Source: a virus
Taxonomy: Duplodnaviria > Caudoviricetes
IMG/VR virus record: IMGVR_UViG_3300028048_002144
Length of the DNA stretch: 64,000 bases
Direction: 5' to 3' (one strand)
Shown here: positions 1-64,000 of the stretch, one piece after another
Numbering within the stretch: the first letter of the stretch is position 1
Layout: the number at the start of each line of letters is the position of its first letter
The notes under the pieces: generated by a model
Seen by the model: the letters and a program-made list of their open reading frames with translations, nothing else
Databases searched by the model: none
Told to the model about the DNA's origin: nothing
Position numbers and translations under genes: made by a program

Positions 1-1761
1 ATCTTTCGAACAATAGATTATATTTGAGTGGATCAAGTCCAGTAATTCCAAGTAAATATACTACTAACGAACCAGCTCCAGATCCTCTTCCTACTCCAGT
101 ACCCTGTCCTATTTTGAAATTATGCTCTTTTACATATTTCTTTGCTTCTTCGATAGTTAATGGTACTTCGTCTAATAGTTCATCTGGAACTACTCCGATA
201 ACTCTACCATATTCAATGAAATCTTTTACGATTAAGAAATAATCGTTATATCCCATTTCATTGATAACGCTTAATTCGTATTCTACTCGTTCCTTGTGGG
301 CTTTTGTCCAACCAGATAATCCTGGGTATTTTTCTTTATACCTTCTATAACCGCCTTTTTAAGAAGCATTTTGCTGTCTTTTGTTTTATCGAATACTGGA
401 TAATGTCCCTCTCTCTCTGGAGTGAATTCGATTTTAATCTTATTTAGATTAAGCATAGCTTCTTTTACAGTTTCTGCATCAAAGATCTGCAATAATGCAT
501 ATGCTAGTTCATTTGGTGACTTGATATAAAGTTCCTTATCCCACGGTTCGTCCGAAATGCGCTCAAATCGGAGATATCTGGCTACAGAGCGTTTAGTAAT
601 AGATGAAACGGAATTATCCGGCAAATGGCTATCATTTGCGGCAATTAGAGGTATCTTATTATCTTTAGCAATCTTTACTAATGCTGTATAAAGAGTTTCC
701 TCTTCTACCATACCATGATTCTGAATTTCAATGAAGAAATTATCTTTGCCTACTCTATCTCTTACTAATGCAATAATTCTAGTGGCAGCTTCAAAAGCTT
801 CTTTTTCTGAAAACAAAATATGCTGTTTTTCAATACTGATTCTTATTGATTCATTTTTGCTGTATTTCTTTTCTAGTTCATCAAGTTCAGCTTTAAATTT
901 TTTCTTATTCAGATTAGCCTCTTTGATAGCATCTTTGTTTTCTCCAAGTCTTTTATCCTTAGATACTTTTAAGTCCTCTTTTGAGGCTTTTAATAGCTTT
1001 ATTTCATTTTCGTCTTTTTTAGCTTTTGCATTTCTTAAATCGTTTGAAATGTCTGTATTCAATTTACAATACTCTTCTTTAAGAGTATTCTCTTTTTCTT
1101 TTAAATTTTCTATCAAAACATCCATCTGTTTAATAGAGTCATTTAAAGAACTTACCTTCTCACTAATTGAAGGATCATAATTATCCTTATTTGCATTATA
1201 GACTTTGTTAAGGCTACAATATCTTCTTAACTGAAGTGATGGCAAACCTTGAATACAAGCTGTTGTTATTACAACGGAATCGTTGAACTCTGTTGCTAAC
1301 AAATCTTCGAACTTAATTGCCGGTTTCCCTGCATGCATTGCTTCGCTTTTAGACACCAGTTTATCTATGATTCTTTTTCCCTGCTTATTTTTAGCAAGCA
1401 TTATCATATGTGCTACTGCTGTCTGCGCATCATACGGTGGACAAGTGACATATGCTTCTGTACCGTAAATAATATGCACGTTTTCTTTCTTCGCAGCTTT
1501 TAAGCACTGGAACATTGACGTAAATGAACCATGCTCTGTTACTGTGAAATATTCATAGCCTTTTTCTTTAGCTTTACGCACATATTTACTCGGTTCATCT
1601 ACAGCATCATTTACAGAACCACCTGGGTGATTATGCAAAGATACTTTTACCTCAGAATTAAAATCAATCCCTGTTTTTGTTTTTACAATCTCATTGATCT
1701 TTCCTTCTGGAAGATTAAAATATTTCGCTTTGTCTTCTGTATAATTTTTATACTCTAACAT
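1..1761 (-). CDS. dnaE: DNA polymerase III alpha subunit (DnaE-type), N-terminal part; split by a -1 frameshift near 329-333 and running off the window
   Basis: ORF 283..1761 has PHP motifs ([29 protein letters not shown]). The -1 frame from ~331 to 1 reads [56 protein letters not shown], the DnaE core. Confidence 0.92.
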
Positions 1762-1822
1762 GAAGCTCTCCTTTCTTTTCTTAAAAATCTAATATTAATA
1801 TGAATGATTTTTATAAAAGAAA

Positions 1823-1845
1823 ACCTACTGTGGTTAACAGTAGGT
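1823..1845 (-). terminator. Intrinsic terminator
   Basis: ACCTACTG/CAGTAGGT stem followed by a T-run on the minus strand. Confidence 0.7.
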
Positions 1846-1852
1846 ATCTAAA

Positions 1853-2065
1853 TTATTTTTTATTGTTTCTTCTTGGATCAAAAATTCCCGTTCTTGAAAA
1901 CGTTGCATTCTTCATATCATCTGGTTCAACTCCACCAATTTTGCTATACGAAGAATTCTTTTTTCGTACTTCTTGAGATAGCATTGGTATATCTGGATTT
2001 TTAACCGGATATTCCATGTTATTTGTGTTAAATTGAGATGCTCCTCCAAAAATATTATCAAACAT
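1853..2065 (-). CDS. Hypothetical protein
   Basis: 70-aa ORF with AAAGGAA RBS. Confidence 0.6.
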   Translation of the reverse strand: MFDNIFGGASQFNTNNMEYPVKNPDIPMLSQEVRKKNSSYSKIGGVEPDDMKNATFSRTGIFDPRRNNKK

Positions 2066-2085
2066 TTTCCTGTTCCTTTCTATTA

Positions 2086-3528
2086 CTATTTCACATTAAT
2101 AGCTGTTATTACTGAACATCCGTATTTCTGTTCTTTTTTAGCAGTCCATATATCAATTTCTGACGGTGTTTTTAAGTTATCTATTTCTTTTAATTCGTTC
2201 TGGATACCGTTTCTATCCGCAGATATAATAGCTACAAAAACAGCTTCTAACATATCTCTGGATATATTTTTTGCACGTTCTAAACGTCTACAATTCTCTT
2301 TATTCTTAAAGCAATCCATTTCTTGTGCTTTTACAAATATCTGTTCAATTCTTTTCTCATCTGTTTTACTGATATTATTGGTTTTATCTTTTTTAATATC
2401 TTCCAGGATAAAATTTTTAGCATCTTCGTTATTCAAGATAATAATTTTATTCTTTCCAGATTTTTTGGCTTTATACAAAATATCATCTGCTCTTTTAATA
2501 AAAGTATGAATATCTTCATTGGCTGCATATTTTGTAACACCACCAGAAAAAGTGATTCTATCCTGTACGTCTGGATAAGAACTATTTCTAAAGATACTAT
2601 GAATTCGGTCTAATACTGTAACTATTTCATTTTCTTTTTTATTCAAGAAAATAATACCGAACTCTTCTCCACCATATCTTGTTGGAATAATCTCTTCCGA
2701 AGATTCATTATTCAAGATCTGACCTAAATGCTTTAGAACTTCATTTCCCTTTTCATGTCCGTATTCATCATTTACTTTCTTAAAATCATCAATATCTAGT
2801 ATTGCGAAATAAATCTCTGTTTTATTTTTTATTTCTTCTGTTATTTTCATTTCCATAAAAGCATGATTGTATACATTTGTCAGTTCATCTTGAATTGATT
2901 TTTTGTACCATATAGTCGCTTTTTGTTCTTTCGCTATTATGAACTTTTCTTTTTCTTTTTCATGTTTGATCATAATGTTAGTCAATACATATCCTAATAA
3001 GAATATTGCAAAAGTAATTAACACATTATGATTAAAATTTTTAGGTAATGGAGTTATAGATATTTCTGCAGTTACTATCAATATTGTTAAGATGCTTAAT
3101 ATGATATGGAAAATGTTTTTCGTTATTACTAGATTTCCATATATAATTGATACGAATAATGGTACTACAAATAACAAATACAATGCCGAAAACATATAAT
3201 GTAGATAAACTATATTTGTAATAATTACAATTAGCTCTATTAAAGGTAAGGCATTCTTTATTTCGTTTGTTATTGTCTTTTGTGCTATTAGCATTCTTGT
3301 AAATATATGCATCGTTAAATTTATTGATGTAGGGAATATAACTCCACCCCATACATTTCTTTTGACATCCAAATATTTTGCGAATACTACAAAAAATAGA
3401 ATTTCAAATATACATTGCAAGACGATGTTGATGAAATTCATTTTAAGTAGGTCGTTTCGCCAATTAGTAAGGATATCTTCATAGTTTTGTTTTGTTTTCA
3501 TAAAAATAATCCTATTAAAAATAATCAA
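2086..3528 (-). CDS. Membrane-bound GGDEF diguanylate cyclase
   Basis: N-terminal TM helices; DELTNVYN, DIDDFKKVNDEYGHEKGNEVL, RYGGEEF, AKKSGKN motifs; start may be 3501. Confidence 0.92.
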   Translation of the reverse strand: MIIFNRIIFMKTKQNYEDILTNWRNDLLKMNFINIVLQCIFEILFFVVFAKYLDVKRNVWGGVIFPTSINLTMHIFTRMLIAQKTITNEIKNALPLIELIVIITNIVYLHYMFSALYLLFVVPLFVSIIYGNLVITKNIFHIILSILTILIVTAEISITPLPKNFNHNVLITFAIFLLGYVLTNIMIKHEKEKEKFIIAKEQKATIWYKKSIQDELTNVYNHAFMEMKITEEIKNKTEIYFAILDIDDFKKVNDEYGHEKGNEVLKHLGQILNNESSEEIIPTRYGGEEFGIIFLNKKENEIVTVLDRIHSIFRNSSYPDVQDRITFSGGVTKYAANEDIHTFIKRADDILYKAKKSGKNKIIILNNEDAKNFILEDIKKDKTNNISKTDEKRIEQIFVKAQEMDCFKNKENCRRLERAKNISRDMLEAVFVAIISADRNGIQNELKEIDNLKTPSEIDIWTAKKEQKYGCSVITAINVK

Positions 3529-3609
3529 CGTATCAATATTAATATGACTGATTGAGAAAACAAAAAAGCCTTACTAGCATATCGCTAGTAAGACTTTGTA
3601 AAAGGAGGG

Positions 3610-3738
3610 CTACTTTTCTTCCTGATCCTCGCTCATGTAATGAACCATATCCAGGAAAAGTGAGATTGCTCCTGCATTCTTTTCGTTAACTTCAATTGAT
3701 CTCTTCTTGTTAACTTCGTTTTCGTTCTGCTTTGCCAT
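3610..3738 (-). CDS. Small protein, 42 aa (not in ORF track)
   Basis: AGAAAGGAG RBS; MAKQNENEVNKKRSIEVNEKNAGAISLFLDMVHYMSEDQEEK; own promoter motif at 3823 and downstream hairpin. Confidence 0.7.
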   Translation of the reverse strand: MAKQNENEVNKKRSIEVNEKNAGAISLFLDMVHYMSEDQEEK

Positions 3739-3856
3739 AATAGGCTCCTTTCTTCTTCCTGCTTGGCAGGAGCTACAAGCAGGGATTCTAACTCCTTGCT
3801 TTCAATTATTTTCTACATTATTTATATGACAGATTTTTTTATCATTTTTTGAGGAA

Positions 3857-4558
3857 TTAAAATGTTACAGAATTTCTTTCTACAAACATCTTAGGAATCT
3901 TCTTTATCTTTTTAATTCCTTTCTTTTCTTGTAATCTGTTATACACTAAATTTGCTGTTACATCAGCTGCTCGAATCATCTTATTCTTTGCTTTGTTTGA
4001 TTTTAGATATAAGACTTCTACGCCATTTGCATGAGGAAACATCGGTGGGTAATGAACAGAAAAATCATTATTGTATGTACCACGAATAAAAATTTGTTCT
4101 AAGCTTTCTTTTATATCAGCTTTAGAATCAATACTTTCATCGTGGTCATCCATGTAAATATCTATCTGGTCTATCTCATTAGGATTTATTTTCTTCTCTT
4201 TTATTAACTGCGATAATGTTTTGATAATTGCTCTCTTATGAGCATAATTGAGATATCTTTGTTTATCTTTCTTATCCTTAAACAAATCTTTATTGATTTC
4301 TTTTAGAGTAAAGATAATAGAGTATTTATAGCATGAAATTTTATTAACAATATTGTTTTTCTTATCCATTGGTAGCATATAACCTTTTATTTCTCCACTA
4401 GGAATATCAACTCTTATATTCTGTTCTATCTGGTTATATGTATTCTTTAACTGACTATCCTGCTTATCTCCGAGAACGATTAACCCAGAAATAACAAAAT
4501 AATCATAATGATTCCTATCAAATGTTCCCGATTCATCCGAATAAATTTTTATCTTCAT
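3857..4558 (-). CDS. DUF3800-like (RNase H-like fold) protein
   Basis: N-terminal IYSDESG and C-terminal IRAADVTAN motifs. Confidence 0.8.
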   Translation of the reverse strand: MKIKIYSDESGTFDRNHYDYFVISGLIVLGDKQDSQLKNTYNQIEQNIRVDIPSGEIKGYMLPMDKKNNIVNKISCYKYSIIFTLKEINKDLFKDKKDKQRYLNYAHKRAIIKTLSQLIKEKKINPNEIDQIDIYMDDHDESIDSKADIKESLEQIFIRGTYNNDFSVHYPPMFPHANGVEVLYLKSNKAKNKMIRAADVTANLVYNRLQEKKGIKKIKKIPKMFVERNSVTF

Positions 4559-4689
4559 ATATTGCCCCTTTCTTTTTAAAAAATCTATTAATAATATGAA
4601 TGATTTTTTATTTGATTTATATGAAAAATAAAACCCAGGAGTAATTCTCCTGGGTTTATGTAAACTATTTGCAAATCAATAATAATCTA

Positions 4690-5349
4690 TTAACTTGCCA
4701 TTCTGATTTCCTTTGTAACTGCGTCAAATACGTATACATGATCAGACAACTGTTCTTCTGGTGCAACCTGTCCAGCATTTACTTCCTGAACCATTGCAGT
4801 CATATCTTTTGGATCCTTATCCTTTACGCTGATTGCAATTACTTCATGAATAGATGAAGGAAGGATAAAGAGATCAGAGCCTACCTTCTCTGCAAGTTCT
4901 GAAAGAACATCCTTTGAGAATCCATTAATTGCTCCATTCACCCTTGATTCATTTGAGATTACATACATCATATTCTCTGGAGCGTCTTCTGGGAATGCTG
5001 CCTCAAGCATTTCAGAAGGTAAATCACTCATCATTTCTCTCATAACTTCATTCATAGTCTGTACAGTTACAGGCATCTGTTCAGCCATATTCTTCATTGC
5101 TGATTCGTGAAGTTCTTCCAAAGTAATGTTCCACATAAGCATATGCTCATTTCTAATGGTAATTGTCATAACACCATCAGATTCTTTCTTAATCAATACC
5201 TTATAGATAATAGAAAGATCTTCCATGTCTGTGTGTGGAACGTTTTCCAGCAGACTCTCATTGCGCTTTGTGTTGATGATTGCAGCAACAACATGGTCCT
5301 TTACATAATCTGCATCAGCATAAGTTACAAATTCATCCATACTAAACAT
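4690..5349 (-). CDS. DUF5688-like protein
   Basis: MYVISN..NGA, LFILPSSIHEVI, MVQEVN..LSDHVY motifs. Confidence 0.8.
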   Translation of the reverse strand: MFSMDEFVTYADADYVKDHVVAAIINTKRNESLLENVPHTDMEDLSIIYKVLIKKESDGVMTITIRNEHMLMWNITLEELHESAMKNMAEQMPVTVQTMNEVMREMMSDLPSEMLEAAFPEDAPENMMYVISNESRVNGAINGFSKDVLSELAEKVGSDLFILPSSIHEVIAISVKDKDPKDMTAMVQEVNAGQVAPEEQLSDHVYVFDAVTKEIRMAS

Positions 5350-5468
5350 AGTTTTATTCTCCTTTCAATCTATGAAAACTACATCTTAAATATGAAAGAT
5401 TTTTAGAAAAAAAATTAAAAAAATAAAGCCAGAAAAAATCTGGCTTTATATATTAAAATTAAAACAAA

Positions 5469-5861
5469 CTATGGGAGAATAGAATTAATAAGATTAAATG
5501 CGTCAAGAAATTCTTCATTAGTAGCTCCTAGACAAGAATTATGAATAGCCAAAAGCTTTTCTTTGTATACTTTCTCTGCTTGATCATATCCATTATCATA
5601 CAACTCTTTAATTCTCGTTAAAGATGCACGGAAATAAAGCTTATCTGAAATATAATCAATATATGGTTTAGTTTCTTCTAAAATATCAATAATTTGATCC
5701 ATTGTATATTTGAGTTTTTCGTGTCTTCTATCATCAAGATAGAAAACATCTATACAAAACTCTTCCATTTTTTCTGTTAATGGATGCTGTTTTTGATTAA
5801 CCCCCTGGATACAATTATACAAATCATGTCCTATTAGATTTATTAGTTCTGTGTTTTCCAT
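5469..5861 (-). CDS. Hypothetical protein
   Basis: 130-aa ORF with RBS, operonic. Confidence 0.65.
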   Translation of the reverse strand: MENTELINLIGHDLYNCIQGVNQKQHPLTEKMEEFCIDVFYLDDRRHEKLKYTMDQIIDILEETKPYIDYISDKLYFRASLTRIKELYDNGYDQAEKVYKEKLLAIHNSCLGATNEEFLDAFNLINSILP

Positions 5862-5870
5862 TAGTATCTC

Positions 5871-6068
5871 CTAATTATTGTCATCATCATATTCAACTTC
5901 TGTTATTTCTACATATTCTGAAGACTCGTCTAAGTCAAAATCTCTTTTATCTACAAATGCCTTCGCTTCTTCATATGTAGGGAATGTGCCTATTTGCTCT
6001 TGAAAATTATGATATTTATTGAATATATCTACTGCATATTTTGTTTTCATAGCATTCCTCCTATGCAA
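5871..6068 (-). CDS. Hypothetical protein
   Basis: Short ORF; probable start MKTKY after GAGGA. Confidence 0.55.
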   Translation of the reverse strand: MHRRNAMKTKYAVDIFNKYHNFQEQIGTFPTYEEAKAFVDKRDFDLDESSEYVEITEVEYDDDNN

Positions 6069-6993
6069 AAGACAGTTCTTTAACTGATACTGTTTTAGTA
6101 AGACGTTTAGCTATATTTTTTACCTTTTCTTTGTCAAATTCTACAAGAATAGCTTTTCTTTTTGTTTCTATAGCAGCTTCACCAGTAACACCAGATCCGG
6201 CAAAAGGATCTAAGATTATTTCATTTTCATTTGTAAGAAATTCAATAATCTGTTTATATAATTCTACTGGTTTTTCCGAACAAGATATTCGCTCTTTTTT
6301 AGGAACTGCCTGTACATCGAAACAAGTTGGTAGCATTCCTTTTGCTCCACTCATAAAACGTGTAGGATTTCCATTTTCATCTAATCCTCTCTGTTTATCT
6401 GGGCGTAAAGCTCTAGCTTTACCTTTAGAAAAGATCATAATATCTTCAGTATTCTTTGCACATCTTCCCGTATTAGATACAAAAGTGCCTTTCTTCCAAG
6501 GGATTTTTGCATAATACTCAAATCCACATTCCTTAGCCCAGGATTTAATCTGATACAAGTATTCAAAATTCGTAGCAGATTCTGGTGGTAATACTTCAAC
6601 TAAAAATGCTCCATCTTCTAAAACTCTTGCCTTTTCAATGAAATCTTCTTTTGTATATCTAAAAGTTTCATAGTCGGCAAAATTTCGATTTCCACCTTTA
6701 GTTGATTTCTTATCATCCCAAGGGTGATCGCATAATAGCAGCTGAATTGAATTATCCTTAATACTATCTAATTTTCTTCCGTTACCCTCAATCAGCAAAA
6801 CAGATTCATCTTCAGTAAGATAAAGACCTCTGCCTACTTTCTGAAACAAGATGCCTAGGTTTTCGTATATTCTTGCTCTTACAGATTCTGGGTTTGATTC
6901 TGGATTAACTTCATACGCTTCTTTTAAAGAAAATGATTTTCCCTTAAATACTTCTATAATATTGTTAACAATACTCATTTTATCTCCTTTCAT
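6061..6993 (-). CDS. DNA methyltransferase (N4-C/N6-A, beta-class order) with N-terminal HTH-like region
   Basis: DHPW (motif IV variant) precedes EKPVEL..ILDPFAGSG (motif I). Confidence 0.85.
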   Translation of the reverse strand: MKGDKMSIVNNIIEVFKGKSFSLKEAYEVNPESNPESVRARIYENLGILFQKVGRGLYLTEDESVLLIEGNGRKLDSIKDNSIQLLLCDHPWDDKKSTKGGNRNFADYETFRYTKEDFIEKARVLEDGAFLVEVLPPESATNFEYLYQIKSWAKECGFEYYAKIPWKKGTFVSNTGRCAKNTEDIMIFSKGKARALRPDKQRGLDENGNPTRFMSGAKGMLPTCFDVQAVPKKERISCSEKPVELYKQIIEFLTNENEIILDPFAGSGVTGEAAIETKRKAILVEFDKEKVKNIAKRLTKTVSVKELSFA

Positions 6994-7100
6994 ACTTAAA
7001 AAATCTACTTTAAATATGAATTATTTTTATAATAAAAAATACCCAGGAGCTATGCTCCTAGGTATTTATGTATTAATCGTTCGTTAATAAACGTTATTAT

Positions 7101-7475
7101 TTAGTTTTCGTCTCCGAACTTCATCTTTGCTCCACAATGACAATATGGAAATTCTTTTAAAAGGCTCATCTTTCCGTGATATTTACTACTTATTTCTCGT
7201 CCACATTCTGAACAATGATAAGTTTGAAATCCGACTGCCTGCACACCCTGGTAATCGTTAAGAATCCATTTACCTTCTTTACGCTCATCTAATTTCATTA
7301 AGGCATAATTCTCTTTGATTTTCTCAAGAATTTTACCCTGGCGATAAGCTGTGTTGAATTCTTTTACGAATGCTTCTAAATTCTTCTGTGAGATTTTGCA
7401 CATACCTAATCGGTCATACTTGGCACGAATAGTTCTTCCATCAAGTAATTCATATTCTTTAGTTTCCATTTTCAT
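7101..7475 (-). CDS. Phage-like protein with C-terminal Zn ribbon
   Basis: [18 protein letters not shown]. Confidence 0.7.
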
Positions 7476-8298
7476 TCTCGCTTTCTGCTTTATATGGTTC
7501 AGGTTTTGGCATCCAAGCGGTTATATATTTTTCCGTTCTCTTTTCGAAAGGAAATACAGTGCCATATACAACAGTTGTTTCTCCAAATATTTGAGTAACA
7601 AGCACTTGTTGACCTTTTTCTGGCAACCTCTCACTACAAGGAATCCAGTTTCGTACAGGTATAACGGACGATAAACCTTCAATACGTTTTCTCAGCTCTG
7701 AATCTAATGTAACATCGCAACCATTACCAGTAGAATAGAATATCTGATCCATTACATCCTTTCTACTTACTGCATCATTGCAAGGTTCCGATTCTAACTT
7801 TCTTCCTAATTCATCAGCCTTACGCATATACCATTTTGTACGTTTTAGCCATTTGTTAAATTCTTCTTCATCCCCTAGTATTGTTTTAACAGCATTTTCG
7901 TCATCAAAATAATCTACTAAATTCTGATATCGTTCAATAGCTAGAGAATTGTCTTCCAGGGCTTCATCAAATCCTTTTGCGTATCCATTCTCATACTCAT
8001 TTGATACTAATTCTCTGTATTCCTTTTTAGTTAGTATCACTTCGTCTTTTTGAAGTTCTTGATCTAGTAGATGACATAACTCTAATGCTTCATCATGAGT
8101 CAATCTGTTATCCCAACATTTGTAATCACTTGCTAGTTTATAGATATGCTGTTTTGCATCTTGAAATTTTTCATAAGGTTTTTGATCTCGTTCTAAGACT
8201 TTAAGAATAATTTTATAATCATCTACATCAAGATATATCTCAGCATTATCTTTAGCTAATTCACTTTTTATGTACTTAACTATTTCTTCTTTCGTCAT
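7459..8298 (-). CDS. Phage-like protein with C-terminal DUF551-like domain
   Basis: [23 protein letters not shown]. Confidence 0.75.
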
Positions 8299-8300
8299 AT

Positions 8301-8660
8301 TTATCTCTCCAGGTCTTCTTCTATTTCTTCCTCTTCTACTTCTAGACCTTCAAATGGTCCCTTAGTATCAGCATTTCCAAATACAGAAGGAAGAGGTTCT
8401 GCTTTCTTATTCTTTTCAGCTTCTTCGAGTAGTTTATCTAGGATTTCTAAACAATGCTTATATGAGCATGCTTTTGCCTCTTTTTTCTCATCAACTTCTT
8501 TTATGCCACATTTACTAGATTCACTCCAAAACTTAACTTCGTTTTCGATTTCTTCTCTAGCCTGTTTAATTCGGTGTAATAAATGATTTTTACACTCACT
8601 TGTGCAACAGAATTCTTTATAACAATTTTCACAAAACTCTGTAGTATGCCATTTACTCAT
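8301..8660 (-). CDS. Hypothetical protein
   Basis: 119-aa ORF, Cys-rich N-terminus, acidic tail ending DLER. Confidence 0.65.
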   Translation of the reverse strand: MSKWHTTEFCENCYKEFCCTSECKNHLLHRIKQAREEIENEVKFWSESSKCGIKEVDEKKEAKACSYKHCLEILDKLLEEAEKNKKAEPLPSVFGNADTKGPFEGLEVEEEEIEEDLER

Positions 8661-9021
8661 TATTCTTCACCTCTCTTTTATATGGTGAATTCCATACTTT
8701 TATTGGAATAAATACTTGCGGTTCATTATTATTAGAATAATCTTTATTAACTATCATATCATCTTGAGCAAGTGTTCCAAAATTTACGTTTGGAAACATA
8801 GTTTCAATCATTTTTCCGACTGTTATATCATCAGGGAGTATAGTTGCGTCTTCAAAAGCTTTTTCTAACATTTCTGCAGTTTCTCTTTCATAATTCCCGC
8901 ACATTGAAATATCATATTTCAAAGAGTGGTTAATATCGCATTTTACTCTCTCAAAAAAGTCATTGAATTTGTCCTGTAAATCTTTTGCAAATTCATCAGG
9001 GATATTAATACTTACGTTCAT
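8653..9021 (-). CDS. Hypothetical protein
   Basis: 122-aa ORF, operonic. Confidence 0.65.
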   Translation of the reverse strand: MNVSINIPDEFAKDLQDKFNDFFERVKCDINHSLKYDISMCGNYERETAEMLEKAFEDATILPDDITVGKMIETMFPNVNFGTLAQDDMIVNKDYSNNNEPQVFIPIKVWNSPYKREVKNNE

Positions 9022-9044
9022 TTTTATACCTCTACTTCTTACTC

Positions 9045-9584
9045 TTATCCGAAAACTTCAATCATTCCTAAAATAACAGCAGCCATATATTTATATGTCT
9101 GTCTATGGTCTATATTAGGCCCTACCCAAGAATCCTGGATTAAATGTCCAGTGCCTTCTGAGTCAAAAATCATTCTCGGGCGATCATTAATTCCGTTATA
9201 AAATTTAACTGCATATCCACCGTTTTTAACCCATTCATCTAGGTTTTTCTTAAAATCATCTACTAATATGCAAAGATTAGATCCCATCTCAACATACTTA
9301 AATTTAGAATCACCATATGGCACAAAAGTAACTGGGATTTCTTTTAATCCGTTATTTTTTAACCACTGTTTCTTTTCATCTTCTGCATATCCATTCTGAT
9401 ATACTGATGTGAGAATTCTTACCTGGTATCCAGATTCTTTAAGATAAAAAATCAGTTTCTTTACAGTAGTTTCAATTTCTCTTTTTAAGAAATATCCTGG
9501 TGATGAAACCTCTTCTAGTGTTGCTTTTTCATTCCATTTGCAAAGTACACCATCCATATCAAAATAAATCGTAACATTCTTCAT
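9045..9584 (-). CDS. HAD-superfamily 5'(3')-deoxyribonucleotidase-like protein
   Basis: YFDMDGVL, ILTS, K..WL, LVDD motifs. Confidence 0.8.
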   Translation of the reverse strand: MKNVTIYFDMDGVLCKWNEKATLEEVSSPGYFLKREIETTVKKLIFYLKESGYQVRILTSVYQNGYAEDEKKQWLKNNGLKEIPVTFVPYGDSKFKYVEMGSNLCILVDDFKKNLDEWVKNGGYAVKFYNGINDRPRMIFDSEGTGHLIQDSWVGPNIDHRQTYKYMAAVILGMIEVFG

Positions 9585-9713
9585 AAGTTCTCCTTTCTGT
9601 TTTCAAAATTCTGTTTATAATATGAATGATTTTTATTAAGGATTTTTTAGGAGTCCTGATTATCAAATTAGAGCAACAAAAAACACCCAGGAATAATTCC
9701 CAGGTGTTTTCAT

Positions 9714-11447
9714 TTAAACTTCGATATCCAACATTCTAATCTGAGTAGTAGTTTTACCATTAAAACTATTCTCTGATAAAGTGCCATAAATCGTAAATTT
9801 CTTTGGAGCTTTCAATGCTTTAAACTTCTCAAATACTTTGCCTTTAAAATCTACAGCTTCAATATCGTTAGATATCATTTTCACCATATTTTTGTTCTGT
9901 CCCATTATAAGATAATGCAATCCCTTAAACTTAGATTCAGCTTCAAAACCAGTAATCTTGAAGATAGGTTCACTATGTCCCTGTCCATATGGAGCAAATT
10001 CCTTTACTGATTCATAGGTATCTGCTACATCGTTAATGCTAATTTCGTAATCATATTCCTTATCAAGGTCTTTATCTGGTACATCTTCGATTACTGAACT
10101 CATACCTTTTTTGAATTCATCAAAATTTTTATCCAGAATAGAAACTCCAGCAGCTAAAGCGTGTCCACCATATTTTTCAATGAGTTTAACATTCTTATCC
10201 AAAGCATCCTTCAGATTTGAATTACCATAACCTCTTCCAGATCCTTTTAATAACTCTCCATATACAGGTACGTTATTATCGTCTACAAGAATATTGTTAT
10301 TTTCATCAGTCTGAATTGCAGGAGTGAATACAAAACAATCTGTTTTATACATCTCGCTTAACTGACCGGCAATAATTCCAGATAATCCTTCATAGATATT
10401 AGCGTCTCCTTCTTTAGGAACATATTTGACTATTAAAGGACTATCATTTTCCATATGCTCAGTTTCAATCATCTGAATCAATGCTTTTTTGATTTTTTCA
10501 GTTAAATCTTTTCTGGTATCGTTAAATTCAACGATATGTTCAGTTAATGGTCTGATTACTGAAAATTCATTATTATCTAGCGTTAGGTAATTTACCATTT
10601 CTTCGCCACCAGTATCTTTTAATCTACCAGGAGCATTAATAATAGGACCTAATGCAAAACCGATGTCTTTTTCATTAATCTGTTCTATTTTATTAATCTT
10701 ACGAAGCAAATCATACATAGCACTTGTTCTTCCAGAGTTCTGTAAAATAAGTTCTAACCCCTGCTTAACGATCAGATAATTGTCATACTGGAATTTATTG
10801 TTGTAGCATGTAATCAAATCAACGCTATCGCAAATAGTTCCAATCATAGCAAGGACTGTAATTTTATCCATTACAAAATCTGGTACAACACCAATTTCCT
10901 GTGCAAGCTTATATACAAGTCCAGCTCCACAATACATATTGAAGTCTGCACTATCTTCTATAGCTTCTGGATCAATAACAACATCTGCTGGTGGGATTAC
11001 ATCTGACATATGATGGTCTAATACCAATACATCATAGCCCTTTTCTTTAGCTTTAAGTATTGCATCAGTTGCAGCAATTCCATTATCAACCGTAATAAGC
11101 AATCCTCTCTCTACTTTTGGCATGAATTCTGAACCATCTTCCAATTTAGAATCAATGATTTTTTCTGATAAACCATATCCATTACTAAATCTTCGAGGAA
11201 TCCATTTTTTTACGTCCTTAAATTCTAATGCCGAGAGCAAAATAGTTAGCCCTGTTGTTGATGTAATTCCGTCTACGTCATAATCTCCTACTATTCTAAT
11301 AGGATCACATTTATGAGAATATAAAAGCAAAACACCATCTTCCATGCCTTTAACCTTATATTCTGTACTTTTTCTGTTATTATCTTTGAAAAGAAACGTT
11401 TCGTTCTCTTCAAAACTTGATAAAAACTTTTCTTTTTGTTTCCACAT
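9714..11447 (-). CDS. recJ: RecJ-like ssDNA exonuclease (DHH/DHHA1)
   Basis: GDYDVDG, TVDNG, LDHH, GTICD, INAPGR, GSGR, YGGHALAAG, APYGQG. Confidence 0.9.
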   Translation of the reverse strand: MWKQKEKFLSSFEENETFLFKDNNRKSTEYKVKGMEDGVLLLYSHKCDPIRIVGDYDVDGITSTTGLTILLSALEFKDVKKWIPRRFSNGYGLSEKIIDSKLEDGSEFMPKVERGLLITVDNGIAATDAILKAKEKGYDVLVLDHHMSDVIPPADVVIDPEAIEDSADFNMYCGAGLVYKLAQEIGVVPDFVMDKITVLAMIGTICDSVDLITCYNNKFQYDNYLIVKQGLELILQNSGRTSAMYDLLRKINKIEQINEKDIGFALGPIINAPGRLKDTGGEEMVNYLTLDNNEFSVIRPLTEHIVEFNDTRKDLTEKIKKALIQMIETEHMENDSPLIVKYVPKEGDANIYEGLSGIIAGQLSEMYKTDCFVFTPAIQTDENNNILVDDNNVPVYGELLKGSGRGYGNSNLKDALDKNVKLIEKYGGHALAAGVSILDKNFDEFKKGMSSVIEDVPDKDLDKEYDYEISINDVADTYESVKEFAPYGQGHSEPIFKITGFEAESKFKGLHYLIMGQNKNMVKMISNDIEAVDFKGKVFEKFKALKAPKKFTIYGTLSENSFNGKTTTQIRMLDIEV

Positions 11448-11567
11448 TGTTTTTCTACCACCTTTCTGACTTTAAAATTTCAATATTAATATGAATTATT
11501 TTTGCAATAAAAATTCCTGCTACAACATATGTCATAGCAGGATATGTTATATTATAGAATAATTCTT

Positions 11568-12806
11568 TTATCGCTCAAGTTCTTCTACAACCTTATGAGG
11601 TTTTTCATGATGTTTTTCATCATTATCTATATCTTTCTGACTTACTGGGCCCGTCAAAGGATCATCATCTATATATCCATAGAAATCATTAAAATCATTT
11701 CTTTCTTTTGTTATTCTTCTCTCCAGATTTTCTTTTTCTAATTCTTGCTCTATTTTAAATTTATCTAATGGTTGAGACTCTATTAAATATTTAATATTAA
11801 GTTCTTGTTCAATCTCTTCCCTTGATTTTAATTTAGATGGAATAGACAAAAAAGTTACTAATTGGTATGAAGGAAATTTATCTTCTTTTGTTTCCTTTGT
11901 TTCTTCATACACATTATCTTTTTCTTTACCTTTAAACATTTTGTTTAGTTTAGATAAAAAACTTTCCTTTTTATGTTCTTCTTTTTTCTGTTCTTTTTTA
12001 ATATCTTCGTATATATCTTTTTGTGCATTTTCGTCTTCAGTTTCATTTTCAGAACCATTATTTTCATCTTTTGAATTTAAACTACTACTATCATCATATA
12101 AATCATCAAATAAATCTATATCTTTTGTATCGTTTTCTTTATCACTTTCTTCGTCAGCTTTTGTGTTATGCGCAAAAAAATTACTTCCGAAAATATCTGA
12201 TAAATCATTAGAAAAAGGTTTTTTATCTACAACAGAGTTTTTTATTTCTCTGGCATTATCAAAATCATCGAAGTCATCGAAATCATCAAAGTTGTTAATA
12301 TCGTTATTATCTTCATTATTTTTATCTTGTATAGGTTTTTCAAAATCATTTTCTGTATCAGAAAAATCATCTATATCGTCATTTTCGTCTTTTTGATCTT
12401 CCTGGGAAGCTGTCATTAAATCATCTCTAAAGACTTCTTCTTCATCGTATTCGATCTTGTGTTCCTCAATATCTTTTTTATATTCAGTAATAGTTTTATT
12501 AACTTCTCGTTCACCGTCTTCATCTTCTGTAAATTTGAACGTAATTTTACCATCTTCATCTTCAAACTCTGCGGATTCAAAATCCAACCCAGTTTCTATA
12601 TCATATGGAATATCATCTATAAGCTCCTTAAATGCCTCAAATTCCGTTTCGTAATCTTCATCGCCCAGTAATTCCACTTCGCCTTCTAAATTCGTTTCTG
12701 AGGCTTCTAGCGCTTCTGTTTTAATAAGTTTATTTCCTTTTTTACCCGTTGCTTTTATATATGGGGCTAATTCATAATTTTCTTTTACTATAGCTTTTAA
12801 ATACAT
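11568..12806 (-). CDS. Highly acidic hypothetical protein
   Basis: 412-aa D/E-rich ORF ending EELER. Confidence 0.7.
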   Translation of the reverse strand: MYLKAIVKENYELAPYIKATGKKGNKLIKTEALEASETNLEGEVELLGDEDYETEFEAFKELIDDIPYDIETGLDFESAEFEDEDGKITFKFTEDEDGEREVNKTITEYKKDIEEHKIEYDEEEVFRDDLMTASQEDQKDENDDIDDFSDTENDFEKPIQDKNNEDNNDINNFDDFDDFDDFDNAREIKNSVVDKKPFSNDLSDIFGSNFFAHNTKADEESDKENDTKDIDLFDDLYDDSSSLNSKDENNGSENETEDENAQKDIYEDIKKEQKKEEHKKESFLSKLNKMFKGKEKDNVYEETKETKEDKFPSYQLVTFLSIPSKLKSREEIEQELNIKYLIESQPLDKFKIEQELEKENLERRITKERNDFNDFYGYIDDDPLTGPVSQKDIDNDEKHHEKPHKVVEELER

Positions 12807-12867
12807 ACATTTGCCTTTCTAAAAAAGCACCCAAAGCAAATATGCTTCGGATGCTCATTACTTTAGT

Positions 12868-13140
12868 TTAGCCTAAACCGAAAGTTGCTTTAGCCTGGCC
12901 TATTACACTTTCATTTCTCTTATTTGCTACAATCATAGCTGTATCTGGGTGTCCGCAGCCATATCTATATCTCAAGATAATTCCACCACTTTCCGTTCCA
13001 GTTTCGTCAGCTCCGAGTTCATTCCAGGTTACTTTTACTTTCTCGTTTCCGCATTCAGGACAAACAACCTTTTTAAATCTCTGGCCCTGTCCTTCTTTAA
13101 AACTATTTTCGATATCTATTCGAACATCTTCATTTAGCAT
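12868..13140 (-). CDS. Small Zn-ribbon protein
   Basis: CPECG..GCGH. Confidence 0.65.
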   Translation of the reverse strand: MLNEDVRIDIENSFKEGQGQRFKKVVCPECGNEKVKVTWNELGADETGTESGGIILRYRYGCGHPDTAMIVANKRNESVIGQAKATFGLG

Positions 13141-13222
13141 AATATTCCTCTTTTCTGTAATTATATTTTTGTTTCTAGTGAATTATTAAATTACTCACTA
13201 AAAAGAATATGACAGAAGAATA

Positions 13223-14284
13223 TTACCAAGTTTTATTCACTTCTTTGATACAAGCAGCATATAATTGTTGAATAGAAAATAAGGTTAATCCTTTCGCTTC
13301 ATCACACATTTCATTAAATCCACTAAAGTTATATTTAAGCAAATCTGCATTCTTATACATTATCTTTATCATATCAATTTCTTCTTGCGTTAATTCTTCA
13401 TTCACATCTTTAGCAGATAAGAGTTCATATAAATTCTCAATATAACTTAATTTATCTTTTATAAGTCCTTTTGTTGTGTTAGATAAAATATGATCTATAT
13501 TAATTGAATTATTAAAATCTTCAACAAAATATGTAGGGACCTTTTTATCGCCTAAATACTTATTTATGCTCTTTACGAAAATGTCTTTTATGATTACTGC
13601 TAAATTATATTCAATCATCGTTAATACTACGAAATCTTCGTCTTTTATCTTCTCATATTCACTTTCGCTTAAAAGCATCTTTAAATATCTTTTAGCTTCT
13701 ACATCTGGATACATAGAAGTTTTATCTTCATTGTATCTAAATCTATTCTCAAAATATATAAATGATAAAGGAATAGATTTTATCTTTCTTTTACCTAAAG
13801 CATAATCTGAAAATACATTCTTACACATATCCAGCTGCTCAGCATCTAAAGTTTTATTGTTTCTCATCTTACCTTTATTATAGAGGATTTGTGTTAAATA
13901 ATATCTTATACTTTGGTTTTTTGAAGAGTCCTTCTTTTTATTTATTTCCTTATATCCGAAATTTTCGATCTTCTCAACCGTAAAATGATATGGTAAATCT
14001 AATTTGTCTAATTCCCTTTTCAGTCCTTTTAGTATAAAATCATATAAATCATTACATACTATATCTATTTTCTCTGTTGAGATTATCAGATTAGGGATAA
14101 AGTAATTTAATGCGTATTGTTTTTGCGTCTTTTGATTTGACTTCAGCATTAGTAAATAATAAGCAGGGATATCTAATAGATTATTCCCTCTTGCTAAACT
14201 ATATACTGCGTTTTCATATATTTGTATTTGATCTTCAAATTTAAGTGCTTTTTGTACACTAATTTTTAAATTATGAGCTTGCAT
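13223..14284 (-). CDS. Hypothetical protein
   Basis: 353-aa ORF with AAAGAGG RBS. Confidence 0.7.
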   Translation of the reverse strand: MQAHNLKISVQKALKFEDQIQIYENAVYSLARGNNLLDIPAYYLLMLKSNQKTQKQYALNYFIPNLIISTEKIDIVCNDLYDFILKGLKRELDKLDLPYHFTVEKIENFGYKEINKKKDSSKNQSIRYYLTQILYNKGKMRNNKTLDAEQLDMCKNVFSDYALGKRKIKSIPLSFIYFENRFRYNEDKTSMYPDVEAKRYLKMLLSESEYEKIKDEDFVVLTMIEYNLAVIIKDIFVKSINKYLGDKKVPTYFVEDFNNSINIDHILSNTTKGLIKDKLSYIENLYELLSAKDVNEELTQEEIDMIKIMYKNADLLKYNFSGFNEMCDEAKGLTLFSIQQLYAACIKEVNKTW

Positions 14285-14354
14285 AGAAAACCTCTTTCTT
14301 TTTTTGTAAAAAAATCGTTCATATTTTAAATAGTTAGATATTGAAAGAAAGGAG

Positions 14355-14690
14355 TTGATTAATATGTTTTTTACACATAGTCAATCCAAAAATTCTTTCG
14401 GGTTCGTGTTTACAGCTTTCAAATTGTCTGTTAAGTTAACTGTATTTATCTGGATATTTGCACAGTGTTTAAAGATTAAACCTATGCTTGCCCAGGAACT
14501 AAATAACGGTTTTAATTTTACTCAGACACAGAATCCAGCAGTTGTAACAATGAACACCGAAACCCCGAACTCTTTCAATATATTTAATGGTTTAAGTAAT
14601 ATTAAAAAGGACTACGATAGCCTTTTTGATACTTGGGAAGAAACAAAAATAATTCTTTCTAACCCAGATTACTTAAATACAATGAATTAA
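14355..14690 (+). CDS. Hypothetical protein; C-terminus resembles the Phd/YefM antitoxin tail
   Basis: AAAGGAG RBS; YDSLFDTWEETKIILSNPDYL; start probably 14364. Confidence 0.55.
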   Translation: MINMFFTHSQSKNSFGFVFTAFKLSVKLTVFIWIFAQCLKIKPMLAQELNNGFNFTQTQNPAVVTMNTETPNSFNIFNGLSNIKKDYDSLFDTWEETKIILSNPDYLNTMN

Positions 14691-14736
14691 GTTAGAGTAA
14701 AAAACGGTAGTCTTATAATTTGGCTACCGTTTTCTT

Positions 14737-15537
14737 TTATTGATTTTCACTTTCGTTTATCATCTGTTCTAATTCTTTCATCATATTTTGCTCTTCTTCA
14801 GTTGAATTCGTATCAGACGTATTTTCTTCAGCATGTTCTTGAACATAGTTTTGCATTTCTACTTGTTTTTGATTATCATTCATCTTTACGATGAAATTTA
14901 ACAGCTCTGAGCCATTATCTTCATTTATCGTGTAATAACAAATATCTGTTTTATTATCGAATTCTTTTATATACAAAACAGTATGATCAGATGTATCTAC
15001 TATTTCATATAATCCATTCTCCATCTTTTTAATATCTGGATTATTTTTATTAAGTGTTGGCATAATGTAGAACACATTTGTTTCGTCTTTTACATATACG
15101 TAATTCTTATCAAAGTTCTTTTCTTTAATAAGATCCTTTATCTTTAGTTTCTCAAAAGATAGATTTTCTGCCGGAATATTCTTTTCTTTTGCATACTCTA
15201 CAAAAGTCTTATATCCTAAATCCTTACCAGTTTTAAGATATATACTTTTGACTTCATCTGGTATGTCGTTCATATAATCTAGTGATTTGTCTTCTGGTTT
15301 TTCTTTACCTATTGCCATTGATACAGCATCCTGTAATGTAGGTTTCTTCTTTGTTTCAAATTTCTGTTTGAATGCAAACATACCCATTTCAATTGATACA
15401 CATAATATTGTTATAACAATTGTAACTATTACAATCGTTCCTATCAGTGAACGAGTTCCTGCCTTATCCGAGTCTTCTCCATTACTACGTCTTTCCTGTA
15501 TTAACTGATTTGCGTTTATCTTTTTATTTTTAAACAT
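14737..15537 (-). CDS. Membrane-anchored hypothetical protein
   Basis: Single N-terminal TM helix. Confidence 0.7.
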   Translation of the reverse strand: MFKNKKINANQLIQERRSNGEDSDKAGTRSLIGTIVIVTIVITILCVSIEMGMFAFKQKFETKKKPTLQDAVSMAIGKEKPEDKSLDYMNDIPDEVKSIYLKTGKDLGYKTFVEYAKEKNIPAENLSFEKLKIKDLIKEKNFDKNYVYVKDETNVFYIMPTLNKNNPDIKKMENGLYEIVDTSDHTVLYIKEFDNKTDICYYTINEDNGSELLNFIVKMNDNQKQVEMQNYVQEHAEENTSDTNSTEEEQNMMKELEQMINESENQ

Positions 15538-15648
15538 ATTTCCACCTTTTTAAAAATCTCTTTTATCTAAATATGACAGAACTGGCTAACGACATAAAAA
15601 AAACACCCCTTATATTAATAAGGAGTGTTTTTCAATCTTTTACTGTTT

Positions 15649-16137
15649 TTAGAAAACGATTACCTTTCTTTTATCAGCTTTAAGATTGTTGATTTCTGGT
15701 TCTCTATCGGAAATCACATCAGCAATTTCATCAATAGCTTTGAACTCATCAATTACTTCTTCAACAAATGCAGCAATTTCTTCTGCAGTCTCTTCAATAT
15801 CGTCAGTTGGATCAGATACATAAACATCAAGTGGTAATTCTGCTTTAGCCATCATTTTCTTTACAAAGAAGAACTTATTAACAAGTCTCTTACAAGTCTT
15901 GGCATAATTTCTTTCAATGTATTCTGGTTTATAAGCCAACTTCTGGTTGTAGAAATAGAAGATTGTCTCACACTTCTTGTAGTCATAATAGCAATCAAGA
16001 AGTTCAATAATGTTCTCAAGCGGATATGTAAACTTGTTGTTTCTTGGATTTGTATATCCGTTCTCTTCCTCTGATGCGATATAAAGTGCTACATTTTCGT
16101 TGCTCTTGTTTTTGAAGTCATAATAGTTGTTGTACAT
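15649..16137 (-). CDS. Hypothetical protein
   Basis: 162-aa ORF, AGGGAG RBS. Confidence 0.7.
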   Translation of the reverse strand: MYNNYYDFKNKSNENVALYIASEEENGYTNPRNNKFTYPLENIIELLDCYYDYKKCETIFYFYNQKLAYKPEYIERNYAKTCKRLVNKFFFVKKMMAKAELPLDVYVSDPTDDIEETAEEIAAFVEEVIDEFKAIDEIADVISDREPEINNLKADKRKVIVF

Positions 16138-16268
16138 TTTATTCTCCCTTCTCTCTGCCTCATTTCGCAGAAAACAAAAAGTCAGGAGTTGTACTTACTC
16201 CTGACTTTCATTAAATACTTTACAATATTTATATGACAGATTTTTTATTATTTTTCTTACGTTTTATT

Positions 16269-16832
16269 TTACTTCATTTCATAGCCTTCTTTTATAGTAA
16301 TAGTAGAGAAACTTTCAATAGTTGAAAGCTTTTTCTTTAGTTCGTCAATTGTCTTGCCATGATATCCGATAAGAATGCCTGGATTAGATGAAACTAATAA
16401 TATATCTACCTTATTAGACTCATCCTTAGAAAGTACACACTGAATATTAGCGTATTTCTGAAGGTTGTTTTTATGAACCCATTCCTGTATTTCATATAAA
16501 ATTTTATTGATTCCATTTATTTCATATAAATTTTTGTTATTCGTATGGTCGTTATGAGGTACATCAGCTTTTCTTTCGCTCTTTGTCATATTATTGCATA
16601 CAGTATCAATCATCTTCTGCTGCGTTTGAACGATTTCAAAAAGTTTATCAATGCAGTCATACATAATCTCACGTTCATTATAACGATGATGCCAGCTGCT
16701 CGAACCATGACTATGATCAGTATTTCGGACATCACTTAATCGCCAGTCGATTGATTCGATACACTTTGCAACACTCTCTTTCATGTTTTTAATATAAGCT
16801 TTGTCTATTGCCATTATTTTTTCTCCTTTCAA
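16269..16832 (-). CDS. Protein with C-terminal type II KH domain (ribosomal protein S3-like)
   Basis: VDILLVSSNPGILIGYHGKTIDELKKKL resembles the S3 KH signature (RPG.vIGKkG..I..L). Confidence 0.65.
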   Translation of the reverse strand: MKGEKIMAIDKAYIKNMKESVAKCIESIDWRLSDVRNTDHSHGSSSWHHRYNEREIMYDCIDKLFEIVQTQQKMIDTVCNNMTKSERKADVPHNDHTNNKNLYEINGINKILYEIQEWVHKNNLQKYANIQCVLSKDESNKVDILLVSSNPGILIGYHGKTIDELKKKLSTIESFSTITIKEGYEMK

Positions 16833-16938
16833 ACTTTAAAATTCTAGTATTAATATGAATGATTTTTATAATAAAAAAAATACCCAGGAGCTATGCTCTA
16901 AGATATTTTTCTTATTGTCTTATTAATCACCCTTAAAT

Positions 16939-17235
16939 TTACTTATGCATTGCCTTTTTCTTCTCTGCAATAATCTCTTCTACACATTTTCTAGCAATTC
17001 CTAAATGTATTAGATACTGACCAGCATTAGGATCATTATCTTTATTGATTCGATATTTCTGTTCATGCTGTTCTATTACTCTTTTAGTTTTCTCCAGACT
17101 GTCAATTGGTATTCCAAAAGCTGTACAGTCTAAAGAGCCTGTATTAGAAATTATATTTTCACTCTTAATCTGGAGAGATTTATCACCCTTAAATGCATCT
17201 GATAATGCTCCAATAAGTTCTGCTCTATTATCCAT
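16939..17235 (-). CDS. Hypothetical protein
   Basis: 98-aa ORF, operonic. Confidence 0.6.
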   Translation of the reverse strand: MDNRAELIGALSDAFKGDKSLQIKSENIISNTGSLDCTAFGIPIDSLEKTKRVIEQHEQKYRINKDNDPNAGQYLIHLGIARKCVEEIIAEKKKAMHK

Positions 17236-17237
17236 TC

Positions 17238-17828
17238 TTATTCCTCATTTTCTAAAAAGTTGACATTTAAACTTAATAATTCACCAATAAAAAGTTTTTG
17301 TATATAATCTTTATCCCTTTTAATAGGATAATTTATATTGAAAAAATCATCAGAAAGGTTTTCTAACATTTCTACAACATCATCTTCTGAATTAATATCG
17401 GGATTAATATCAGGTACAGAGAGTCCTAAAAAATGCAAATTAGGTTCTGGACCAGCTGCTAGTGATACATAAACTTCATACATATCGGCATCTAAAACTC
17501 GACAGACAATTCTAAGTCCATATTTTAAAACACCTCGTACATATGGTTCCCAGTATTCAGCTTTACCTTTAGAATAAAAATGAAGATCATTACTAAAATC
17601 TTTAAGTAATGGAAATTGTTCTAGTGGATATACTCGAACATACTCTTTTACTGTTTTTACTGCAGCTTTATTTTCTGCTACAGTAATACATTCTTTTAAA
17701 TAATTTAATTCATCTTTAGTGAAGTTTATATTAGTATTATCTTCTTGAATTGCCTGTGTTATATGATTTAACATATATCTACTAGGGTGTGCTTTTGATA
17801 TTACTTTTACCATTTTCATCCTCCTCAT
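17238..17828 (-). CDS. Hypothetical protein
   Basis: 196-aa ORF, operonic. Confidence 0.6.
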   Translation of the reverse strand: MRRMKMVKVISKAHPSRYMLNHITQAIQEDNTNINFTKDELNYLKECITVAENKAAVKTVKEYVRVYPLEQFPLLKDFSNDLHFYSKGKAEYWEPYVRGVLKYGLRIVCRVLDADMYEVYVSLAAGPEPNLHFLGLSVPDINPDINSEDDVVEMLENLSDDFFNINYPIKRDKDYIQKLFIGELLSLNVNFLENEE

Positions 17829-18264
17829 CTAATCTTTTCTTTTCACTTTCTTTCATCATTTTTTCCAATTTAGGTGTTAATGGTGTTTTAATTATTTCCA
17901 AAGCATTATTTTTTAGAGCTTCTCTATAATCATCTCCATCATATAAGACTAAGATGCATAGTTCATAACTATAAGGCAGCACATCTTTTACTAACTTTTC
18001 TAATTCATCTGAATGTTCTTTTATAAATTTAGAACGTTTATTTAGTAAATATTTGCTAATTAACATAGGACCAAATATCACAACATAGAAACCCCAAGAA
18101 TAAAGTAAAATGCACGATATTGTTGGATTTATACTTTGCCCAATTGGTGTGTCATATATAAATTTTATAAGTCCCCAAAATAATAGGATATTACACAAAT
18201 ACATTAAGAAAAATGTGCAAATATCTTTGTTATGTTGTTTTATAACAAATTTCGTATTCATCAT
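17782..18264 (-). CDS. Membrane protein (2 TM)
   Basis: Two hydrophobic segments. Confidence 0.6.
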   Translation of the reverse strand: MMNTKFVIKQHNKDICTFFLMYLCNILLFWGLIKFIYDTPIGQSINPTISCILLYSWGFYVVIFGPMLISKYLLNKRSKFIKEHSDELEKLVKDVLPYSYELCILVLYDGDDYREALKNNALEIIKTPLTPKLEKMMKESEKKRLDEEDENGKSNIKSTP

Positions 18265-18274
18265 ATTTATCCTC

Positions 18275-18571
18275 TTATTCTTTTAAAAACTTTCGATAAA
18301 TGTTATCAATTTCTTCTTTTGTGGTTGTAATATTTCTATCTTTCCCTTTATTGATTATGTCTTCATAATCTCCTGGGATTAACTTATAATCACAAAACCT
18401 AGATGAATGTATGGACCACAAAGAATACAATTCTTTTTGCACAAAATTTATCTTTTTATACAGTTTTGCTCTCGGAACCTCTACAAAAATTATGAAATAT
18501 ATAAATCCTGCTATTGCTGTTGTTATAGCAATTGTCGATACTATGTAAAAAATGGTATATATCGTATTCAT
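18275..18571 (-). CDS. Membrane-anchored hypothetical protein
   Basis: N-terminal TM; C-terminus paralogous to the tail of 19064..19834. Confidence 0.65.
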   Translation of the reverse strand: MNTIYTIFYIVSTIAITTAIAGFIYFIIFVEVPRAKLYKKINFVQKELYSLWSIHSSRFCDYKLIPGDYEDIINKGKDRNITTTKEEIDNIYRKFLKE

Positions 18572-18591
18572 ACAAAGCCTCCCTTTATTAC

Positions 18592-19047
18592 TTATTCGTG
18601 GATCTCGTTCTCTGACTTCTCAAACTTTACTTTTAGTCTTTCGTATTCGGCACGTTCTTTCGCTTCTTCTTCTAATTTCTTCTGCTTTTCTTTAGTTTCT
18701 CTCTCGGCAGCTTCTAGTTCTTTTTCCTGCTGACGAAGTTTATAATATTCATGTCGTGCTTCTTCCTGATCTAATAAAAGCCATTCTGATTTAATATCTT
18801 CGCATTCAGAATAAGTATCTCCATTAGCTCCAGAAGTTCCACTAACAGACAAATCGCAGCCTAGCTTATATGAGTTTTGATGATATATATGATGCTCTTT
18901 TAAAATATCAATTTCGTTTATATCTTCTACTTCACGCAAAATATCTGATAGTCTATCTTTGATAGCCTCATACTTTTCAACTATTTCTTTTATTTCTTCT
19001 GTTGTAGTTATATCTTTATAACCTATTACCTTAATTGGGTTTAGCAT
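18592..19047 (-). CDS. Coiled-coil hypothetical protein
   Basis: 151-aa ORF, GAGGAG RBS. Confidence 0.65.
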   Translation of the reverse strand: MLNPIKVIGYKDITTTEEIKEIVEKYEAIKDRLSDILREVEDINEIDILKEHHIYHQNSYKLGCDLSVSGTSGANGDTYSECEDIKSEWLLLDQEEARHEYYKLRQQEKELEAAERETKEKQKKLEEEAKERAEYERLKVKFEKSENEIHE

Positions 19048-19063
19048 TGTTTTCTCCTCATCA

Positions 19064-19834
19064 CTACTTCAAAAACAATCGGAAAATACCATCAATTTCT
19101 TCTTTTGTAATTGTAAGATCTTCGTTTTCCCCTTTATTGATTATGTTTTCGTAATCCTCCAAGCTTAACTCAAAATCACCAAATGCAGGTTGATGCGTAT
19201 CATATAAGGAATTTAATTCTCCAAGTATAAATTGAACTTTATTTTTAGGTTTTGTTATCTTTACTACACATGCACTAGGACTTGGTTTCCCTATTACAAA
19301 ACATTCATTTTTAGACTTCTCTTCATTCGAAAATTTATCCAAAAATGTAGTTACATGATACAAATCTACTCTTCTATCAAACTCATTTAATTCTAAGATT
19401 TCTTGTTCAATATCAATAAGTGATTCCAAGTTATCATCTATATACGCAAAATGCTCTCTATAATTCTTTTCTTCATGACAAATTTCATCGACTAAAAATT
19501 TAATTACTGTTCCTTTCTGATCCGAACTATTAACTCCCCAGAAATCATCTCTATCTACAACGTCAGGCATATATCTATCCAGGAAGTCTAATTTAGCAAA
19601 TATTTCCTGGCTACCTCTTGAACAAGAAGACAAGATTAGAATTCTATTGCCTTCATCTTTTAGTCTTTTAATCACGTTAATTACCGGCACAAAAGGCTTA
19701 CTATATTCGTCATAACAGGCTCTTATCTTTCTGATATTATTTTCAAAATCATTAGGATCTACCATGATAGTGCCTTCTTTGTCATTAAAACGAGGAGTAG
19801 AAATAACACCATCGAAATCAAAAATATAAATCAT
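19064..19834 (-). CDS. HAD-superfamily hydrolase
   Basis: IFDFDGVI, ILS, K, YIDDN motifs. Confidence 0.8.
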   Translation of the reverse strand: MIYIFDFDGVISTPRFNDKEGTIMVDPNDFENNIRKIRACYDEYSKPFVPVINVIKRLKDEGNRILILSSCSRGSQEIFAKLDFLDRYMPDVVDRDDFWGVNSSDQKGTVIKFLVDEICHEEKNYREHFAYIDDNLESLIDIEQEILELNEFDRRVDLYHVTTFLDKFSNEEKSKNECFVIGKPSPSACVVKITKPKNKVQFILGELNSLYDTHQPAFGDFELSLEDYENIINKGENEDLTITKEEIDGIFRLFLK

Positions 19835-20021
19835 AAAGTGTCCTTCTTTCTAATAAAAACTACTCACATATTTAATATGACAGTTCGTGAGTTTATTTCT
19901 TATTTATTTACCTATTTCTCTTTTTGTCTCCATATATAATTATGGTAATTCTGGAAATAAATAAGCATAAAGAAACACCTAGTCTCATACAAGGCTAGGT
20001 GCTGTAATTTATTCATATGAT

Positions 20022-20192
20022 TTAATTAATAATCAAAGGTTCTTTTTCTTCCAGACGCAAATATTCTTTATAATACTCTCTATCAGACGTAAAACCTTTT
20101 TCTACAAAATGATTGACAACTTTTTCAAAAGCATCTTCTTTTGTGTCAGCCTTTACATAACCATCATGTCCTTCGAAATAGAAATAAAACAT
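20022..20192 (-). CDS. Small protein, 56 aa (not in ORF track)
   Basis: GAAAGGGG RBS; MFYFYFEGHDGYVKADTKEDAFEKV... Confidence 0.6.
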   Translation of the reverse strand: MFYFYFEGHDGYVKADTKEDAFEKVVNHFVEKGFTSDREYYKEYLRLEEKEPLIIN

Positions 20193-20225
20193 ATACAAAA
20201 CCCCTTTCTATAATTTTCTTTTTAG

Positions 20226-20309
20226 TGGATAGGGTAGGACTTGAACCTACAATGTCAATAAGACGACAGTTTTACAGACTGCTGCATTACCAATTCTGCT
20301 CATCTATCC
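20226..20309 (-). tRNA. tRNA-Tyr(GTA)
   Basis: Cloverleaf; anticodon arm GCAGT-CTGTAAA-ACTGT, V-arm, GGTTCAAGTCC, A73; no encoded CCA. Confidence 0.9.
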
Positions 20310-20329
20310 ATATTCTATTCAATGTCTAT

Positions 20330-20524
20330 TTATTGTAAAAAATACATAATTAAAATTGAAGCTCCAAACAATATAAAAGCTTTAAGCATAGCTTGTATAC
20401 TATCAATTTTTCTTTCATCTTTTGTATTTTGATAAGATAAATAAGGAATAAGTCCTTTAAATACAAAATAAACCATTGAAATTGATGTACCTACTATTGC
20501 TGATATAAATAAAATAGTTTTCAT
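20330..20524 (-). CDS. Small membrane protein
   Basis: 64 aa, two TM segments, RBS. Confidence 0.55.
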   Translation of the reverse strand: MKTILFISAIVGTSISMVYFVFKGLIPYLSYQNTKDERKIDSIQAMLKAFILFGASILIMYFLQ

Positions 20525-20568
20525 TTTCTTTTCCTCTTTTAATAAGCATTAAGATAAATACATTTAAA

Positions 20569-20657
20569 AGTAGGTGATCGGAATCGAACCGATGATCTAT
20601 AAATAAGACGTACAGTTTTGCAGACTGCCTTCTCGAACCAACAGAGAATTCACCTAC
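20569..20657 (-). tRNA. tRNA with GCA (Cys) anticodon and long variable arm
   Basis: GTAGGTG/CACCTAC acceptor, U73, GCAGT-CTGCAAA-ACTGT, ~18-nt V region, GGTTCGATTCC. Confidence 0.85.
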
Positions 20658-20835
20658 ATATATAATTATTTTTCTTTGGTAGTTTGCAATATTGGATATT
20701 TGTTCTAGGTTTAGGGCATTGTTCTAATGGTTTCCATTTGAAGCTATCCATTAAATATCCTAGAACACATTGCATTTCGTATTTGCTACAAGGACTAGAT
20801 TCAAGTGCTCTACATCCATCACATGATTTTTTCAT
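20650..20835 (-). CDS. Small Cys-rich protein
   Basis: SCDGC..C..C..C; stop codon overlaps the tRNA 5' end. Confidence 0.55.
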   Translation of the reverse strand: MKKSCDGCRALESSPCSKYEMQCVLGYLMDSFKWKPLEQCPKPRTNIQYCKLPKKNNYICR

Positions 20836-20837
20836 AA

Positions 20838-21134
20838 TTATCCTTCTTTACTATCTATCCATATAAGTGTAGCTGGAGCAATTACCAGATAAAATATTGC
20901 AATTTTACTAAGAGTTTTCGGTATCAACAAAAAAATTTTCGGAATTAAAAAGAAACACAATAGATCAATAAGATAAAGTCCTGCTATCATGCGTGGAACA
21001 AATCTTTTTGCATGTTCTTCCATTTCATGTTCAGCCTCTCCAATCTTTGTAGTTTTCTCTTCTGGAGAAAGTTCTTCATTAGTTATTGTGCTTGTCACTT
21101 TTGTTGCAAACTTCATATATTCCTTGAGAAACAT
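20838..21134 (-). CDS. Membrane protein
   Basis: 98 aa, C-terminal TMs. Confidence 0.6.
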   Translation of the reverse strand: MFLKEYMKFATKVTSTITNEELSPEEKTTKIGEAEHEMEEHAKRFVPRMIAGLYLIDLLCFFLIPKIFLLIPKTLSKIAIFYLVIAPATLIWIDSKEG

Positions 21135-21155
21135 TTCTTTACTCCCTATTAAAAT

Positions 21156-21488
21156 CTACCAGCCTATTGTTAATAAATCCAAGCATGTTTCATTATCATG
21201 TGTAAATTCTTGATATCCTACTACAATCATTTCCGGATCATAAGAGTCATAGTCTAAAGGATTAATCTTTCCATTTTCGATTTTAAACACACCACAAAAA
21301 CCAAACACATTTGACCATCCAGGAATTTTACTTACATCATGTAACTGGATTACAGCATATTTATCCGAAAATAAATCTGTTTTATCAAACTCAGTTGGCT
21401 TTTCTAAAAATGAAAAATCTTTATAGTCATCAGTATTTAATACACGTTGTTTAAGTTTTTCAAAGGTTTCTTTTTCATTCATTATCAT
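21156..21488 (-). CDS. Hypothetical protein
   Basis: 110-aa ORF, operonic. Confidence 0.6.
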   Translation of the reverse strand: MIMNEKETFEKLKQRVLNTDDYKDFSFLEKPTEFDKTDLFSDKYAVIQLHDVSKIPGWSNVFGFCGVFKIENGKINPLDYDSYDPEMIVVGYQEFTHDNETCLDLLTIGW

Positions 21489-21784
21489 GCCTCAAAACAA
21501 TTTTTATTAGTTTTTGTTTCTGGGTTTTCTGCTAATATTGAATCAAGAATTACTACTCGTGTTCTTTTGGTTTGTTGTCTAAATTTTTCTAAATCACGAT
21601 CATCACTAACAAAATATGTATCTGTGTAATTACACTCTAACTCTCTTTTAACAACATCAGAAACAGATTCATATTGCTGACGTTTTGCGTATCGCAAAAA
21701 TGCTGCTTTAGCAGCTTCGAAAAAGGGATCTCCTTCTTCTTTTTTAGGCTTAAAAAGATTTTTTATACAAGATAATACTTTCAT
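21485..21784 (-). CDS. Hypothetical protein
   Basis: 99-aa ORF, AAGGAG RBS. Confidence 0.6.
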   Translation of the reverse strand: MKVLSCIKNLFKPKKEEGDPFFEAAKAAFLRYAKRQQYESVSDVVKRELECNYTDTYFVSDDRDLEKFRQQTKRTRVVILDSILAENPETKTNKNCFEA

Positions 21785-21823
21785 ATTTTCATTCTCCTTA
21801 TAAATTCAATTATGTTTCTAACA

Positions 21824-22120
21824 TTAATTGTCCTGTAATAATATAATAAGATTTTTCAGAGCTTCTTCTGGAGTATTGCCTTTACCGATAATATAATCGT
21901 TTACATCATGGTCAGGATCATTTCCTTCCCAAAAGTTTTGGCATTCAACATCTCCTGCATCAACAGGAAGTTCAAAAAATATATATGATGGAGATAGATT
22001 AAACGCAAGAAAGCAAGCTCCCGAATATGCTCCACCATATCTGTCTTCGATAATGCAAAGAGGACATGGTATTTTTAAATTTATAAGTTCAGATGATTTC
22101 TGGTTTAAATCTTTATTCAT
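21824..22120 (-). CDS. Hypothetical protein (start MNKDL at 22120)
   Basis: AAGGAG RBS before 22120; the longer track ORF runs through tRNA-His. Confidence 0.6.
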   Translation of the reverse strand: MNKDLNQKSSELINLKIPCPLCIIEDRYGGAYSGACFLAFNLSPSYIFFELPVDAGDVECQNFWEGNDPDHDVNDYIIGKGNTPEEALKNLIILLQDN

Positions 22121-22143
22121 ATTTTCGTTCTCCTTATAAAAAG

Positions 22144-22229
22144 GGTGAAGGAGGAGACTCGAACTCCCACGAGCATTACACTCGGCAGATCCACAATCTG
22201 CTGCGTCTTCCAATTTCGCCACCAACACC
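22144..22229 (-). tRNA. tRNA with GTG (His) anticodon, G-1:C73, Leu-like D arm and long variable arm
   Basis: G-GTGTTGG..TGGCGAAATTGGAAGACGC..GCAGA-TTGTGGA-TCTGC, V-arm CGAG..CTCG, GTTCGAGTC; two U.U acceptor mismatches. Confidence 0.85.
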
Positions 22230-22232
22230 CTA

Positions 22233-22307
22233 TTGCAGAACTGGGAGTCGAACCCAGTATCTCGAGATTATGAGACTCGAATGGTATATCCGTTCCACTC
22301 TTCTGCC
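22233..22307 (-). tRNA. tRNA-Met(CAT), initiator-like and divergent
   Basis: CTCATAA loop, unpaired 1:72 (G/A), A73; lacks the GGG:CCC anticodon stem. Confidence 0.75.
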
Positions 22308-22345
22308 ATGTTATAAAATTATTACAACTAGATTTAGGAAGGTCT

Positions 22346-22416
22346 CTCCCCAGTACAGGACTCGAACCTTGATTTCTTCGTTTCCAAAGTGTTCTACCGA
22401 TTGAACTAACCGGGGA
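22346..22416 (-). ncRNA. tRNA-like RNA with a GAAA tetraloop instead of an anticodon loop
   Basis: 8-bp acceptor TCCCCGGT/ACTGGGGA, D arm GTTC-AATCGGTA-GAAC, stem CTTTG-GAAA-CGAAG, GGTTCGAGTCC. Confidence 0.75.
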
Positions 22417-22441
22417 TTCGCCTTCCATGTCTAATTGTTTA

Positions 22442-22514
<73 letters not shown>

Positions 22515-22638
22515 CTATTAATAATTAATGTCTACGGTCCGAAAACGCCTCGTCTGCAGCCGATACCTTTTATACTGAAATAACAGTTTAAGCATGGCCA
22601 AAAACTGTGCAAACGTATACACAAGGAATAGACAGTAG

Positions 22639-22711
22639 TGATTCCTGCGAGAATCGAACTCTGCATCTTAGCCTTGAAAGGGCTATGTCATAACCATTAG
22701 ACCAAGGAACC
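22639..22711 (-). tRNA. tRNA-Glu(TTC)
   Basis: TAGCC-CTTTCAA-GGCTA; one-base bulge in T stem. Confidence 0.92.
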
Positions 22712-22821
22712 ATGACTCGTTGTTTAGCTAATTTTTAAGTGGACAACGATAACCACTCGCACTAAATTGTAAAACATAAAGTTTCATTTAATAATTCAAG
22801 TTTAGCCTACTTGTTTATTTG

Positions 22822-23823
22822 TTATCTATCGTCTCCGATATCAAAATCGTCCATAGAATCCGAGATATCTTTTTCCTTTTTGATATTCGGTTCTGGCTTT
22901 TTGTAACATATATCTCCACGTTCTAAATGTATTTCTAAAGCGTGATCCAAAATACGTTCTTTTCTTTCTTGTATCATTGTCTTATAAAAATTCTTACGAG
23001 TATCTGATATGATAGGTGTCTCATCAATGATTTTATTGATTTTATCCATATCAATATTTGGAACGATTTTCGCAATTGCTCTTACACAATTAATATCATC
23101 ACTTGAATTAAGCATCTCGTGATAAGTGTATTTTTCTGCATGCTTAATGTCATCTGTTTTTAATAGTGCTGCTTTAGGAAAATCGTACATTCTTCTATCG
23201 ATTTCTTCCCTGCTACTTAGAATTTTTTCAAATGCCTTTTCAGCCAATCCAGGATATAAAGAACTACCACAATCATAAACAGGTGCTAAACGAATTGTTC
23301 GTTCTTGTTCATTAACAAGATATCCCCAGTTCCCCTTATGGCGATCAAAATTGCCAATCAAAGCATCTGCAACAAATGTATCCCAATACCTAGCTATCGA
23401 TTCATCTCTAATTACGGATAATAGAGATCGATCTATGGTTCCATATATTTGATTGTATGTTGGTATGCGACCAATCTCGTTTTTTCTATATACAGTACGC
23501 ATAAACCAATCGAACTCCTGAAGCTTTTCACCTGGTTGTACAAAGTCTTTACATGCAACAACCGGTTCATCCTCATACACACCTAATAAAGTATCGTGTG
23601 TTGGTAATCCCAAAGATCCTACTATATGGCTACCAATGTATTCTGAGAATACGCTGTTTGAGGTGCTTGTTGTCAAATCATTAATCTTTTGTTTTTCATC
23701 GGCAAATTTAAGCATATAATGTTCGCCATTATAAATGATTGATTTCTTAGAATCTGAACCACCATAATCACGCAAACCTTGTTGTGCATATGTAAAATCA
23801 ATGATTTGTTCCATATATACCAC
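22822..23823 (-). CDS. HipA/CtkA-family Ser/Thr kinase
   Basis: YGGSDSK P-loop, YMLKF, SEYIGS, DALIGNFDRHKGNWG, LAPVYDCGSSL. Confidence 0.88.
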   Translation of the reverse strand: MVYMEQIIDFTYAQQGLRDYGGSDSKKSIIYNGEHYMLKFADEKQKINDLTTSTSNSVFSEYIGSHIVGSLGLPTHDTLLGVYEDEPVVACKDFVQPGEKLQEFDWFMRTVYRKNEIGRIPTYNQIYGTIDRSLLSVIRDESIARYWDTFVADALIGNFDRHKGNWGYLVNEQERTIRLAPVYDCGSSLYPGLAEKAFEKILSSREEIDRRMYDFPKAALLKTDDIKHAEKYTYHEMLNSSDDINCVRAIAKIVPNIDMDKINKIIDETPIISDTRKNFYKTMIQERKERILDHALEIHLERGDICYKKPEPNIKKEKDISDSMDDFDIGDDR

Positions 23824-24064
23824 CTCTACAGTAATAATCTTTTAAAGCTTCTTGTTGTTCTCGTGTCAAATCGATATCATATGAATTAATATCCGAACGA
23901 AGATTGTCCATGTAACAATCTGGAAGCTCGCCACCACTGTTTAAATACTCTAACAATTCATCGATATCTCTTTGAATCAAATACGGAATATTAAAATCGA
24001 ACTTCTTTGCATAATACATATATTGTGCTCCTTTTAAATATGTATATCTTTTTATTTGAAACAA
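23798..24064 (-). CDS. Small protein overlapping the kinase start; putative antitoxin
   Basis: AGGAG RBS before MYYAK (~24019); overlapping two-gene unit. Confidence 0.55.
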   Translation of the reverse strand: MFQIKRYTYLKGAQYMYYAKKFDFNIPYLIQRDIDELLEYLNSGGELPDCYMDNLRSDINSYDIDLTREQQEALKDYYCRGGIYGTNH

Positions 24065-24138
24065 AATAACGTTCCATATAATTAGTATAACATTATCATT
24101 TCTACATTATTTACAAAAATAGATTCGATTTAAAGGAA

Positions 24139-24195
24139 TAGCGATAACCGGATTCGAACCGATACCTTGCAAATGCACCATTACACCATATCGCC
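24139..24195 (-). ncRNA. Minimal tRNA-like RNA lacking the anticodon arm
   Basis: GGCGATA/TATCGCT acceptor, TGGTGTAATGGTGCAT D arm, 9-nt linker TTGCAAGGT, ATCGG-TTCGAAT-CCGGT T arm; 57 nt. Confidence 0.7.
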
Positions 24196-24422
24196 ATCAG
24201 ACCGTTTTTAGTCGCCTTTAAAGTTTAATCTCAAAGGATCTCTTGAGTGCGTGATCAAACTCTGTGTCTTTTAATGCCCTATAGGCTCTGTTCTTTAATG
24301 CCCTGTAGGCATGATACTATGATAGGTTTATGGTCTCTTATCCCCGACCTCTCGGATATGTTTAAAGTCTCTAACCCGACTAATTTTGAATCGTCCACTA
24401 AAGCAGGACCTCTCTAATTTTA

Positions 24423-24767
24423 TCAACTATTTTTAACTAGGATATTCTTCATAAAAATATAGTCATTCAAAAAATCTTGTATTTTAGCCTTAACCTTTAT
24501 TGATCCTAGAGTATCTTTCGTTCTATTCATTGTTGAAAATACTAAATCTCTTCTTTTTACATCATCATCAATAAAATAACGGGTATCACAATGAAGAGAA
24601 TTACAAAGTAGTTCTAAATCAAAAGTATTAATTTCTTCGTAAGCAAGTTCATTAGCAATTAGTTTCTTAATTACATCTTCATCTACAAAAGACTCTTTAG
24701 ATAAAATAGAACAATCAATATTCAACATATTCATTCTTTTACGCAATTCATTACCAATGTACTTCAT
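24423..24767 (-). CDS. XRE-like HTH protein
   Basis: IGNELRKRM..LSKES.VD..I..L..LCNSLHC pattern. Confidence 0.55.
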   Translation of the reverse strand: MKYIGNELRKRMNMLNIDCSILSKESFVDEDVIKKLIANELAYEEINTFDLELLCNSLHCDTRYFIDDDVKRRDLVFSTMNRTKDTLGSIKVKAKIQDFLNDYIFMKNILVKNS

Positions 24768-25012
24768 ACGTAAACTCCTATTTAACTATGCTTACAAAAG
24801 ATATCAAAAATATTATTTATCGTGTTTTAGATGATAGAATTTTCATCCAAATCAATCTATATGTATGAATTAAAGACTCTGTGTATTCTTGCATTTCTTT
24901 TAGAATTTTTGGATCTTCAATATGCTTAGGATACCCATATTTTGTTGCATTTAAAAACAAGTGTATCTTAACGTATTTCTCTCGTATTTTTAATTCTTCC
25001 TCAGTCGTATGG

Positions 25013-25198
25013 TTACCAATATGTATTCCATACTGACCAAACTATTATTTTTAACCAAAACGGAACTTTTTTCATTTCTTGAATCATTTCTGGGTGATCT
25101 ATAATATAAATAATTTTACATTTCTCAAGATAAATACGAATAAGAATAAGAATAAGAATTACTATAATTGCTCCAATTGTAATAATAGTTTCATTCAT
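25013..25198 (-). CDS. Small membrane protein (start MNETII)
   Basis: AAAGGGAAG RBS; the longer track ORF overlaps tRNA-Trp. Confidence 0.5.
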   Translation of the reverse strand: MNETIITIGAIIVILILILIRIYLEKCKIIYIIDHPEMIQEMKKVPFWLKIIVWSVWNTYW

Positions 25199-25231
25199 TA
25201 TTGCAATATCTTCCCTTTCTAAAACACTGAG

Positions 25232-25315
25232 CAGGCGTGGAGAGATTCGAACTCTCAGTATCCTTTCGGAGTCATGGTTTTGGAGACCACTGCTGTTCCG
25301 TTGAGCCACACGCCT
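25232..25315 (-). tRNA. tRNA with CCA (Trp) anticodon and long variable arm
   Basis: AGGCGTG/CACGCCT, G73, GTGGT-CTCCAAA-ACCAT, V-arm TCC-GAAA-GGA. Confidence 0.88.
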
Positions 25316-25370
25316 ATAAATAAGTATCAATATTAAGCAATTGTCTAAAATACGAGGTCTCAATACATCA

Positions 25371-25455
25371 GGAGCGTTGCAGGGAATTGAACCCTAAACT
25401 AGTATTTTCCTTCGGCTCAGAACCGCTGTGCTATCCGTTACACCAAACAACGCTC
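25371..25455 (-). tRNA. Atypical tRNA-like RNA, possible CTG (Gln) anticodon
   Basis: 8-bp acceptor GAGCGTTG/CAACGCTC, D arm GTGT-AACGGATA-GCAC, weak CGG-TTCTGAG-CCG arm, extended central region, GGTTCAATTCC. Confidence 0.6.
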
Positions 25456-25552
25456 ATATAGGTAATTTAGGCATTTTGCCAGGGTTTTATGTTGCCAGAT
25501 GCCTCCATCTTAGCGCAATCTTAAAACCACAACCTATTTACCCACATTTTAA

Positions 25553-25636
25553 CGCAGTATCCAGGACTCGAACCTGGAAACCATTTCTGGATGCTTGATT
25601 AGTAGTCAAGTGCTGTACCAATTGAGCCAATACTGC
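25553..25636 (-). tRNA. tRNA-Ser(ACT), A34 anticodon
   Basis: GCAGTAT/ATACTGC, G73, CTTGA-CTACTAA-TCAAG, V-arm CCA-GAAA-TGG. Confidence 0.88.
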
Positions 25637-25803
25637 ATAATTAATGCAGCTCCTCTTGTCTCGAACCTTTACAGATAGGAAAGTTAGCTATTCTTTCGTT
25701 CGTCTGTTTTCCCCAGATCAAATATGCTGGTCTGTCAGGGGACTCAAGGATACTGCTTTAACTAGGTCGTAATGCCTAAAATACGAGGTCACAATGCCCC
25801 AAG

Positions 25804-25875
25804 CGACTCTACTGGGAATCGAACCCAAATCTTCGGATAGACAGTCCGACATAATAGCCGTTATACCATAGAGCC
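25804..25875 (-). tRNA. tRNA-Asp(GTC)
   Basis: TCGGA-CTGTCTA-TCCGA, G73. Confidence 0.93.
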
Positions 25876-26137
25876 ATAGTGCCTACCAATTCACATTATC
25901 ATACATGGGGGGAGGTTCAAATATGTATGAATATGCTATAAGCTCGGCTTTGCTTCCATTTCAAAAGGAGAATTCTAATAATGAAAATAAACGCAGTAAA
26001 CTATAAACAAAATGAAAGGGGAATACTAAAACAAACACAAAAAAAGTGAATGGTATTTAGTAAACATGCGCTTATTCTATTATTAGAGTGCATCTAATGG
26101 GATTCGAACCCATACTCTATTGCTAGAAAGGGATTTT

Positions 26138-26823
26138 CGTACCACTATATCTTTCAATACCCATCTGTGTATATGGTTTGTGGTCTGGAATCAATCTTTG
26201 CCCACTACTAAAAGTGTTGGGGCAGGACATGTATATTCTCTACGCACTCACTTAATAGTGATTGGCACGGTATTGCTACTAGGAAAAGTTTCACCGTTTA
26301 GTGTCCATTCAGCGTAAATATTCCTATTTACCTGCTCATGCTTACCAGAGTAATTCAACTTCTTTTAGTCTGTTTTCCATTCGATATAAAAGTTTATAAC
26401 TATGACTACCTACTTTTCCTGAACATGATTTACTACAAGTTAAATAACGTGTTCTACCACGATTTATATCAACATAAAATCTTGTCCATTTATCGCTTTT
26501 CATAACAAACTTAGCACCACAAATAATACAGGTTTCAATTGTATCTTTGTATTTTCTAGAATGTTGTTTTTGATGCTCACCATGAACTAAAATTTCTAAA
26601 TTAGATAAATCATTATTATCTGGGTTTTCGTCTTTATGATGAACATCTTCTTCTGGCTTTAATGGCCTGCCTAGCTTCTTCGCCATTAAAATTCGAGGAT
26701 ATGAAATTACATGTGGTTTGCCATTTTCATCTACACAGTAAGCTCTCCACCTGCCATCCCTGCATTTGTAAGCTTTTTTAATAAAAAGATCCATATGCTA
26801 TCCTCTCTAAGGCCTTACTATCT
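26138..26823 (-). mobile_element. Group I intron (tRNA-Leu UAA site, IC3-like) carrying an HNH ORF
   Basis: Follows U34, ends in G; P/Q/R/S-like blocks AAACGGTGAAAC, AATACCGTGC, GCGTAGAGAAT, AAGATTGATTCCA. Confidence 0.88.
26342..26794 (-). CDS. Intron-encoded HNH homing endonuclease with C-terminal Zn finger
   Basis: LGRPL..EDVHHKDENPDNNDLSNLEI..H..H; CIICG..CSKSC. Confidence 0.9.
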   Translation of the reverse strand: MDLFIKKAYKCRDGRWRAYCVDENGKPHVISYPRILMAKKLGRPLKPEEDVHHKDENPDNNDLSNLEILVHGEHQKQHSRKYKDTIETCIICGAKFVMKSDKWTRFYVDINRGRTRYLTCSKSCSGKVGSHSYKLLYRMENRLKEVELLW

Positions 26824-27109
26824 AAGTCCCTCGTGTCTGCCAGTTCCACCATAGATGCATATTTGTCTACTTAAAGAACCATTAGAAATGTAGACTTTAT
26901 TCTTTTTAATATAAGGATTTATGTTAATCGTACTACCCTATATTTGGAACCTGGTCAAAAATAAATAATAGATCAAAATAATAATAATATTGGTTAGTTA
27001 ACCTTCGTCTCTAATTCTGTTTGTAAATCTTCTTAAACCCATATCATAAGTCTTCCTTTCTGTAGCCTATTTTTTATTAATAAAATGAGTTTAATGCTTC
27101 ATTTTTTAA

Positions 27110-27181
27110 CAGCCCATACTGGATTCGAACCAGTGCATCAGGGAGTCAAATTCCCCTGCCTTACCGCTTGGCTAATGAGCT
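27110..27181 (-). tRNA. tRNA-Gln(TTG)
   Basis: AGCCAAGCGGTAAGGC D arm, GGGGA-ATTTGAC-TCCCT, G73. Confidence 0.93.
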
Positions 27182-27354
27182 AGATTGTGGGGTTTATCAA
27201 ACCCCACATGTAAAGATTGAGTTATCTCAAAAAAATAATGAGATAAAGGGTAGGTAGGATTTCTACCATGAAAGAAAGTATAAAATCAACATTGAGATAT
27301 CAAAAAGTATCAAAAATATATCTCGAACTATAGTGAAATGGATACTTTTTATAG

Positions 27355-27428
27355 CGGATTCGCCAGGACTCGAACCTGGGACATCATGATTAACAGTCAT
27401 GCGTTCTAACCGACTGAACTACGAATCC
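27355..27428 (-). tRNA. tRNA-Asn(GTT)
   Basis: Canonical cloverleaf, CATGA-CTGTTAA-TCATG. Confidence 0.95.
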
Positions 27429-27613
27429 ATACAGGAAACATCACTTTGATAAATGACGTTTCCAGGACATCCTTCTACAACATGGTAGACGATTATTCGA
27501 GGATTTTGATACCGCAGTTCCACAACTGCGTACAACAAACAGAAAGGAAGGTGACGTTACGTGAAGTGCGACCCCTATCTGTCTATTGCATTAAATTGTA
27601 AGAGACAGAGTGT

Positions 27614-28221
27614 TACATAAACACTCTATAAGAATAACTGCCGAACTCGTTTTACTAACTTCGCTCTATTCTTAATAGCACCACTATATTCGATCACATG
27701 GAAGATACATGCGAACCTAAATTGTACGGGTTTAGGCTATGTACCCTGGCAAGCCATGAAAGGACTGATACCTTTAACTTTCACCACCATTCGCATTAAA
27801 ATAACAGATCCTTATAAATCTTCTGTTTTTAAGATTTTAATGCAAGCATTAGGCTACTCGTACAGACTTCTATTCTTATTGGTAAGAATTTCTTCTTACA
27901 TCTATGCTTTACCTACTTATTTGATTATTCCAACTGCAGTATCCCTTGTTATCACACGCAGGGCTTACAGGGTTCCCTACCTATTTCTAGTGGGCTTATT
28001 ATCGCAGGTGATAGTTTGTCTTATCTTTAGCTTCGTCTATCAAGATATGCCATAACCAACGTTTGAGAGGTTCCTCTCTTTTATCTCTATTATTACTAAT
28101 AAAGAAGTGGGCTCTCACATACACTATCGCATATGCTTATCCTTTGATTGCATTATGCCCTAGCAGAGTTGGCGACTCTTCTGCACTAGGATGGCAATTA
28201 TTCTTATAGAATGTTTATGTA
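27614..28221 (-). ncRNA. Large structured ncRNA, ROOL-like (~608 nt)
   Basis: 29-bp terminal helix whose two mismatches are both G.U on the minus strand; many internal stems; no credible ORF; inside a tRNA array; family assigned from size and context only. Confidence 0.7.
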
Positions 28222-28256
28222 TTTTTCAATGTGCATATTAAGCTATTAAAAGCTTA

Positions 28257-28336
28257 GGGGCACCTAGAGAGTCGAACTCTAACCGGTGTTTTGTCTTTCA
28301 GGACCGCTGATGTGCTACCGTTACACTAAAATGCCC
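28257..28336 (-). ncRNA. Atypical tRNA-like RNA (possible 8/4 fold) with no canonical anticodon loop
   Basis: GGGCATTT/AGGTGCCC, TA, GTGT-AACGGTA-GCAC, AGAG-TTCGACT-CTCT; central part resembles 25371-25455. Confidence 0.65.
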
Positions 28337-28463
28337 ATACTCAATGTTCTATTTAATGTGGGAACAAAGAAGCCACAGGGTAAAAGAAATGAATGAATTA
28401 ACAATCCAAGAAATCTTTGATATGAAGTCTTGAAATGATGCTGCCGACAATAACGACAGCAAG

Positions 28464-28537
28464 TGGACCATGTTGGACTCGAACCAACGACAGCTCGCTT
28501 ATGAGGCGAGTGGTCTAACCAACTGACCTAATGGTCC
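28464..28537 (-). tRNA. tRNA(CAT), probably Ile2 (lysidine type)
   Basis: GGACCAT/ATGGTCC acceptor as in Firmicute tRNA-Ile2; CTCGC-CTCATAA-GCGAG. Confidence 0.85.
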
Positions 28538-28665
28538 ATGCGAGAGACCAAAAATAAACAAGAGAAAGGAGACTGGTCTCTCTAAAACTATGAAAAAAAT
28601 ATTGATTTATTAAAGCAGAAAGCCCTATGCTCATATAAAACTTACGATAAGACCTTCTGCCTTAA

Positions 28666-28747
28666 TGACCCTGATGGGACTCGAACCCACATGAGCTACG
28701 CTCGCATGATTAAAAGTCATGTGCCATACCAATTAGGCGACAGAGTC
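28666..28747 (-). tRNA. tRNA with TTT (Lys) anticodon and long variable arm
   Basis: GACTCTG/CAGGGTC, A73, CATGA-CTTTTAA-TCATG, V-arm GAGC-GTA-GCTC. Confidence 0.88.
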
Positions 28748-28831
28748 ATAGTGCAGATATTCTCTGCACTAAAAACGTATTTTGAAAGGAGTATATGCAA
28801 CAGATGATTTTACTTTATCTATCTTGTTGAC

Positions 28832-28852
28832 ATATTTAATATGACAGATATA
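28832..28852 (-). promoter_or_regulatory. TCTGTCATATT promoter-like motif heading the tRNA/ncRNA array (member of a ~27-copy family)
   Basis: Same motif lies upstream of most transcription units in the window, in gene orientation. Confidence 0.65.
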
Positions 28853-28883
28853 CTCCCTTTTCTTCATTTTTGTTATGATTTTT

Positions 28884-29234
28884 TTAAAAGAAATTAAAAA
28901 TTAAATATATAAGACCAATGGACGCAGTAATTACGCCTGCTAGTTTAAGTAATTCCTTTGATATTCTGAATAAATCTTCAAAAAAGCATCGAGTAACGCT
29001 TTTCTTATATTTATATATACCCGTATATTTATGATCCTTTACAAAACTAGGTTCATAGAAGTAAAAATATCGTCTATTTCTTACTCTGGTAAGCCTAGGA
29101 TTACTAGAAAATGGATATTGTGTTCCGAGTTTTAATTCGCCCAGATCTTTATCTTCTCTTATCCATTCAATTTTGTTTTTGCCTTCTACAAATTCTATTG
29201 GCCTTATGTTCTCTATATTTGCTTCGTATCTCAT
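28884..29234 (-). CDS. Hypothetical protein with C-terminal TM
   Basis: 116-aa ORF with RBS and promoter motif. Confidence 0.6.
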   Translation of the reverse strand: MRYEANIENIRPIEFVEGKNKIEWIREDKDLGELKLGTQYPFSSNPRLTRVRNRRYFYFYEPSFVKDHKYTGIYKYKKSVTRCFFEDLFRISKELLKLAGVITASIGLIYLIFNFF

Positions 29235-29335
29235 AAATACTCCATATTCTTTTTATTTTTCTGGCTATCTTTAATATGAAAGATGCATAAAAGTACAAAA
29301 AATACCTCCAACACAAAGTTGAAGGTATTTTACAA

Positions 29336-30451
29336 TTACTTAAAGATAATGATAACATCATCTCCCATATCAATATGATCAATATACTCGTTGTTCTTAT
29401 TCTTCAGGATCTGGAGCGTAGCGACTACTTCTTTCTTGTTGACAGAAACAAAGTCAAACTGAGCATCCTTTGAATCTGGGATAGTTGCAGGCTGTACAGA
29501 AGATTCATCATTGCTTTCTTCGTTATTTTCTATTTCTGGTTCAGAAGTTTTCATATCTTCTTCTGTATTAATAGAAAATGCATCAAACAAGTCTTCCATA
29601 TCAGCAGCAGCTTTAATCGTATTATCCTTCTGATCTGGTTCAGATGGTGTTGAAACTGGCTCTGGAATTACAGGTGTTTCTTCTGGTGCTTTTTCCTCTG
29701 TAATCTTTTCATCCTTTTTCTTTGAACTAAAATCCTTAAATCTTTTAAGTGTTTCAGCCTTTAGATCAGCGTGGCTTTCCTGGTAATTAAGTTCATTAAT
29801 TAGTACACAAAGCATACTTGCATCGCCTAGCGCAGAATGAGGTTCATGAATTGTTAATCCTAAACTATCTGCGGCTAGCTGCTGATTAATCTTCTTATTA
29901 GATCCAAAGAATTTCTCGCTAATAGCCTGGGCATCAATGACACAAATATCATCAATAATAGAAATATCTGTATTTTCATTTACGCCCTGCTTAATCAATG
30001 TCTGAGAAATAAGTCTTACATCAAAATTGGAATTGTAAATATATACTTTCTTATTTCTAAGGATTGATAAGATTTCGCCCCAGCAGTTCCTAAACTTAGG
30101 AGAGATTTCTAACATCCAATCCGGCAGCTTGTTCTTTGCTGTTGCAAAGGTATTACTTTCACAATCTGGTTTAAATGTTTCATGGTACAACTTCTCTCCA
30201 TTTACACCAGTAATACCAATTTCGATAACTTCATCAGTATTAGTCAGGCCTGTAGTTTCTGTGTCCAGGAAGACAACATTATCCGAAAGATCACCTTTGT
30301 TTTTTACAACAAAGAGTTCTTCTTTTACTACTCTTTCGTAAAATGCTTTGTATTTGTCCTGGTTCTCCTGATCTTTAAATTTATAGCCAGAAGGTGTTAA
30401 TTCTCCACCTAAATGAATGGCCATTTTATTTAAAGTATTCATATCAATCAT
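29336..30451 (-). CDS. DEDDh 3'-5' exonuclease (DnaQ/epsilon-like) with acidic tail
   Basis: FLDTETTG, YNSNFD, HSALGD motifs. Confidence 0.88.
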   Translation of the reverse strand: MIDMNTLNKMAIHLGGELTPSGYKFKDQENQDKYKAFYERVVKEELFVVKNKGDLSDNVVFLDTETTGLTNTDEVIEIGITGVNGEKLYHETFKPDCESNTFATAKNKLPDWMLEISPKFRNCWGEILSILRNKKVYIYNSNFDVRLISQTLIKQGVNENTDISIIDDICVIDAQAISEKFFGSNKKINQQLAADSLGLTIHEPHSALGDASMLCVLINELNYQESHADLKAETLKRFKDFSSKKKDEKITEEKAPEETPVIPEPVSTPSEPDQKDNTIKAAADMEDLFDAFSINTEEDMKTSEPEIENNEESNDESSVQPATIPDSKDAQFDFVSVNKKEVVATLQILKNKNNEYIDHIDMGDDVIIIFK

Positions 30452-30526
30452 TATACTTTCTCCTTTCTTATCTATAAAAGTCTATCTTTAATATGAATTA
30501 TTTTTATAGCAAAAAAACCCTGGAGT

Positions 30527-31084
30527 TTAATCCAGGGCTTTACTCTTCAATTCTGCTAACAGTAAAATTTCTTTTGCGGTCTTATCTACATCATTCAAAC
30601 GAAGATTATTACAATCTATAATAATATCTTTTTTTAGAGGTATAGAGAAATCTTTTTTATCTGCGATAAGTCTACGTTCTATTTCCTCTGTAGAGTCTCC
30701 TCTTAATTCAGCTCTCTTTTTGATGTTTTCATCAGAAAGATCTAAATACACTCCAATAAAGTCTTTATTCAGTTCTTCCAGCTTCTTAACTCCATACGGG
30801 TTTAATACAATAACTGTATTATCTACAATTGAGTTCTTAGCACTTCCATACTGGCAGTATCCGAAAGCTGCATTATATTCCGCTGTTTCAATAAAGAACC
30901 CTTCGTTTTTCTTCTGGTTGAATTCATCATTATTTATAAAATGATAGTCAATACCATCTACTTCATTTGAACGTATAGGTCTAGTTGTGTAAGTAACCAC
31001 TCTTTTTAGTCCTAACTTCTCTAGTTCCTTTGCAATAGTAGTTTTTCCGCTATTAGTTTTACCAAAAATAACTAATGGTTTCAT
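30527..31084 (-). CDS. gmk: Guanylate kinase-like protein
   Basis: GKTNSGKT, YTTRPIRSNEVDGIDYHF, YG motifs. Confidence 0.85.
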   Translation of the reverse strand: MKPLVIFGKTNSGKTTIAKELEKLGLKRVVTYTTRPIRSNEVDGIDYHFINNDEFNQKKNEGFFIETAEYNAAFGYCQYGSAKNSIVDNTVIVLNPYGVKKLEELNKDFIGVYLDLSDENIKKRAELRGDSTEEIERRLIADKKDFSIPLKKDIIIDCNNLRLNDVDKTAKEILLLAELKSKALD

Positions 31085-31143
31085 TAAGTGCTCCTTTCTG
31101 CTTTTAAATTCTATTTAGAATATGACTTATAATTTTGGTATTT

Positions 31144-31956
31144 AGACATATGGGTGCAATATATGTTCCCATTTGTCTCAAGTTTTAATAAAAATCTTAA
31201 TTACAGACATTTGGGTAGTGAATTATAGACATATGGGTACTATTTTCACGTTAACCTTATAATAAAAGCCTTAAATAGTACCTATTTGTCTCTATTTATA
31301 AAACGCCAGTTGTTGTTTTGTATTTTTATATACAACAATTAGTTATTTATTTAGGAGAATTAAAAAGCCTTTATTTTCAAGGGATTCTAGCATTTATTAA
31401 AGACATTTAGGTATTTAATTTAAGACAAATACGTATTATATGATTGACAATCAAGGCATAAAATCGAGACATCTGGGCATTCTAAATTACTGACAAATAG
31501 GGGCTTTAATTGAGACATATAGAGCTTAATTAAAGACATATAGGGTGTGTTTTATTTCTACTAAAGACAAAATGGTATTCTTTTATAAAATAAGGACAAA
31601 TAGGTAGTTATTTATAGGTTTAATTGGTTTTTCTATGGATTGTTATTACTTTTATTAGATTATATATGCACCCATTTGTCTCAAGTTTTATTGGTTATAG
31701 AAAATAAAGACATTTGGGTACTATAATCTGAGACATTTAGGGAGTCATATTTTTAATTTGAGACATCTGGGTACTGCTTTTTATCTTTACGTATAAATTC
31801 AAATTAAGACATCTGGGTGCTTCGGCTAATTGCACATACACCCATTTGTCTTAAATTAATTAAATAGAGACATTTGGGTGTTATAATTTAAGACATTTGG
31901 GTACCAGAAAAATTGAAATTAAGACATTTGAGTACAGACGAGCACCTTTTTGTCTT
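31144..31956. repeat. Iteron array / replication origin
   Basis: ~23 copies of AGACA(T/A)(T/A/C)TGGGT-like units in both orientations directly upstream of rep, with AT-rich gaps. Confidence 0.88.
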
Positions 31957-32040
31957 TTCTTTTTTAGCATTTTTGTCTATTTCTTTTATATCATTTTTCA
32001 TTTACTCTATATTAGTAGATTTGTATATTAGGTAGGTATT

Positions 32041-33267
32041 ATGGATAAGAAAAATATTAAACCTTTTAAGCAGGAAAATTTATTAAAGTCAAATTTCTTC
32101 ATTGGCATGAAGTATAAATCAAAGCCTTTGGAAGATAAAATCGTCTTTTTAAGTATGCTTGCAATTCAGAAAAATGAATTTGAAGAAAAAGAAGATGGTC
32201 TTTATGTGAAGTTACGTGCTTCTGAGATTAAGAAATCACTTAATATTAAAAGTGGCCATTTTTACACTAACTTAAAAAGTGCAGCAGCTGCTCTTACTGC
32301 GACTAATTATGGTTACGTAGATGATAACTCTGAGCAATTCGTTTTTATTACTATTATCAATAAAGCAGAATACAAGGACGGGGAATTAATTCTTAGATTC
32401 CCGAAAGAGCTTAAAAATGAATTAGTTGGAGTTAGAAGAAAATTTACTAGTTTGCCTAAAGAGTCAGTTATGTCTCTTAATAAATCTTATACATATCCTT
32501 TATACCAATTGCTTAAAAGCCAGTGCTATTATCCAGCTACATATAACGGCCCTAAAGAAAACGTTTTCGCTGTAGAAATCGGTTTGTCAGAGCTTAAGTT
32601 AGATATGGGTGTCGTTAATTCTAACCTAAAATCTGTTCGAGACGTTTTATCCTTTAGTAAAGGTAGTCCTACTGATTATGATAAAGCAGTAGACAAGTCT
32701 CCAGAACAGTTATATAGGCGCTGGGGAGATTTTAATAAAAGATGTCTTAAACCGGCTATAGAAGAAATTAATGAAAAGACTGATATTTATGTAGAATATA
32801 CTAAAATTACTAGCGGTTATGGTGGTAAAGTTAAAGGTGTTGATTTTACTGTTTGGCTTAATGGAGCAGAAAAACAATACATAGATAATAAAAAACGTGT
32901 TGTTTTAGATGAAGATGAAACTATTCAGATCAAGATGGATGATAGCGATAAGTTTATGTTCCATGTTAATGTTATGAATTTGTTTGCTGATTATGCAAAG
33001 TTACCTTATGAGGATATTGTTTCTATCTCAGAAGAAGCAGAATATAATATGGAGAAAATTAACCAGGCTAAAAAGGCTTTACAAGCTAGTAATTCTGTTA
33101 TTGATAATATAACTGGTTGGATTATAACTGCGATCCGTGATAGTTACACAGCTAATAAGGTTAAACAAAATAAAACCACTTTCAATAGTTTTTCTGAAAG
33201 AGAAGATATGTCTGAAAAAGATATTTTAGAATTGAACGGAAATATATTCGAAAATAATAAAGAATAA
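32041..33267 (+). CDS. Plasmid replication initiator (Rep_3/RepB family)
   Basis: KSN..YK, FTSL..SYTYPLYQLLKS, Y..WGDFNKRCLKPAIEEINEKTD..V.Y..GGKV..V.F. Confidence 0.9.
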   Translation: MDKKNIKPFKQENLLKSNFFIGMKYKSKPLEDKIVFLSMLAIQKNEFEEKEDGLYVKLRASEIKKSLNIKSGHFYTNLKSAAAALTATNYGYVDDNSEQFVFITIINKAEYKDGELILRFPKELKNELVGVRRKFTSLPKESVMSLNKSYTYPLYQLLKSQCYYPATYNGPKENVFAVEIGLSELKLDMGVVNSNLKSVRDVLSFSKGSPTDYDKAVDKSPEQLYRRWGDFNKRCLKPAIEEINEKTDIYVEYTKITSGYGGKVKGVDFTVWLNGAEKQYIDNKKRVVLDEDETIQIKMDDSDKFMFHVNVMNLFADYAKLPYEDIVSISEEAEYNMEKINQAKKALQASNSVIDNITGWIITAIRDSYTANKVKQNKTTFNSFSEREDMSEKDILELNGNIFENNKE

Positions 33268-33270
33268 AAT

Positions 33271-33305
33271 AATATCTCCCCATTATTATGATGGGGAGAT
33301 ATTTT
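33271..33305. terminator. Bidirectional terminator after rep
   Basis: AATATCTCCCCAT/ATGGGGAGATATT stem between convergent genes. Confidence 0.75.
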
Positions 33306-33326
33306 ATGTTTACATATATTCTTTAC

Positions 33327-34088
33327 TTACGATAATCTTGCAAAATCAAACTCGTCTATAAAGTCTAATTTCTTTCTATCCTCTTCTCTTGCGTTTATTA
33401 GGTTCGTAAAGGTTCCTGCTTGTTCCAGGCTAATATTTATAGGGCTATTACGCTCAAAGCCTTCTATGGCCGAAATAACGCCATACAGGTCCTTATCTAC
33501 TATTTTATAGTTATTAGGACCAAGTATTTCGTTTAATTTTTCTTTAATCGATGAATCCAGGATAGTATTTTTATCTGGCTTATAAATAATATGCTTTATG
33601 CAATTACTATCTATTTCTGCCAGATCCATAATTTCCTTTAATGCTGGGTTCATATATTTACAGTTAGAAAAACCATGATCCACCGATAAACACTTATCGT
33701 TATATGAACTCTTAATCACGAATTTAGGTACATCATAAGTTACCTTTCCGATTCCATCTAAAAAGTATATAGGATAAATACCCTTTTTGCCTATAATGAT
33801 TAAACTATAGAATTTTGCAGTATTAAAAGACCTAAATGGCGTAACGGTGCAAAGATACCCATAGGTATTTTTCTGCATCCATAATTTACTTTCATTCAAG
33901 AAAGTGTCGATCATATCATATGTATTATCGTATACTCTCTCGTACATTTTATCGCCTAATTCTTTAGCTCTCTTTTTTCCGTCTTTTAATAGTATAGGAG
34001 AAGCAACCACTCCTCCTAATACTAAAAAGATTACCACAAACAAAAAGATTTTTAATATTAGTAATAGTATCTCTAACATAATTATCAC
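33327..34088 (-). CDS. Membrane protein, degenerate NERD-like
   Basis: N-terminal TM; LIIIGKKGIY..GKV echoes the neighbouring NERD gene but lacks the acidic residues. Confidence 0.55.
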   Translation of the reverse strand: MIIMLEILLLILKIFLFVVIFLVLGGVVASPILLKDGKKRAKELGDKMYERVYDNTYDMIDTFLNESKLWMQKNTYGYLCTVTPFRSFNTAKFYSLIIIGKKGIYPIYFLDGIGKVTYDVPKFVIKSSYNDKCLSVDHGFSNCKYMNPALKEIMDLAEIDSNCIKHIIYKPDKNTILDSSIKEKLNEILGPNNYKIVDKDLYGVISAIEGFERNSPINISLEQAGTFTNLINAREEDRKKLDFIDEFDFARLS

Positions 34089-34094
34089 CTAGTA

Positions 34095-35027
34095 TTATCT
34101 TAGTTCTTCGCTTCTATCTGATGCGAACTTAATCTGATCTTTTTTCTCTTCTTCAGTTACATTCATCTTCTCTCTAAAGAAGGCTTCTAGCTTATCAACC
34201 TCAGTATCGGTTAATGGACTGGCCTGGATATTTCTTTCCTCTTCTCTAATAGTACCAAGCACTTTATCTTTTAATGTTTCATACTTAGACATCTTTTCCT
34301 TTGTATCGTCAATAACAATTGGTACATTCTTAGTGTTTTCTCGCATATCTCTAAGTTCTGTGTATGCTCCATATACTATCATTGAACGGAATTCAACGTT
34401 CATATCATTAAGGTACTGCTTAAGAACATTAATATGAGTTTCATTCTGCTTAATAGGGGAATACTTGAAGGTAGATTTATTACCTCTAGTAATTACTTCC
34501 CAATGCTTATCATCTGTAGCAGTTACCTTACCGTTATAATCTTTTGCTTCAATAACCCAAACAGCCTTGTTGCCAATTACGATATCATCAATCTGAGTGT
34601 ATTTACCATTCTCAGATAAATATATTCCGTGTAAATCAGAGATATTTTCCTCTAATACGTCCGGATTTACAGAATCTCTGTGGAATTCTTCTTTAGCATT
34701 TTTATTAACGCTATAATCATAGCTTGTATCAATATCATTAGTAGCAGCAGTATTATTCTGCATATACATCTGACGGAATTTATCGTTCTCTGCCTTTTCT
34801 CTCATACCAATAAATGCGCCATTGAAAATCTTCTTTCCAATCTTATAAACAATTAATGCCAGGAGCAGGATCCATACGCCAAAAGATACTGCTGGTATAG
34901 GACTATTATCTTTAATAACCTGGATCTGGTATTGTAGATCAAAAAAGTTCTTTCCAGACATTGGTGCATCAAATGGTAATATAAAAGCTCCTAATATTGA
35001 TAATAATATATACCCTATTTTTAACAT
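34095..35027 (-). CDS. Membrane-anchored NERD nuclease-related protein
   Basis: TQIDDIVIG..VWVIEAKDYNG..W..SPIKQN..H. Confidence 0.85.
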   Translation of the reverse strand: MLKIGYILLSILGAFILPFDAPMSGKNFFDLQYQIQVIKDNSPIPAVSFGVWILLLALIVYKIGKKIFNGAFIGMREKAENDKFRQMYMQNNTAATNDIDTSYDYSVNKNAKEEFHRDSVNPDVLEENISDLHGIYLSENGKYTQIDDIVIGNKAVWVIEAKDYNGKVTATDDKHWEVITRGNKSTFKYSPIKQNETHINVLKQYLNDMNVEFRSMIVYGAYTELRDMRENTKNVPIVIDDTKEKMSKYETLKDKVLGTIREEERNIQASPLTDTEVDKLEAFFREKMNVTEEEKKDQIKFASDRSEELR

Positions 35028-35209
35028 TGTTTCATTCTCCTTTTTATTTTGTTTTTGAGTATTTATAAAAAACCTTTTATATTATACTGCAATTTTTATA
35101 TTTATCTATATATAATATGACCTTAACAATACGTTTTTTGTGATTTTTTGAGCAAAAAATATACCCAGGGAATTCCCTGGGTATACTTCTACTCGATTTT
35201 TAAAAACTA

Positions 35210-38200
35210 TTAGAAATAACTAACTGATGAACTTTGATTAACTAATGGTGCTGATTCATCGAATCCATCAATATCAGCGATTGTATCTGGATTTAAGCTA
35301 TAGTATTTTGTACTATCAATTTCAGCCAACTCTTTATCCATACAAAGTCCTAATGTTTTAATTGTAGAATCTTTTCTATTCTCATCTTTAGAGAATGGCT
35401 CTTTATTATTAGGAGCCATATTTTGACGCATAGCTACAGACTCGTTTATATATGTTGATGAACGTATATTAGTTAATGTACTTTGCAAGTTTAGTAAATC
35501 GTTAGGAGTAGCTTTATTTGCTGCCTGAGCATCAATTGCTTCGCCTAATACATCTCTAGCATTATTATCTGGTTTTAATTTTTTGCTTTCAGCGATCTTT
35601 CTACTATTCGCTTCAGCTTCAATCTCTGCTATTGATCTTTTTACAGATAATGTCTTTTTCTTTAGGATATAAATATTTTTACTGTTTCCATCTGCAGTAT
35701 ATTTATAGAATGGCATCATTTCATATCGTACTTTACGTGCTTTAAATGGTGCTATACCTCTCAAGAAGAAGATACACTGATCATTATCCATTGTTCTTAA
35801 TTCATCTGGAGTCATTAATGCTCTCTTAGATGCACTATCTGAATAACTTACTGAACCCTTACCATTTTTAGATATAGAAGTATTACGTTTTATAATAGTT
35901 GTTTCACCTAAATACTTAGATATATATTCGAGCGTTTCTGGATCATTAGAACCTAAGAATAATAATGAATCACAGTTACCTATAATTGTACCGTAGTTAT
36001 CTTTATAGATATTCTTAATCTGTCCAATATTCTGAAGAATAATAGTAGCTGAGATTTCATACTTTCTCATTGTTGCTAGTTTTTGCTCAAAGTATGGGAT
36101 TCGACCTACGTTAGCAAACTCGTCTAACAGGAATCTAACGTGGAATGGCAACCATTTACCAGCTCGTGTAATCTTACAATTTTGCATTGCTAGTATCTTT
36201 GATTTAGCAACTTTTTCTTCACTATATGTTTTAAATAATTCAAAATGTTCATTTAACACATTTTCATCCGTCAGATCGTATTTAGAGGTAATATCTACTT
36301 CTTCCTTTGGTGGCTCCTCTTCAACCTTTTTCTTATTATTCCCTAAATTAGAGATAGCACTTAAAATGCCCTTCTTAGCTTTAAGTTCTTCTTCCTTTTC
36401 ATCATTTTTAACTTCTTTTTCTGGTTCTTCAGGAACAACTTTTGGTACGTAAATCTCGTATTTTGAACCTCTCTGAATCATTACCGCATGTTTTGCTCTC
36501 TTTACAAAGTATTCAGCTTCTTTTTTAGCTTCATCGTTTTCTTCGCCAATACTATCGTCTGGTCTTGTTGCTTCGTCTTCGGCATCATCATTTACTCTAT
36601 CTTCACCAGTAAGAACTTTATATTCTTTCTTACCTTGTACTATGTTATCTTCATCAATGAATATTCCATTATCTTCATCAAGGGTTAATCCGTCATTTTG
36701 CTGTCGTTTTTCATCTTCTTTAATCTTAGTCTCCTTCTTGAAAATGCTTATTATTTTATCAAGAATAGACTTTTTCTTTTCTTTTGTTTCTTCCTCAGCT
36801 TCTGTTTCCTTTTCGCCCTGGCCGATAACTTTACCATTCTTGATTACGAAAGCCTTTGATATTTCATTAGTTTCAACAACTTCTTCTTCAACATGTTTAT
36901 TCTTTATAATCTTTATACGTTCTCCAACACTGTCTTCTATCATATAATTTCCCTGACATAAAGCATTAGCCTGGAAATACAGTGTCTGGAACAGCTGAGT
37001 ATAAAGAATAGCGGCCAAGAAGTTAAATGAATCATGTTCCTGTGGCAAAATTGCAAATAATGCAGTCTTTTCCATTCCGACTTGTTCAAGGTTAATTGTA
37101 TCTTCAGTAAGAAGATCTGCAATCTCTTTTGAATCGAGCGTAGAAAGTCTTGATAATGCAGAAATAAGAATACTCTGTAATGTTTTTCCAGCAGCTGACT
37201 TAAACTTATGATACTGTCGTATAGAAATATCTACACCATAAGGTTCATGGTATTTATAAAGATTAGCTTGTCCTCTTGGAGGTTTCCCTAATTGGAAATT
37301 ACCGTTTTCGTCAAAATACCATCCATCAGACTCAATAGCCTGGAAGTATTTATCAGTTTTATTCATTTCAGTTGTTGAGGAGTCTTCACTAACTTTACAA
37401 TCTTCCATTAACTGAACTACAGACAATAGGTTCTGTTTCAAACCTAATTCTGGTCCATGTAACCATAACAAATAAATAAAGGACTGTATCATCAACTTCT
37501 GTGCTTTTTCCCAGAAGTCATCTCCACCTTTGGCATTTGCATCTTTAGTATTTTCAAGGATAACGTCTGTCAGAATAAGTACATCAGTATCAGTATGAAT
37601 ATATCTCATAGGATTAAACTTATCTGATTTTTCCATCTCATATAAGTTAAAGACTTTAATCTTATATCCCATACTCTCTAGCAAATGTCCGGTATCTTGT
37701 AATAATTCTCCCGATGGATCGGAACAAACAAAAGATGTATTTAGCGGCATTAACGCAAGATTAGGCTTAACAAAGAATCTTGATTTACCTGTACCAGCAC
37801 CACCAATTACAACGACATTATTGTTTCTTCTTGTCTGTCTAGTATCCATTGACATATAAACAGTATCTGAGAAAATCATATCCTTTGTTGGTTTTTCAAG
37901 TGAATATGCTCCAGCAGAATATGTATAATGACTATTCCATACTGTTAGTTTTGGATCTTTTTCAGTATACCAGGCTGCAGTACCATCTTCTGTACCTTTT
38001 TTTGCATGTCCATTCTTCCACATTTCTTGTAAATACGCATATATCATTACCATTGATATTGAACTAAGTATTACAAGCAAATTTGTACCTAGATTAACTG
38101 GCATAGCTGGTAAGGAAAATGGATTGGCTGATATTCCTTCCATTGTTTTACCGAGTATAGTGAACGTAGTATCTATTGGCGAAGCCAATGCTTGATATGC

Positions 38201-38302
38201 GCTATACTGTACGCCTACATATATGCCTACTGCATATATTATTCCCCACATTATTATAAATTGGAGATTCAGGCTTTTTTCTGTACCTTTTTTTAAGTCC
38301 AT
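35210..38302 (-). CDS. virD4: Type IV coupling protein VirD4/TraG
   Basis: TM N-terminus, GGAGTGKSR, DPSGEL, DDFWE, LLDEFANVG, LQNIGQ, RALMTPDEL. Confidence 0.93.
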   Translation of the reverse strand: MDLKKGTEKSLNLQFIIMWGIIYAVGIYVGVQYSAYQALASPIDTTFTILGKTMEGISANPFSLPAMPVNLGTNLLVILSSISMVMIYAYLQEMWKNGHAKKGTEDGTAAWYTEKDPKLTVWNSHYTYSAGAYSLEKPTKDMIFSDTVYMSMDTRQTRRNNNVVVIGGAGTGKSRFFVKPNLALMPLNTSFVCSDPSGELLQDTGHLLESMGYKIKVFNLYEMEKSDKFNPMRYIHTDTDVLILTDVILENTKDANAKGGDDFWEKAQKLMIQSFIYLLWLHGPELGLKQNLLSVVQLMEDCKVSEDSSTTEMNKTDKYFQAIESDGWYFDENGNFQLGKPPRGQANLYKYHEPYGVDISIRQYHKFKSAAGKTLQSILISALSRLSTLDSKEIADLLTEDTINLEQVGMEKTALFAILPQEHDSFNFLAAILYTQLFQTLYFQANALCQGNYMIEDSVGERIKIIKNKHVEEEVVETNEISKAFVIKNGKVIGQGEKETEAEEETKEKKKSILDKIISIFKKETKIKEDEKRQQNDGLTLDEDNGIFIDEDNIVQGKKEYKVLTGEDRVNDDAEDEATRPDDSIGEENDEAKKEAEYFVKRAKHAVMIQRGSKYEIYVPKVVPEEPEKEVKNDEKEEELKAKKGILSAISNLGNNKKKVEEEPPKEEVDITSKYDLTDENVLNEHFELFKTYSEEKVAKSKILAMQNCKITRAGKWLPFHVRFLLDEFANVGRIPYFEQKLATMRKYEISATIILQNIGQIKNIYKDNYGTIIGNCDSLLFLGSNDPETLEYISKYLGETTIIKRNTSISKNGKGSVSYSDSASKRALMTPDELRTMDNDQCIFFLRGIAPFKARKVRYEMMPFYKYTADGNSKNIYILKKKTLSVKRSIAEIEAEANSRKIAESKKLKPDNNARDVLGEAIDAQAANKATPNDLLNLQSTLTNIRSSTYINESVAMRQNMAPNNKEPFSKDENRKDSTIKTLGLCMDKELAEIDSTKYYSLNPDTIADIDGFDESAPLVNQSSSVSYF

Positions 38303-38909
38303 ATAATTTTCCTTTCGTATTGAGTTTTATTATTCTTTTTACTATTATTAATATGAAAGATTAACTTTTGTTCAGTGCCACTGATTTCATTAGTCTTTTT
38401 AATTTGAATAATCTTTTTATTTCTTTTAGTTTTTTTATTCTTTTTGAATCTTCTAATGCCTTTATAACTTCTAATGTAAATAAAGAATCTATATGTAATG
38501 AATAAGGTGTGTAATACATAGAATACATAGCCTTTAAAACAATCATTCCCATTAAGAAAATCATTTACAATGTTTTATCTGATTACAATAATAATAACGA
38601 TATATTTGTTGGAAATATGATATTTAGAGCAAATGAAGAAAATAAATAAGTCGGAGAATATAAAAGAATTAAATGTATTAGTAGATATAGGCTTAATAAA
38701 ATAAATGAGAAACCCAAAAGAAATATAAGAAACAAAAGAAACGGATAATATAAGCGTAATAGTAAAATTAAATATAATAAAAAATACATTTTTAGTCGTT
38801 TCTGTATAACAAATCAAAAGAATAATTGATGCAGATTTATTAGATGAAAGAGTAGCATTAAGTAAATCGATGTTTTTAAAAAGAAGATACAAAATAACAC
38901 ATATAATTC

Positions 38910-38938
38910 TTGTATAAAAATTAGATAATTAATATAAT
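38910..38938 (+). promoter_or_regulatory. sigmaA-type promoter of parA
   Basis: TTGTAT-17 bp-TATAAT upstream of AAAGGAG RBS. Confidence 0.65.
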
Positions 38939-38962
38939 ATATTTTTAGCAAAGGAGAATTAT

Positions 38963-39718
38963 ATGAAGACTATTATGATTTCAAATCAGAAGGGTGGAGT
39001 AGGAAAGACTACAACCACTTTAGAATTGTTATATTTATTTGGACAGGATTATAAAGTTCTGGGAATAGACCTAGATCCTCAGATGAACCTTACATTATAT
39101 TGCGGGGCCAAAGGTGAAAAGACAGCTAAAGATGTATTAGATGGAGATGCATTATTAGAAGACGCAGTAGTAAATGTAGGAAATTTTGATTTACTTATGG
39201 GTGATCCTAACTTATCTAAAGCAGATAAATTATATGGAGATGCAGATGATATATTCTTACTGAATGATATATTAGAATATGCAGACTATGATTTCGTGTT
39301 TATAGATTCAGCTCCTGGTAGATCAACTTTATTGTACATGGAATATATAGCTTCTGATTACTCTATTATACCTACAGAATGTGATGAGGGTGCTATTGAA
39401 GGTATTATCAATACTAGAGAAGATATGAAGAGGTTCCAGAAAAGAGGACAGTCACACGTTAAGATTTTAGGAACTATACTAACCAAAACTGAAAATACTT
39501 CTCTTCATCAGATGGCATACCAGGATTTAAAAGATATTCATGATAAGATCGGAGCAGATCCTTTTAAAACAGTTATAAGGAAATCTATTGTGGCTTCAGA
39601 AACTAAAACTGCCAGAATGAGTATTAATGAATATAAAAAAGACAATAATGTAGCTAAAGATTATCGTATGTTATATAAAGAGATTTTAGATAGAATCGAG
39701 AAAGATAATGAGCAGTAA
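38963..39718 (+). CDS. parA: ParA/Soj partition ATPase
   Basis: NQKGGVGKTTT, IDLDPQ, IDSAP. Confidence 0.93.
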   Translation: MKTIMISNQKGGVGKTTTTLELLYLFGQDYKVLGIDLDPQMNLTLYCGAKGEKTAKDVLDGDALLEDAVVNVGNFDLLMGDPNLSKADKLYGDADDIFLLNDILEYADYDFVFIDSAPGRSTLLYMEYIASDYSIIPTECDEGAIEGIINTREDMKRFQKRGQSHVKILGTILTKTENTSLHQMAYQDLKDIHDKIGADPFKTVIRKSIVASETKTARMSINEYKKDNNVAKDYRMLYKEILDRIEKDNEQ

Positions 39719-40439
39719 TAGAGATAAAATTAAGCAGCTTAGGGCTAAACGAATCGAAGAATTAAAAAGCAAGGAAATCGAAACTCCAGCAGAAGACTTT
39801 TCTAAAAGAGTAATCGACAACGGATCTGCTACTAAAACCCAAAATACAGGGAATAAGATAGCATCAAAAGAAGATACTGTTAATACAGTAGAAGAGAAAG
39901 TACAGGTTGATGCTAAAGGCAACAAGCCTATAAATAAAGAAAATACTGTTCAAGGCGCATTAATTAAAAAAGAGGAGAGCGCTGTCTTACCTTCAGAAGA
40001 TAATGAAGGCTCTGAATATCATTTCTGTTATTTAAACAAAGGAGATAAATCAGTATTTCCGTGGCTTGCTACAAAGTTTGATTCTAAAGAGTGGGAGAAT
40101 ACTAAAAATCAGTCAATTTGCGTTACAGACAAGACATTTAAGTTCCTTAAAATCAGAAGTAAACAGTTATCAATACCAGCAAGAAGATATTTAGCTATTT
40201 TGATTGAGGAAATGTATAATCGTATTTCAACTGGTGATATTCCTAATGCTTATGAGATAAATTTATCTGAGTTACCAAGAAAACCTAAATCATATCTCTT
40301 ACCGGTTACGACAGGAGATTATATTAAGAAAGCATCAGAGATTATTGGTTTAGGAAAGTCTGAGCTTATAGAATGGATTGTTGATGAAGAAATCAACAGG
40401 GAAAACCAGTTAGGTAATCGAGTTAATTTAGAAAAATAA
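39708..40439 (+). CDS. Putative partition adaptor (RHH-type centromere-binding protein)
   Basis: Overlaps parA stop; disordered N-terminus and two RHH-like C-terminal segments. Confidence 0.55.
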   Translation: MSSNRDKIKQLRAKRIEELKSKEIETPAEDFSKRVIDNGSATKTQNTGNKIASKEDTVNTVEEKVQVDAKGNKPINKENTVQGALIKKEESAVLPSEDNEGSEYHFCYLNKGDKSVFPWLATKFDSKEWENTKNQSICVTDKTFKFLKIRSKQLSIPARRYLAILIEEMYNRISTGDIPNAYEINLSELPRKPKSYLLPVTTGDYIKKASEIIGLGKSELIEWIVDEEINRENQLGNRVNLEK

Positions 40440-40459
40440 GATAGAGAAATAATAACATA

Positions 40460-40502
40460 AATAAGAGCCTCACTATATTGATAAGTGAGACTCTTATTTT
40501 TT
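40460..40502. terminator. Bidirectional terminator
   Basis: AATAAGAG.CTCACT/AGTGAG.CTCTTATT stem with T-run. Confidence 0.7.
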
Positions 40503-40523
40503 GGACAAAATGCAAAATTTTGT

Positions 40524-41003
40524 TTATGTAATATTTGCTGCAAGATTTACAGAGGTAAGTCCGATACAATAACAAATATCGCAGGCAGTAAGATATTGAT
40601 TACTGTCTTTTCCATATCTGTTTTTTATATCCTTGAGCCTTTCAAATACAGTTACTTCATTTCCTTTACTATCAACTTGCATATCTGCCATGTTTAATAT
40701 TATATATTCATCTGTTATTTCAGTCGGATACTTACCATGTTCTTTAATTGCCTTATATAAAGGCTTTATTAAGTCGGAGCCAAAAGGGTCTTCATTCATA
40801 AACATTAACATTTTTGCACTTATATCTGGGTGCTCTGATTGTTTTTCTGAAAATTCATACCCAACATCATGAATCCAACCCAGCATAAAACATTTATAAC
40901 AAAAATCCTCTTCATAACCCATATCTTTCGCTATTTTATAAGCTTTACGGGCAACTCCTATAATATGATGAAGACGATCTTCTGATATACCGATATAATC
41001 CAT
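40524..41003 (-). CDS. HD-domain protein
   Basis: RLHH, WIHDVG, H..H, AD motifs. Confidence 0.85.
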   Translation of the reverse strand: MDYIGISEDRLHHIIGVARKAYKIAKDMGYEEDFCYKCFMLGWIHDVGYEFSEKQSEHPDISAKMLMFMNEDPFGSDLIKPLYKAIKEHGKYPTEITDEYIILNMADMQVDSKGNEVTVFERLKDIKNRYGKDSNQYLTACDICYCIGLTSVNLAANIT

Positions 41004-41346
41004 ATTATTTACCTCGCATTCTTAAGATTCAAACCAATTAGGTGTTGTCTCACATGTTAATATACGTTCGAATTCTTTCATTCGCTGAATTTGGCTCACA
41101 GGCAAAAGAACGACATTTGTATGGTTTGAAATTGTTCTTGATCCTGAATAACCTATACAGCTTATATTTACATATTTATAATTCATAGTTTCCTTCATAG
41201 TTTTTCCTTTCTAATTCTAAATGCAAAACATTTAAAACTTTGCATTAACTATTGAATATTTGCGTTAAAAATTGTAAATAACGGTCGAACAGAAGTAGTT
41301 GAAACGTCTTTCAATCTATCGGAAAAATATAAATTTTTAGGATGTT

Positions 41347-42048
41347 TTACAAAAAATTATTCATTTCTTCATTTTCCCATGTTTTGTTATAGTTGCCATT
41401 CGGGTATAATTTTGGAACTGTTGGTTCATCAATTATATTTGTTTCTCCATGTATGCTTTTCTTAAATCGTACGCCTTTATAAAAAGCATATTCGTAGCTG
41501 CCATTTCTATACCAATCTAAGTTATTTAATAGTTCCCAAATTTTAGGATCATCGCATAATTCTTTAAAATCTGGAGTAAAATACATAGATACTGAGCGTC
41601 TTTTAAACAGCCCTTTAGTGGTCTCTATAAAATCTATTAATTTCTTATATGTTAAATGCTCATCACCGGCAATTTTTACGTTGATTTTATCTCCATGAAT
41701 TACCCAGTAATCTAATTCCTTTTTACTATGAACAGTAACCTGTATATAATCAAAATCATCATATATATCAGAGATAACACTTTTTAATTTTCCGTTAGTA
41801 GACATAATAATTTTAAATCCATACTTATGTACAAGCCTTGCTATTTTGATTAACTTTTCTGAACCAATACAAGTCGGCTCTCCACCTAATAAAAGAATTT
41901 CTAATTCTTTATCTGTCTTTTGTCTTAACTTTTTTAAAAAATTTTCTTCATCTGATATTCCTCTGAATTTATCAATACAGAATGGACAATTCATATTACA
42001 TTTATGAGTCACTACAATATCTGCATGATCTAAGATGATATTTCCCAT
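41347..42048 (-). CDS. Radical SAM protein
   Basis: CNMNCPFC, GGEP, STNG. Confidence 0.9.
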   Translation of the reverse strand: MGNIILDHADIVVTHKCNMNCPFCIDKFRGISDEENFLKKLRQKTDKELEILLLGGEPTCIGSEKLIKIARLVHKYGFKIIMSTNGKLKSVISDIYDDFDYIQVTVHSKKELDYWVIHGDKINVKIAGDEHLTYKKLIDFIETTKGLFKRRSVSMYFTPDFKELCDDPKIWELLNNLDWYRNGSYEYAFYKGVRFKKSIHGETNIIDEPTVPKLYPNGNYNKTWENEEMNNFL

Positions 42049-42148
42049 ATCCCAGCCTTTCTTATATTTTATGTAATTGTCTTATAAATAATATGACATA
42101 TATCAAAAATAGGCTCAGAAAAATCCGAGCCTATTATATTTATATATC

Positions 42149-45049
42149 TTAATACCAAGCATAAAAACCAATTAATTGCTTTGCATCCCATTTTTTCGCC
42201 CATGCATCATCATTTAATGGATGTCGTTTTAATAAGAAATATGAATATTCATGATATGGATCTAAATTATCTGGTACATTTAAAGAATCTATTTTTTCAT
42301 AATCATAAGTACCATCAGGTTTTTTCTTTAATTTAACGTGTGTGCCTGAAGTATTTCCTCCGGCAGTAACATAGCTTTGTCCATTGTCTACCGTAGTCAT
42401 ATAAACTTCTACGTGTCCACCTTTAACAGTTCCAGACTGATGTACTCCATCAAATTTTTCTTTATTATATGCATAAATTGCTATATAACCTGGTTTAGCT
42501 TTTGAAGGATCTTTTCTGAATTCTTCCCAGCTTAAGAAAGCATTTTCTTGAACAGCTAGGTTGTACCATTGTAATGAACCAGAGTACACATCTTTAAATT
42601 CACTACCATCTTTATGCGTTCCACCGCCATTAATCATGAAGTATGAACATGTATCTGCGCACCAGTCTTCGTGAGGCTTACCAAATGCTTGTTTAGTAAA
42701 GAAATCAACCGCTCTAGTACCATCTAAGGCATTTCCAACTTGATTGCCATTAGCATCTTTTCCGTATAAAACTTCAAATACTTTTTGGCAAACAGAATTG
42801 TCATCTATAGTATCTCCTACGCCTTCTTTATCGAATTTAATATTCCATAATACCTTATATTTATCGAAGTATTCTTCAGCTTTCTTTTTTCTTGCAGCTA
42901 TAGCTTTTTCATCACCCTCATCTTCGTATTCACGTATATAATCTGTATACATGATTTCTGCTGCTGAATCACAGGCATCATATTTATCATAATTATCTAA
43001 TCCATGTAATTTGCTATAAATTCCAGTACCAAAGAAATTTGATATTTTACTACTGAATTTTTCCGATGTGGACCATAAGAAATATTGATCCTGGGTTTGT
43101 ATTGCAGATAAGACATCTTGGCTTGTTGGCTCTGGTAAATGGTTTTCTTTTGCGTATTCTGGTACTGATTTAACCATGAATCCAAAACCATCTCCAGTAA
43201 ATTCTTCTGTCCAACCATATAACCAGTTTCGAGTTAACTCATTTACACCACGTTCGAAATCATCATCTGTTGCATTTTCATTCGCATCATCAAGAGAATT
43301 TGTTTTAGCTTTTGAATATCTGGAACTGTAAGGATCTATTCCGTATCCAGAATCTGTTTCATAATACATATTAGATAAGATTCCACATATTGTTCCAAAG
43401 GAGAAATCTCCCTTTAAATCATCATAGACTTTCTTACAAATTGCATCTTGACCAACTCTTTTTACTTCTTCGGGATAGCTTTTCCTTTGTTGCTCTGTTC
43501 TAGCTAATCGTTCATTAGTTGCAGCTTTATCAGCAACTGATAAACCTATAAGAGGGACAAGAACAATTGAAGCTATAATAATTAATGGAACTATAGCTGG
43601 AGTAATTAAAGCTATAATTTTAGCTATCAATTGAGCAAATAATTGAGCCATTCTTTGTCTTAGTCTAGCTAATAAAGAATTTCTGAGCATTTGTCTAAAT
43701 TGTGCTTTTGCTCTCTCGACCGGATCTATAAATTTTCCTAACGGAGTTTTTTTAAGAAGTTTCTTTGCGCCCTTTTTAGCCTTTTGTTTCGTCTTTTTCT
43801 TTAAAGCTTTAGTTTTCTTCTTTATTACTTTGCCAGGAGTGTTTATCTTTTCTTTTAATTTCTTACCAGCTTTTTTAGCAGCTTTTTTATCGAGGCCTTT
43901 TTTCTTTATTAAATATTTTTGGTATCTTATCTGCATCACTTTAGATGGAGCATAAGATGCCACTCTATATGTAGCTTGTGCACCTAATCCAATTTTTCGT
44001 ATAGTGTTATAACCTTGATACGTTTCATTTGGTGCTAATTGCTTTCTTAAAATTCTTTTTCCGGTATATTTTGCATTTTTAAGAAGGTTTTTCAATTCGC
44101 TTGGAGCAGTAGCATCTGCCTGCGCTAATTTCTTTAAGAAATCTAGCTCCTGTTTTGAGACTTTCGCTAAAGGTCCTTTTCCTCTTTTAGCTAAACTTAT
44201 ATTATGGAGTAAAATAGATTTGGTCATTTGATGTGGTTTTACGACATTGCCATGAGTATCTAAGAATTTTACATTTCTATATTTTGGATCAGTTGCTAAG
44301 TATGATTGTACAGAGTGCCATACATTACCAAATTCGTTTACTTTATCAATCTTAAATTGGCTTTGGAATCCTTCCATTCCATAAGTCAAACTTGAACTCA
44401 TCTGATCATTTAATGTTTTTAATGATACTGTAGATATTATTGTACTTTTTCTTGAGCCATATTCAGTTCCTAGGTCAATATTTATTCCATTAGCATTTCC
44501 AAGATTGATATTATATGTTTTAAGCTCTTGTCCAGGCATTGAAGCTTCAAAATTTAAGAATGCATTCGTCTGTCCGTTGCTTTTTTGAAATACAATATTA
44601 GCGTTTGATACAGAATTATGATCTAAAGATGATAAATTCATATCTACTGGTTTAAAAAAAGCATTTCCTTTATCATCAAGTCTATGTGTATCAAAAGCAC
44701 CATTTTGGATAATCTGATGCGCTGCGTTATTAGAAAATCTATCTATAGCTTGTGTTATTTCATTCTGGCTAAATTCATAGTGAGTATTTATAGTTTCCAT
44801 ACCCAGATTTTGTAATCTGGTATTTAATGTTCTTAATGTTTGCGTATCTGAAGTAAAATCTCGGACATTGTTATAGTATTCTTGGTTACTAAACATATGC
44901 CCTAAATCTCGTGGGATATCTGCTACAGGTGCTATAGCTGTATACATCATCATAGCACCAGTTCCAGTATCGCCTAAATGATTTTTAGCATTAGTAGATG
45001 CACTTTTTGCAACTACGTCTATATTGTCTATAACTTTACCTAACCCCAT
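42149..45049 (-). CDS. Conjugation-associated cell-wall hydrolase (tail-lysozyme-like plus CHAP domains), VirB1 analogue
   Basis: Central TM; ICGILSNMYYET lysozyme-like motif; WCAD..GHVE..GGN CHAP dyad. Confidence 0.75.
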   Translation of the reverse strand: MGLGKVIDNIDVVAKSASTNAKNHLGDTGTGAMMMYTAIAPVADIPRDLGHMFSNQEYYNNVRDFTSDTQTLRTLNTRLQNLGMETINTHYEFSQNEITQAIDRFSNNAAHQIIQNGAFDTHRLDDKGNAFFKPVDMNLSSLDHNSVSNANIVFQKSNGQTNAFLNFEASMPGQELKTYNINLGNANGINIDLGTEYGSRKSTIISTVSLKTLNDQMSSSLTYGMEGFQSQFKIDKVNEFGNVWHSVQSYLATDPKYRNVKFLDTHGNVVKPHQMTKSILLHNISLAKRGKGPLAKVSKQELDFLKKLAQADATAPSELKNLLKNAKYTGKRILRKQLAPNETYQGYNTIRKIGLGAQATYRVASYAPSKVMQIRYQKYLIKKKGLDKKAAKKAGKKLKEKINTPGKVIKKKTKALKKKTKQKAKKGAKKLLKKTPLGKFIDPVERAKAQFRQMLRNSLLARLRQRMAQLFAQLIAKIIALITPAIVPLIIIASIVLVPLIGLSVADKAATNERLARTEQQRKSYPEEVKRVGQDAICKKVYDDLKGDFSFGTICGILSNMYYETDSGYGIDPYSSRYSKAKTNSLDDANENATDDDFERGVNELTRNWLYGWTEEFTGDGFGFMVKSVPEYAKENHLPEPTSQDVLSAIQTQDQYFLWSTSEKFSSKISNFFGTGIYSKLHGLDNYDKYDACDSAAEIMYTDYIREYEDEGDEKAIAARKKKAEEYFDKYKVLWNIKFDKEGVGDTIDDNSVCQKVFEVLYGKDANGNQVGNALDGTRAVDFFTKQAFGKPHEDWCADTCSYFMINGGGTHKDGSEFKDVYSGSLQWYNLAVQENAFLSWEEFRKDPSKAKPGYIAIYAYNKEKFDGVHQSGTVKGGHVEVYMTTVDNGQSYVTAGGNTSGTHVKLKKKPDGTYDYEKIDSLNVPDNLDPYHEYSYFLLKRHPLNDDAWAKKWDAKQLIGFYAWY

Positions 45050-45069
45050 TATCTTCCTCCTTTCTTACC

Positions 45070-45882
45070 TTACATTGTTTTCTTTCTTATATGTTTTATT
45101 ATTAAAGTAATTACTGTTCCTATTACTAAAATTACCCCTCCAGCTATCACAGTTGGAATGGCTTTATTTTTAGTTTTAGGCTCTTCTTTAACAAAAGACA
45201 TTTCTTCTTTAGGAATTTTTTTAGAGTTATCTGATTCTGTTATTTTTACTTGCCCATCATCCTGCACATTTTTAGCCTTTACAGTATTGTACATATCATC
45301 ATACCCAGCTTTTCTTTCTTCATCAGAAGGGTGGTCCATTGTATTTTTAGTAGATCCCGTATCTTCATATACCGAAGACATCATATTCTCTCCGTTCTGA
45401 TATCCAGGGATTTTAGTTTTATTATTTTCGATAAAATCTTTATCCCCAAATAAAACGGTATATTCTACAGATTGTCTCCCTACAATACTAAAGTTCGGAT
45501 CCTGGTTAGAATATGTATTCTCTCCATTCTTAAAATCATTTCCATGATTAATAGTCCAGATTTTAACTCTATAATCACTATCTCTTAATCCGGTTACAAC
45601 CTTTTTGAAATTATCTTTAGCTGTAATTTCTCCAGAAGAAACTAATACATTTCGTTCTTTTTTCTCGAATATAGAATAGTTAATGCTTATATTAGCTGCA
45701 TGTTTGTCTTGTACTACGCAGTTTATTGCTAAAGCTCCAGTAAGGTTTTCCAAAGGCATAGCTTCATACGTACTAAAGCTATCTGCATATACTGTGTTTA
45801 TTGTTTTCATAGGTGTTAGACCAACTACTAACGCTGAAACGGTTATAGCTACTTTTTTAATCAATTTATACATAATAAGCAC
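45070..45882 (-). CDS. Secreted, C-terminally anchored protein
   Basis: Signal peptide (VYA), C-terminal TM and basic tail. Confidence 0.7.
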   Translation of the reverse strand: MLIMYKLIKKVAITVSALVVGLTPMKTINTVYADSFSTYEAMPLENLTGALAINCVVQDKHAANISINYSIFEKKERNVLVSSGEITAKDNFKKVVTGLRDSDYRVKIWTINHGNDFKNGENTYSNQDPNFSIVGRQSVEYTVLFGDKDFIENNKTKIPGYQNGENMMSSVYEDTGSTKNTMDHPSDEERKAGYDDMYNTVKAKNVQDDGQVKITESDNSKKIPKEEMSFVKEEPKTKNKAIPTVIAGGVILVIGTVITLIIKHIRKKTM

Positions 45883-45884
45883 CT

Positions 45885-46472
45885 CTACTCTACGTTGTTA
45901 TATTGGTTAACCAATCCTATATTTACAGCCTGTCTATTCTTGATTTCTTCTTTGTCTTTTTCTGTGAAATCATAAATATCAACATCATCTTCATCGAATA
46001 CTAATCGTATAGTATCTAATTTCTTAATATTGATATTTGAAGGCATTAGTAACCAGTATTTAGGATTAACAAAAGATACATAGCATTCATCAGCTGCTTC
46101 TGTAGGAATAATGTTTAAGAAGAAGTATTCTGTACAAGATGGATCGTTCATCATATCTTCTCCATAAGCACTTAATACCTTCCAGACAGATAACATTTCT
46201 GGTGTAGTGTCAGATTTAAAAACAAAATCTAACATTATAGTTCCTTTACCAGCAGATAGTTTAACTTCACCCTGAGTGATTGCTCGTTCTGCTGCAGTTC
46301 TATAATTAAGTTTGTTGTCAGCATCTCCACCTAAAAATTTCATGATACTCAAACTAGCACGGGCTTTTGGTTGATCATCCTCATCTAGCCCCTGGACCAT
46401 TTTTAATACTCTATATTCCTTCTCTTCTGTTTTTTCATTTTCTATATTGGTATTTTCCTTGATATTTTCCAT
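45885..46472 (-). CDS. Hypothetical protein (start MENIK)
   Basis: GAAAGGG RBS at ~46480, promoter motif at 46508. Confidence 0.65.
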   Translation of the reverse strand: MENIKENTNIENEKTEEKEYRVLKMVQGLDEDDQPKARASLSIMKFLGGDADNKLNYRTAAERAITQGEVKLSAGKGTIMLDFVFKSDTTPEMLSVWKVLSAYGEDMMNDPSCTEYFFLNIIPTEAADECYVSFVNPKYWLLMPSNINIKKLDTIRLVFDEDDVDIYDFTEKDKEEIKNRQAVNIGLVNQYNNVE

Positions 46473-46555
46473 AGAATTGCCCTTTCTAAAAAATCTTTTT
46501 CTTATAAAATATGACAGAAGAAAAGCACCTAACACATTGTGTTAGATGCTTTTTG

Positions 46556-47347
46556 TTACTCAATAGAACTTTCTCCAGTGCTATAATCAATTTTTATATT
46601 TGGCTGAACATTATATACATATCTGCAAAAATGAAAATTACCTTTATCTTCTACAGACATACATTCCATTAATACTCCTCTAGCGACTAATTCGTTATCC
46701 TTAAATATTGGAGTTACCCTATATCTCACATGGTTATTAGTTTTTCGTAAATAATCTGTTACACTTTCTTCTAGTGGTAACATCCCTTCTGTATTTAGGT
46801 ATCTCGTACCTGTGATCAGATTGTTCTCATTAGCATTCTGGCCAGTTAATGCATACATGATTAAATGGCAACGGTTATATAAATATAAATCCTTAATTAC
46901 TCCAGGATATTTTACTGTATGCCATCCAGAAGGCTTTATTTGCCCTATATAGCCCCTCTTCTCTTTAGGCATATTCTCCTTGCTTATAAGTACGTCACAG
47001 CCAGTACAGCGCCCAAGAGAGTCTAATTCACCATATTCTTCGTATGGTTCTATTTCAGACATAGAATTTGGAATATCAAAATAAGGGAAATTATTATTTA
47101 CTTCTACACTAGGCTGACCACTATACTCAGGAATATCTTCGAATTTAAAATCTTTCGAGGTTTCTATCTCTGTGTTGTCAGAAGGAGAGGATTCCTTTTT
47201 ATCTTCATATTCCTTTACAGTTATCCCTTTTGTAGACGTATTAGATGTTTTGTTTAAAACACCCATTTTATTAAAAGGATTTGAAATAATACATAATAAA
47301 ATTACGCCTATAAGTACACTGAGCGTTCTATATCTTTTATTTTTCAT
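46556..47347 (-). CDS. DNA/RNA non-specific endonuclease (EndA/NucA-like)
   Basis: LDSLGRC, PSGW, LYNRCHLI, NLITGTRYLN..GML..E, YRVTP. Confidence 0.9.
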   Translation of the reverse strand: MKNKRYRTLSVLIGVILLCIISNPFNKMGVLNKTSNTSTKGITVKEYEDKKESSPSDNTEIETSKDFKFEDIPEYSGQPSVEVNNNFPYFDIPNSMSEIEPYEEYGELDSLGRCTGCDVLISKENMPKEKRGYIGQIKPSGWHTVKYPGVIKDLYLYNRCHLIMYALTGQNANENNLITGTRYLNTEGMLPLEESVTDYLRKTNNHVRYRVTPIFKDNELVARGVLMECMSVEDKGNFHFCRYVYNVQPNIKIDYSTGESSIE

Positions 47348-47462
47348 AAGTTCTCCTTTCTTTATGTAAGTTCTATATGGAATATGAATTATTTTTAGGG
47401 AATTATTGTTAACAAGAATAAGAATAAGAATAAAGGTTTTGAATAAGGGTAATTATTTTTAA

Positions 47463-48182
47463 TTAAGAGATTCTCTTTTTAGCGATATTGAAATAATCTT
47501 CGTTTTGTTCGATTCCAATGAAATTACGATTAAGATTTTTACAAGCAACACCAGTTGTGCCACTGCCCATACAATTATCTAGCATGGTATCTCCTTCATT
47601 GGTATAGGTTTTGATGAAGTATTCGCAAGCTGCTACTGGCTTTTGTGTAGGGTGTAATTTACTTTTTTGCGTGTCCCATTTGAATTTTAGTATATCTCTA
47701 GGGTATCTATCTGTATTTCCTCCACCAGATACTCCTGCTTTTGTGGCTCCATAATTACTTCCGTCATCACTATGTTTTGTATATGAATGTACGGGTGTAT
47801 GTCCGGTTGTTTTCTGGGGATTATATGTAGGTAGTTTCTTATAGAATATCAGAACATTTTCATGGGCCTTTAGTGGCATTTCCTTTGCATTTAGAAATCC
47901 AGTTCCTTTTGTTTTTTCTATGATCCATTCATATCTAAACATATTAGGATTTGACATAATAAGATATGCTGAGAATGGTACTTGGCTCCATAAAGCTATA
48001 ACTCCATTATCTGTAATTATTCTATTGTATTGTTTCCACAATTTATCCATAGGAATAATATTATCCCATTCATTTCTTGCGGTAGTACCGTATGGTAAAT
48101 CGCAGAGAATTAAGTCTACCGACTTATCGGGTATAGACGGTAGTATATCTAGGCAATCGCCTAGTCGTAAATCGATTTGCAT
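47463..48182 (-). CDS. DNA methyltransferase (N4/N6, beta class), orphan
   Basis: GDCL, DLPYG, HPTQKPV, LDNCMGSG. Confidence 0.92.
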   Translation of the reverse strand: MQIDLRLGDCLDILPSIPDKSVDLILCDLPYGTTARNEWDNIIPMDKLWKQYNRIITDNGVIALWSQVPFSAYLIMSNPNMFRYEWIIEKTKGTGFLNAKEMPLKAHENVLIFYKKLPTYNPQKTTGHTPVHSYTKHSDDGSNYGATKAGVSGGGNTDRYPRDILKFKWDTQKSKLHPTQKPVAACEYFIKTYTNEGDTMLDNCMGSGTTGVACKNLNRNFIGIEQNEDYFNIAKKRIS

Positions 48183-48299
48183 ATAAAGTGTCTCCTTAAA
48201 AACAAAAAAAGACCTATCAACAGATTTTTCTGCTGATAGGCCTTAATAACCTTTTACTATTTATCACTATATTTTTATTTTTCTTAGTATCTTTACATT

Positions 48300-50732
48300 T
48301 TAGAATAAACTCTTTCTATCAGTTTTTTGTGTATTATGCTTTTTCTTATCATCTGGTTTAGTTGTAAATAACTTATACAACAGTAGATTCTGTGGGAATT
48401 CATTTACAAATGGTATAGTTACACCATCTTTTCTAATAAGTCCCTGCCCAAATGGTGATTCATCAATAAATGCTAACTGAGATTCTGATAAGTTATAATG
48501 GTCTCTCAAAATCTCAATACCAGTAGGCTTCTGCGACAGAATCATCATGAATGATGAGTTATCAAGTACACTAAATCCAGCTTCACTATTAAAGTCTACA
48601 ATACTCTGTGTAATAGCTGTTGGAACGCCATCCCACTTTCTAGCTCTTCTCCAGATTGTAGATAAGTATTCAGCAGCTGTTGGAGTCTTTAATGCGTGAT
48701 GTGCCTCATCAATATAAATACGTGTTCTCTTTCCTTTCGCAAAGTTAGCAATAATCGTATTCCAGATGTGGTCAAGGCATACCATGTATCCAGTTTCCTT
48801 TAGTCCAGATCCTAATGACTTGATATTGTATACTGTAAATCTGTTATTTACCTCAATATTTGTCTTATGAGCAAATATATCATGAGTTGTAGTATAAAGT
48901 TCAAGCTGTGCAGCCAGGTCAGGCGCATATGGGTTATTTTCACTTCTTATGGCATCAATGAAATCTATAAGTGTTGGTGAGAACTCTGGCTGACAGGTAA
49001 TACTCTTGTCCTGCAGTAATCTCATTTGTTCAAGATATGGTCTATACATCTTTACTACTGCACTAGAAATCAAACTCTGTTCTGGAAGTGTCAGTGATCT
49101 TGTTTTACCTATCATAGTATCCACTAGTGATAAGATATAATCTGATTTTACCTTTACAGGATCCAGATTAGTCTGATTATCTTCATCACCGTACTGTAAG
49201 TCCATATCGAATGGGTTCAAGAATAATGTTGAACCTTGTGCAAGTTTAATTTCTGCTCCATTAAATGCTTTTATTAATTCTGAATACTCTCCTTCAGGAT
49301 CAATAATGATAATATCATCATCTGTATTTAAGAATACACTTGCAATCTCTTGCTTTGCAGCCATTGATTTACCAGAACCAGGAGTACCAACGATAATTCC
49401 GTTAGGGTTATTTCCTTTCGTTCTATCATAGATAAGCATATTCTTTGTATTAGCATTTAATCCGTAGTAGATACCACCTTCATCCATAAGTTCTACAGAA
49501 TTAAATGGAATAAACAATGCTACGTTATCAGATGGCATTGTAAAAGGTGTGATTCCATCATCTCTACACAATGGAAGAACAGTCTTAAATCCGTCTTCCT
49601 GTCTAAATGATAATCTATCTGCCTTAATGATGAATGTATTTAATTCGGTAAGCAATGTTTGCTCATTCATATTTAATTCATCTAATGTATCAGCAGTAAT
49701 TAAGAATGTGCAACTGAATAAGAACAGCTTCTGATCTCCAGACTGTACTTCTTCGATTAATTCATTAGCTTGCTCATGTGCATACTTTAATTTTGGAGAA
49801 ATCAAATCTCCACTATATCCAGCTTTAAATGCCTGTTTTTCTGCATCAATTACGTCACCACGGATTCCAGTAGCTTTATCATTCAGCTTTTTGATAGCTT
49901 TATCCTGAGATAATGGAATAATGTTATATGATGCAACTACATTTATTGGCAGTGAAGCTATTGAACTTACAACATCAGTATTTAAAAGGCTAGGATAATT
50001 CTTTACGAATATTGTTCTCGCATATAAATTACCCATTCTAAAGTCATTGATTGAGTTGAAATAGAATCCAGATGGAGCAATGAAATCTTTAGTTGAGTCG
50101 CCACGTTTAGTTAATGTAGCGATATCTATTCTCTCGTCACCCTTGATCTCTTTATTAGTAATCATTTCCTGGATAGTCGTTAATCTATCTTCAATAGTCT
50201 GTGTTTTTACAATAGGCTTAGATGTTTTTGCAAGTCTAGTAAGCTGCTTCTTAATTTCAGAATCATTTCGACCTAACTGGATTCTTGCTTCTTCTACATC
50301 TACAGCTTCTACACCTATTACTAAGTATTTATCTGTTATGATATTATTTCTTCCAGATTTACTCTGTATTTCGAGAAGTTTATTATAATCTTCTCTATAT
50401 TCATTGTATGAATCACTTTTCATTCTGATCTTAACTTTTTGAATAGCTGTTTCGTTATCTATTGTTTTATTATGGATAACTAACTGTATTCTAGTATTAG
50501 ATGAAAACGAATTTAAAAATCTAACATAATTGTCGAAGATTTTTTCTTGTTCAACATCAGATGCAGCTGAAAAATTTATATCATCCAGCTTATATGCCTT
50601 AGTAAAGAACTGTGGTTTTGATTCGATAATACCATCATCATATATGCTGTAATATGGTATAGTCTCTTGTGCTGTTCTTGGCTTTGGTTCTTTCGCCTTT
50701 TTAGGGCTTTTTTTGATATTAACAAAACTCAT
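48300..50732 (-). CDS. virB4: VirB4-like conjugal transfer ATPase
   Basis: GTPGSGKS, IIDPEGEY, NPFD, YIDEAH, RARKW..TAITQ. Confidence 0.93.
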   Translation of the reverse strand: MSFVNIKKSPKKAKEPKPRTAQETIPYYSIYDDGIIESKPQFFTKAYKLDDINFSAASDVEQEKIFDNYVRFLNSFSSNTRIQLVIHNKTIDNETAIQKVKIRMKSDSYNEYREDYNKLLEIQSKSGRNNIITDKYLVIGVEAVDVEEARIQLGRNDSEIKKQLTRLAKTSKPIVKTQTIEDRLTTIQEMITNKEIKGDERIDIATLTKRGDSTKDFIAPSGFYFNSINDFRMGNLYARTIFVKNYPSLLNTDVVSSIASLPINVVASYNIIPLSQDKAIKKLNDKATGIRGDVIDAEKQAFKAGYSGDLISPKLKYAHEQANELIEEVQSGDQKLFLFSCTFLITADTLDELNMNEQTLLTELNTFIIKADRLSFRQEDGFKTVLPLCRDDGITPFTMPSDNVALFIPFNSVELMDEGGIYYGLNANTKNMLIYDRTKGNNPNGIIVGTPGSGKSMAAKQEIASVFLNTDDDIIIIDPEGEYSELIKAFNGAEIKLAQGSTLFLNPFDMDLQYGDEDNQTNLDPVKVKSDYILSLVDTMIGKTRSLTLPEQSLISSAVVKMYRPYLEQMRLLQDKSITCQPEFSPTLIDFIDAIRSENNPYAPDLAAQLELYTTTHDIFAHKTNIEVNNRFTVYNIKSLGSGLKETGYMVCLDHIWNTIIANFAKGKRTRIYIDEAHHALKTPTAAEYLSTIWRRARKWDGVPTAITQSIVDFNSEAGFSVLDNSSFMMILSQKPTGIEILRDHYNLSESQLAFIDESPFGQGLIRKDGVTIPFVNEFPQNLLLYKLFTTKPDDKKKHNTQKTDRKSLF

Positions 50733-51133
50733 TATTCCAATCTCCCTTTTACATTCTTAGTCATTTTCTTGTATTCTTTTAGTTCCTTCTCAGTAAAGTC
50801 CGGCAATCTATGCATGTTGTATTCAACTTCGTATGCATTGATCTTGTAATATGGTCTCTTTTTATTGAACATATTACTGATAACTATTACTAAAAATTTT
50901 TCCATTGGTATACCGTATGGTTTTTTAAAGCCACAAAAGAATATCGGTACTCCAAATATCGCTCCTACAATGAGTGAAAATACATCTATAAATACTGTTC
51001 GTAATAAAAAATAAATCGAAACAGATACTACTCCACCAAGTACCAAACAAATAAGTTCTCTTAATTTGAAAGGCCCCATAAATTTTGGTTCGTAGGAGTC
51101 AATATCTCTTATCATTTCTCGCTCTATTGACAT
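50732..51133 (-). CDS. prgI: PrgI-family protein
   Basis: DIDSYEPKFMGPFKLRELIC plus two TMs, directly upstream of virB4. Confidence 0.85.
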   Translation of the reverse strand: MSIEREMIRDIDSYEPKFMGPFKLRELICLVLGGVVSVSIYFLLRTVFIDVFSLIVGAIFGVPIFFCGFKKPYGIPMEKFLVIVISNMFNKKRPYYKINAYEVEYNMHRLPDFTEKELKEYKKMTKNVKGRLE

Positions 51134-51152
51134 AATATTTCCTTGCCTTTCT

Positions 51153-52433
51153 TTAGATTCCAAATACATCACTAGTTAACTGTGATGATTTTGCCATTAG
51201 CCCTATAGTGGTTATAGGTAAGATAAATCTCGCTACTAAAGCATCACCCGTTCCCGAGGCTGCTTCCATGATTGAACTACTTGCCATTTGTGATATAACC
51301 AGAATTAAAACTAATACTCCACCTTGTAATACTACTCCTAAGTATTTCTTCATAAATCGTACTGCTGGGGAAGACATTATTCCTCCAGAAGAGAAGAAAT
51401 CGCTTATAGCTATTGGTGCGAATATTGTGTATAAAAGAAGCTGTATAGTTCTTCCGGCTAGGAAAGCTATGCTAATAGCATTTAAAAATGCATATGCTGT
51501 TCCACCAGCTTTTAGTGATTTTGTTTTGTCTTTTATATCACCTATAGAAAATGGTGCACTTGCATATGTAGCTGTTACTTTACTTTGTGCTGCAGAATTA
51601 TTCTCTAAGATTTCAGATTTAATCTCTTTCTTTAATAAACCAGATTGAATACCAGTCTTATCTGGAGATGTATAATCTCGCATATGCTTATTGTCAATGA
51701 TACTTTTATCGCCAATCTCAACAAGGTTACTCCAACCATATCCATTAAATTCTTGTTTTAAGAGATCATTATTGAGTCGTAAGAATCCTACTCCTACCGA
51801 ATCACCATTTTTATTTCGATTAACTAGTAAAGGATATTCTGGATATTTGCCATCTTTTCTTTCCTTGCCAGTTGCTTTCCGTTTATAACTTTTTAGGGTT
51901 GAATATTCATAATCATTTCCACTACCATATTTAGCCCCTATATTTGAGTATAATACTATTTTCTCATTTGATTGGTCTGGGTTCGTAAAGCCATTTAATG
52001 CCATTTTACTTATTCCATAACCCACTTGATTTAATCCCGTAAATAGATTAAATCCTTCTATGATAAACACCATTGCCGTGATAAACTCGATTGCCGATCG
52101 GACTAACATGTGTTGCGTTAACTGATCTTTGGTTAACTTATCTATTAAGGCAAATAACCACCACATAACCGTTAATCCTACACCTACTACTGCTAATGCT
52201 TTATATGCAGGCTCACATTTTTGCCATGCACTAGATAGTGGTCCGTTCATGACATCCATATATTTTAATGCTGTAGCATATGTATCTGGGCTAGACACCT
52301 TTACATATTCATGTGAAAATTCGGCTAGTCGGTAGGCTCTTTGACAATTTAATCCAGAGCCATTAGTTATACTAGACATGGAGTTTTCATTCATTTGTTC
52401 AAATAATGAACTAAACCATTCTACTATCTTCAT
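51153..52433 (-). CDS. VirB6-like polytopic T4SS membrane protein
   Basis: GRTIQLLLYTIFAPIAIS..FMKKYLGVVLQG; position in the T4SS operon. Confidence 0.8.
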   Translation of the reverse strand: MKIVEWFSSLFEQMNENSMSSITNGSGLNCQRAYRLAEFSHEYVKVSSPDTYATALKYMDVMNGPLSSAWQKCEPAYKALAVVGVGLTVMWWLFALIDKLTKDQLTQHMLVRSAIEFITAMVFIIEGFNLFTGLNQVGYGISKMALNGFTNPDQSNEKIVLYSNIGAKYGSGNDYEYSTLKSYKRKATGKERKDGKYPEYPLLVNRNKNGDSVGVGFLRLNNDLLKQEFNGYGWSNLVEIGDKSIIDNKHMRDYTSPDKTGIQSGLLKKEIKSEILENNSAAQSKVTATYASAPFSIGDIKDKTKSLKAGGTAYAFLNAISIAFLAGRTIQLLLYTIFAPIAISDFFSSGGIMSSPAVRFMKKYLGVVLQGGVLVLILVISQMASSSIMEAASGTGDALVARFILPITTIGLMAKSSQLTSDVFGI

Positions 52434-52505
52434 TAAAAATACCTACTTCCTTATAAAATAAGGCTCCGATAATCAATAGATACCAGAGCCTTATTCCTAT
52501 TTTTC

Positions 52506-52874
52506 TTAGCTAATATACTGTGATGCTCCACCACCTACAGCATTGAAGAATGTCTTGATTACCTGTAAAATAGCAATAAGGATAATCGCAATTCCTACGT
52601 TTACTGCATTCTGCTTTGCTCTTTCACCGTTCTGTTCGTTCATTGCGGAGAACCACTGTACAATAGACATAATTCCATATACTGCTCCGACACCCTGGAC
52701 GATCATAACTGCGTAGTTTACTACTACCTTGATTCCACCTTTGATGTTAGGATCATCTGCACATACTTGCATTACTCTTAACAATGGTGTACTCAGAACT
52801 GCTGTTTCAGCCATTACTTCAAGTTCAAGCTTCTTATCAGCAATTCGGTCTTTAATTTTTGTTAAAGCTTTCAT
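52506..52874 (-). CDS. VirB2-like T4SS pilin/membrane protein
   Basis: Leader plus two TMs upstream of virB6; AAGAGG RBS before MKALT. Confidence 0.65.
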   Translation of the reverse strand: MKALTKIKDRIADKKLELEVMAETAVLSTPLLRVMQVCADDPNIKGGIKVVVNYAVMIVQGVGAVYGIMSIVQWFSAMNEQNGERAKQNAVNVGIAIILIAILQVIKTFFNAVGGGASQYIS

Positions 52875-52961
52875 GTTGTTCCTCTTTTCTTTTTCTCTGT
52901 TGCTGAGTTTCGTGCTTACTAGCACATATATATTATGACTACTTTTTTGCCATTTTTATCA

Positions 52962-53714
52962 CTACTGCGCAGGAGTAGGTATCGCATCCTTTTCCTGGAT
53001 TCCATTTACAGGAGATTCTATAATTTTGTCGTTATGTTTTATTTCAGTAAACATTGTTTTCATACCATCGTATGCTTGTTTACCGAAATCAGTTTTAGTA
53101 AATACAAAAAATCCGACTAAGAATACTACTGCTCCTACAAATAGTGTTTTGGCTAATTCTATTGCCCAACCATAATTTTTAGCTTTCTTTATAGGCGTTT
53201 CTGTATATTCGATTTTTGGTGGGATATATGATTCTTTTGGCGGTTCCTTTTTCTTGTCTTTAAGGTTTTCGCTCAGTTCTTTGATAGCATCTACTACTTC
53301 ATTATTAGATGTATTATCGTTTTTTCTTCTTTTCTTTTTATTTCCAGAAAAGCTTTTACCCATCACCATTTCGTATCTGTCTTTTAATACTTCTTTTAAA
53401 TCGGCATCTGGGCAAGTAAATTCCTGGTTATCAATGTTTACGTATATTACTCCACCAGTTTTATCAGAGTCTTCTACATAATCGTATACGACTCCTTCTT
53501 CAATTAATGCAGCTAAGACTCTTGTATATAAAGCATTTACTTCGTCTATTTTTTCAATAGGCTCATTCTTATTTATACAATCATCTTCCGTCTGCTTTTT
53601 TAGTATCATGAGATTTTTTAAAATCATCATGTAATAATGCTTTTTTTCATATAGAAGATTATTGACTGTCCCAGTCTTATTCGCTATCTCCTGCATAGAT
53701 CTCAAACCTCTCAA
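52962..53714 (-). CDS. Membrane-anchored hypothetical protein
   Basis: C-terminal TM. Confidence 0.65.
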   Translation of the reverse strand: MRGLRSMQEIANKTGTVNNLLYEKKHYYMMILKNLMILKKQTEDDCINKNEPIEKIDEVNALYTRVLAALIEEGVVYDYVEDSDKTGGVIYVNIDNQEFTCPDADLKEVLKDRYEMVMGKSFSGNKKKRRKNDNTSNNEVVDAIKELSENLKDKKKEPPKESYIPPKIEYTETPIKKAKNYGWAIELAKTLFVGAVVFLVGFFVFTKTDFGKQAYDGMKTMFTEIKHNDKIIESPVNGIQEKDAIPTPAQ

Positions 53715-54279
53715 GAATCAAATCATCTCTTTTGATCTTCTTATTATCGTCTCGCTCCTTAAACTTTGTCTGGATACTGCAAAAAGCTACAATATCATTT
53801 CCTTCTTTTAATTCGTTTGTCTTATAAAAATCGCTGTCAGCGTTATAGATTGTTACTTTGACAGTATTTTCCTTACAAGATACAGTTAAGGTCTTGATAT
53901 TATCAGTTAGTTCATTAATAGCTACAATCTGTCCAGATACCTTAACTGTGTTTTCAAATGCCTTATCAGTAGCAGGAGACTCTAAAAGGCTCTTTGCTTT
54001 CTTGATCTGATATCCACTGAATTCCTGACTGATCTTAAAAGAATTGTTATCATTGTTTTTAATCTTGATAGTTTCAATAGAACCTAGAATTTCAACTCGG
54101 TCCTTCTTCTCAAACTTTTCAGCTTCTTTTGCGTTCTCGCCAGTAAATACAACTGTAGGGAAATTAGGTACCTTCTTTGTTTTGGTGTATACCTGCATTA
54201 CTACAATTCCTGGCATCTTTTTGATGTTAGTGATTTTTCCTTTAATCACTCCCATATTCTCGTTCTTAACTCTACTCAT
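53677..54279 (-). CDS. Tandem OB-fold ssDNA-binding protein (SSB-like)
   Basis: Two repeats of N..(I/V).G.I...V...(G/C)SI(E/Q)T. Confidence 0.7.
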   Translation of the reverse strand: MSRVKNENMGVIKGKITNIKKMPGIVVMQVYTKTKKVPNFPTVVFTGENAKEAEKFEKKDRVEILGSIETIKIKNNDNNSFKISQEFSGYQIKKAKSLLESPATDKAFENTVKVSGQIVAINELTDNIKTLTVSCKENTVKVTIYNADSDFYKTNELKEGNDIVAFCSIQTKFKERDDNKKIKRDDLILERFEIYAGDSE

Positions 54280-54304
54280 TTTTCTTTTCCTCTCTTTAAT
54301 TTGA

Positions 54305-54730
54305 TTAGTTTAATAAAAAATTTGGTAATAATATAATGAAAAGCACTGCCATAATAAGTAGATATAATTTATCTTTAGTATCTACCTCTATATAGGTGCC
54401 ATCATTTACGGGTAAATATCCTATAGGAATTCCTTCTAAACGGTCATATACGTTTATTATTTGCCCTCTTTTAGTCTTTAGGGCATTTATAGGTGAATTC
54501 CCAAACAAACGTCTTCTGGTTAAGAAGATGTGGCCTTTTACCTCACCAGGAGGTAACGTATAGCCTTTTATTTGCTCAGCTTTTAAAAACGTTACCCCTC
54601 TTTTGGTTTGGGTAATAAATTTATAATCATCTTCGTCATAGCCATATTTGAAGAAATCTTCTTTAAAATTAGAATTTTCTTCTAAATATGTATTCAATAA
54701 AATTGATTTTCTCTTCTCTCTTTTTCTCAT
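54305..54730 (-). CDS. Hypothetical protein with C-terminal TM
   Basis: 141-aa ORF, AGGTG RBS. Confidence 0.6.
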   Translation of the reverse strand: MRKREKRKSILLNTYLEENSNFKEDFFKYGYDEDDYKFITQTKRGVTFLKAEQIKGYTLPPGEVKGHIFLTRRRLFGNSPINALKTKRGQIINVYDRLEGIPIGYLPVNDGTYIEVDTKDKLYLLIMAVLFIILLPNFLLN

Positions 54731-54740
54731 AGCTCACCTT

Positions 54741-56099
54741 TTAATTATCAACTCGTGTACCATCTTCATAGATTCTGAATGTGCTTGTAGATAAATCACA
54801 GTCACTATAATTATTAGTGTTCTTTAAGATGATTCGATAAAGTCCTACATCTAATCCCTCTAAAGTAATAGTCTTATTTACATTTTCCTTTAAAGTTTTT
54901 ATCTTTTTAGGCTTATCAATTGTTCCATCTTCTTTTATCTTCGCATAGTAAAGAGTTGGTTTCTTCTTATTGTCTGGATCTCTCTTTGCTCCAATAGCGA
55001 CTTTGATGGATACTTTATCAAATGCTTCATCATCACTAGTTATATTTACATCTCTATAAAGAGTAGATGTTTTATCCTGTACAGAATCGTAATCGCTATA
55101 TTCAACGTCTGGAGCATCTTCATCTTTCTTTGCAGGGTTAAATGTTTCTTCGCCCTTATCGTCATACTGGATAATAGATTCGTTTTTATTCTTTTCACCG
55201 TCTTCTGGATTTACATATTTAAAGATTCCGAAATCATTTATAGAATAATATCCGGTCTTTAAATACTCTGGGAGCTTAATCTTCATTACTCCGTCTTTTA
55301 CGAATTCATATCCTTCACATTCGAAGGTACTCTTTTCCATTGATGAGAAAATTCTAGTATCTGCCTGTACTTTCTTTACATATCGTTTAGTTCCGATATA
55401 TACTTCCATTTCATACCAGGAGTTTCTCTTTAGACCTTTTATAGTTCCACTTTTTGATACATCATCTTTAGTGATGTTCTGTTTTCCTAGTTTTGCTATA
55501 GATACTGCAGGCGGTTCATCAGCATCAGATTCAAAAGCTCCTTTAGCAAAACTCATAGTAGAACCGTTCTTAATTCCGCATCCGTCCTGCGCTTTAACTA
55601 TGTACTGATCGATATTGTCGATATTTCGATACAGTCCATAAATTCCAACACTCACTCCGTGATCATAGAAATGTTCTAGTGTTAGTTTATCTGGCAATTT
55701 TTCCTGGGATTTGAATATTAGTTCATCTCCCTTTCTCAATGTTGGTATTTTGTCGTCATTTTTAGCTAACATCCAAAATATTCTTTTACCACTTCCGATA
55801 TCAGTTGTACTTCCAGTTACAGCTCCTTCTTTGTATACTGGAGTGAAAATTTTATTTTTATAATTCTTGAATTTAGATGTATCTACAGAAATATCTGAAG
55901 CTAAATCTTTTTGCTTGGAATCATGCCATACATAATAAGCTTTATCCATTAATTCATTTGAATCATTAGTAGCAAATGAATCATCCGTTTTTAACTTTTC
56001 TGTTTCAGCATTCTTACTATTTCGTATAATAGAACATCCACTCAAGGTTCCGAGTAACAACGGGATAACTAATAACCCGCAAAGTTTTCGTTTATTCAT
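54741..56099 (-). CDS. Lipoprotein (native start 56099; the inserted element adds an in-frame GTG at 56150)
   Basis: MNKRKLCGLLVIPLLLGTLSGC lipobox. Confidence 0.8.
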   Translation of the reverse strand: MNKRKLCGLLVIPLLLGTLSGCSIIRNSKNAETEKLKTDDSFATNDSNELMDKAYYVWHDSKQKDLASDISVDTSKFKNYKNKIFTPVYKEGAVTGSTTDIGSGKRIFWMLAKNDDKIPTLRKGDELIFKSQEKLPDKLTLEHFYDHGVSVGIYGLYRNIDNIDQYIVKAQDGCGIKNGSTMSFAKGAFESDADEPPAVSIAKLGKQNITKDDVSKSGTIKGLKRNSWYEMEVYIGTKRYVKKVQADTRIFSSMEKSTFECEGYEFVKDGVMKIKLPEYLKTGYYSINDFGIFKYVNPEDGEKNKNESIIQYDDKGEETFNPAKKDEDAPDVEYSDYDSVQDKTSTLYRDVNITSDDEAFDKVSIKVAIGAKRDPDNKKKPTLYYAKIKEDGTIDKPKKIKTLKENVNKTITLEGLDVGLYRIILKNTNNYSDCDLSTSTFRIYEDGTRVDN

Positions 56100-56323
56100 A
56101 AAATTATTCAGGTGCGGAAACCCACTACCTTTAGGTGGTGGGAGGAGCACCGTCCTCCTTTCGTTATGATATAGAATCTTGTCTCTCTGTTAAAAACAGT
56201 TTTGGCTTTTCTACCAACTGTATTCTCTCGTAACGTAGTGCTAACGAATTTCTGCTGTTGCACTTAGGCTAGTCAACTTTGGGCTTCTGCAAGCCCATTC
56301 CCTTTAGGGAATGGGTAGTTGAC
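56100..56323 (-). mobile_element. Non-autonomous IS200/IS605 (IscB-type) element with truncated omegaRNA and no ORF
   Basis: GTCAACTACCC..CTAAAG..GGGCTTG..AAGCCC..GTTGACTAGCCTAAG..ACTACGTT; far-end hairpin CTCCCACCACCTAAAGGTAGTGGG; followed by ATGAA. Confidence 0.85.
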
Positions 56324-56334
56324 ATGAAACACCT

Positions 56335-56928
56335 CTAATTTAACCTGATCATGCCCTCTACATCATTAGGGTTTATATCTTCCTCGCTATCAAATTTCTT
56401 AATATGATTTAATGCCATGTTTAGCTGAGCATATTCAGCGCTTTCTGGCTGCTGATCTAAGAATATGAGTGCATTTATTTGTGATTGATATATAGCGTCT
56501 TCTTTTTCTTCGTTATTATTAGCTAAAAAGTACGCCATTTCTTTTGCATCTTGGTTCTCAAGAGTATTTACGCACTCTAATATCTTTACCCATTTAGGAA
56601 TTAAATTAATTGCATCCTGGATAAAAATTCGATATCTACTAAATGACTCTTCTAATTCAGCATTAGATAAATTTTCATTAAGAGTTTTGATCTGGATAGT
56701 TACGCCATTTTTATTCGCTTCATTTAATGGAATCGAAAGCTCTAATGGTTCTACAGAATGAATCTTGCTTTCTTTTCCATCTTCATCCTTTAATACAAAT
56801 TCTAATCGCAATTTTGAAGTGTCTTTATTACAGTACACTCTTAATATATTTCCAAATTCATCATCGTATCGGCAAACGCCTTTATCTAAAAATAGATTCT
56901 TCTTTAAAACTAACATTCTTTCCTCCAA
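56335..56928 (-). CDS. Hypothetical protein
   Basis: 197-aa ORF downstream of promoter motif; start uncertain. Confidence 0.6.
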   Translation of the reverse strand: MEERMLVLKKNLFLDKGVCRYDDEFGNILRVYCNKDTSKLRLEFVLKDEDGKESKIHSVEPLELSIPLNEANKNGVTIQIKTLNENLSNAELEESFSRYRIFIQDAINLIPKWVKILECVNTLENQDAKEMAYFLANNNEEKEDAIYQSQINALIFLDQQPESAEYAQLNMALNHIKKFDSEEDINPNDVEGMIRLN

Positions 56929-57065
56929 TTTTTGGTTGCGTATATTTTTGATATGTTGTTTAGAAATCTTTCTATATTAATTATGACAGACTGCCAAATC
57001 TACATTTGGGCATTATAAAAGCCTGTGCAAGTGGTTAACTTGCAACAGGCCCTTTATTAATATGC

Positions 57066-58559
57066 TTAATACACTCCTAAGTCTCCGAAGTTTCCCATGA
57101 AGGCTAGGAAGAATACTACCATGTCTATCATTAGTTTAGCTCCACCAAATATTTGTGGAGATAAGAATAACATGTACATACCGGCTATTGAGTTTTCATT
57201 AGCTAATCGCTCGGCTTTGTCTAACATTAAGTTATTTCGATTAATAATGTCTCGTATCTGCTGATTAACATCTCCACCAGATCCATTAGATATTGCATAG
57301 AACAACTTCATAGATGATGTTATTTCAGGCATATCAAAGAATTTCATGAATTCTATATATGGAAGTGATGCGTTAGGGTTTTCAGTTAAAGCATTACTTA
57401 ACTTGATAAGTTCTGGCTTTAATACCTCTCCAGCAGAATTAATACTCTTATACAATGCTACCTGTACGTTATTTGACTGCATAAGAAGTGCCATTTCCAT
57501 TAGCCATCTAGGGAACTGGATAGTAATTTCTTTCTTTAAGAGCTTTAATCTCTTTGCGTATACAATCTTATGTCTTAATAGAATGAATACAGCGAAGAAT
57601 GCAGCTAATACTAAAGCAAACCATTCAGCAGTATAAAAAGCTAATAATACTAAAATAATGGGAATTACTAGCATCTTTAAACTCTTCATAAATTCCGTTT
57701 TAGCATCATAGTTCATTATATACTTATAGTATCGTCTTACTTCGTTAGGGTTCATATTCTCTGTTCCTTTTAACCAGGATACAGAAATACTTTTATCTGT
57801 AAGGTAATATATAAACAAACTAGCTATGAATAATAAAGTAGATGTAACCTGTGTCAGAACCAAGTTCGAGATATTTACCTGGGATGGTAATATTCTCTCC
57901 ATGATGATACAGATGAGATATGATGTAATGATTGACATCATAATTGTCGTTTTCTTCTGTTTCTTTTCCTTCTGGAAGTCAAGTGTTCTGTCTACCCATT
58001 TAGTTCTATCAACAAGAAGAAGTTCAATAGTATCATCTACATCTCCTCCTCGTCTTTCAGCTTCAATTAGTACCTTATGTGCCTGCTTCATCTTGTTACA
58101 ATCATATTCTTTTTCGATATGATCAAGTGCAACTTCGATATTCTTATCTGTTACTAACTGCTCTGCTTCTCGGATTAACTTTCCCATTGGCCCATTTGCA
58201 AATAATGGTTCTACTTCCTTTAGAGATGTTAGTATTTTCTTATTTCCTCTGAATGAATAAAGCATTTGTTCTATATACTGAGATACATCAGAGAACTTCT
58301 GCTGTTCAAATCTCTGCTTATATGCATTCATTATAATGGCTGGTAAGAATATAAATCCGGCCATTAGAGTAATAGACATAAATGGTGGTGTTAGCTTAAA
58401 CATGAATCCAGCTACTACAGTTAAGAAGAAATATACAAGGAAAATTATAAGGATACTTTTTACGGATATCTCATATCCATAAGTCTTTACCTCTGAACTT
58501 ATATTCTTCCAACTCATATAGTGGATTAAGCTTTGTATCTTTTTCTTTAGCTTTTCCAT
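57066..58559 (-). CDS. Fused TadB/TadC-like pilus assembly platform protein
   Basis: Two T2SS-F-like halves with TMs, directly downstream of the TadA-like ATPase. Confidence 0.75.
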   Translation of the reverse strand: MEKLKKKIQSLIHYMSWKNISSEVKTYGYEISVKSILIIFLVYFFLTVVAGFMFKLTPPFMSITLMAGFIFLPAIIMNAYKQRFEQQKFSDVSQYIEQMLYSFRGNKKILTSLKEVEPLFANGPMGKLIREAEQLVTDKNIEVALDHIEKEYDCNKMKQAHKVLIEAERRGGDVDDTIELLLVDRTKWVDRTLDFQKEKKQKKTTIMMSIITSYLICIIMERILPSQVNISNLVLTQVTSTLLFIASLFIYYLTDKSISVSWLKGTENMNPNEVRRYYKYIMNYDAKTEFMKSLKMLVIPIILVLLAFYTAEWFALVLAAFFAVFILLRHKIVYAKRLKLLKKEITIQFPRWLMEMALLMQSNNVQVALYKSINSAGEVLKPELIKLSNALTENPNASLPYIEFMKFFDMPEITSSMKLFYAISNGSGGDVNQQIRDIINRNNLMLDKAERLANENSIAGMYMLFLSPQIFGGAKLMIDMVVFFLAFMGNFGDLGVY

Positions 58560-58576
58560 ATGTGGATCCTTTCTGA

Positions 58577-60061
58577 TTACTTCTGGCTTTTATATGCCAT
58601 AATCTTTTCCTCTATTGAATTTTCATCTTGTATTAGTTCTGGTTCAAGGGCAGCCATTTTTATATTTTCATTATTATTCTCATCTGAATTATTCTTGTTT
58701 GGTTCAGTATCATTAGCCTTTACAACATCAGTAGCTTTTAAATTAAGCTTATCTCCCCAAATAGCTGCAGCTTTTTCTTTGTCCATTTTATCTTTCTTTG
58801 TTTCTTTATAGCCCTGCTCTATTAAGTTTTCTTTTACAAGCTCATTTTCAAATGGATTTGTAATCTGGGCATTCTTGAATTTCTTCTTTATCTTTGAAGG
58901 AATTACTGTTCGATAGAATTCTCCATCATCTAATAACAGATAACATTTATTTTCCCCTTCATCATTTGAGAAGAATCCGATCTGATCGATATATCGTCTC
59001 TGTCCACCTTTTCCATCTGGTTTCATAGATACCATGATCGCTACATCTATGAATTCATATACGTTATTCTTGAATCGCTTCTCTACAATACTATCATCAA
59101 TCATGTTTACCATTCGTTCTGGTACTTTTCTTACATCATCTGTATGTAGTGTAGTGATTCCGTTTACACCAGTAGTAAATCCCTGCATAAGATACTTAAC
59201 TTCGTTTGCTCTTGTTTCAGCGATCATTATCCAGTCTGGATTCTGCTTTAGTGATGCTACAATTGCGTCTGAATATGTAATATCTTTATTAGTCTTCATT
59301 TCAATTACATCTGCAGTTGGATTCAAGGCTTTATAATGCCATTCAAGTACATCTTCAATAGTGATTACTCTTTCGAGATCAGGGATATACTTTGAAATAA
59401 ATTTTGCAAGCTCTGTTTTTCCGGCTCCAGGGTTTCCACAAATAATTACATTCATATGTGCTTTTACGAAATTAGCAAGCAAACATAATACTGGTTCGCT
59501 TACATAAGCTTCTTCAAGAGCTTTACCTTCTTTGATTCGTTCTACTACAGGTGTCTTTCTGATACAGATAGATAATCCTGTCTGAGCAATAGATGGATGC
59601 ACAGATGAAAAACGAAGATCTTTTGTTTCAGCTTCCAAGAATGGATTCTTCTGATTGAATTCCTGGGACTGGATATTTGCTACGTTCTGCGCAAGCTTTG
59701 TCATAGCTTCGATTGTTAATTTACTCTTATCGAAGTATTCTGGTGTATGTCCATCTTCGATTTCTTTTCCATTTGCATCGTATTTCGCTAACATATCCTC
59801 TCCGTCTTTAGCTTTCCAATGACGGTTATAGATATCTGTTAATACTAATTCTCCATTGTTATAGTCTACGTCAGTTATATCTGTATTCTGTACGTAACCT
59901 TTAATGGATTCGAAATCCTCTATAAACAACTGAAATCCAGCATGTGTTTCTGATGCCTGGACTCCTTCTTTCTGTTCGATCTTTTCTTTTATTGTGAATG
60001 CGTCATCTGAAAAAACGTTTTTATTATCAATCGTTTCTTCGGGTATTTTTTTATTGAACAT
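58577..60061 (-). CDS. cpaF: TadA/CpaF (VirB11-like) ATPase
   Basis: ICIRK, GNPGAGKT, ITIEDVLE, QNPDWIMIAETR, TTLH. Confidence 0.88.
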   Translation of the reverse strand: MFNKKIPEETIDNKNVFSDDAFTIKEKIEQKEGVQASETHAGFQLFIEDFESIKGYVQNTDITDVDYNNGELVLTDIYNRHWKAKDGEDMLAKYDANGKEIEDGHTPEYFDKSKLTIEAMTKLAQNVANIQSQEFNQKNPFLEAETKDLRFSSVHPSIAQTGLSICIRKTPVVERIKEGKALEEAYVSEPVLCLLANFVKAHMNVIICGNPGAGKTELAKFISKYIPDLERVITIEDVLEWHYKALNPTADVIEMKTNKDITYSDAIVASLKQNPDWIMIAETRANEVKYLMQGFTTGVNGITTLHTDDVRKVPERMVNMIDDSIVEKRFKNNVYEFIDVAIMVSMKPDGKGGQRRYIDQIGFFSNDEGENKCYLLLDDGEFYRTVIPSKIKKKFKNAQITNPFENELVKENLIEQGYKETKKDKMDKEKAAAIWGDKLNLKATDVVKANDTEPNKNNSDENNNENIKMAALEPELIQDENSIEEKIMAYKSQK

Positions 60062-60141
60062 ATTTTTTCCTTTCTTTTAAAAAAGAGGCTCTAGTAATAG
60101 AGCCTCTATCTTTTTGCCTTTTTAGGGCTTTCTTACAGTTA

Positions 60142-60345
60142 TTATGGGTTTGGTTTAGCATCTGGAGTATTGATACTTGAATTATTCTTCTGCTGGAGAG
60201 AATCTGTCTGTGTCTTGAAGTCACTTACGATTCCCTTCATATTTGCATCAATTGTTCCTCTCAAGGAAATTACAATTCCGATCAGAATAATACATGCTAC
60301 TGCAGTGATAATCGTTGGTCCCCATTCACGTAAAAATGATACCAT
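60142..60345 (-). CDS. Flp-like pilin
   Basis: 67 aa, FLREWG plus hydrophobic helix, upstream of tadA; AGGAGG RBS. Confidence 0.65.
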   Translation of the reverse strand: MVSFLREWGPTIITAVACIILIGIVISLRGTIDANMKGIVSDFKTQTDSLQQKNNSSINTPDAKPNP

Positions 60346-60620
60346 AAGTCTTTTCCTCCTAAGTTGAATAAAAAGTTTATATTAGCAAGGGCTTAATTGC
60401 TTTTAACAAAATCCCCATTGCTCTTTTAGTTTTTTGCGGTAATCTGGAGTAACAAGAAACATCAGAAAAATCTTGTTACTCCTTCTACCTTACCGAGTTA
60501 GTTTTGTTCGGAGCTTTGCTTTTGTTAGATAACTTGGACCTATCCTTCCTTATTATCTTCGCATTGCTCTTACTATTAAAAATATGACAGATAGATAAAT
60601 CTGCTATATTTTATCGAAGC

Positions 60621-61169
60621 TTACACATACGAATTCTGTAAAAACTCTATTGTTTTTTCGTGGTAATTAGCATTCTCCGTCTTACTCATTAAATCGAACG
60701 CTTCTTCTCTAGTTAATGCGTCTCGATATGGTCTTGACGATGTTAATGCTTCATACACATCTATCGTATGCAGGATCTTTGCATATTCTAGTATCTTTTC
60801 CGTTTTCTTAAATTCAACCGGCATTAATGTTTCAGGATTTTCAGTATGATGATACAGTATGATGTATCGAACTTCTTCACTTATGTTCGTTTCATTTAAT
60901 AGTTCAAAACTAAAATATGCATGGTAGTTAACTATCTTTCTTTCAAGATTAGTTAATCGTCCAGGTTTATTCAGAATGCTTTCTGATAGGTAATATTTTC
61001 CTACGTCATGGAATAATGCTGCGGTAGATAAAACCCCTTCATCTAAATTTAGGGTTTGTTCTAAAACCTTCGCTATGTTATACATTCTGATACTGTGTCT
61101 TCGGGTAATTAAGGGTAATCTCTCTACGAGTTCACTTTCCTTATCTCCCCACTGGTCAAAATTTTCCAT
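60621..61169 (-). CDS. HD-GYP-family protein (putative c-di-GMP phosphodiesterase)
   Basis: TRRHS, FHDVGK, ILNKPGRL, YHH, IDVYEALTSSRPYR; canonical GYP not evident. Confidence 0.85.
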   Translation of the reverse strand: MENFDQWGDKESELVERLPLITRRHSIRMYNIAKVLEQTLNLDEGVLSTAALFHDVGKYYLSESILNKPGRLTNLERKIVNYHAYFSFELLNETNISEEVRYIILYHHTENPETLMPVEFKKTEKILEYAKILHTIDVYEALTSSRPYRDALTREEAFDLMSKTENANYHEKTIEFLQNSYV

Positions 61170-61537
61170 CTATTTCTTAGCAGGATACCTCGATTTTTAT
61201 AAGTCAAGAATCCCCTACGTCTCCTTTCTGTAAATTACTGATATGTTTATTGCTATAAGCCGGTACATACCAACCGTAATGCAGCCTTCGCCAATGTTAT
61301 TATGAGGTTTTTGTAAGCAACACTGTTCCTACCCATCAGAACTGTTTAATCACTTACCTTAGAGCTACAGACTAGGCTGTACATCCGTAGGTAACTATAC
61401 ATGACAATGAAACTGCTAATGTTTCATTGTATATTCTCATATAACGTAGTCAGTTAAGACTTAGGCTAGTCAATTAAGGCTTTTACAAGCCTCCACTTCA
61501 ATGATTATGAAATAATCGTAAGTGGTGGGTTATTGAC
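61170..61537 (-). mobile_element. Non-autonomous IscB-type element with near full-length omegaRNA (HEARO) and no iscB ORF
   Basis: GTCAATAACCCACCAC..GGCTTG..AAGCC..TTGACTAGCCTAAG..ACTACGTT..GTTACC..GCTCTAAGG..TTAAACAG..AACAGTG..AACATTGGCGAAG..AGAAAGGAG; followed by ATGGA. Confidence 0.9.
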
Positions 61538-61645
61538 ATATAATTTCCTTTTAGTTTTTGTTTACATTTTTAATATGACAGATGTATATTTTTATATTTG
61601 GGCATGAAAAAAGACCGTTATTTTAAACGGTCTTTTATTAAAATA

Positions 61646-61984
61646 TTAACTTCTATATGTTGCAGCAAAGAATCCTATTAAAATATTATCATCTCTCATC
61701 ACCTCATAATTTGTTTCTTTGTAATAAGTGTCCTGTGTCAACCAATCGGTATATATTCGATAGATAATCCTGGCTATTTTAAAACTTCTTTCATCTACTG
61801 ATAAGTCTTTATAAGTATTCGATGATCCAAATTCTTCGTTCCAAATCTTATCTACTAATTTCTCTGCTCGATCAGATTCAGACATATCAGTATCAAAAAG
61901 AAATAAATTAAGCAGTTTTCTTTTGCATCTTGTTTCGCTCATACCATTAAGTTTTAAATACACAGTGCTGGTCACTAATCCCAT
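61646..61984 (-). CDS. Hypothetical protein
   Basis: 112-aa ORF, operonic. Confidence 0.6.
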   Translation of the reverse strand: MGLVTSTVYLKLNGMSETRCKRKLLNLFLFDTDMSESDRAEKLVDKIWNEEFGSSNTYKDLSVDERSFKIARIIYRIYTDWLTQDTYYKETNYEVMRDDNILIGFFAATYRS

Positions 61985-62337
61985 AGCTTCCTAACCTCCA
62001 ATTCTTTTCCATGCTCCATTAAGTATGGTTTAATATCATGAATAAGCTTAACAGCGTTTTCTTCTAATAGATTTATGCTTGCAAATGCGATAGATTTTTC
62101 ATCACAGCTTTCTAAAACAAGATAATATTCTCTCTTACAAGAAAATATTGTTGTTCTAATATTCTTATATCTAGGTTCTGTTTTGATGGTTTCGTTTATC
62201 GAAATTAAATCAAACAGGTTGCCTTTAAATATAAAGCGATGAACTTCTTTGTTATTGACACGAGTATTTACTTTTTCGTTTTTAATTTCTTCTTTTGTAG
62301 AAGAATTAAAATCTTTAGGCGAAAATGTATAGTCCAT
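61975..62337 (-). CDS. Hypothetical protein; weak resemblance to the MecA C-terminal domain
   Basis: FIFK..DLI..YYLVL..E..L.EHG pattern. Confidence 0.5.
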   Translation of the reverse strand: MDYTFSPKDFNSSTKEEIKNEKVNTRVNNKEVHRFIFKGNLFDLISINETIKTEPRYKNIRTTIFSCKREYYLVLESCDEKSIAFASINLLEENAVKLIHDIKPYLMEHGKELEVRKLWD

Positions 62338-62365
62338 CTATTTTCCTTTCTATTTTAGGTTATTC

Positions 62366-62839
62366 TTACAATTCATCCGCAAGATATTCAAATTCACATC
62401 TTACTAGATTTTCTTTAGTGAATTCATAAGATGTATAACCCTGCTCTACTAATTTCGTATCAGTTAGTGGTGTATTAGCTTCATGGATCAGCTCTACATC
62501 TCTCTGTTCTAACATTTGATTACCTCTTTCGCAATCAAGATAAGAAAAAGCTAATTTGAAATAATTCTTTTCCAAGTCCTTAAGCTCCTCTTTCTTACCT
62601 AACTCAATTAGAGCAATCTTTGCCCAAATGCCAAAATAAGTTAGATTACAGATAAATGCGTTTCTTCCAGTTCCAGAAAAACCAAGTTCGCTATATGAAT
62701 AATCATCTTCATCTTCTAGGTTTAATGCAAAGCTATATTCACCAATTTCCTGCGTATCTTTTATAATTGTCCAGAATTTCTTTAGATCCATAGTTGTCTT
62801 AACTTCTACTTCTCCATAACAATCAGATAGATTTGCCAT
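62366..62839 (-). CDS. Hypothetical phage-like protein
   Basis: 157-aa ORF with AGGAG RBS. Confidence 0.65.
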   Translation of the reverse strand: MANLSDCYGEVEVKTTMDLKKFWTIIKDTQEIGEYSFALNLEDEDDYSYSELGFSGTGRNAFICNLTYFGIWAKIALIELGKKEELKDLEKNYFKLAFSYLDCERGNQMLEQRDVELIHEANTPLTDTKLVEQGYTSYEFTKENLVRCEFEYLADEL

Positions 62840-62840
62840 T

Positions 62841-63110
62841 TTATTTTCTCCTTCTTTTTGCTTCTACTTTTTCTTTATAATCTCCAAAGCTTACTCGTAG
62901 TCTTTTTGTCAGCTTATTTGCTATATAGACTACAATTCCCTTGCAGCCATTCTCTTTTAGCTTCTTTTTCAGTTCATCAAGTCCATAACCACATTCATTA
63001 CGAGACAAATTCCTCGTCTTATCCCAGGCTTCTCTCTTACTATTAGCTATCATAGTGATACTATTTATCTCTTTCGTTTCTTTGTCCTCAAAATCAATTG
63101 CATATAACAT
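62841..63110 (-). CDS. Hypothetical protein
   Basis: 89-aa ORF with AGGAG RBS. Confidence 0.6.
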   Translation of the reverse strand: MLYAIDFEDKETKEINSITMIANSKREAWDKTRNLSRNECGYGLDELKKKLKENGCKGIVVYIANKLTKRLRVSFGDYKEKVEAKRRRK

Positions 63111-63136
63111 GTTTTTCTCCTTTTAAATTTAGATAC

Positions 63137-63523
63137 TTACATTGAAAGCATTATTACTGACTGCTTAATATGTTCAATACAATTACTGTAGTAGCATTTA
63201 TTAGGGTTTAATCTACTTACTCTTATTTTCGTTTTTGCTCCCATATCATTAATTGATGATAAAGAGTCTCTTACCTCTTCAATATATGTTTTGTCTTTTA
63301 CGGTATATTTCATCACAGGGTAATAAAGCGAATATGAATAAGTGTTCCCATCTACATTTTCTCCAGAATGGTCTTCTCTCTTAACTTCAACAAGTTCAGC
63401 TTCTGTCTTATGTGTAGTGAACAGTCTTATAAAATGCATTATTCCTAAAAATATGCTAGTAAGAATCTGTGCAGGGAATGCCATACAAAGTATTGCTGCA
63501 ATAATTATCATTACTATTATCAT
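63137..63523 (-). CDS. DUF3592-like membrane protein
   Basis: N-terminal TM, YYPVMKYTV, NPNK. Confidence 0.65.
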   Translation of the reverse strand: MIIVMIIIAAILCMAFPAQILTSIFLGIMHFIRLFTTHKTEAELVEVKREDHSGENVDGNTYSYSLYYPVMKYTVKDKTYIEEVRDSLSSINDMGAKTKIRVSRLNPNKCYYSNCIEHIKQSVIMLSM

Positions 63524-63529
63524 TTGTTT

Positions 63530-63613
63530 TCTCCTTTCAAACTTTAAAATTCTAGTATTAATATGAATGAAAAATACAAAAAAATACCCAGGAGCTTCGC
63601 TCCCAGGTATTTA
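63530..63613 (-). repeat. Terminator-promoter-RBS intergenic repeat (family with ~4565-4658, 6985-7068, 9590-9710, 16823-16910, 30460-30541)
   Basis: CTCCTTTC..CTTTAAAATTCTAGTATTAATATGAATGA..AAAAATACCCAGGAGC..GCTCC near-identical to 16823-16900. Confidence 0.75.
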
Positions 63614-64000
63614 TGTTTGATTAAAAACATAACCATTCATCCGCTATCTCATAAATAGCTTCTTTTAAGTCTTCTATGAATTCTCTCATCTGTTCTTAAT
63701 TTCCTTTTTCTTTTCTTCCCACTTTCTTTCCTGCTCTTCGGTCATTACTACACAGTATGTTCCGACTTGTGATCTTAAAACATCAGAACCAACTACCTCT
63801 GCACATACCGTAGCAAGTTTTAGTGTGGGGAATGATGTTATTGTTATCATTATTCTTCCTCATAATCTACATATATCTCTACGTAGATACCATCTTCATC
63901 AATTGCCTTTAAATAGATAACCGTATTCTCGTTATATTTAGCATCTATCGAGTCTTTACCGTTATATTTACCGATAATCTTTCCATTCTGATCTCCGAGT

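Follow-up and report, generated by a model that had tools for sequence, protein, structure and literature searches.

The stretch of DNA analysed here (IMG/VR record IMGVR_UViG_3300028048_002144, 64,000 nucleotides; hereafter the window) had been taken for phage DNA. It carries a Rep_3 plasmid replication initiator (32041-33267, plus strand), a VirD4/TraG-type conjugative coupling protein (35210-38302, minus strand), a VirB4-like ATPase (48300-50732) and a VirB11-like ATPase (58577-60061). The element is therefore a conjugative plasmid, originating from a gut or rumen Firmicute; a phage origin was ruled out by the replication initiator and type IV secretion genes, and the PHROG match to a 'terminase' is a VirB4/TraG P-loop ATPase. 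Near-identical relatives of the window were found neither in the phage collection nor in the plasmid collection, and promoter and terminator scans of the window did no better than on shuffles. An array of tRNA genes lies on the minus strand. ARAGORN and Rfam place in it tRNAs with a short variable (V) region for Thr(UGU) (22442-22514), Glu(UUC) (22639-22711), Asp(GUC) (25804-25875), Gln(UUG) (27110-27181), Asn(GUU) (27355-27428) and Met(CAU) (28464-28537), together with an ordinary class II tRNA-Tyr(GUA) (20226-20309), in which a V arm is expected. The array also includes tRNA-like RNAs without usable anticodons. Within it are a ROOL RNA (27624-28214, minus strand; Rfam RF03087, 205 bits) and a gene for a kinase with a HipA_C domain (22822-23823, minus strand; PF07804), both anticipated by the original prediction. 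Its anticodon set agrees with the most-used codons of the plasmid (per thousand: AAA and GAA jointly commonest at 67, GAT 60, AAT 50).

Textbooks and tRNA databases restrict the bacterial long V arm to Leu, Ser, Tyr and Sec tRNAs, and the rules of synthetase identity have been built on that. Four tRNAs of the array, with anticodons for Lys, Trp, His and Cys, nevertheless carry paired long V arms. These arms had been proposed from the sequence, and ARAGORN and Rfam bear them out, ARAGORN with the pairings as originally written (GAGC/GCTC, TCC/GGA, CGAGT/GCTCG and GTCT/AGAT, respectively); the discriminators likewise stand as described. The tRNA-Lys(UUU) (28666-28747, ARAGORN 28665-28748, minus strand; RF00005, 59.2 bits) has A73, U13.U22 and a V arm at 28691-28704 that consists of C, the hairpin GAGC-GUA-GCUC and AU. 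The tRNA-Trp(CCA) (25232-25315, ARAGORN 25231-25315, minus strand; RF00005, 53.0 bits) combines A1:U72, G73 and C13.C22 with the arm UCC-GAAA-GGA and a 3' tail (25257-25273). In the tRNA-His(GUG) (22144-22229, ARAGORN 22143-22228, minus strand; RF00005, 38.2 bits), G-1 is encoded (22229), position 73 is C and the arm is CGAGU-GUAAU-GCUCG (22169-22184); U.U mismatches interrupt its acceptor stem at 4:69 and 5:68. A fifth odd tRNA (25553-25636, minus strand; ARAGORN, Rfam) has the anticodon ACU, which reads AGU, with G73, C13.C22, a short V arm (CCA-GAAA-UGG) and exactly the T arm of the neighbouring tRNA-Asn.

The V regions span 14, 17, 16 and 19 nt in Lys, Trp, His and Cys, with stems of 3-5 bp, and thus have the length above 10 nt and the stem-loop that define class II tRNAs. 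Position 13:22 is unpaired in the V-arm tRNAs (U.U, C.C, C.C, A.A), as in class II, and the Lys, Trp and His tRNAs have the class II combination of a 3-bp D stem with a non-Watson-Crick 13:22 (U.U, C.C and A.A). None of the V loops of the Lys, Trp, His and Cys arms holds an anticodon mimic. As read from the sequence, the acceptor stems of Lys, Trp and His cannot reach an eighth pair, unlike the 8/4 or 9/3 stems of allo-tRNAs, and these three are ordinary 7/5 tRNAs. Ordinary bacterial Leu, Ser and Tyr tRNAs share with them the 7/5 form, the open 13:22 and a V hairpin of 3-5 bp that often ends in a GNRA loop; what sets the window tRNAs apart is that their anticodons and acceptor identity belong to class I amino acids.

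The tRNA-Cys(GCA) (20569-20657, minus strand; ARAGORN) has its V arm at 20593-20611 and ends in U73. The arm had been recognised correctly, but it was missed that this tRNA belongs to a separate, already described class, with an 8/4 structure resembling tRNA-Sec. It has no match to RF00005; with the tRNA-Sec model RF01852 it scores 41.7 bits (E 1.5e-7), below the gathering score of 47, and it reaches the gathering score of no Rfam model. Its alignment to RF01852 gives stems of 8 bp (acceptor), 4 bp (T) and 6 bp (D, with a UGGU loop). The 8/4 form, Sec-like D arm, long V, U73 and GCA anticodon are those of selC* tRNA-Cys, which has been reported from Clostridia and Bacilli with GCA or UCA anticodons (Mukai et al. 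2017, PMC5389517). The selC* genes are chromosomal, their hosts have full Sec machinery and some adjoin selB* or cysS* (PMC5389517), whereas the window gene lies in a plasmid tRNA array and scores under the tRNA-Sec threshold; nothing of the kind of selA, selB, selC, selD, selB* or cysS* was seen among the larger ORFs of the window that were scanned. It lies beside a related gene, the tRNA-Tyr, with which it has 27 nt of the anticodon arm and V-arm start in common; a 25-base Cys/Tyr pattern had no match in the metagenomes searched.

Conservation of the arms in homologues, on which the original prediction hinged, was found together with compensatory changes, and we therefore regard the V arms as being under selection. 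In an alignment of 32 sequences of the Lys family (covariance model R1), 96.6% of pairs are standard, against 36-45% with slid partners, and both-side changes occur at all four V-stem pairs (2, 12, 18 and 19 cells). This family has full conservation of its acceptor stems and of its anticodon and T loops, and all its helices covary. Its V regions, 29 of them distinct with 19 distinct stem strands, all fold to hairpins of at least 3 bp (29/29; shuffles, 31%). The ACU tRNA described above is the best match of R1 outside the family (62.2 bits). In one homologue (L448) the His arm is retained through a compensatory U.G to A-U change, another (L332) retains the Lys arm, and in Trp homologues the V stems differ in sequence yet are complementary. 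Folding of long V regions relative to shuffles gave mean z values of -6.3 for Trp, -4.2 for Cys and -2.7 for Lys among the matches listed, comparable to -3.6 for Ser and -2.4 for Tyr, the mean for Leu being unusable. Long-V tRNAs for Lys, Trp, His, Thr and Ile also less often have a 4-bp D stem (Fisher p from 7e-4 to 6e-10). RNAalifold did not recover the V stem from a MAFFT alignment of long-V Trp tRNAs because MAFFT misaligned the arms; folding of each sequence and alignment to covariance models were used instead. A derivation of the tRNA-His from Leu was raised, since its nearest phage tRNAs are Leu(UAG), and was dropped, as in L375 an identical acceptor stem goes together with a short V; the likeness of its D arm to that of Firmicute tRNA-His, as in Bacillus subtilis, was also counted against a Leu origin.

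The long-V design is not unique to the window; many mobile elements share it. More than 300 IMG/VR contigs carry long-V Lys, Trp and Cys tRNAs, and the long-V Lys pattern occurs in 83 stretches of such contigs. The window's Lys family extends over more than 100 gut and rumen contigs, with a bimodal V region of either 4-7 or 14-19 nt. Among 401 Bacillota genomes, the long-V Lys pattern was present in none and the normal Lys pattern in 170. Given that plasmids and phages often have the arm and that its Lys form is absent from these genomes, life on a mobile element appears to favour it. Across the same gut arrays, a long V is found in 30 of 97 Lys(UUU) tRNAs but in only 2 of 31 Lys(CUU) tRNAs (p 0.008).

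Across hundreds of mobile-element tRNAs among the matches listed, the discriminator and the 1:72 pair vary with the anticodon and not with the scaffold. In the window, Trp has G73, A1:U72 and CCA; His has the G at 22229, C73 and GUG; Lys has A73 and UUU; and Cys has U73 with GCA. Nearly every long-V His gene is preceded by an encoded G-1, the seed alignment of the Lys family shows no variation at C72 and A73, and G73 occurs in 98% of long-V Trp tRNAs among the matches listed. Because these elements follow the anticodon, cognate charging is favoured over missense decoding, the former being one of two branches offered originally. Our results suggest that these are probably working plasmid-borne isoacceptors, cognately charged, in which the V arm is a selected module and not a sign of decay. 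From the sequences, we infer that they are expressed, charged and used by the ribosome. The host's ordinary LysRS, HisRS, TrpRS and CysRS would most likely charge them via the anticodon, discriminator and first-pair elements, and they would then read A/U-rich codons, which are in heavy use on the AT-rich plasmid. The hairpin of 3-5 bp, often closed by a GNRA loop, and the opened 13:22 amount to a true class II architecture, which Lys, His and Trp may have gained on their own 7/5 type of scaffold, and Cys sits on an 8/4 tRNA-Sec-like scaffold akin to the neighbouring Tyr in the anticodon and V region. The design is kept on mobile elements, its Lys form being absent from the sampled cellular genomes. 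Against this reading stand the two mismatches and the score of only 38 bits of the His tRNA and the position of the Cys tRNA under all Rfam thresholds. Both LysRS and HisRS belong to the class II enzymes and come to the tRNA from the variable-loop side; a V arm could therefore hinder charging.

Related designs are known. Nematode nev-tRNAs likewise join a class II scaffold to class I anticodons (Gly, Ile), but they are eukaryotic and charged with Leu, and hence missense, while the identity elements of the window tRNAs match the anticodon. Allo-tRNAs, like those of the window, have a long V and anticodons other than those for Ser, Leu and Tyr and reside on mobile DNA and near toxin-antitoxin genes, some of them in phage tRNA clusters (PMC5389517). 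They are, however, 8/4 or 9/3 tRNAs with serine identity and a Sec-like D arm, whereas the Lys, Trp and His tRNAs of the window have the 7/5 form and cognate identity and lack such a D arm. Phage tRNAs that evade anticodon nucleases are encoded, as here, in tracts on mobile elements, and variants of Lys(UUU), Thr(UGU) and Asn(GUU) resist host tRNases (PMC10264068, PMC11464382, PMC12409363); the known resistance is due to point mutations of the anticodon stem-loop, with no gain of a V arm described.

The benefit we think most likely is a tentative suggestion: tRNA-targeting nucleases or toxins, whether from hosts or from rival elements, may act poorly on the element's own tRNAs because of their altered shape near the 3' strand of the anticodon stem. 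As a point for a benefit, the contrast between UUU and CUU is counted for the nuclease idea only, though one LysRS serves both Lys anticodons. We know of no nuclease that is blocked by a V arm. In favour of the idea, the 40/41 site at which PARIS AriB cleaves Lys(UUU), Thr(UGU) and Asn(GUU) (PMC12409363) adjoins the arm's point of emergence. A broader proposition, which we hold similarly tentatively, is that mobile elements, both plasmids and phages, systematically rebuild class I tRNAs, Lys(UUU) and His(GUG) foremost and here also Trp and Cys, to a class II shape with identity kept, the arm being armour or a self-mark against tRNA-cutting or tRNA-modifying weapons of the host or of rivals. 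If the armour reading is true, it would be a shape-based counter-defence, distinct from escape by point mutation.

It is also conceivable, if a minority view on our part, that the arm has no benefit of its own. On this view, tRNA genes of mobile-element arrays duplicate, recombine and freely switch anticodons, and the arm may have come from class II donors or by insertion, a neat hairpin being kept only since an unstructured insert would harm. The sequence common to the Cys and Tyr genes fits this account, as do the Tyr/Ser-type D arms of many long-V Cys and Trp tRNAs in IMG/VR (among the matches listed). Many Leu tRNAs in gut arrays lack a V arm, so that the drift of scaffold class goes in both directions, as would be expected if the arm is tolerated and not beneficial. 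However, mere tolerance does not readily explain the bimodal V length, the persistence of the arm over wide divergence with compensatory changes, the anticodon-specific distribution (UUU versus CUU) or the absence of long-V Lys from the cellular genomes.

A role outside translation, as decoys, regulators or toxin-antitoxin-linked RNAs that may be charged yet are not delivered to the ribosome, is improbable. Some allo-tRNAs and G-1 irregular tRNAs near toxin-antitoxin genes are charged but inactive in translation (PMC5389517), and the array has its anticodon-deficient RNAs, kinase and ROOL RNA; the full conservation of the anticodon and T loops and of the acceptor stems, the covariation of all helices, the match of anticodons to codon usage and the lack of linkage between kinase and tRNAs in homologue contexts all argue otherwise. 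Least probable is the other branch of the original prediction, missense decoding with Ser at UGG (G73 and a V arm recruiting SerRS to CCA) and Leu at AAA (A73 and a V arm recruiting LeuRS to UUU), for which nev-tRNAs and allo-tRNAs (PMC5389517) are natural precedents and SerRS depends on G73 and the long arm while ignoring the anticodon (PMC7609411), but in which W>S is at odds with A1:U72 or G1.U72 in 89% of long-V Trp among the matches listed (93% of Ser tRNAs have G1:C72), K>L would be very costly with AAA a joint-commonest codon, the arms, at 3-4 bp, are shorter than the Ser median of 5 bp, and the U73 of Cys and G-1:C73 of His, used by no class II synthetase, are kept.

Since a conserved, covarying arm occurs with cognate marks on Lys, His, Trp and Cys tRNAs, tolerance of the class II shape probably extends to at least four further synthetase/tRNA systems. 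The long-V tRNAs are direct test objects for recognition by tRNA-targeting defence nucleases and natural scaffolds for tRNA engineering. They also carry a warning for annotation, which may assign long-V genes the wrong type or overlook them; the general Rfam tRNA model, for one, does not hit the Cys gene. The HipA-like kinase was considered as a pointer to related arrays and was dropped, its homologue contigs (L084-L087, L323-L328) being almost free of tRNAs. In IMG/VR, relatives were found neither for it nor for the exonuclease protein of the window; a 95%-identical copy of the kinase is present on an NCBI MAG contig.

In the window, ARAGORN places 13 tRNA genes on the minus strand at 20226-28748; a ROOL RNA and three weaker matches to the tRNA model, found with Rfam, also lie in the array. 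A paired long variable (V) arm is present in six of the tRNAs: tRNA-Lys(UUU) at 28666-28747, tRNA-Trp(CCA) at 25232-25315, tRNA-His(GUG) at 22144-22229, tRNA-Cys(GCA) at 20569-20657, a tRNA with the anticodon ACU at 25553-25636 and tRNA-Tyr(GUA) at 20226-20309 (all minus strand). Position 13:22 is unpaired in every one of them, which is the class II arrangement. The Lys, Trp and His genes have acceptor and T stems of 7 and 5 bp (7/5) and match RF00005 at 59, 53 and 38 bits, respectively. The original prediction had assigned V arms to the Lys, Trp, His and Cys tRNAs, and this is confirmed, the stems being those that it named; the discriminators also match the anticodons, with A73 in Lys, G73 with A1:U72 in Trp, C73 with an encoded G-1 in His and U73 in Cys.

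The tRNA-Cys is another kind of molecule than the 7/5 tRNAs. RF00005 gave no match on this gene; the tRNA-Sec model matches it (E 1.5e-7), with 41.7 bits where the gathering score is 47, and aligns it with an acceptor stem of 8 bp, a T stem of 4 bp, an anticodon stem of 6 bp and a D arm with a long D stem and UGGU loop. The same description (8/4, long D stem/UGGU loop, U73, GCA) applies to the selC* tRNA-Cys of Clostridia, Bacilli and other anaerobes (PMC5389517). The gene has 27 nt in common with the neighbouring Tyr gene, covering the anticodon arm and the start of the V arm, and this identity points to a probable origin by remoulding of a class II scaffold. A full-text literature search turned up only allo-tRNAs, selC* tRNA-Cys and 8/4 His as the nearest published cases (PMC5389517). 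Long-V Lys, His or Trp tRNAs of the 7/5 type are absent from a 2020 review of non-canonical tRNAs (PMC7609411), and none appears in the passages of a 2023 identity review reached by a targeted term search (PMC9976931).

The arm is conserved in Lys. In human gut and rumen metagenomes, more than 119 contigs matched a pattern made from the D arm and anticodon arm of the window's Lys gene and blind to V length. Among the 92 distinct sequences, the V region is 4-7 nt in 62 and 14-19 nt in 30, with none between 7 and 14 nt. The long forms, together with the window and the locus L050, yielded 29 distinct V regions; all 29 form a hairpin of ≥3 bp, versus 31% of shuffles, and share a single layout (C, stem, loop, stem, AU) built from 19 different stem strands. 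When 32 family members are aligned with a covariance model, 96.6% of pairs are standard, versus 36-45% with slid partners, and both sides change at all four V-stem pairs, so that V-stem covariation is on a par with that of the acceptor and T stems. These covarying stems, and the arms kept in two homologous contigs, bear out the expectation that the V arms are conserved: the Lys arm kept in L332 differs from that of the window by a single change in the loop, and the His arm kept in L448 differs by a replacement of U.G with A-U; L448 also retains the two acceptor-stem mismatches of the His gene.

The array is carried by part of a conjugative plasmid, as the window has genes for a Rep_3 initiator, for a coupling protein of the VirD4 type and for VirB4/TraG-type and VirB11-type ATPases. 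A phage identity was rejected given these genes, and a PHROG 'terminase' match is really the VirB4/TraG-type P-loop ATPase. In IMG/VR, where long-V counts are pattern-selected, long-V Lys occurs in 83 stretches, and totals for long-V Trp and Cys are at least the matches listed. Among the 3340 tRNAs of those loci, long V regions are also found in unselected Asn, Ile, Thr, His, Met and Val and almost never in Ala or Gly. In long-V Trp, Cys and Lys, as in Leu and Ser, the V region is far better folded than its shuffles and shows a preference for GNRA loops; a 4-bp D stem is rarer in long-V than in short-V Lys, Trp, His, Thr and Ile. In a cellular control of one phylum sample and one tRNA, the long-gap Lys pattern was found in 0 of 401 Bacillota genomes, whereas the same flanks with any gap matched 170 of 401, with normal spacing in 150/150 of the matches listed. 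Long-V tRNA-Ile(UAU) from IMG/VR (for example L006:8593-8686, L016:2362-2455 and L029:2010-2101) has a conserved V-arm loop, CAGAUUA (9/22) or AGAUG. The converse anomaly, class II tRNAs with a short V, is common in gut/rumen and IMG/VR loci (L050, L448, L443, L383 and others), where variable loops of 4-5 nt occur in Leu tRNAs (UAG, CAA, AAG, CAG), and in a few cases in Ser(UGA), of the same arrays.

One possible benefit of the arm is escape from tRNA-targeting enzymes. In gut arrays, an arm is present in 30 of 97 distinct Lys(UUU) genes versus 2 of 31 Lys(CUU) genes (p 0.008); as both are served by one LysRS, arm presence seems to depend on something tied to the anticodon. The PARIS nuclease AriB targets Lys(UUU), Thr(UGU) and Asn(GUU) and cuts at 40/41 (PMC12409363), a site adjoining the base of the V arm, which fits a putative role in escape. 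A serious, if rather improbable, rival is tolerated drift, an arm without benefit: many Leu tRNAs of the same arrays have lost their V arm, so scaffold class is loose on these mobile elements.

Identity elements track the anticodon and not the scaffold. Of long-V Trp tRNAs, 98% carry G73 and 89% have A-U or G-U at 1:72, versus G-C in 93% of Ser; long-V Cys has U73 in 92%, versus A73 in 100% of Tyr; 90% of long-V His carry C73, and almost all have an encoded G-1; and long-V Asn has G73 with U1:A72. The long-V arms are 3-4 bp, versus a median of 5 in Ser, and the array anticodons correspond to the plasmid's commonest codons. Taken together, these sequence features favour ordinary decoding and cognate charging, the latter in line with one of the two branches originally proposed; the other, missense charging with a non-cognate amino acid, is very unlikely given the un-Ser-like 1:72 pair of Trp and the shorter arms.

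Several further features of the array were observed. The tRNA-His acceptor stem, GUGU(U/C)GG / CCUUCAC, has adjacent mismatches at 4:69 and 5:68; both are kept in three different contigs (window 22144-22229, L448:2147-2231 and the His(gtg) gene of L375), with V long or short, and so look conserved rather than decayed. The ACU tRNA (25553-25636) has A34 and reads AGU. Its D arm is of class I type, its V arm has 3 bp, its discriminator is G73 and its T arm is that of the adjoining tRNA-Asn; a possible origin is conversion of an Asn- or Lys-type scaffold to a Ser(AGU) reader. Codon use in the window is 13.6 per thousand for AGU versus 5.8 for AGC. The weak RF00005 matches (38-40 bits, minus strand, no ARAGORN call) at 22233-22307, 22347-22415 and 24139-24195 are tRNA-like RNAs that lack a usable anticodon arm and are interspersed with real tRNAs. 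Two related tRNA-like RNAs on the minus strand, at 25371-25455 and about 28258-28337, have the segment CAGCGGU(U/C)CUGA in common; the former is a forced 'Gln(ctg)' call in ARAGORN, its anticodon stem being poor, and matches tRNA-Sec weakly (25 bits). An HNH endonuclease gene (26342-26794, minus strand) with structured-looking flanks lies between tRNA genes and may be a homing element.

A 333-aa HipA_C kinase and an overlapping upstream 88-aa ORF occupy 22822-24064 (minus strand). The kinase has homologues in Lachnospiraceae, Selenomonadaceae and gut or rumen metagenomes, and they are abundant on mobile elements of gut Firmicutes; most of the contexts examined have a small ORF that overlaps the start of the kinase gene, an arrangement reminiscent of split HipS/HipT systems. 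A HEARO RNA (RF02033, 128.6 bits) at 61276-61537, minus strand, adjoins an HD-domain gene at 60621-61169.

Follow-up and report, generated by a model that had tools for sequence, protein, structure and literature searches.

What is the 608-nt stretch, closed by a long helix, that lies within a tRNA operon of this mobile element: an RNA of a known family, an RNA of a new class, a DNA element bounded by inverted repeats or a protein-coding gene? The first-pass annotation proposed a ROOL-like ornate non-coding RNA at this locus and named a cmscan search as a check. This search has been run on the whole stretch of DNA that was analysed (64 kb of a 205-kb element; hereafter, the window). Positions are those of the window. 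Features of the RNA and of the tRNA array are given on the minus strand.

The stretch at 28221..27614 (-) is a full-length, divergent ROOL gene and thus belongs to a known family (ROOL: Rfam RF03087; Weinberg et al. 2017, PMC5737381). The Rfam 15 scan of the whole 64-kb window finds RF03087 at 28214..27624 (-), on the predicted strand, with 205.4 bits and an E value of 6e-45. The match runs from end to end (model positions 1-574 of 574). The gathering score of RF03087 is 99.1 bits; the copy scores about twice that. The gene is delimited here as 28221..27614 (-), i.e. 608 nt with the entire 29-bp closing helix. GOLLD (RF02032) gives no match at its gathering score in the window and none at E up to 1 in 27000-29000. 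As the covariance model of ROOL is matched over its full length, the RNA is a member of the family, neither merely ROOL-like nor the founder of a new class.

The consensus structure line of RF03087 was transferred from the alignment to window coordinates. Of its 157 pairs, 149 can be scored, both partners being present in the copy; 123 of these 149 are canonical. The helix with the worst score (P17/P18 region) was misregistered by cmscan; read directly, it is GGGUACAU/AUGUAUCU, with 8 bp. The conserved core blocks are found in the alignment of the window copy: GUGAAAGUU, GUAnnAGUAGCC, AGUAGCC, GAAUG and a GNRA loop. A variable linker is located at the position typical of the family, between AGUAGCC and GAAUG.

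P1, the closing helix, was found both by folding and by an inverted-repeat search. Its 5′ arm (UACAUAAACAUUCUAUAAGAAUAAUUGCC) is at 28193..28221 and its 3′ arm at 27614..27642; they form 29 bp, including two U.G pairs. Positions and letters of both 29-nt arms (27614-27642 and 28193-28221) are exactly those quoted by the first-pass annotation. At the DNA level, the arms are the top inverted repeat of the 64-kb window (27 of 29 positions Watson-Crick; 550 nt between the arms). In the fold of the minus-strand RNA, all 29 positions of P1 are paired (MFE -177.5 kcal/mol; z -9.3 versus shuffles). In that of the plus-strand RNA, P1 is interrupted at two positions (-151.6 kcal/mol; z -4.9). P1 being intact only in the minus-strand fold, the two deviations are U.G pairs on the minus strand only; the claim that both favour an RNA helix on this strand is borne out by the folds of both strands. 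The portion of P1 that is modelled in Rfam is fully paired (16/16).

The five internal stems listed at first pass are all present, either on ROOL consensus helices or, for GCAUUAAAAU/AUUUUAAUGC, in the variable linker. The following stems correspond to ROOL helices: CCUAG/CUAGG (28190..28186 with 28163..28159), AGAG(U)/(A)CUCU (28179..28176 with 28168..28165), GAGAG/CUCUC (28078..28074 with 28069..28065) and CCUAAA/UUUAGG (27737..27731 with 27721..27714). P2 is a two-tier hairpin (28159..28190); its loop carries CGCC, the 5′ partner of contact B1 (see below).

How far has this copy diverged? The comparison set includes at least 80 IMG/VR ROOL loci, retrieved with one exact pattern of the conserved core, and thus samples the family with a bias. 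Among the loci compared, twelve were checked; all 12 are full-length ROOLs, with 197-358 bits, and the window copy (205 bits) is near the bottom of this sampled range. Its identity does not exceed 48% with any of 77 other ROOLs (MAFFT alignment, among the matches listed). In blastn searches against the 80 listed IMG/VR loci, a core of about 40 nt alone aligns. Six further ROOL loci from metagenomes were obtained with a sub-clade pattern; in blastn, they have the conserved core alone in common with the window copy. The sub-clade-specific pattern has no match in viral contigs. A DNA search for close relatives gave tRNA matches only in the phage collection and no match in the plasmid collection. 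The overall dimensions are those of the family: the window copy has 608 nt versus about 560-670 nt in the others sampled, and its uninterrupted P1 has 29 bp versus about 19-36 bp (both among the matches listed).

Does the divergent copy retain the sites by which ROOL RNAs assemble? Eight copies of the ROOL env-120 form a hollow cage with D4 symmetry (PDB 9MDS; Kretsch et al. 2025, PMC12286853). Cages have been solved by cryo-EM for the ROOLs of env-120, E. faecalis, Firmicutes CAG:227 and L. salivarius (PMC12286853; PMC12990946; PMC12515178). The E. faecalis ROOL is an octamer and the L. salivarius ROOL a hexamer (tabulated in PMC12990946). The residues of env-120 that bridge subunits are tabulated in PMC12286853 (Suppl. 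Table 2). From this published table, they were mapped onto the window copy by motif and position; env-120 itself is absent from the listed ROOL loci and from the searched viral contigs.

B1 of env-120 maps to CGCC in loop L2 (28174..28171) and to GGUG, right after the conserved GAAU (27788..27785); the two sites can form 3-4 bp. Their pairs in the window copy are C-G, G.U, C-G and C-G. The B1 sites covary: 3.39 of 4 pairs form versus 2.91 +/- 0.10 after shuffling, and 0 of 5000 shuffles reach this value (28 distinct letter combinations in 77 other ROOLs, among the matches listed; the shuffles ignore kinship). The window copy has one nucleotide fewer at GGUG, so that the final G is common to the adjacent helix and the fourth B1 pair competes with it. 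B1 of the window copy may therefore have 3 bp, the number found in the E. faecalis ROOL (PMC12990946).

B4 would associate UGAU (27954..27951), in the apical loop of the hairpin 27963..27943, with AUCA in a junction (27925..27922). The combination UGAU x AUCA is unique to the window copy among the 78 ROOLs compared (among the matches listed); the letters found elsewhere are UGGC/GCCA, UGGU/ACCA, UGAC/GUCA or UAGC/GCUA. A column-based statistic on the MAFFT alignment was not significant (1.89 versus 1.68). The partner segment is misregistered in this alignment, and a register-free test was used instead: the mean longest duplex is 4.48 versus 3.30 +/- 0.12, with 0 of 1000 shuffles as high (77 other ROOLs, among the matches listed; the shuffles ignore kinship).

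A GAAA tetraloop that caps GUAAGAA/UUCUUAC (27886..27895) corresponds in position to the GNRA loop of the A-minor bridge B2 of env-120. The candidate for B6 is loop L18, CCCGUACAA (27722..27730), with the self-complementary GUAC (27727..27724). In the solved cages, L18 is the symmetric kissing loop B6 that joins the two half-shells (PMC12286853; PMC12990946). L18 of the window copy has 9 nt with GUAC; its relatives mostly have 5-nt loops, UAGCU/UCGCU, or CGACGG. The apical stem of P7, the junction that precedes P7 and the conserved ACAAUAGACG block are altered in the window copy. The apical P7 stem determines whether a hexamer or an octamer is formed (PMC12990946), so the stoichiometry of the window copy cannot be predicted from this altered stem. 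As the contact pairings are retained by means of its own compensatory letters, the window ROOL most likely forms a homo-oligomeric cage.

The variable linker is predicted to fold as a 51-nt hairpin, GCAUUAAAAU...AUUUUAAUGC (27793..27843; fold z -3.0). The linkers of the solved ROOLs are disordered and occupy the cage interior (PMC12286853). The covarying pairs 458-461:578-581 of env-120 correspond to a pseudoknot at the linker flank (PMC12286853, Suppl. Table 3). By sequence comparison, its strands in the window copy are UGCG (27792..27795) and CGCA, in the internal loop after P18 (27710..27713). All four pairs can form, and this combination is two compensatory changes apart from the majority UCUG x CAGA. 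In the 77 other ROOLs (among the matches listed; kinship ignored), 3.9 of 4 pairs form versus 2.72 +/- 0.25 after shuffling. UGCG overlaps the final 3 nt of the linker hairpin, so that its outer 3 bp compete with the pseudoknot and both structures cannot form fully. Either the hairpin would have to fray, or the two pairings could act as a switch. The 3′ trailer of ROOL was also compared with the linker: its first 24 nt (27586-27609) show 79% complementarity to the hairpin's 5′ arm (27822-27845). The perfect core of this complement (10 nt) is at chance level, and many AT-rich pairs of the window are equally good; the complement may be the relic of a duplication, or else an alternative pairing.

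Which other readings do these data leave? A new class of ornate RNA that merely resembles ROOL would account for the low identity to other ROOLs (at most 48%, among the matches listed) and for the blastn alignments with the ROOL loci, restricted to the conserved core of about 40 nt. Its probability is negligible: the covariance model is matched end to end above a curated threshold, and the family-specific blocks (GUGAAAGUU, AGUAGCC, GAAUG, GNRA), the linker position and the pseudoknot are all present. The 29-bp terminal inverted repeats could suggest a remnant of a MITE or of another inverted-repeat transposon rather than an RNA gene, and the 99-aa ORF at 27756-28055 (plus strand) a protein-coding gene. 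Neither is credible. The ORF is antisense to the RNA and has no Pfam match. The interior between the repeats matches the covariance model of a structured RNA (E 6e-45), and both mismatches of the arms are G.U pairs on one strand only. The first-pass annotation had named additional copies as the mark of a MITE; the arms are single-copy, no third arm being found in the 64-kb window at up to 3 mismatches (chance expectation 0). No direct repeats that flank the P1 arms were seen on reading the sequence. The MITE was rejected on these grounds: arms single-copy in 64 kb and a helix with strand-specific G.U pairs.

A decaying ROOL relic, in which homology is still recognisable and function lost, is very improbable, although several features point that way: the low score (205 versus 197-358 bits), the identity of at most 48% to any relative sampled (among the matches listed) and the altered P7 and ACAAUAGACG blocks. 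Decay would destroy long-range and inter-subunit pairings, whereas every such pairing that was tested is kept by compensatory changes. P1 has 29 bp with all positions paired, and 574 of 574 model positions are covered. Taken as support rather than proof, the retained pairings speak for selection on the folding and self-association of the copy, and against a relic.

How would this ROOL be expressed? The array, read along the minus strand, runs as follows: promoter-like motif, tRNA-Lys, tRNA-Met, tRNA look-alike, ROOL, 185-nt spacer, tRNA-Asn, tRNA-Gln. The candidate promoter, proposed by motif (AATATGAC on the plus strand), is at 28838..28845 in minus orientation. The motif AATATGAM is found 38 times in the window versus 17 expected, mostly immediately 5′ of minus-strand genes, which is consistent with an element-specific promoter. 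The copy at 28838..28845 is the sole minus-oriented one between 22123 and 29273 and is thus the likely start of the tRNA/ROOL operon. No minus-strand terminator-like site was found between 28838 and 25801. With a single promoter motif upstream and no such site, the simplest reading is that ROOL would be co-transcribed with the tRNAs and released by tRNA processing.

Several other features of the array can be mentioned. Each half of the 185-nt spacer (27429-27613, minus strand) folds into strong hairpins (z -3.3 and -4.6). The spacer has no Rfam family match and no U-tract and is thus not a terminator; it could be a further small structured RNA or a processing element. Two tRNAs called by ARAGORN depart from what is usual in the bacterial type: a tRNA-Ser whose anticodon is ACU (wobble A; 25552-25637, minus strand) and a tRNA-Gln(CUG) of 83 nt (25371-25453, minus strand). 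A protein with a HipA-like kinase domain (Pfam HipA_C, E 1e-11) is encoded inside the array (22822-23823, minus strand).

Are the neighbouring tRNAs partners of the RNA, as was first suggested? ROOL had been described as flanked by aberrant tRNAs, which stands for the upstream unit and not for the downstream one. Upstream, at a distance of 36 nt, is a tRNA look-alike (28335..28258; RF00005, 32.2 bits). Its acceptor, D and T arms are normal, and its anticodon loop has 6 nt, without readable anticodon. It is missed by ARAGORN with default settings and called at a lowered threshold (-ps80) as tRNA-?(ga). Downstream, at a distance of 185 nt, is a canonical tRNA-Asn(GUU) (27428..27354; 74.2 bits). 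Among the matches listed, 36 of 80 IMG/VR loci have a tRNA at 500 nt or less from ROOL, co-oriented in 35 of these 36; at several listed loci, tRNAs abut ROOL within 0-30 nt. A ROOL inside a co-oriented tRNA array is the ordinary context of the family. No tRNA is found in the stretch examined at 36 of the 80 IMG/VR ROOL loci (among the matches listed), so tRNAs are not obligatory partners of ROOL.

Odd tRNA-like genes, with 2-nt or 4-nt 'anticodons' (ARAGORN; 6-nt or 8-nt loops), are found near ROOL at twelve IMG/VR loci. At one further locus, the odd tRNA is directly at the 5′ end of ROOL (ARAGORN). In a clade of about 10 large viral contigs, the odd tRNAs are about 450-690 nt away from ROOL and, wherever the side could be resolved, 3′ of it.

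The proposed partnership can be stated as follows: ROOL and non-decoding tRNA look-alikes would form a functional unit, in which the cage captures, displays or protects the look-alikes (decoys or a store). The look-alike with a 6-nt anticodon loop, 36 nt upstream, and the odd tRNAs (2-nt 'anticodons') found by ARAGORN near ROOL in several IMG/VR lineages are compatible with such a unit. It has been speculated that cages hold tRNAs, and a tRNA precursor fused to the 3′ end of ROOL leaves the cage undisturbed (PMC12286853; PMC12515178). It is nevertheless unlikely. The downstream tRNA-Asn is normal, 36 of 80 listed ROOL loci have no tRNA, and the complementarity of the linker to the array is at chance (best duplex with the rest of the tRNA array 10 nt, equalled by 72 of 100 shuffled linkers). 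Besides, the odd tRNAs were counted at ROOL loci only. With one aberrant flank, an ordinary array layout and chance complementarity, the partner idea is weakly supported, and the claim that aberrant tRNAs are partners of this RNA is not upheld. A more specific version, distinctly unlikely, is that the look-alike is a cage cargo or decoy (e.g. against host defences that target tRNAs) and that private contact codes (UGAU/AUCA, UGCG/CGCA, GUAC) prevent the mixing of co-resident cages. An operon rich in odd tRNAs is nonetheless a reasonable place for probing the idea of a tRNA cargo.

Taken jointly, a divergent ROOL gene, its transcription in the tRNA operon, processing and cage assembly are very probably the best explanation of the locus. 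The RNA would be transcribed within the minus-strand tRNA operon from the motif near 28838-28845. RNase P and RNase Z would cut at the tRNA look-alike (36 nt upstream) and at tRNA-Asn (185 nt downstream) and thus free ROOL, whose ends would then be trimmed back to the 29-bp P1. The RNA would fold into the flat multi-junction ROOL monomer. Copies would assemble into a closed homo-oligomeric, RNA-only cage, most likely an octamer, like those of the env-120 and E. faecalis ROOLs. Within a half-shell, subunits would touch through B1 (CGCC x GGUG), B4 (UGAU x AUCA) and an A-minor contact of the GAAA loop, and the two half-shells would be linked through the loop with the self-complementary GUAC. As a best guess, held weakly, the cage may be a compartment or a scaffold for the translation-related tRNA cargo of the element.

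Which type of element carries the gene? The window encodes a Rep3-type initiator (32041-33267), a VirD4/TraG coupling protein (35210-38302), a VirB4-like ATPase (48300-50732) and a VirB11-like ATPase (58577-60061). Other genes of the window encode RecJ, a methylase, a GGDEF protein and a piece of a PHP-domain polymerase. Among the window ORFs tested, none was recognised as a phage structural gene. From this gene content (Rep3, VirD4, VirB4, VirB11-like), the carrier is assigned to conjugative-plasmid-like elements. The closest plasmid relatives of the coupling protein are from Bacillota (Clostridium, Ruminococcus albus, Enterococcus), with 35-41% identity; the host is probably a member of this phylum. 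As the carrier is conjugative-plasmid-like rather than a phage, any function proposed for ROOL cannot depend on phage lysis or packaging. The window also carries a full-length HEARO RNA (IscB/IsrB omega-type; 128.6 bits; 61276-61537, minus strand). The ORF just downstream (60621-61169) encodes an HD-domain protein and not an IscB/IsrB nuclease, so this guide-type RNA appears to lack the gene that normally accompanies it.

Few natural RNAs are known to build a closed, protein-free cage; ROOL is one, and the window copy adds no new principle to this. Its contact letters are all changed and yet complementary, which supports, from a natural variant, the contacts that cryo-EM had revealed. The copy also lends itself to asking whether the cages of different elements are orthogonal.

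Compared with known systems, GOLLD (RF02032) resembles the window RNA in that it is large and ornate, is carried by mobile elements, often within tRNA arrays, and forms RNA-only cages (PMC12286853); it differs from it in sequence, secondary structure and stoichiometry (GOLLD: 14-mer). With the ROOL family, the window copy shares the complete covariance-model match, the core blocks, the linker position, the long P1 and the GNRA loop. It also shares the complementarity kept at B1, B4 and the linker-flank pseudoknot, the palindromic L18 and the co-oriented tRNA neighbours on a mobile element. It differs from other ROOLs by its own letters at B4 (UGAU/AUCA), the pseudoknot (UGCG/CGCA) and L18, by a distance from the B1 site to the GUGAAAG block that is shorter by one nucleotide, by a changed P7 and preceding junction and by a linker that forms a 51-nt hairpin. 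It is carried by a conjugative-plasmid-like element rather than by a phage or a prophage; ROOLs on megaplasmids are already known from L. salivarius (PMC12990946).

Follow-up and report, generated by a model that had tools for sequence, protein, structure and literature searches.

Cas9 and Cas12 descend from IscB and TnpB elements. Other insertion sequences, such as IS10 with its pOUT promoter and ISAba1, carry outward-facing expression signals in the form of promoters at variable distances. In the IscB system of Geobacillus stearothermophilus, the TAM of GstIscB is TTCAT and the guide of the omegaRNA is the 5′ flank of the element (Meers 2023, bioRxiv 10.1101/2023.03.14.532601). The target of ISC transposons has been defined from empty sites as the junction between N and ATGA (Kapitonov, Makarova, Koonin 2016, PMC4810608). 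A precedent of a different kind is found in phage T4, where a split ribosome-binding site (RBS) brings the Shine–Dalgarno (SD) motif and the AUG together: the distance between them falls from 22 nt in the linear sequence to 5 nt in the folded one for gene 38, and from 27 to 11 nt for gene 25 (PMC3014915).

The locus described here lies in a 64,000-nucleotide stretch of DNA from a Caudoviricetes virus (IMG/VR record IMGVR_UViG_3300028048_002144), which we refer to as the window. The features discussed below are collected in Table 1.

Table 1. Coordinates of the element, its substructures and the adjoining genes in the window
Feature	Position	Strand	Remarks
Whole element, non-autonomous IS200/IS605, PATE-like, with an omegaRNA remnant	56100..56323	-	224 bp, without a TnpA or IscB ORF
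5′ flank, the would-be omegaRNA guide	56324..56343	-	Upstream stop 56335-56337, displaced RBS GAGGTG 56330-56335 and spacer
Reduced IscB-type omegaRNA scaffold (HEARO-like), doubling as the transposon right end on the opposite strand	56169..56323	-	RF02033 match
Right-end subterminal hairpin, 9-bp stem, TAAA loop	56294..56315	-	Inverted self-match; 8 nt from element end; IS200/IS605-like geometry
Strong SD motif GAAAGGAGG	56154..56162	-	2 nt before the left-end basal stem
In-frame GTG, within the 5′ arm of the basal stem	56148..56150	-	Used by public gene calls; not conserved in relatives
Left-end structure: basal stem 56147-56151/56111-56115, internal loop, 22-nt TnpA-type hairpin 56121-56142	56111..56151	-	From folds
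Left-end linker	56100..56110	-	11 nt past the basal stem; hairpin foot to cleavage site 21 nt; without an SD (+0.4 kcal/mol)
TAM ATGAA (TTCAT on +)	56095..56099	-	Its ATG, 56097-56099, is the native lipoprotein start codon
Lipoprotein gene of a conjugation (T4SS-like) cluster	54741..56099	-	452 codons from the native ATG; lipobox LSGC
Upstream gene, same operon	56335..56928	-	197 aa; untouched by the insertion

Read along the gene strand (minus), the upstream ORF ends with a TAG at 56337-56335, which is followed by GAGGTG (56335-56330), TTTCAT (56329-56324) and then the element, from GTCAAC at 56323 to AATTTT at 56100; ATGAATAAA begins at 56099. Deletion of 56100-56323 in silico produces GAGGTG-TTTCAT-ATG, that is, an RBS followed 6 nt later by an ATG, just as the original prediction had it and correct to the base. 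The boundary is ambiguous by one T, and either choice leaves the restored sequence unchanged. With the element in place, the native RBS is 230 nt from the ATG. Because excision rebuilds this RBS-6 nt-ATG arrangement and all 13 aligned homologues begin with the native Met, the TAM of the element can be equated with the start codon of the lipoprotein gene, whose Met-Asn start is encoded by the native ATGAA. On the plus strand the order is TTCAT, left end, right end, with TTCAT adjoining the left end and no target-site duplication in the flanks. Subterminal hairpins are found at both ends (56294-56315 and 56121-56142), each with a 9-bp stem and a TAAA loop, and terminal inverted repeats are absent. 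A TnpA-type transposase very probably once placed the element directly 3′ of TTCAT on the plus strand; seen along the gene strand, the insertion point is immediately 5′ of ATGAA.

The element itself has no cargo. There is no ORF beyond chance within the 224 bp, no iscB ORF in the element or in the 64-kb window, and no similarity to TnpA or IscB anywhere in the window by tblastn; nor does the window hold a second copy of this mini element. The right-end hairpin had no match in viral contigs and the left-end 22-mer none in metagenome contigs, and a search with a looser pattern returned only L130 and one copy of L026, two left-end lineages described below. These properties, together with the RNA and left-end homologies that follow, indicate that 56100-56323 is very probably a decayed, cargo-less IscB-type IS200/IS605 insertion at this site.

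The right end retains part of a guide RNA. The Rfam HEARO model (RF02033) matches the 5′ 155 nt of the element over model positions 1-211 with 46.4 bits and an E value of 2.4e-8 in a 601-nt search (∼3e-6 when scaled to the whole window), a score that falls below the RF02033 gathering score of 83. Model position 1 falls exactly on 56323, and posterior probabilities are high for the alignment of the first 84 model positions, which comprise the P1 helix, two inner hairpins and the CUACGUUA stretch. Where HEARO has two central hairpins of 35 and 46 nt, the mini element has only 10 and 8 nt. It also lacks AGGCT, the 3′ partner of the pseudoknot, and cmscan marks non-canonical pairs at that place. 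A full HEARO copy in the same window, at 61170-61537, scores 128.6 bits and contains the pseudoknot, TAGCCT with AGGCTG. The arrangement of guide and TAM fits an omegaRNA, with the flank at 56324-56343 followed by the scaffold and then by ATGAA. Because the central stems and the pseudoknot partner are gone, however, the 155-nt scaffold is probably no longer a working guide. The idea that every start with GTCAAC plus a hairpin is a HEARO was rejected: in L020, L022 and L008 this sequence does not close a P1 helix and represents a TnpB-type right end read on the complementary strand.

The 3′ 69 nt of the element form a complete IS200/IS605-type left end that is shared with many mobile copies. 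Its 22-nt hairpin is identical in 20 viral contigs and 64 genome contigs, with a linker of similar length, and ATGAA comes next at 72 of the 72 distinct insertion sites at which left ends share the hairpin. The HEARO match starting at 56323 and this shared left end bear out the earlier proposal of an omegaRNA-bearing IscB-type element inserted between RBS and ATG, and the 72 sister left ends, along with the GstIscB TAM, agree with its view that the flanking ATGAA is an IscB-type TAM coinciding with the start codon. The clade that shares the hairpin spans TnpA-only, TnpB, IscB and cargo-less forms, and L022, which pairs a tnpA gene with the same left-end hairpin, serves as an autonomous relative. 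An ATG in the TAM does not extend to every IscB element in viral contigs; it was rejected for the L096 family, the copies of which diverge before any ATG.

Beneath the hairpin lies a basal stem of 5 bp (GGTGC/GCACC) that covaries across lineages. The stem arms differ in each of family A, L021, L026, L015, L028, family B and L033, the covariation being read from single-sequence folds in which the register of the internal loop differs between lineages. The closest left end, L130, follows immediately on the remnant of a truncated tnpA; what sets it apart is a compensatory basal-stem pair (GGCGC/GCGCC). When the sites are considered together, 20 of 69 have an ORF of 100 codons or more starting at the TAM ATG, as compared with 330 of 2083 (15.8%) random ATGAA sequences (p=0.005). 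Such ORFs follow 37% of the elements with an SD in the linker and 12% of family A, a recent burst in one MAG in which enrichment at gene starts is absent (4/32 versus 15.9%).

Directly upstream of the basal stem is the SD motif listed in Table 1. Its predicted duplex with the anti-SD has an energy of -15.8 kcal/mol, compared with -10.9 kcal/mol for the displaced native RBS, and the folding ensemble leaves both the motif (P(unpaired) 0.57-0.85) and the AUG region (0.4-0.9) largely accessible. In six lineages, whose basal stems differ and covary, the sequence GAAAGGAG(G) stands 0-3 nt ahead of the stem; they comprise this element together with L130, family A, L021, L026, L015 and L028, the last being an IscB element of Enterococcus cecorum. 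In family A the motif comes directly after the tnpA stop, and L026 and L015 are tnpB elements. The second omegaRNA-only element in the window has an unrelated hairpin and the same SD-before-hairpin layout. Across 40 left-end types, an SD precedes the hairpin in 14, lies 6-9 nt before the TAM ATG in 18, occupies neither position in 8 and both in none; statistics on this either/or pattern are inflated, the types being phylogenetically related and uncorrected, and p=0.03 when rough lineages are used. As background, 11.6% of the stretches upstream of random ATGAA sequences reach an equal pairing energy.

By comparison of these sequences, the strong SD is a conserved feature of this left-end family, and the one carried by the element plausibly sustains translation of the captured gene. 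The view that the motif is solely an orphan iscB RBS was rejected, since the same junction of SD and stem is found after tnpA remnants and 14 nt past an intact iscB stop. The tail before the SD does resemble the region just upstream of iscB in the full elements L123 and L117.

The sister element in E. cecorum offers a natural test. It is a full IscB element with a 427-aa iscB, matches HEARO with 106 bits, shares the left-end hairpin and precedes a 581-codon kinase-like gene; its SD is 14 nt past the iscB stop and before the basal stem. Four genomes of the genus contain the element. In two the site is empty, and the joint there, an ATGA stop/start overlap, is precisely the one predicted. For the downstream kinase-like gene, filled alleles compared with one another give a dN/dS of 0.05-0.08 and empty alleles one of 0.06, at a dS of 0.09-0.25. 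The gene behind the E. cecorum element is therefore under continuing purifying selection. No empty allele was found for the locus in the window: a protein search and five contig look-ups returned only identical filled copies, plus relatives of at most 49% identity, and phage and plasmid collections had no match to it. All available copies of the locus are thus filled and identical. The search for empty alleles that had been proposed as a check accordingly came back negative at this locus and positive, with the predicted joint, for the sister element, where the empty alleles prove the junction and serve as a proof of principle here.

The lipoprotein gene lies within a long operon of co-directional genes. 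The cluster, which is conserved, runs from a T2SSE-type ATPase through a TadB/C-like protein and a small protein of ∼170 aa to the lipoprotein, with SSB-like and VirB4-like genes farther on. Neighboring genes are co-oriented and closely packed, and the lipoprotein ORF (452 codons) is intact; within the lipobox, G38 and C39 are invariant in 14 sequences. In homologous loci the gap separating the lipoprotein start from the upstream gene measures -8 to 31 nt, and each has an ordinary RBS. At this locus the same spacing is 235 nt, and it would be 11 nt without the element. No terminator-like site was found on the gene strand between 54500 and 58800. In a co-oriented operon without a terminator, read-through from the upstream gene would therefore transcribe the omegaRNA remnant, and the displaced RBS region would stand in the position of a guide, as is usual for IscB elements. 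A candidate internal outward promoter at 56166-56193 (10/12 match) was discounted because promoter-like sites are not enriched over shuffles.

The reading that best accommodates these results, and which we consider reasonably probable, is that of a decayed IscB element sitting on a start codon, with the left-end SD keeping the gene translated. A TnpA-mobilized IscB element would have landed on the lipoprotein start codon and subsequently shed iscB together with a large part of the guide RNA. Since the tail in front of the SD looks like the upstream regions of iscB, this loss may have come about when the iscB RBS recombined with the left-end SD, to which it is similar. The left-end SD would now recruit ribosomes for the lipoprotein gene. 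The likeliest route would be a split RBS, in which the 41-nt left-end structure is folded and ribosomes initiate beyond it, at the native AUG, which is unpaired; the SD–AUG spacing is 54 nt in the linear sequence and 13 nt when folded, comparable to the 11 nt of T4 gene 25, and the folded spacing is 7-15 nt in sister lineages. A less likely route would be initiation at the paired in-frame GTG, 3 nt past the SD. The mature protein would be identical by either route, since the N-terminal part is a lipoprotein signal peptide that is cleaved off. We put SD-dependent rescue of lipoprotein translation itself at an even chance or marginally above, and, if rescue does occur, we somewhat favor the native AUG over the GTG as the place of initiation.

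Several observations count against parts of this reading. The folded spacing of 13 nt, with the width of the helix end added, exceeds both the 4-8 nt that is usual for the replicon and the two T4 precedents. The basal stem may be selected as DNA for TnpA rather than as RNA, and the SD, instead of being an adaptation, could be a leftover IscB RBS or have arisen when such an RBS recombined with the left-end SD. We infer that the left-end SD is characteristic of the family and allows its members to sit on start codons while the gene stays active, a generalization against which stand the several full IscB elements that appear to lie at starts and have no left-end SD, as well as family A, which has the pre-hairpin SD yet no enrichment at gene starts.

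The first alternative keeps the SD and moves the start codon. The motif would drive the GTG at 56150, adding 17 N-terminal residues that are then cleaved off, and this would be the main path of expression. That the GTG exists and opens 17 codons in frame with the lipoprotein gene, as originally noted, is correct: the element reads AAAGGAGG-ACG-GTG at 56161-56148, and the frame is open from the GTG at 56148-56150 to the ATG. Public gene calls begin there, giving the 469-aa protein P0001 and P0023, which is the same protein written with V. The motif is exposed and pairs very strongly with the anti-SD, its 3-nt spacing to the GTG is just 1 nt under the range of 4-8 nt in which most genes of this replicon fall, and a bound 30S subunit should easily melt a 5-bp stem. 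The extension would also be harmless, because the extra residues lie in the n-region of the cleaved lipoprotein signal peptide, ahead of the invariant lipobox.

The comparative evidence, however, argues against a start codon maintained for this purpose. The GTG is the middle of the basal-stem arm GGTGC, where its P(unpaired) is 0.17, and this arm belongs to the covarying stem; the closest relative, L130, has GCG at the position and so no start codon. Other lineages either have no start after the SD or have a frame that meets a stop, and in the second omegaRNA-only element of the window a TAG stands in frame immediately before the ATG. An open frame across this left end is common by chance, being present in 25 of 41 left-end types. 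A GTG is also a weaker start codon than an AUG, which further disfavors this route. The in-frame GTG thus looks like an incidental consequence of the covarying stem; it is a possible start, and as the main path of expression we regard it as unlikely. The proposed survey for in-frame bias accordingly revealed no family trait. Of the original claim that the element re-provides translation initiation, the part that holds up is the strong, exposed and conserved SD, whereas the idea of the GTG as a designed and conserved replacement start does not stand, given the stem, the GCG in L130, the frequency of open frames, the pairing and the 3-nt spacing. The further suggestion made there, that RNA structure may control the gene, is speculative.

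A second alternative, to which we also give low credence, is that nothing compensates for the insertion. The SD-like motif would then be an orphan IscB RBS or a part of the DNA-level end, and the insertion recent and tolerated; for the gene this would imply weak SD-less translation from an A/U-rich unpaired start, or a gene in the course of being lost, fates that we hold to be just as doubtful. Since all copies of the locus are identical, the insertion may indeed be young, and the resemblance of the tail before the SD to the iscB upstream region points the same way. The linker lacks an SD and the AUG region is unpaired, and full IscB elements that, from inferred boundaries, appear to be at start codons without a left-end SD are known (L092, L100, L120, L123 and L125). 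Against this, the position of the SD is kept after tnpA remnants, in tnpB elements and 14 nt past an iscB stop, which marks it as a feature of the left end, and pre-hairpin and linker SDs have an either/or distribution. The sustained purifying selection acting on the E. cecorum gene downstream of the element is difficult to reconcile with an absence of compensation, as are the intact 452-codon ORF and the conservation of the lipoprotein gene in the syntenic cluster of all relatives.

A third alternative, and an improbable one, is that the SD acts on the fate of the RNA, either as a 5′ stabilizer, in which a ribosome-bound SD and a hairpin would shield the downstream mRNA after removal of the omegaRNA, or as a neutralizer that keeps the left-end CUCCUCC away from host SDs. 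In the STAB-SD elements of Bacillus, a ribosome-bound SD protects the downstream mRNA. The motif is a perfect complement of 9-10 nt to the 16S 3′ end, longer than ordinary RBSs here, and its GGAGG can pair with the adjacent CUCCU, a form that is the MFE of a 111-nt fragment. The omegaRNA must, moreover, be processed from the operon transcript (Meers 2023, bioRxiv 10.1101/2023.03.14.532601). This explanation would, however, leave unaccounted for the SD at RBS distance from the TAM ATG in lineages without a pre-hairpin SD. That the 224 nt are no insertion at all and represent a native structured leader of the lipoprotein gene is extremely improbable: the failure to find an empty allele of the locus would fit, but HEARO homology starts exactly at the junction, ∼70 mobile copies have the left end in common and stop at ATGAA, the corresponding gap in homologous loci is -8 to 31 nt, and filled and empty alleles are known for the sister element.

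With rescue by the left-end SD as the preferred reading, a broader view of the clade can be put forward tentatively. The ATGAA-TAM left end may have evolved as a portable translation-initiation region in which the target contributes the ATG and the end of the element contributes the SD; we place this somewhat short of an even chance. On the same tentative footing, the SD would be located either in the linker, 6-9 nt upstream, or before the hairpin as a split RBS, and the mini element would be a decayed member that still serves. If true, elements of this kind settle on the start codons of operons, where read-through makes the guide RNA and the captured gene is not silenced. The target motif of IscB and TnpB elements is often a start codon, and the question on which these observations bear is how such elements persist in compact genomes. 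A left end that rebuilds the RBS would explain their co-orientation inside operons, the long tolerance of insertions that would seem to kill a gene, and odd N-terminal extensions in gene calls, such as the 469-aa call at this locus. The design rule would be a TAM that is an ATG combined with an SD borne by the element and, if it holds, nature provides a case of a transposase-binding hairpin lodged within a functional initiation region. Taken by itself, the locus yields a modest result: an element in decay, found where one would be expected.

Much of what the locus displays has been published: IS200/IS605 elements that lack cargo and retain remnants of a guide RNA, their ATGA(A) target and the need for upstream transcription. 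A literature search found no paper that ties the TAM to start codons or describes a left-end SD. The nearest counterparts are the ISGst IscB element and the PATEs of G.stearothermophilus, which likewise have IS200/IS605 ends with subterminal hairpins and the TAM TTCAT, an omegaRNA scaffold from the right end with a guide from the 5′ flank, copies without protein genes, and a reliance on read-through from a co-oriented upstream gene. Unlike in ISGst, the omegaRNA is here cut to 155 nt and its pseudoknot partner is missing, and neither insertion at a start codon nor a left-end ribosome-binding motif is described in the ISGst paper (bioRxiv 10.1101/2023.03.14.532601). Against the canonical HEARO, the mini element stands out by its 46.4-bit score, its deleted central hairpins, the lost pseudoknot partner and the absence of an HNH/IscB ORF.

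As in ISC transposons, insertion is exactly 5′ of ATGA and without target duplication, elements bearing IscB, TnpB or TnpA share termini, and mobilization would be by a Y1 transposase acting in trans; the ISC work, in contrast, did not relate ATGA to start codons or to translation signals of the element (PMC4810608). The resemblance to T4 genes 38 and 25 is that an SD and an AUG distant in sequence are brought close by a stable hairpin, a predicted one here. The folded spacing of 13 nt, as opposed to 5 and 11 nt, distinguishes the two cases, and the hairpin here is a transposase-binding DNA end. Like IS10 and ISAba1, the element would be a mobile DNA that supplies expression signals to an adjacent host gene. 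Unlike in those insertion sequences, the target motif would give the start codon and the end of the element the SD, so that an initiation region is rebuilt to the base.

The start-codon layout of the first element, a cargo-less IscB-type remnant at the lipoprotein gene start codon, recurs in a second omegaRNA-only element of the window, which is a full-length match to HEARO, the IscB guide-RNA scaffold (Rfam RF02033; see table). Its insertion point falls exactly between AAAGGA plus 8 nt and the start codon ATG of a gene for an HD-domain protein; its target motif (TAM) is ATGGA. Both elements have the same order of a Shine–Dalgarno motif (SD), a stem-hairpin and the ATG; in the second element, 2 nt separate the SD from the stem-hairpin, which spans 39 nt and ends 10 nt before the ATG. 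An in-frame TAG lies immediately 5' of the HD-domain ATG. The tail of the second element is similar to the region upstream of iscB in L123, one of the large viral contigs that carry IscB elements (L092, L093, L100, L104, L107, L120, L123, L125 and L128).

Features of the window and of the comparison loci (L numbers)
Feature	Location	Strand	Remark
Second element, full-length HEARO without iscB	window 61170-61537	-	HEARO match 128.6 bits
HD-domain gene	window 60621-61169	-	ATG directly behind second element
IscB element, Enterococcus cecorum	L028:4169-5837	-	empty alleles L134, L138
IS605 element with tnpA and antisense tnpB-like ORF	L022:~6000-8000	-	
tnpB element, promoter locus	L015:2330-2440	+	outward consensus-like promoter
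tnpB element, promoter locus	L026:2333-2470	-	outward consensus-like promoter
Variant family-A left end	L036:35-107	+	internal loop 5' side replaced

With boundaries as inferred, many IscB elements of these contigs combine an RBS-like motif in the 5' flank, 4–12 nt from the right end, with an ATG-initial motif 3' of the left end that opens a long ORF; in L107 and L128 an SD lies 6–7 nt 5' of that ATG. In one IscB family, L096, L097 and L105 part from L118 directly after GTGTTAAA, before any ATG, and the TAM of this family is therefore not ATG-initial.

The E. cecorum element occupies an ATGA stop/start overlap between response-regulator-like and kinase-like genes. Because its first four bases restore the last codon (K) and the stop of the upstream gene, both proteins are unchanged by the insertion. 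Across the genus, the locus is filled in four genomes and empty in two.

Family A has undergone a burst, with >30 near-identical, tnpA-bearing copies (L027–L090) on contigs from two MAGs, HGM20068 and one of Succinivibrionaceae; many of the copies lie at contig ends. On these contigs, its ATGAA sites show no enrichment at gene starts (4/32). The replacement in L036 turns its entire left end into a single perfect long stem (−38 kcal/mol). Ultra-small elements of ∼56–66 bp surround the hairpin match in L012, L040, L054, L069 and L089, and retain only eight bases of the right end, a single hairpin that serves both ends, and the linker of the left end, followed by ATGAA. Family-B versions still retain the linker SD.

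The candidate promoters of the two tnpB elements, which share one 198-kb viral contig, lie just 5' of the left-end SD and point towards the TAM; that of L015 reads TTGACA, 17 nt, TATAAT. Replicon-wide, KTCATATT occurs 38 times versus 17.6 expected. If this motif is a promoter element, the conjugation genes around the first element would form one ∼13-kb unit, because the minus strand between window positions 47388 and 60581 contains no copy.

The right end of the IS605 element has a HEARO-like start (GTCAAC and a hairpin). We rejected it as an IscB guide RNA since closure by P1 is missing; the start that it has in common with HEARO stems from the TnpA end.

What the first reader, a model, noticed from the sequence alone, without database searches (positions are those of the whole stretch)
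61170..61537. IscB-less full omegaRNA inserted at the HD-GYP start codon; its guide would be the gene's own RBS region
Seen: a near-complete HEARO/omegaRNA scaffold ends in an orphan AGAAAGGAG with no iscB. Excision restores AAAGGA-AATTATAT-ATGGAAAAT. Established: IscB guides come from the 5' flank and need a 3' TAM. The guide here would be ..CTAAAAAGGAAATTATAT, transcribed from the TCATATT promoter at 61572, with target plus ATGGA present only in element-free alleles. This is a second, divergent element at a start codon within 5 kb. Inference: RNA-only satellites that use IscB/TnpA in trans, could cut element-free sister plasmids, and could switch the gene on by excision.
Basis: partly seen in the sequence, partly recalled or inferred. 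Interest (0 to 1): 0.8.

Follow-up and report, generated by a model that had tools for sequence, protein, structure and literature searches.

The report
IscB-less guide-RNA mini-transposon at start codon
A 368-base remnant of an RNA-guided (IscB-type) jumping gene, which kept its guide-RNA gene and both ends but lost the nuclease gene, sits exactly between a plasmid gene's ribosome-binding site and its start codon; this is a further example of a kind of element already described, not a new kind.

Summary
Rfam HEARO (the IscB omegaRNA) matches 61276-61537(-) over the whole model at 128.6 bits (cut-off 83). No iscB follows it, and the element abuts the ATG of an HD-domain gene.

A full-length phage relative (L034) matches it up to the iscB ribosome-binding site and again over the last 39 bases. 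So this is an ISC (IS200/IS605-type) element with a 1.26-kb deletion that removed only iscB.

Such minis are common and mobile:
- About 10 of 52 sampled elements lack iscB.
- Three bacterial genomes hold 2-5 copies of one mini at different sites.
- Related elements start with GTCAA and end just before ATGR.
- 43% have a Shine-Dalgarno core just upstream, against 12% background.

The literature already covers the target rule (N|ATGA), the matching IscB TAM (TTCAT), protein-less PATEs that carry omegaRNAs, and stand-alone omegaRNAs working with IscB.

Use of IscB in trans is plausible. Earlier notes place two IscB elements on the same replicon, but I could not see them. The excision-switch idea is weak: the distal end hairpin is degenerate and the window holds no transposase.

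This scan had already noted the same stretch, its sibling mini and similar RBS-splitting elements elsewhere. New member of a known kind.

The parts
61572..61579 (-). Promoter-like word GTCATATT of the replicon, 34 nt upstream of the element. It would drive the transcript that carries guide, omegaRNA and HD gene.
Evidence: Sequence. KTCATATT occurs 38 times against 17.6 expected.
61606..61635 (-). Hairpin followed by a T-run that ends the upstream unit, so the HD gene with the element is its own transcription unit.
   Evidence: Read from the sequence. The consensus scan did not list it because it has few G-C pairs.
61538..61553 (-). Predicted 16-nt guide, the 5' flank of the scaffold. It contains the gene's native Shine-Dalgarno core at 61546-61549.
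   Evidence: Position relative to the HEARO start. The rule that IscB guides lie outside the transposon right end is from PMC10055086. No second match in the window.
61276..61537 (-). omegaRNA scaffold (HEARO), full model length. Its first about 60 nt double as the transposon right end with a strong subterminal hairpin.
   Evidence: 128.6 bits, model 1-211. The DNA fold of 61480-61550(+) gives -10.5 kcal/mol, z -3.84.
61398..61429 (-). Extra 32-nt stretch forming a perfect 10-bp hairpin, absent from the closest full-length relative. Its effect on IscB binding is unknown.
   Evidence: Gap in the L034 alignment and an insertion in the cmscan alignment.
61216..61275 (-). 3' extension of the omegaRNA beyond the Rfam model, ending in the former iscB ribosome-binding box GAAAGGAG (61221-61228).
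   Evidence: 78% identity to L034 runs through to 61216. The omegaRNA terminal hairpin contains the SD of the nuclease gene (PMC9581776).
61206..61215 (-). Deletion junction. In L034, 1268 nt holding the 415-aa IscB ORF lie between the two matching blocks; here only 10 nt do.
   Evidence: Two BLAST blocks, 61538-61216 and 61205-61167. The L034 ORF is IscB: PF14239 at 221.7 bits plus HNH.
61170..61218 (-). Distal transposon end (left end on the + strand) with a weak subterminal hairpin at 61180-61218.
   Evidence: 32 of 39 identical to the distal end of L034, E 2e-6. RNA fold -11.8 kcal/mol, z -0.7. DNA fold of the + strand -0.7 to -0.9 kcal/mol, no better than shuffles.
61165..61169 (+). TCCAT on the transposon top strand, which is ATGGA on the gene strand. 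This is the target / TAM position and includes the HD start codon 61167-61169.
   Evidence: The family's right flank is ATGR. N|ATGA target in PMC4810608; TTCAT TAM of GstIscB in PMC10055086.
60621..61169 (-). HD-domain gene (182 aa; HD_5 / HDIG, no GYP motif) whose RBS and start codon are split by the element.
   Evidence: PF13487 70.7 bits and PF01966 63.1 bits; TIGR00277 38 bits; translation.
56100..56323 (-). Second, shorter iscB-less element of the same kind, also between an SD and an ATG. Its omegaRNA lacks the middle of the model.
   Evidence: HEARO 46.4 bits at 56169-56323; sequence; its end hairpin folds at -11.4 kcal/mol as DNA, z -2.55.

Best explanation
The stretch 61170-61537(-) is a non-autonomous ISC element of the IS200/IS605 superfamily. 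An internal 1.26-kb deletion removed the iscB nuclease gene. Both transposon ends and the whole omegaRNA gene remain.

Like its relatives, it landed directly upstream of an ATGR motif. Here that motif is the start codon of an HD-domain gene, so the gene's ribosome-binding site now lies 368 nt upstream of it.

Inferred steps:
1. The gene's own promoter transcribes flank, omegaRNA and gene as one RNA. The RNA therefore carries a guide equal to the gene's RBS region, joined to an intact scaffold.
2. If IscB from the full-length copies reported elsewhere on this replicon loads that RNA, the complex would cut any element-free copy of the site (guide match followed by ATGGA). Repair from a filled copy would then restore the element (cut-and-copy homing). 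I put this step at about 0.4.
3. The occupied site is safe, because the scaffold replaces the TAM.
4. Further transposition or excision would need a Y1 TnpA in trans. It looks unlikely now, because the distal hairpin has decayed.

The identity of the element is close to certain (about 0.9).
For: - Full-length HEARO match at 128.6 bits.
- Two-block homology to the full-length IscB element L034, with only the iscB ORF missing.
- In the omegaRNA tree this copy groups with L034 and with a Lachnospiraceae mini, L146.
- Nine other iscB-less elements of the same build were traced in phages and bacteria. Their HEARO scores (86-157 bits) are as high as those of iscB-linked copies (100-155 bits).
- Identical minis sit at 2, 5 and 5 different loci in three genomes. 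Homology starts at GTCAA and stops just before ATGAA.
- A Shine-Dalgarno core lies 4-18 nt upstream in 39 of 91 distinct insertions, against 11.7% background, p 8e-14.
- The promoter-like word and a terminator-like hairpin upstream make the gene its own transcription unit.
- Published rules: the guide lies outside the right end, outside transcription is needed, the TAM equals the transposase target, PATEs often encode omegaRNAs (PMC10055086), and stand-alone omegaRNAs function with IscB (PMC9581776, citing Altae-Tran 2021).
- Earlier notes report IscB elements on the same replicon. One has a left end reading SITHHLRLF, which is what this element's first 27 nt encode.
Against: - No IscB or TnpA lies in the 64-kb window, and I could not read the rest of the replicon. 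Compatibility of this omegaRNA with a resident IscB is therefore untested.
- A 32-nt hairpin not present in the nearest relative sits inside the scaffold.
- The distal end hairpin barely folds.
- Two of five mini-bearing genomes show no IscB, and one has only broken copies. Some mini copies there have mutated termini. So minis can persist and decay without any nuclease.
- No empty allele was found.
- There are no expression data.
Confidence: 0.6

Rival explanations
1. Inert fossil. The element is a dead deletion product of an IscB transposon. Its omegaRNA looks intact only because the deletion is recent. It is neither used by IscB nor mobile, and it merely lengthens the 5' leader of the HD gene.
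For: - The distal hairpin is degenerate.
- The neighbouring mini at 56169-56323 has already lost the middle of its omegaRNA.
- Mini copies in G008 have mutated 5' termini, and that genome has only broken IscB.
- G007 and G010 hold minis with no detectable IscB.
- iscB loss is recurrent and polyphyletic, as expected for simple decay.
Against: - The HEARO score equals that of iscB-linked copies.
- The scaffold is retained right up to the former iscB ribosome-binding box.
- Minis have multiplied after losing iscB.
- IscB copies are reported on the same replicon.
- Stand-alone omegaRNAs are known to work (PMC9581776).
Confidence: 0.33
2. Reversible genetic switch. The insertion silences the HD gene by splitting RBS from ATG, and precise TnpA excision turns it back on.
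For: - The native SD is moved 368 nt away from the ATG.
- IS200/IS605 excision is scarless (PMC10055086).
Against: - The end hairpin needed for excision is weak, and the window holds no transposase.
- The element carries a GAAAGGAG box 2 nt before the end hairpin, with 10 nt from the hairpin to the ATG. This box is also present in the other minis examined and could still serve translation.
- About half of all family insertions sit at such sites, including in bacterial chromosomes. That fits tolerated insertions better than switches.
Confidence: 0.05

Closest known systems
Stand-alone omegaRNAs that work with IscB in trans (Altae-Tran et al. 2021, as cited in Hirano et al. 2022, PMC9581776)
   Same: An omegaRNA gene without an adjacent iscB. 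The proposed use of a nuclease encoded elsewhere is the same.
   Different: Here the origin is traceable as a precise iscB deletion inside an otherwise complete transposon. It lies in the 5' leader of a gene on a plasmid-like replicon. Activity is untested.
PATEs, protein-less IS200/IS605 derivatives of Geobacillus stearothermophilus that often encode omegaRNAs (Meers et al. 2023, PMC10055086)
   Same: Both ends are kept, there is no protein gene, an omegaRNA is retained, and both transposase and nuclease are needed in trans. The TAM (TTCAT) is nearly the same as here (TCCAT).
   Different: Different host group (gut or rumen Lachnospiraceae and their phages and plasmids). The placement between SD and start codon, and the ribosome-binding box before the end hairpin, are not described in the parts of that paper I read.
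ISC transposons (Kapitonov et al. 2016, PMC4810608)
   Same: 5' terminus GTCA, insertion directly upstream of ATGA without duplication, subterminal hairpins, non-autonomous.
   Different: ISC elements encode IscB and this one does not. The paper does not mention start codons or ribosome-binding sites.
HEARO RNA, Rfam RF02033
   Same: Full-length match well above the gathering score.
   Different: HEARO is defined together with its downstream HNH-nuclease ORF, which is missing here.

Membership tests
HEARO / IscB omegaRNA (RF02033) | Covariance-model score at or above the gathering score over the full model | tested here: met
   128.6 bits against 83, model positions 1-211 of 211.
HEARO / IscB omegaRNA (RF02033) | Lies directly upstream of an IscB (RRXRR + HNH) ORF | tested here: not met
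   The next ORF is the HD gene. No IscB similarity in the window. The relative L034 has the ORF.
ISC / IS200-IS605 transposon | 5' terminus GT(CA), and insertion directly upstream of ATGA/ATGR without target duplication | tested here: met
   The element starts with GTCAA at 61537 and is followed by ATGGA. Same-genome copies of related minis share homology from GTCAA to just before ATGAA. No empty allele of this locus was found, so the exact junction rests on the family.
ISC / IS200-IS605 transposon | Subterminal imperfect hairpins at both ends, for Y1 TnpA | tested here: inconclusive
   The right-end hairpin is strong (-10.5 kcal/mol, z -3.84). The left-end hairpin is no better than shuffles (-0.7 to -0.9 kcal/mol), although it is homologous to that of L034.
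ISC / IS200-IS605 transposon | A Y1 TnpA is available to move it | not testable with these tools
   None in the window. Y1 TnpA is present in 4 of 5 other mini-bearing genomes.
PATE / MITE-like non-autonomous derivative | Both transposon ends, no protein-coding capacity, several copies at unrelated sites | tested here: met
   Ends and the lack of an ORF. Two divergent minis in this window. Related minis occur 2, 5 and 5 times in three genomes.
Trans-acting stand-alone omegaRNA | A compatible IscB in the same cell, and cleavage guided by this RNA | not testable with these tools
   Only earlier notes report IscB elements 77-80 kb upstream. The translated left end matches over nine residues.
IS607-type element | Serine recombinase partner and a shared core dinucleotide at both junctions | not tested
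   No recombinase search was done. The base before GTCAA varies among 91 insertions, which argues against a fixed shared core.

The most novel reading that the evidence does not exclude
IscB-type elements of gut Firmicutes and their phages and plasmids, including their nuclease-less minis, may be specialised to live inside translation-initiation regions.
- Their target and TAM (ATGR) is the start codon.
- Their guide is the gene's ribosome-binding region.
- The host gene's promoter makes the guide RNA.
- A conserved ribosome-binding box just before the end hairpin keeps the split gene translated.

On a multicopy plasmid, such an RNA-only mini would act as a homing or addiction module that borrows IscB to destroy element-free copies.
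Probability: 0.25. Interest if true: 0.55.

Novelty: new member of a known kind. Interest (0 to 1): 0.3.

Why it matters
The finding gives a clean natural example of how an RNA-guided transposon sheds its nuclease yet keeps its guide RNA. It also shows that such minis go on multiplying.

The family-wide habit of sitting between ribosome-binding site and start codon explains three things:
- why these elements are tolerated in phage and plasmid genes;
- how their promoter-less guide RNAs get transcribed;
- why genome annotation often mis-calls gene starts at such sites.

If the minis really use IscB in trans on a plasmid, they would be a simple model for RNA-only selfish elements. None of this changes current understanding of OMEGA systems.

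Tried and rejected
- **Source and empty allele.** No genome is held. There was no match in phage records, and the only plasmid match was a 53-nt HEARO core in a Cetobacterium plasmid. HD-protein relatives are absent from viral and metagenome contigs, and the one in genome contigs is distant (26% identity). The predicted empty-site pattern is absent from metagenome contigs.
- **Empty sites of relatives.** Patterns for L034 and L013 were not found in viral contigs.
- **Tools and papers unavailable.** The 2009 HEARO paper is not held.
- **Chance hits.** The 15-mer used to collect relatives is short enough to hit by chance in genome contigs (about a thousand expected by my own estimate). I kept only loci that also showed other HEARO motifs or a cmscan hit.
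- **Shared ATG rejected.** I considered that ATG is shared by both junctions as a direct repeat. The base before GTCAA varies across the family, so I dropped it.
- **Single mini lineage rejected.** I considered that all minis descend from one ancestor. The omegaRNA tree shows them scattered among full-length elements, and the deletion junctions differ.
- **Deletion by direct repeats, left open.** Similar GAAAGGAG-type boxes flank iscB, one as its SD and one as the C-terminal codons for YL(T/I)ERR. This could explain the deletion, but it stays an inference.

Full report
**1. The observation**

Rfam's HEARO model (RF02033, the IscB omegaRNA) matches 61276-61537 on the minus strand. The match covers model positions 1-211 of 211 at 128.6 bits (gathering score 83, E 2.5e-26).

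The minus strand reads, in order:
- a hairpin with a T-run at 61606-61635;
- the replicon's promoter-like word GTCATATT at 61572-61579;
- 34 nt that include an AGGA core at 61546-61549;
- the scaffold, starting with GTCAA at 61537;
- a GAAAGGAG box at 61221-61228;
- a weak hairpin at 61180-61218;
- ten more bases, then the ATG (61167-61169) of a 182-aa ORF.

That ORF is an HD_5 / HD / HDIG domain protein (PF13487 at 70.7 bits; TIGR00277). It has no GYP motif, so "HD-GYP" holds only at family level.

No iscB follows the omegaRNA. tblastn with 21 IscB proteins finds nothing in the window (best E 0.017). Two Y1 TnpA proteins also find nothing.

A second, degenerate HEARO lies at 56169-56323(-). 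It scores 46.4 bits, below the cut-off, and lacks the middle of the model. It also sits between an SD and an ATG. A permissive scan of 1-50500 found no further copy.

**2. What it is**

A 15-nt core shared by both window copies retrieved 39 stretches from viral contigs and 120 from genome contigs. Many of the genomic hits are chance hits and were filtered out.

The closest relative is L034, from a 253-kb phage contig:
- It matches the window from the base before GTCAA to 61216 at 78% identity.
- It matches again from 61205 to 61167 (32 of 39, E 2e-6).
- Between the two blocks L034 has 1268 nt holding a 415-aa ORF. That ORF is IscB (PF14239 RRXRR at 221.7 bits, plus HNH). The window has 10 nt there.

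So the window element is an ISC-type transposon that lost only iscB. It kept the omegaRNA through to the former iscB ribosome-binding box, and it kept the distal end. That box is part of the omegaRNA terminal hairpin in the related IsrB system (PMC9581776).

Relative to L034, the window copy carries an extra 32-nt perfect hairpin at 61398-61429.

**3. The kind is common and mobile**

- In the filtered sample, 39 omegaRNAs are followed by IscB. Thirteen with at least 1.7 kb of downstream sequence are not, and about ten of those are clean minis of the same build.
- The minis' HEARO scores (86-157 bits) are like those of iscB-linked copies (100-155 bits).
- In an omegaRNA tree the minis are scattered among full-length elements. 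The window copy groups with L034 and with a mini from a Lachnospiraceae MAG, L146. The deletion junctions differ between minis. iscB loss is therefore recurrent.
- Within single genomes the same mini occurs at 2 (G007), 5 (G008) and 5 (G009) unrelated loci, so minis transpose after losing iscB.
- HEARO hits outnumber intact IscB frames in those genomes. G007 and G010 show none, and G008 shows only broken ones. Y1 TnpA genes are present in 4 of the 5. These are incomplete MAGs, so absence is not proven.
- Some G008 copies have mutated 5' termini, a sign of decay.

**4. Where the family lands**

Copy comparisons put the boundaries at GTCAA and just before ATGAA (once GTGAA). Elements with the same kind of end hairpin are followed by ATGR wherever I could read the end. 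A sister subgroup ends differently.

The base before GTCAA varies. The ATG seen at both junctions of the two window elements is therefore a coincidence and not a direct repeat.

A core Shine-Dalgarno word lies 4-18 nt upstream of the left junction in 39 of 91 distinct insertions. Background in the same DNA is 11.7% (binomial p 8e-14).

In WIN1, WIN2, L185, L198, L199 and L026 the junction ATG itself opens the downstream gene. In several others the ATGAA lies just 5' of the gene's SD.

Published work already gives:
- the GTCA terminus, the N|ATGA target without duplication, and Y1 mobilisation in trans (PMC4810608);
- the omegaRNA at the right end with its guide outside the element, the need for outside transcription, the same-orientation bias, and a TTCAT TAM for GstIscB, which is ATGAA on the guide strand (PMC10055086).

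The window's top-strand motif is TCCAT at 61165-61169.

I could not confirm it directly, because no empty allele exists in the collections.

**5. How it most likely works**

Shown:
- the anatomy;
- the origin by deletion;
- the family's mobility and site preference.

Inferred:
- The HD promoter transcribes guide, scaffold and gene together.
- The RNA's guide is 61538-61553, the gene's own RBS region.
- The filled site is immune, because the scaffold follows the guide where ATGGA would follow it in an empty site.
- An IscB made elsewhere could use this RNA to cut empty copies and drive homing.

Two published statements make that last step reasonable. Stand-alone omegaRNAs function with IscB (PMC9581776, citing Altae-Tran 2021). 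PATEs often encode omegaRNAs that need a nuclease in trans (PMC10055086).

Earlier notes of this scan place two full-length IscB elements about 77 and 80 kb before the window. One note quotes a left end encoding SITHHLRLFYNC. This element's first 36 nt encode SITHHLRLFHNH, which suggests a closely related scaffold.

Against present mobility and the excision-switch idea:
- The distal hairpin folds no better than shuffled sequence as top-strand DNA (-0.7 to -0.9 kcal/mol).
- The neighbouring mini's hairpin gives -11.4 kcal/mol (z -2.55). L034's inner hairpin folds at -4.7 kcal/mol (centroid), although its whole-stretch fold is also no better than shuffles (z -0.96).
- The GAAAGGAG box lies 2 nt before the end hairpin, and the ATG lies 10 nt after it. 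The other minis examined also have a GGAGG-type box just before the end hairpin, mutated in a few copies. A folded hairpin could bring box and ATG together and keep the gene translated. This is a hypothesis only.

**6. Comparison and verdict**

The element works like, and is best filed with, the omegaRNA-bearing PATE / stand-alone omegaRNA class of ISC elements. It fails the HEARO family's "with ORF" feature by definition.

The earlier suggestion that this replicon's IscB elements have IS607-type ends is not supported by the family data here, but I did not examine that copy.

The concept is already published, the trans activity is untested, and the switch idea is weak. It is a new member of a known kind.

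The same stretch (e1-5760394), its sibling mini (e1-5760378) and RBS-splitting TnpB elements in another genome (e1-5942805) were already noted in this scan.

Noticed in passing
L018:560-2580 (IMGVR_UViG_3300032007_000052): A HEARO with only the first codons of iscB is followed by three 36-nt CRISPR-like direct repeats. The last repeat is fused to the body of a second HEARO in front of an intact 458-aa IscB. It looks like a CRISPR-associated IscB of the kind reported in 2021, in a complete 94-kb phage genome that has a third HEARO 5 kb away.
   Followed up: partly
G008 loci L187, L191, L198, L201, L203 against L194, L206: One bacterial MAG holds five copies of one iscB-less mini at different sites, while its only two iscB-linked copies are broken by stop codons. 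Three of the minis have mutated 5' termini.
   Followed up: partly
Family-wide: last about 30 nt of iscB ORFs in L003, L004, L011, L013, L031, L032, L034, L036 and others: The IscB C-terminus ends in a conserved YL(T/I)ERR peptide whose codons spell a GAAAGGAG-type ribosome-binding word just before the transposon end hairpin. The same word is the iscB SD at the other side of the ORF, so iscB is flanked by short direct repeats.
   Followed up: partly
window 61975-62337 (-): A 120-aa ORF with a weak, below-cut-off match to the C-terminal part of MecA (PF05389, E 6.7e-4, 19.8 bits against 22.5).
   Followed up: no
window 57066-60061 (-): A T2SSE-type secretion ATPase (PF00437, 76.5 bits) and a weak T2SSF-like membrane protein lie just downstream of the HD gene. 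The second mini splits the start region of the lipoprotein-like gene after them.
   Followed up: no
window 27624-28214 (-) and 20226-28747 (-): A ROOL RNA (205.4 bits) sits inside an array of at least 14 tRNA-like genes. Other reports of this scan already cover it.
   Followed up: no
L011:5891-5947 and 6280-6337 (+): Two RAGATH-30 RNAs (70.7 and 66.4 bits) lie a few kb from an IscB element in a 202-kb phage contig.
   Followed up: no
G003 (IMGVR_UViG_3300028591_000074): 40727-40963, 91978-92214, 196219-196452: One complete 253-kb phage carries three IscB elements with mutually divergent omegaRNAs (131.6, 90.1 and 42.4 bits), each followed by a 411-416-aa IscB frame.
   Followed up: partly
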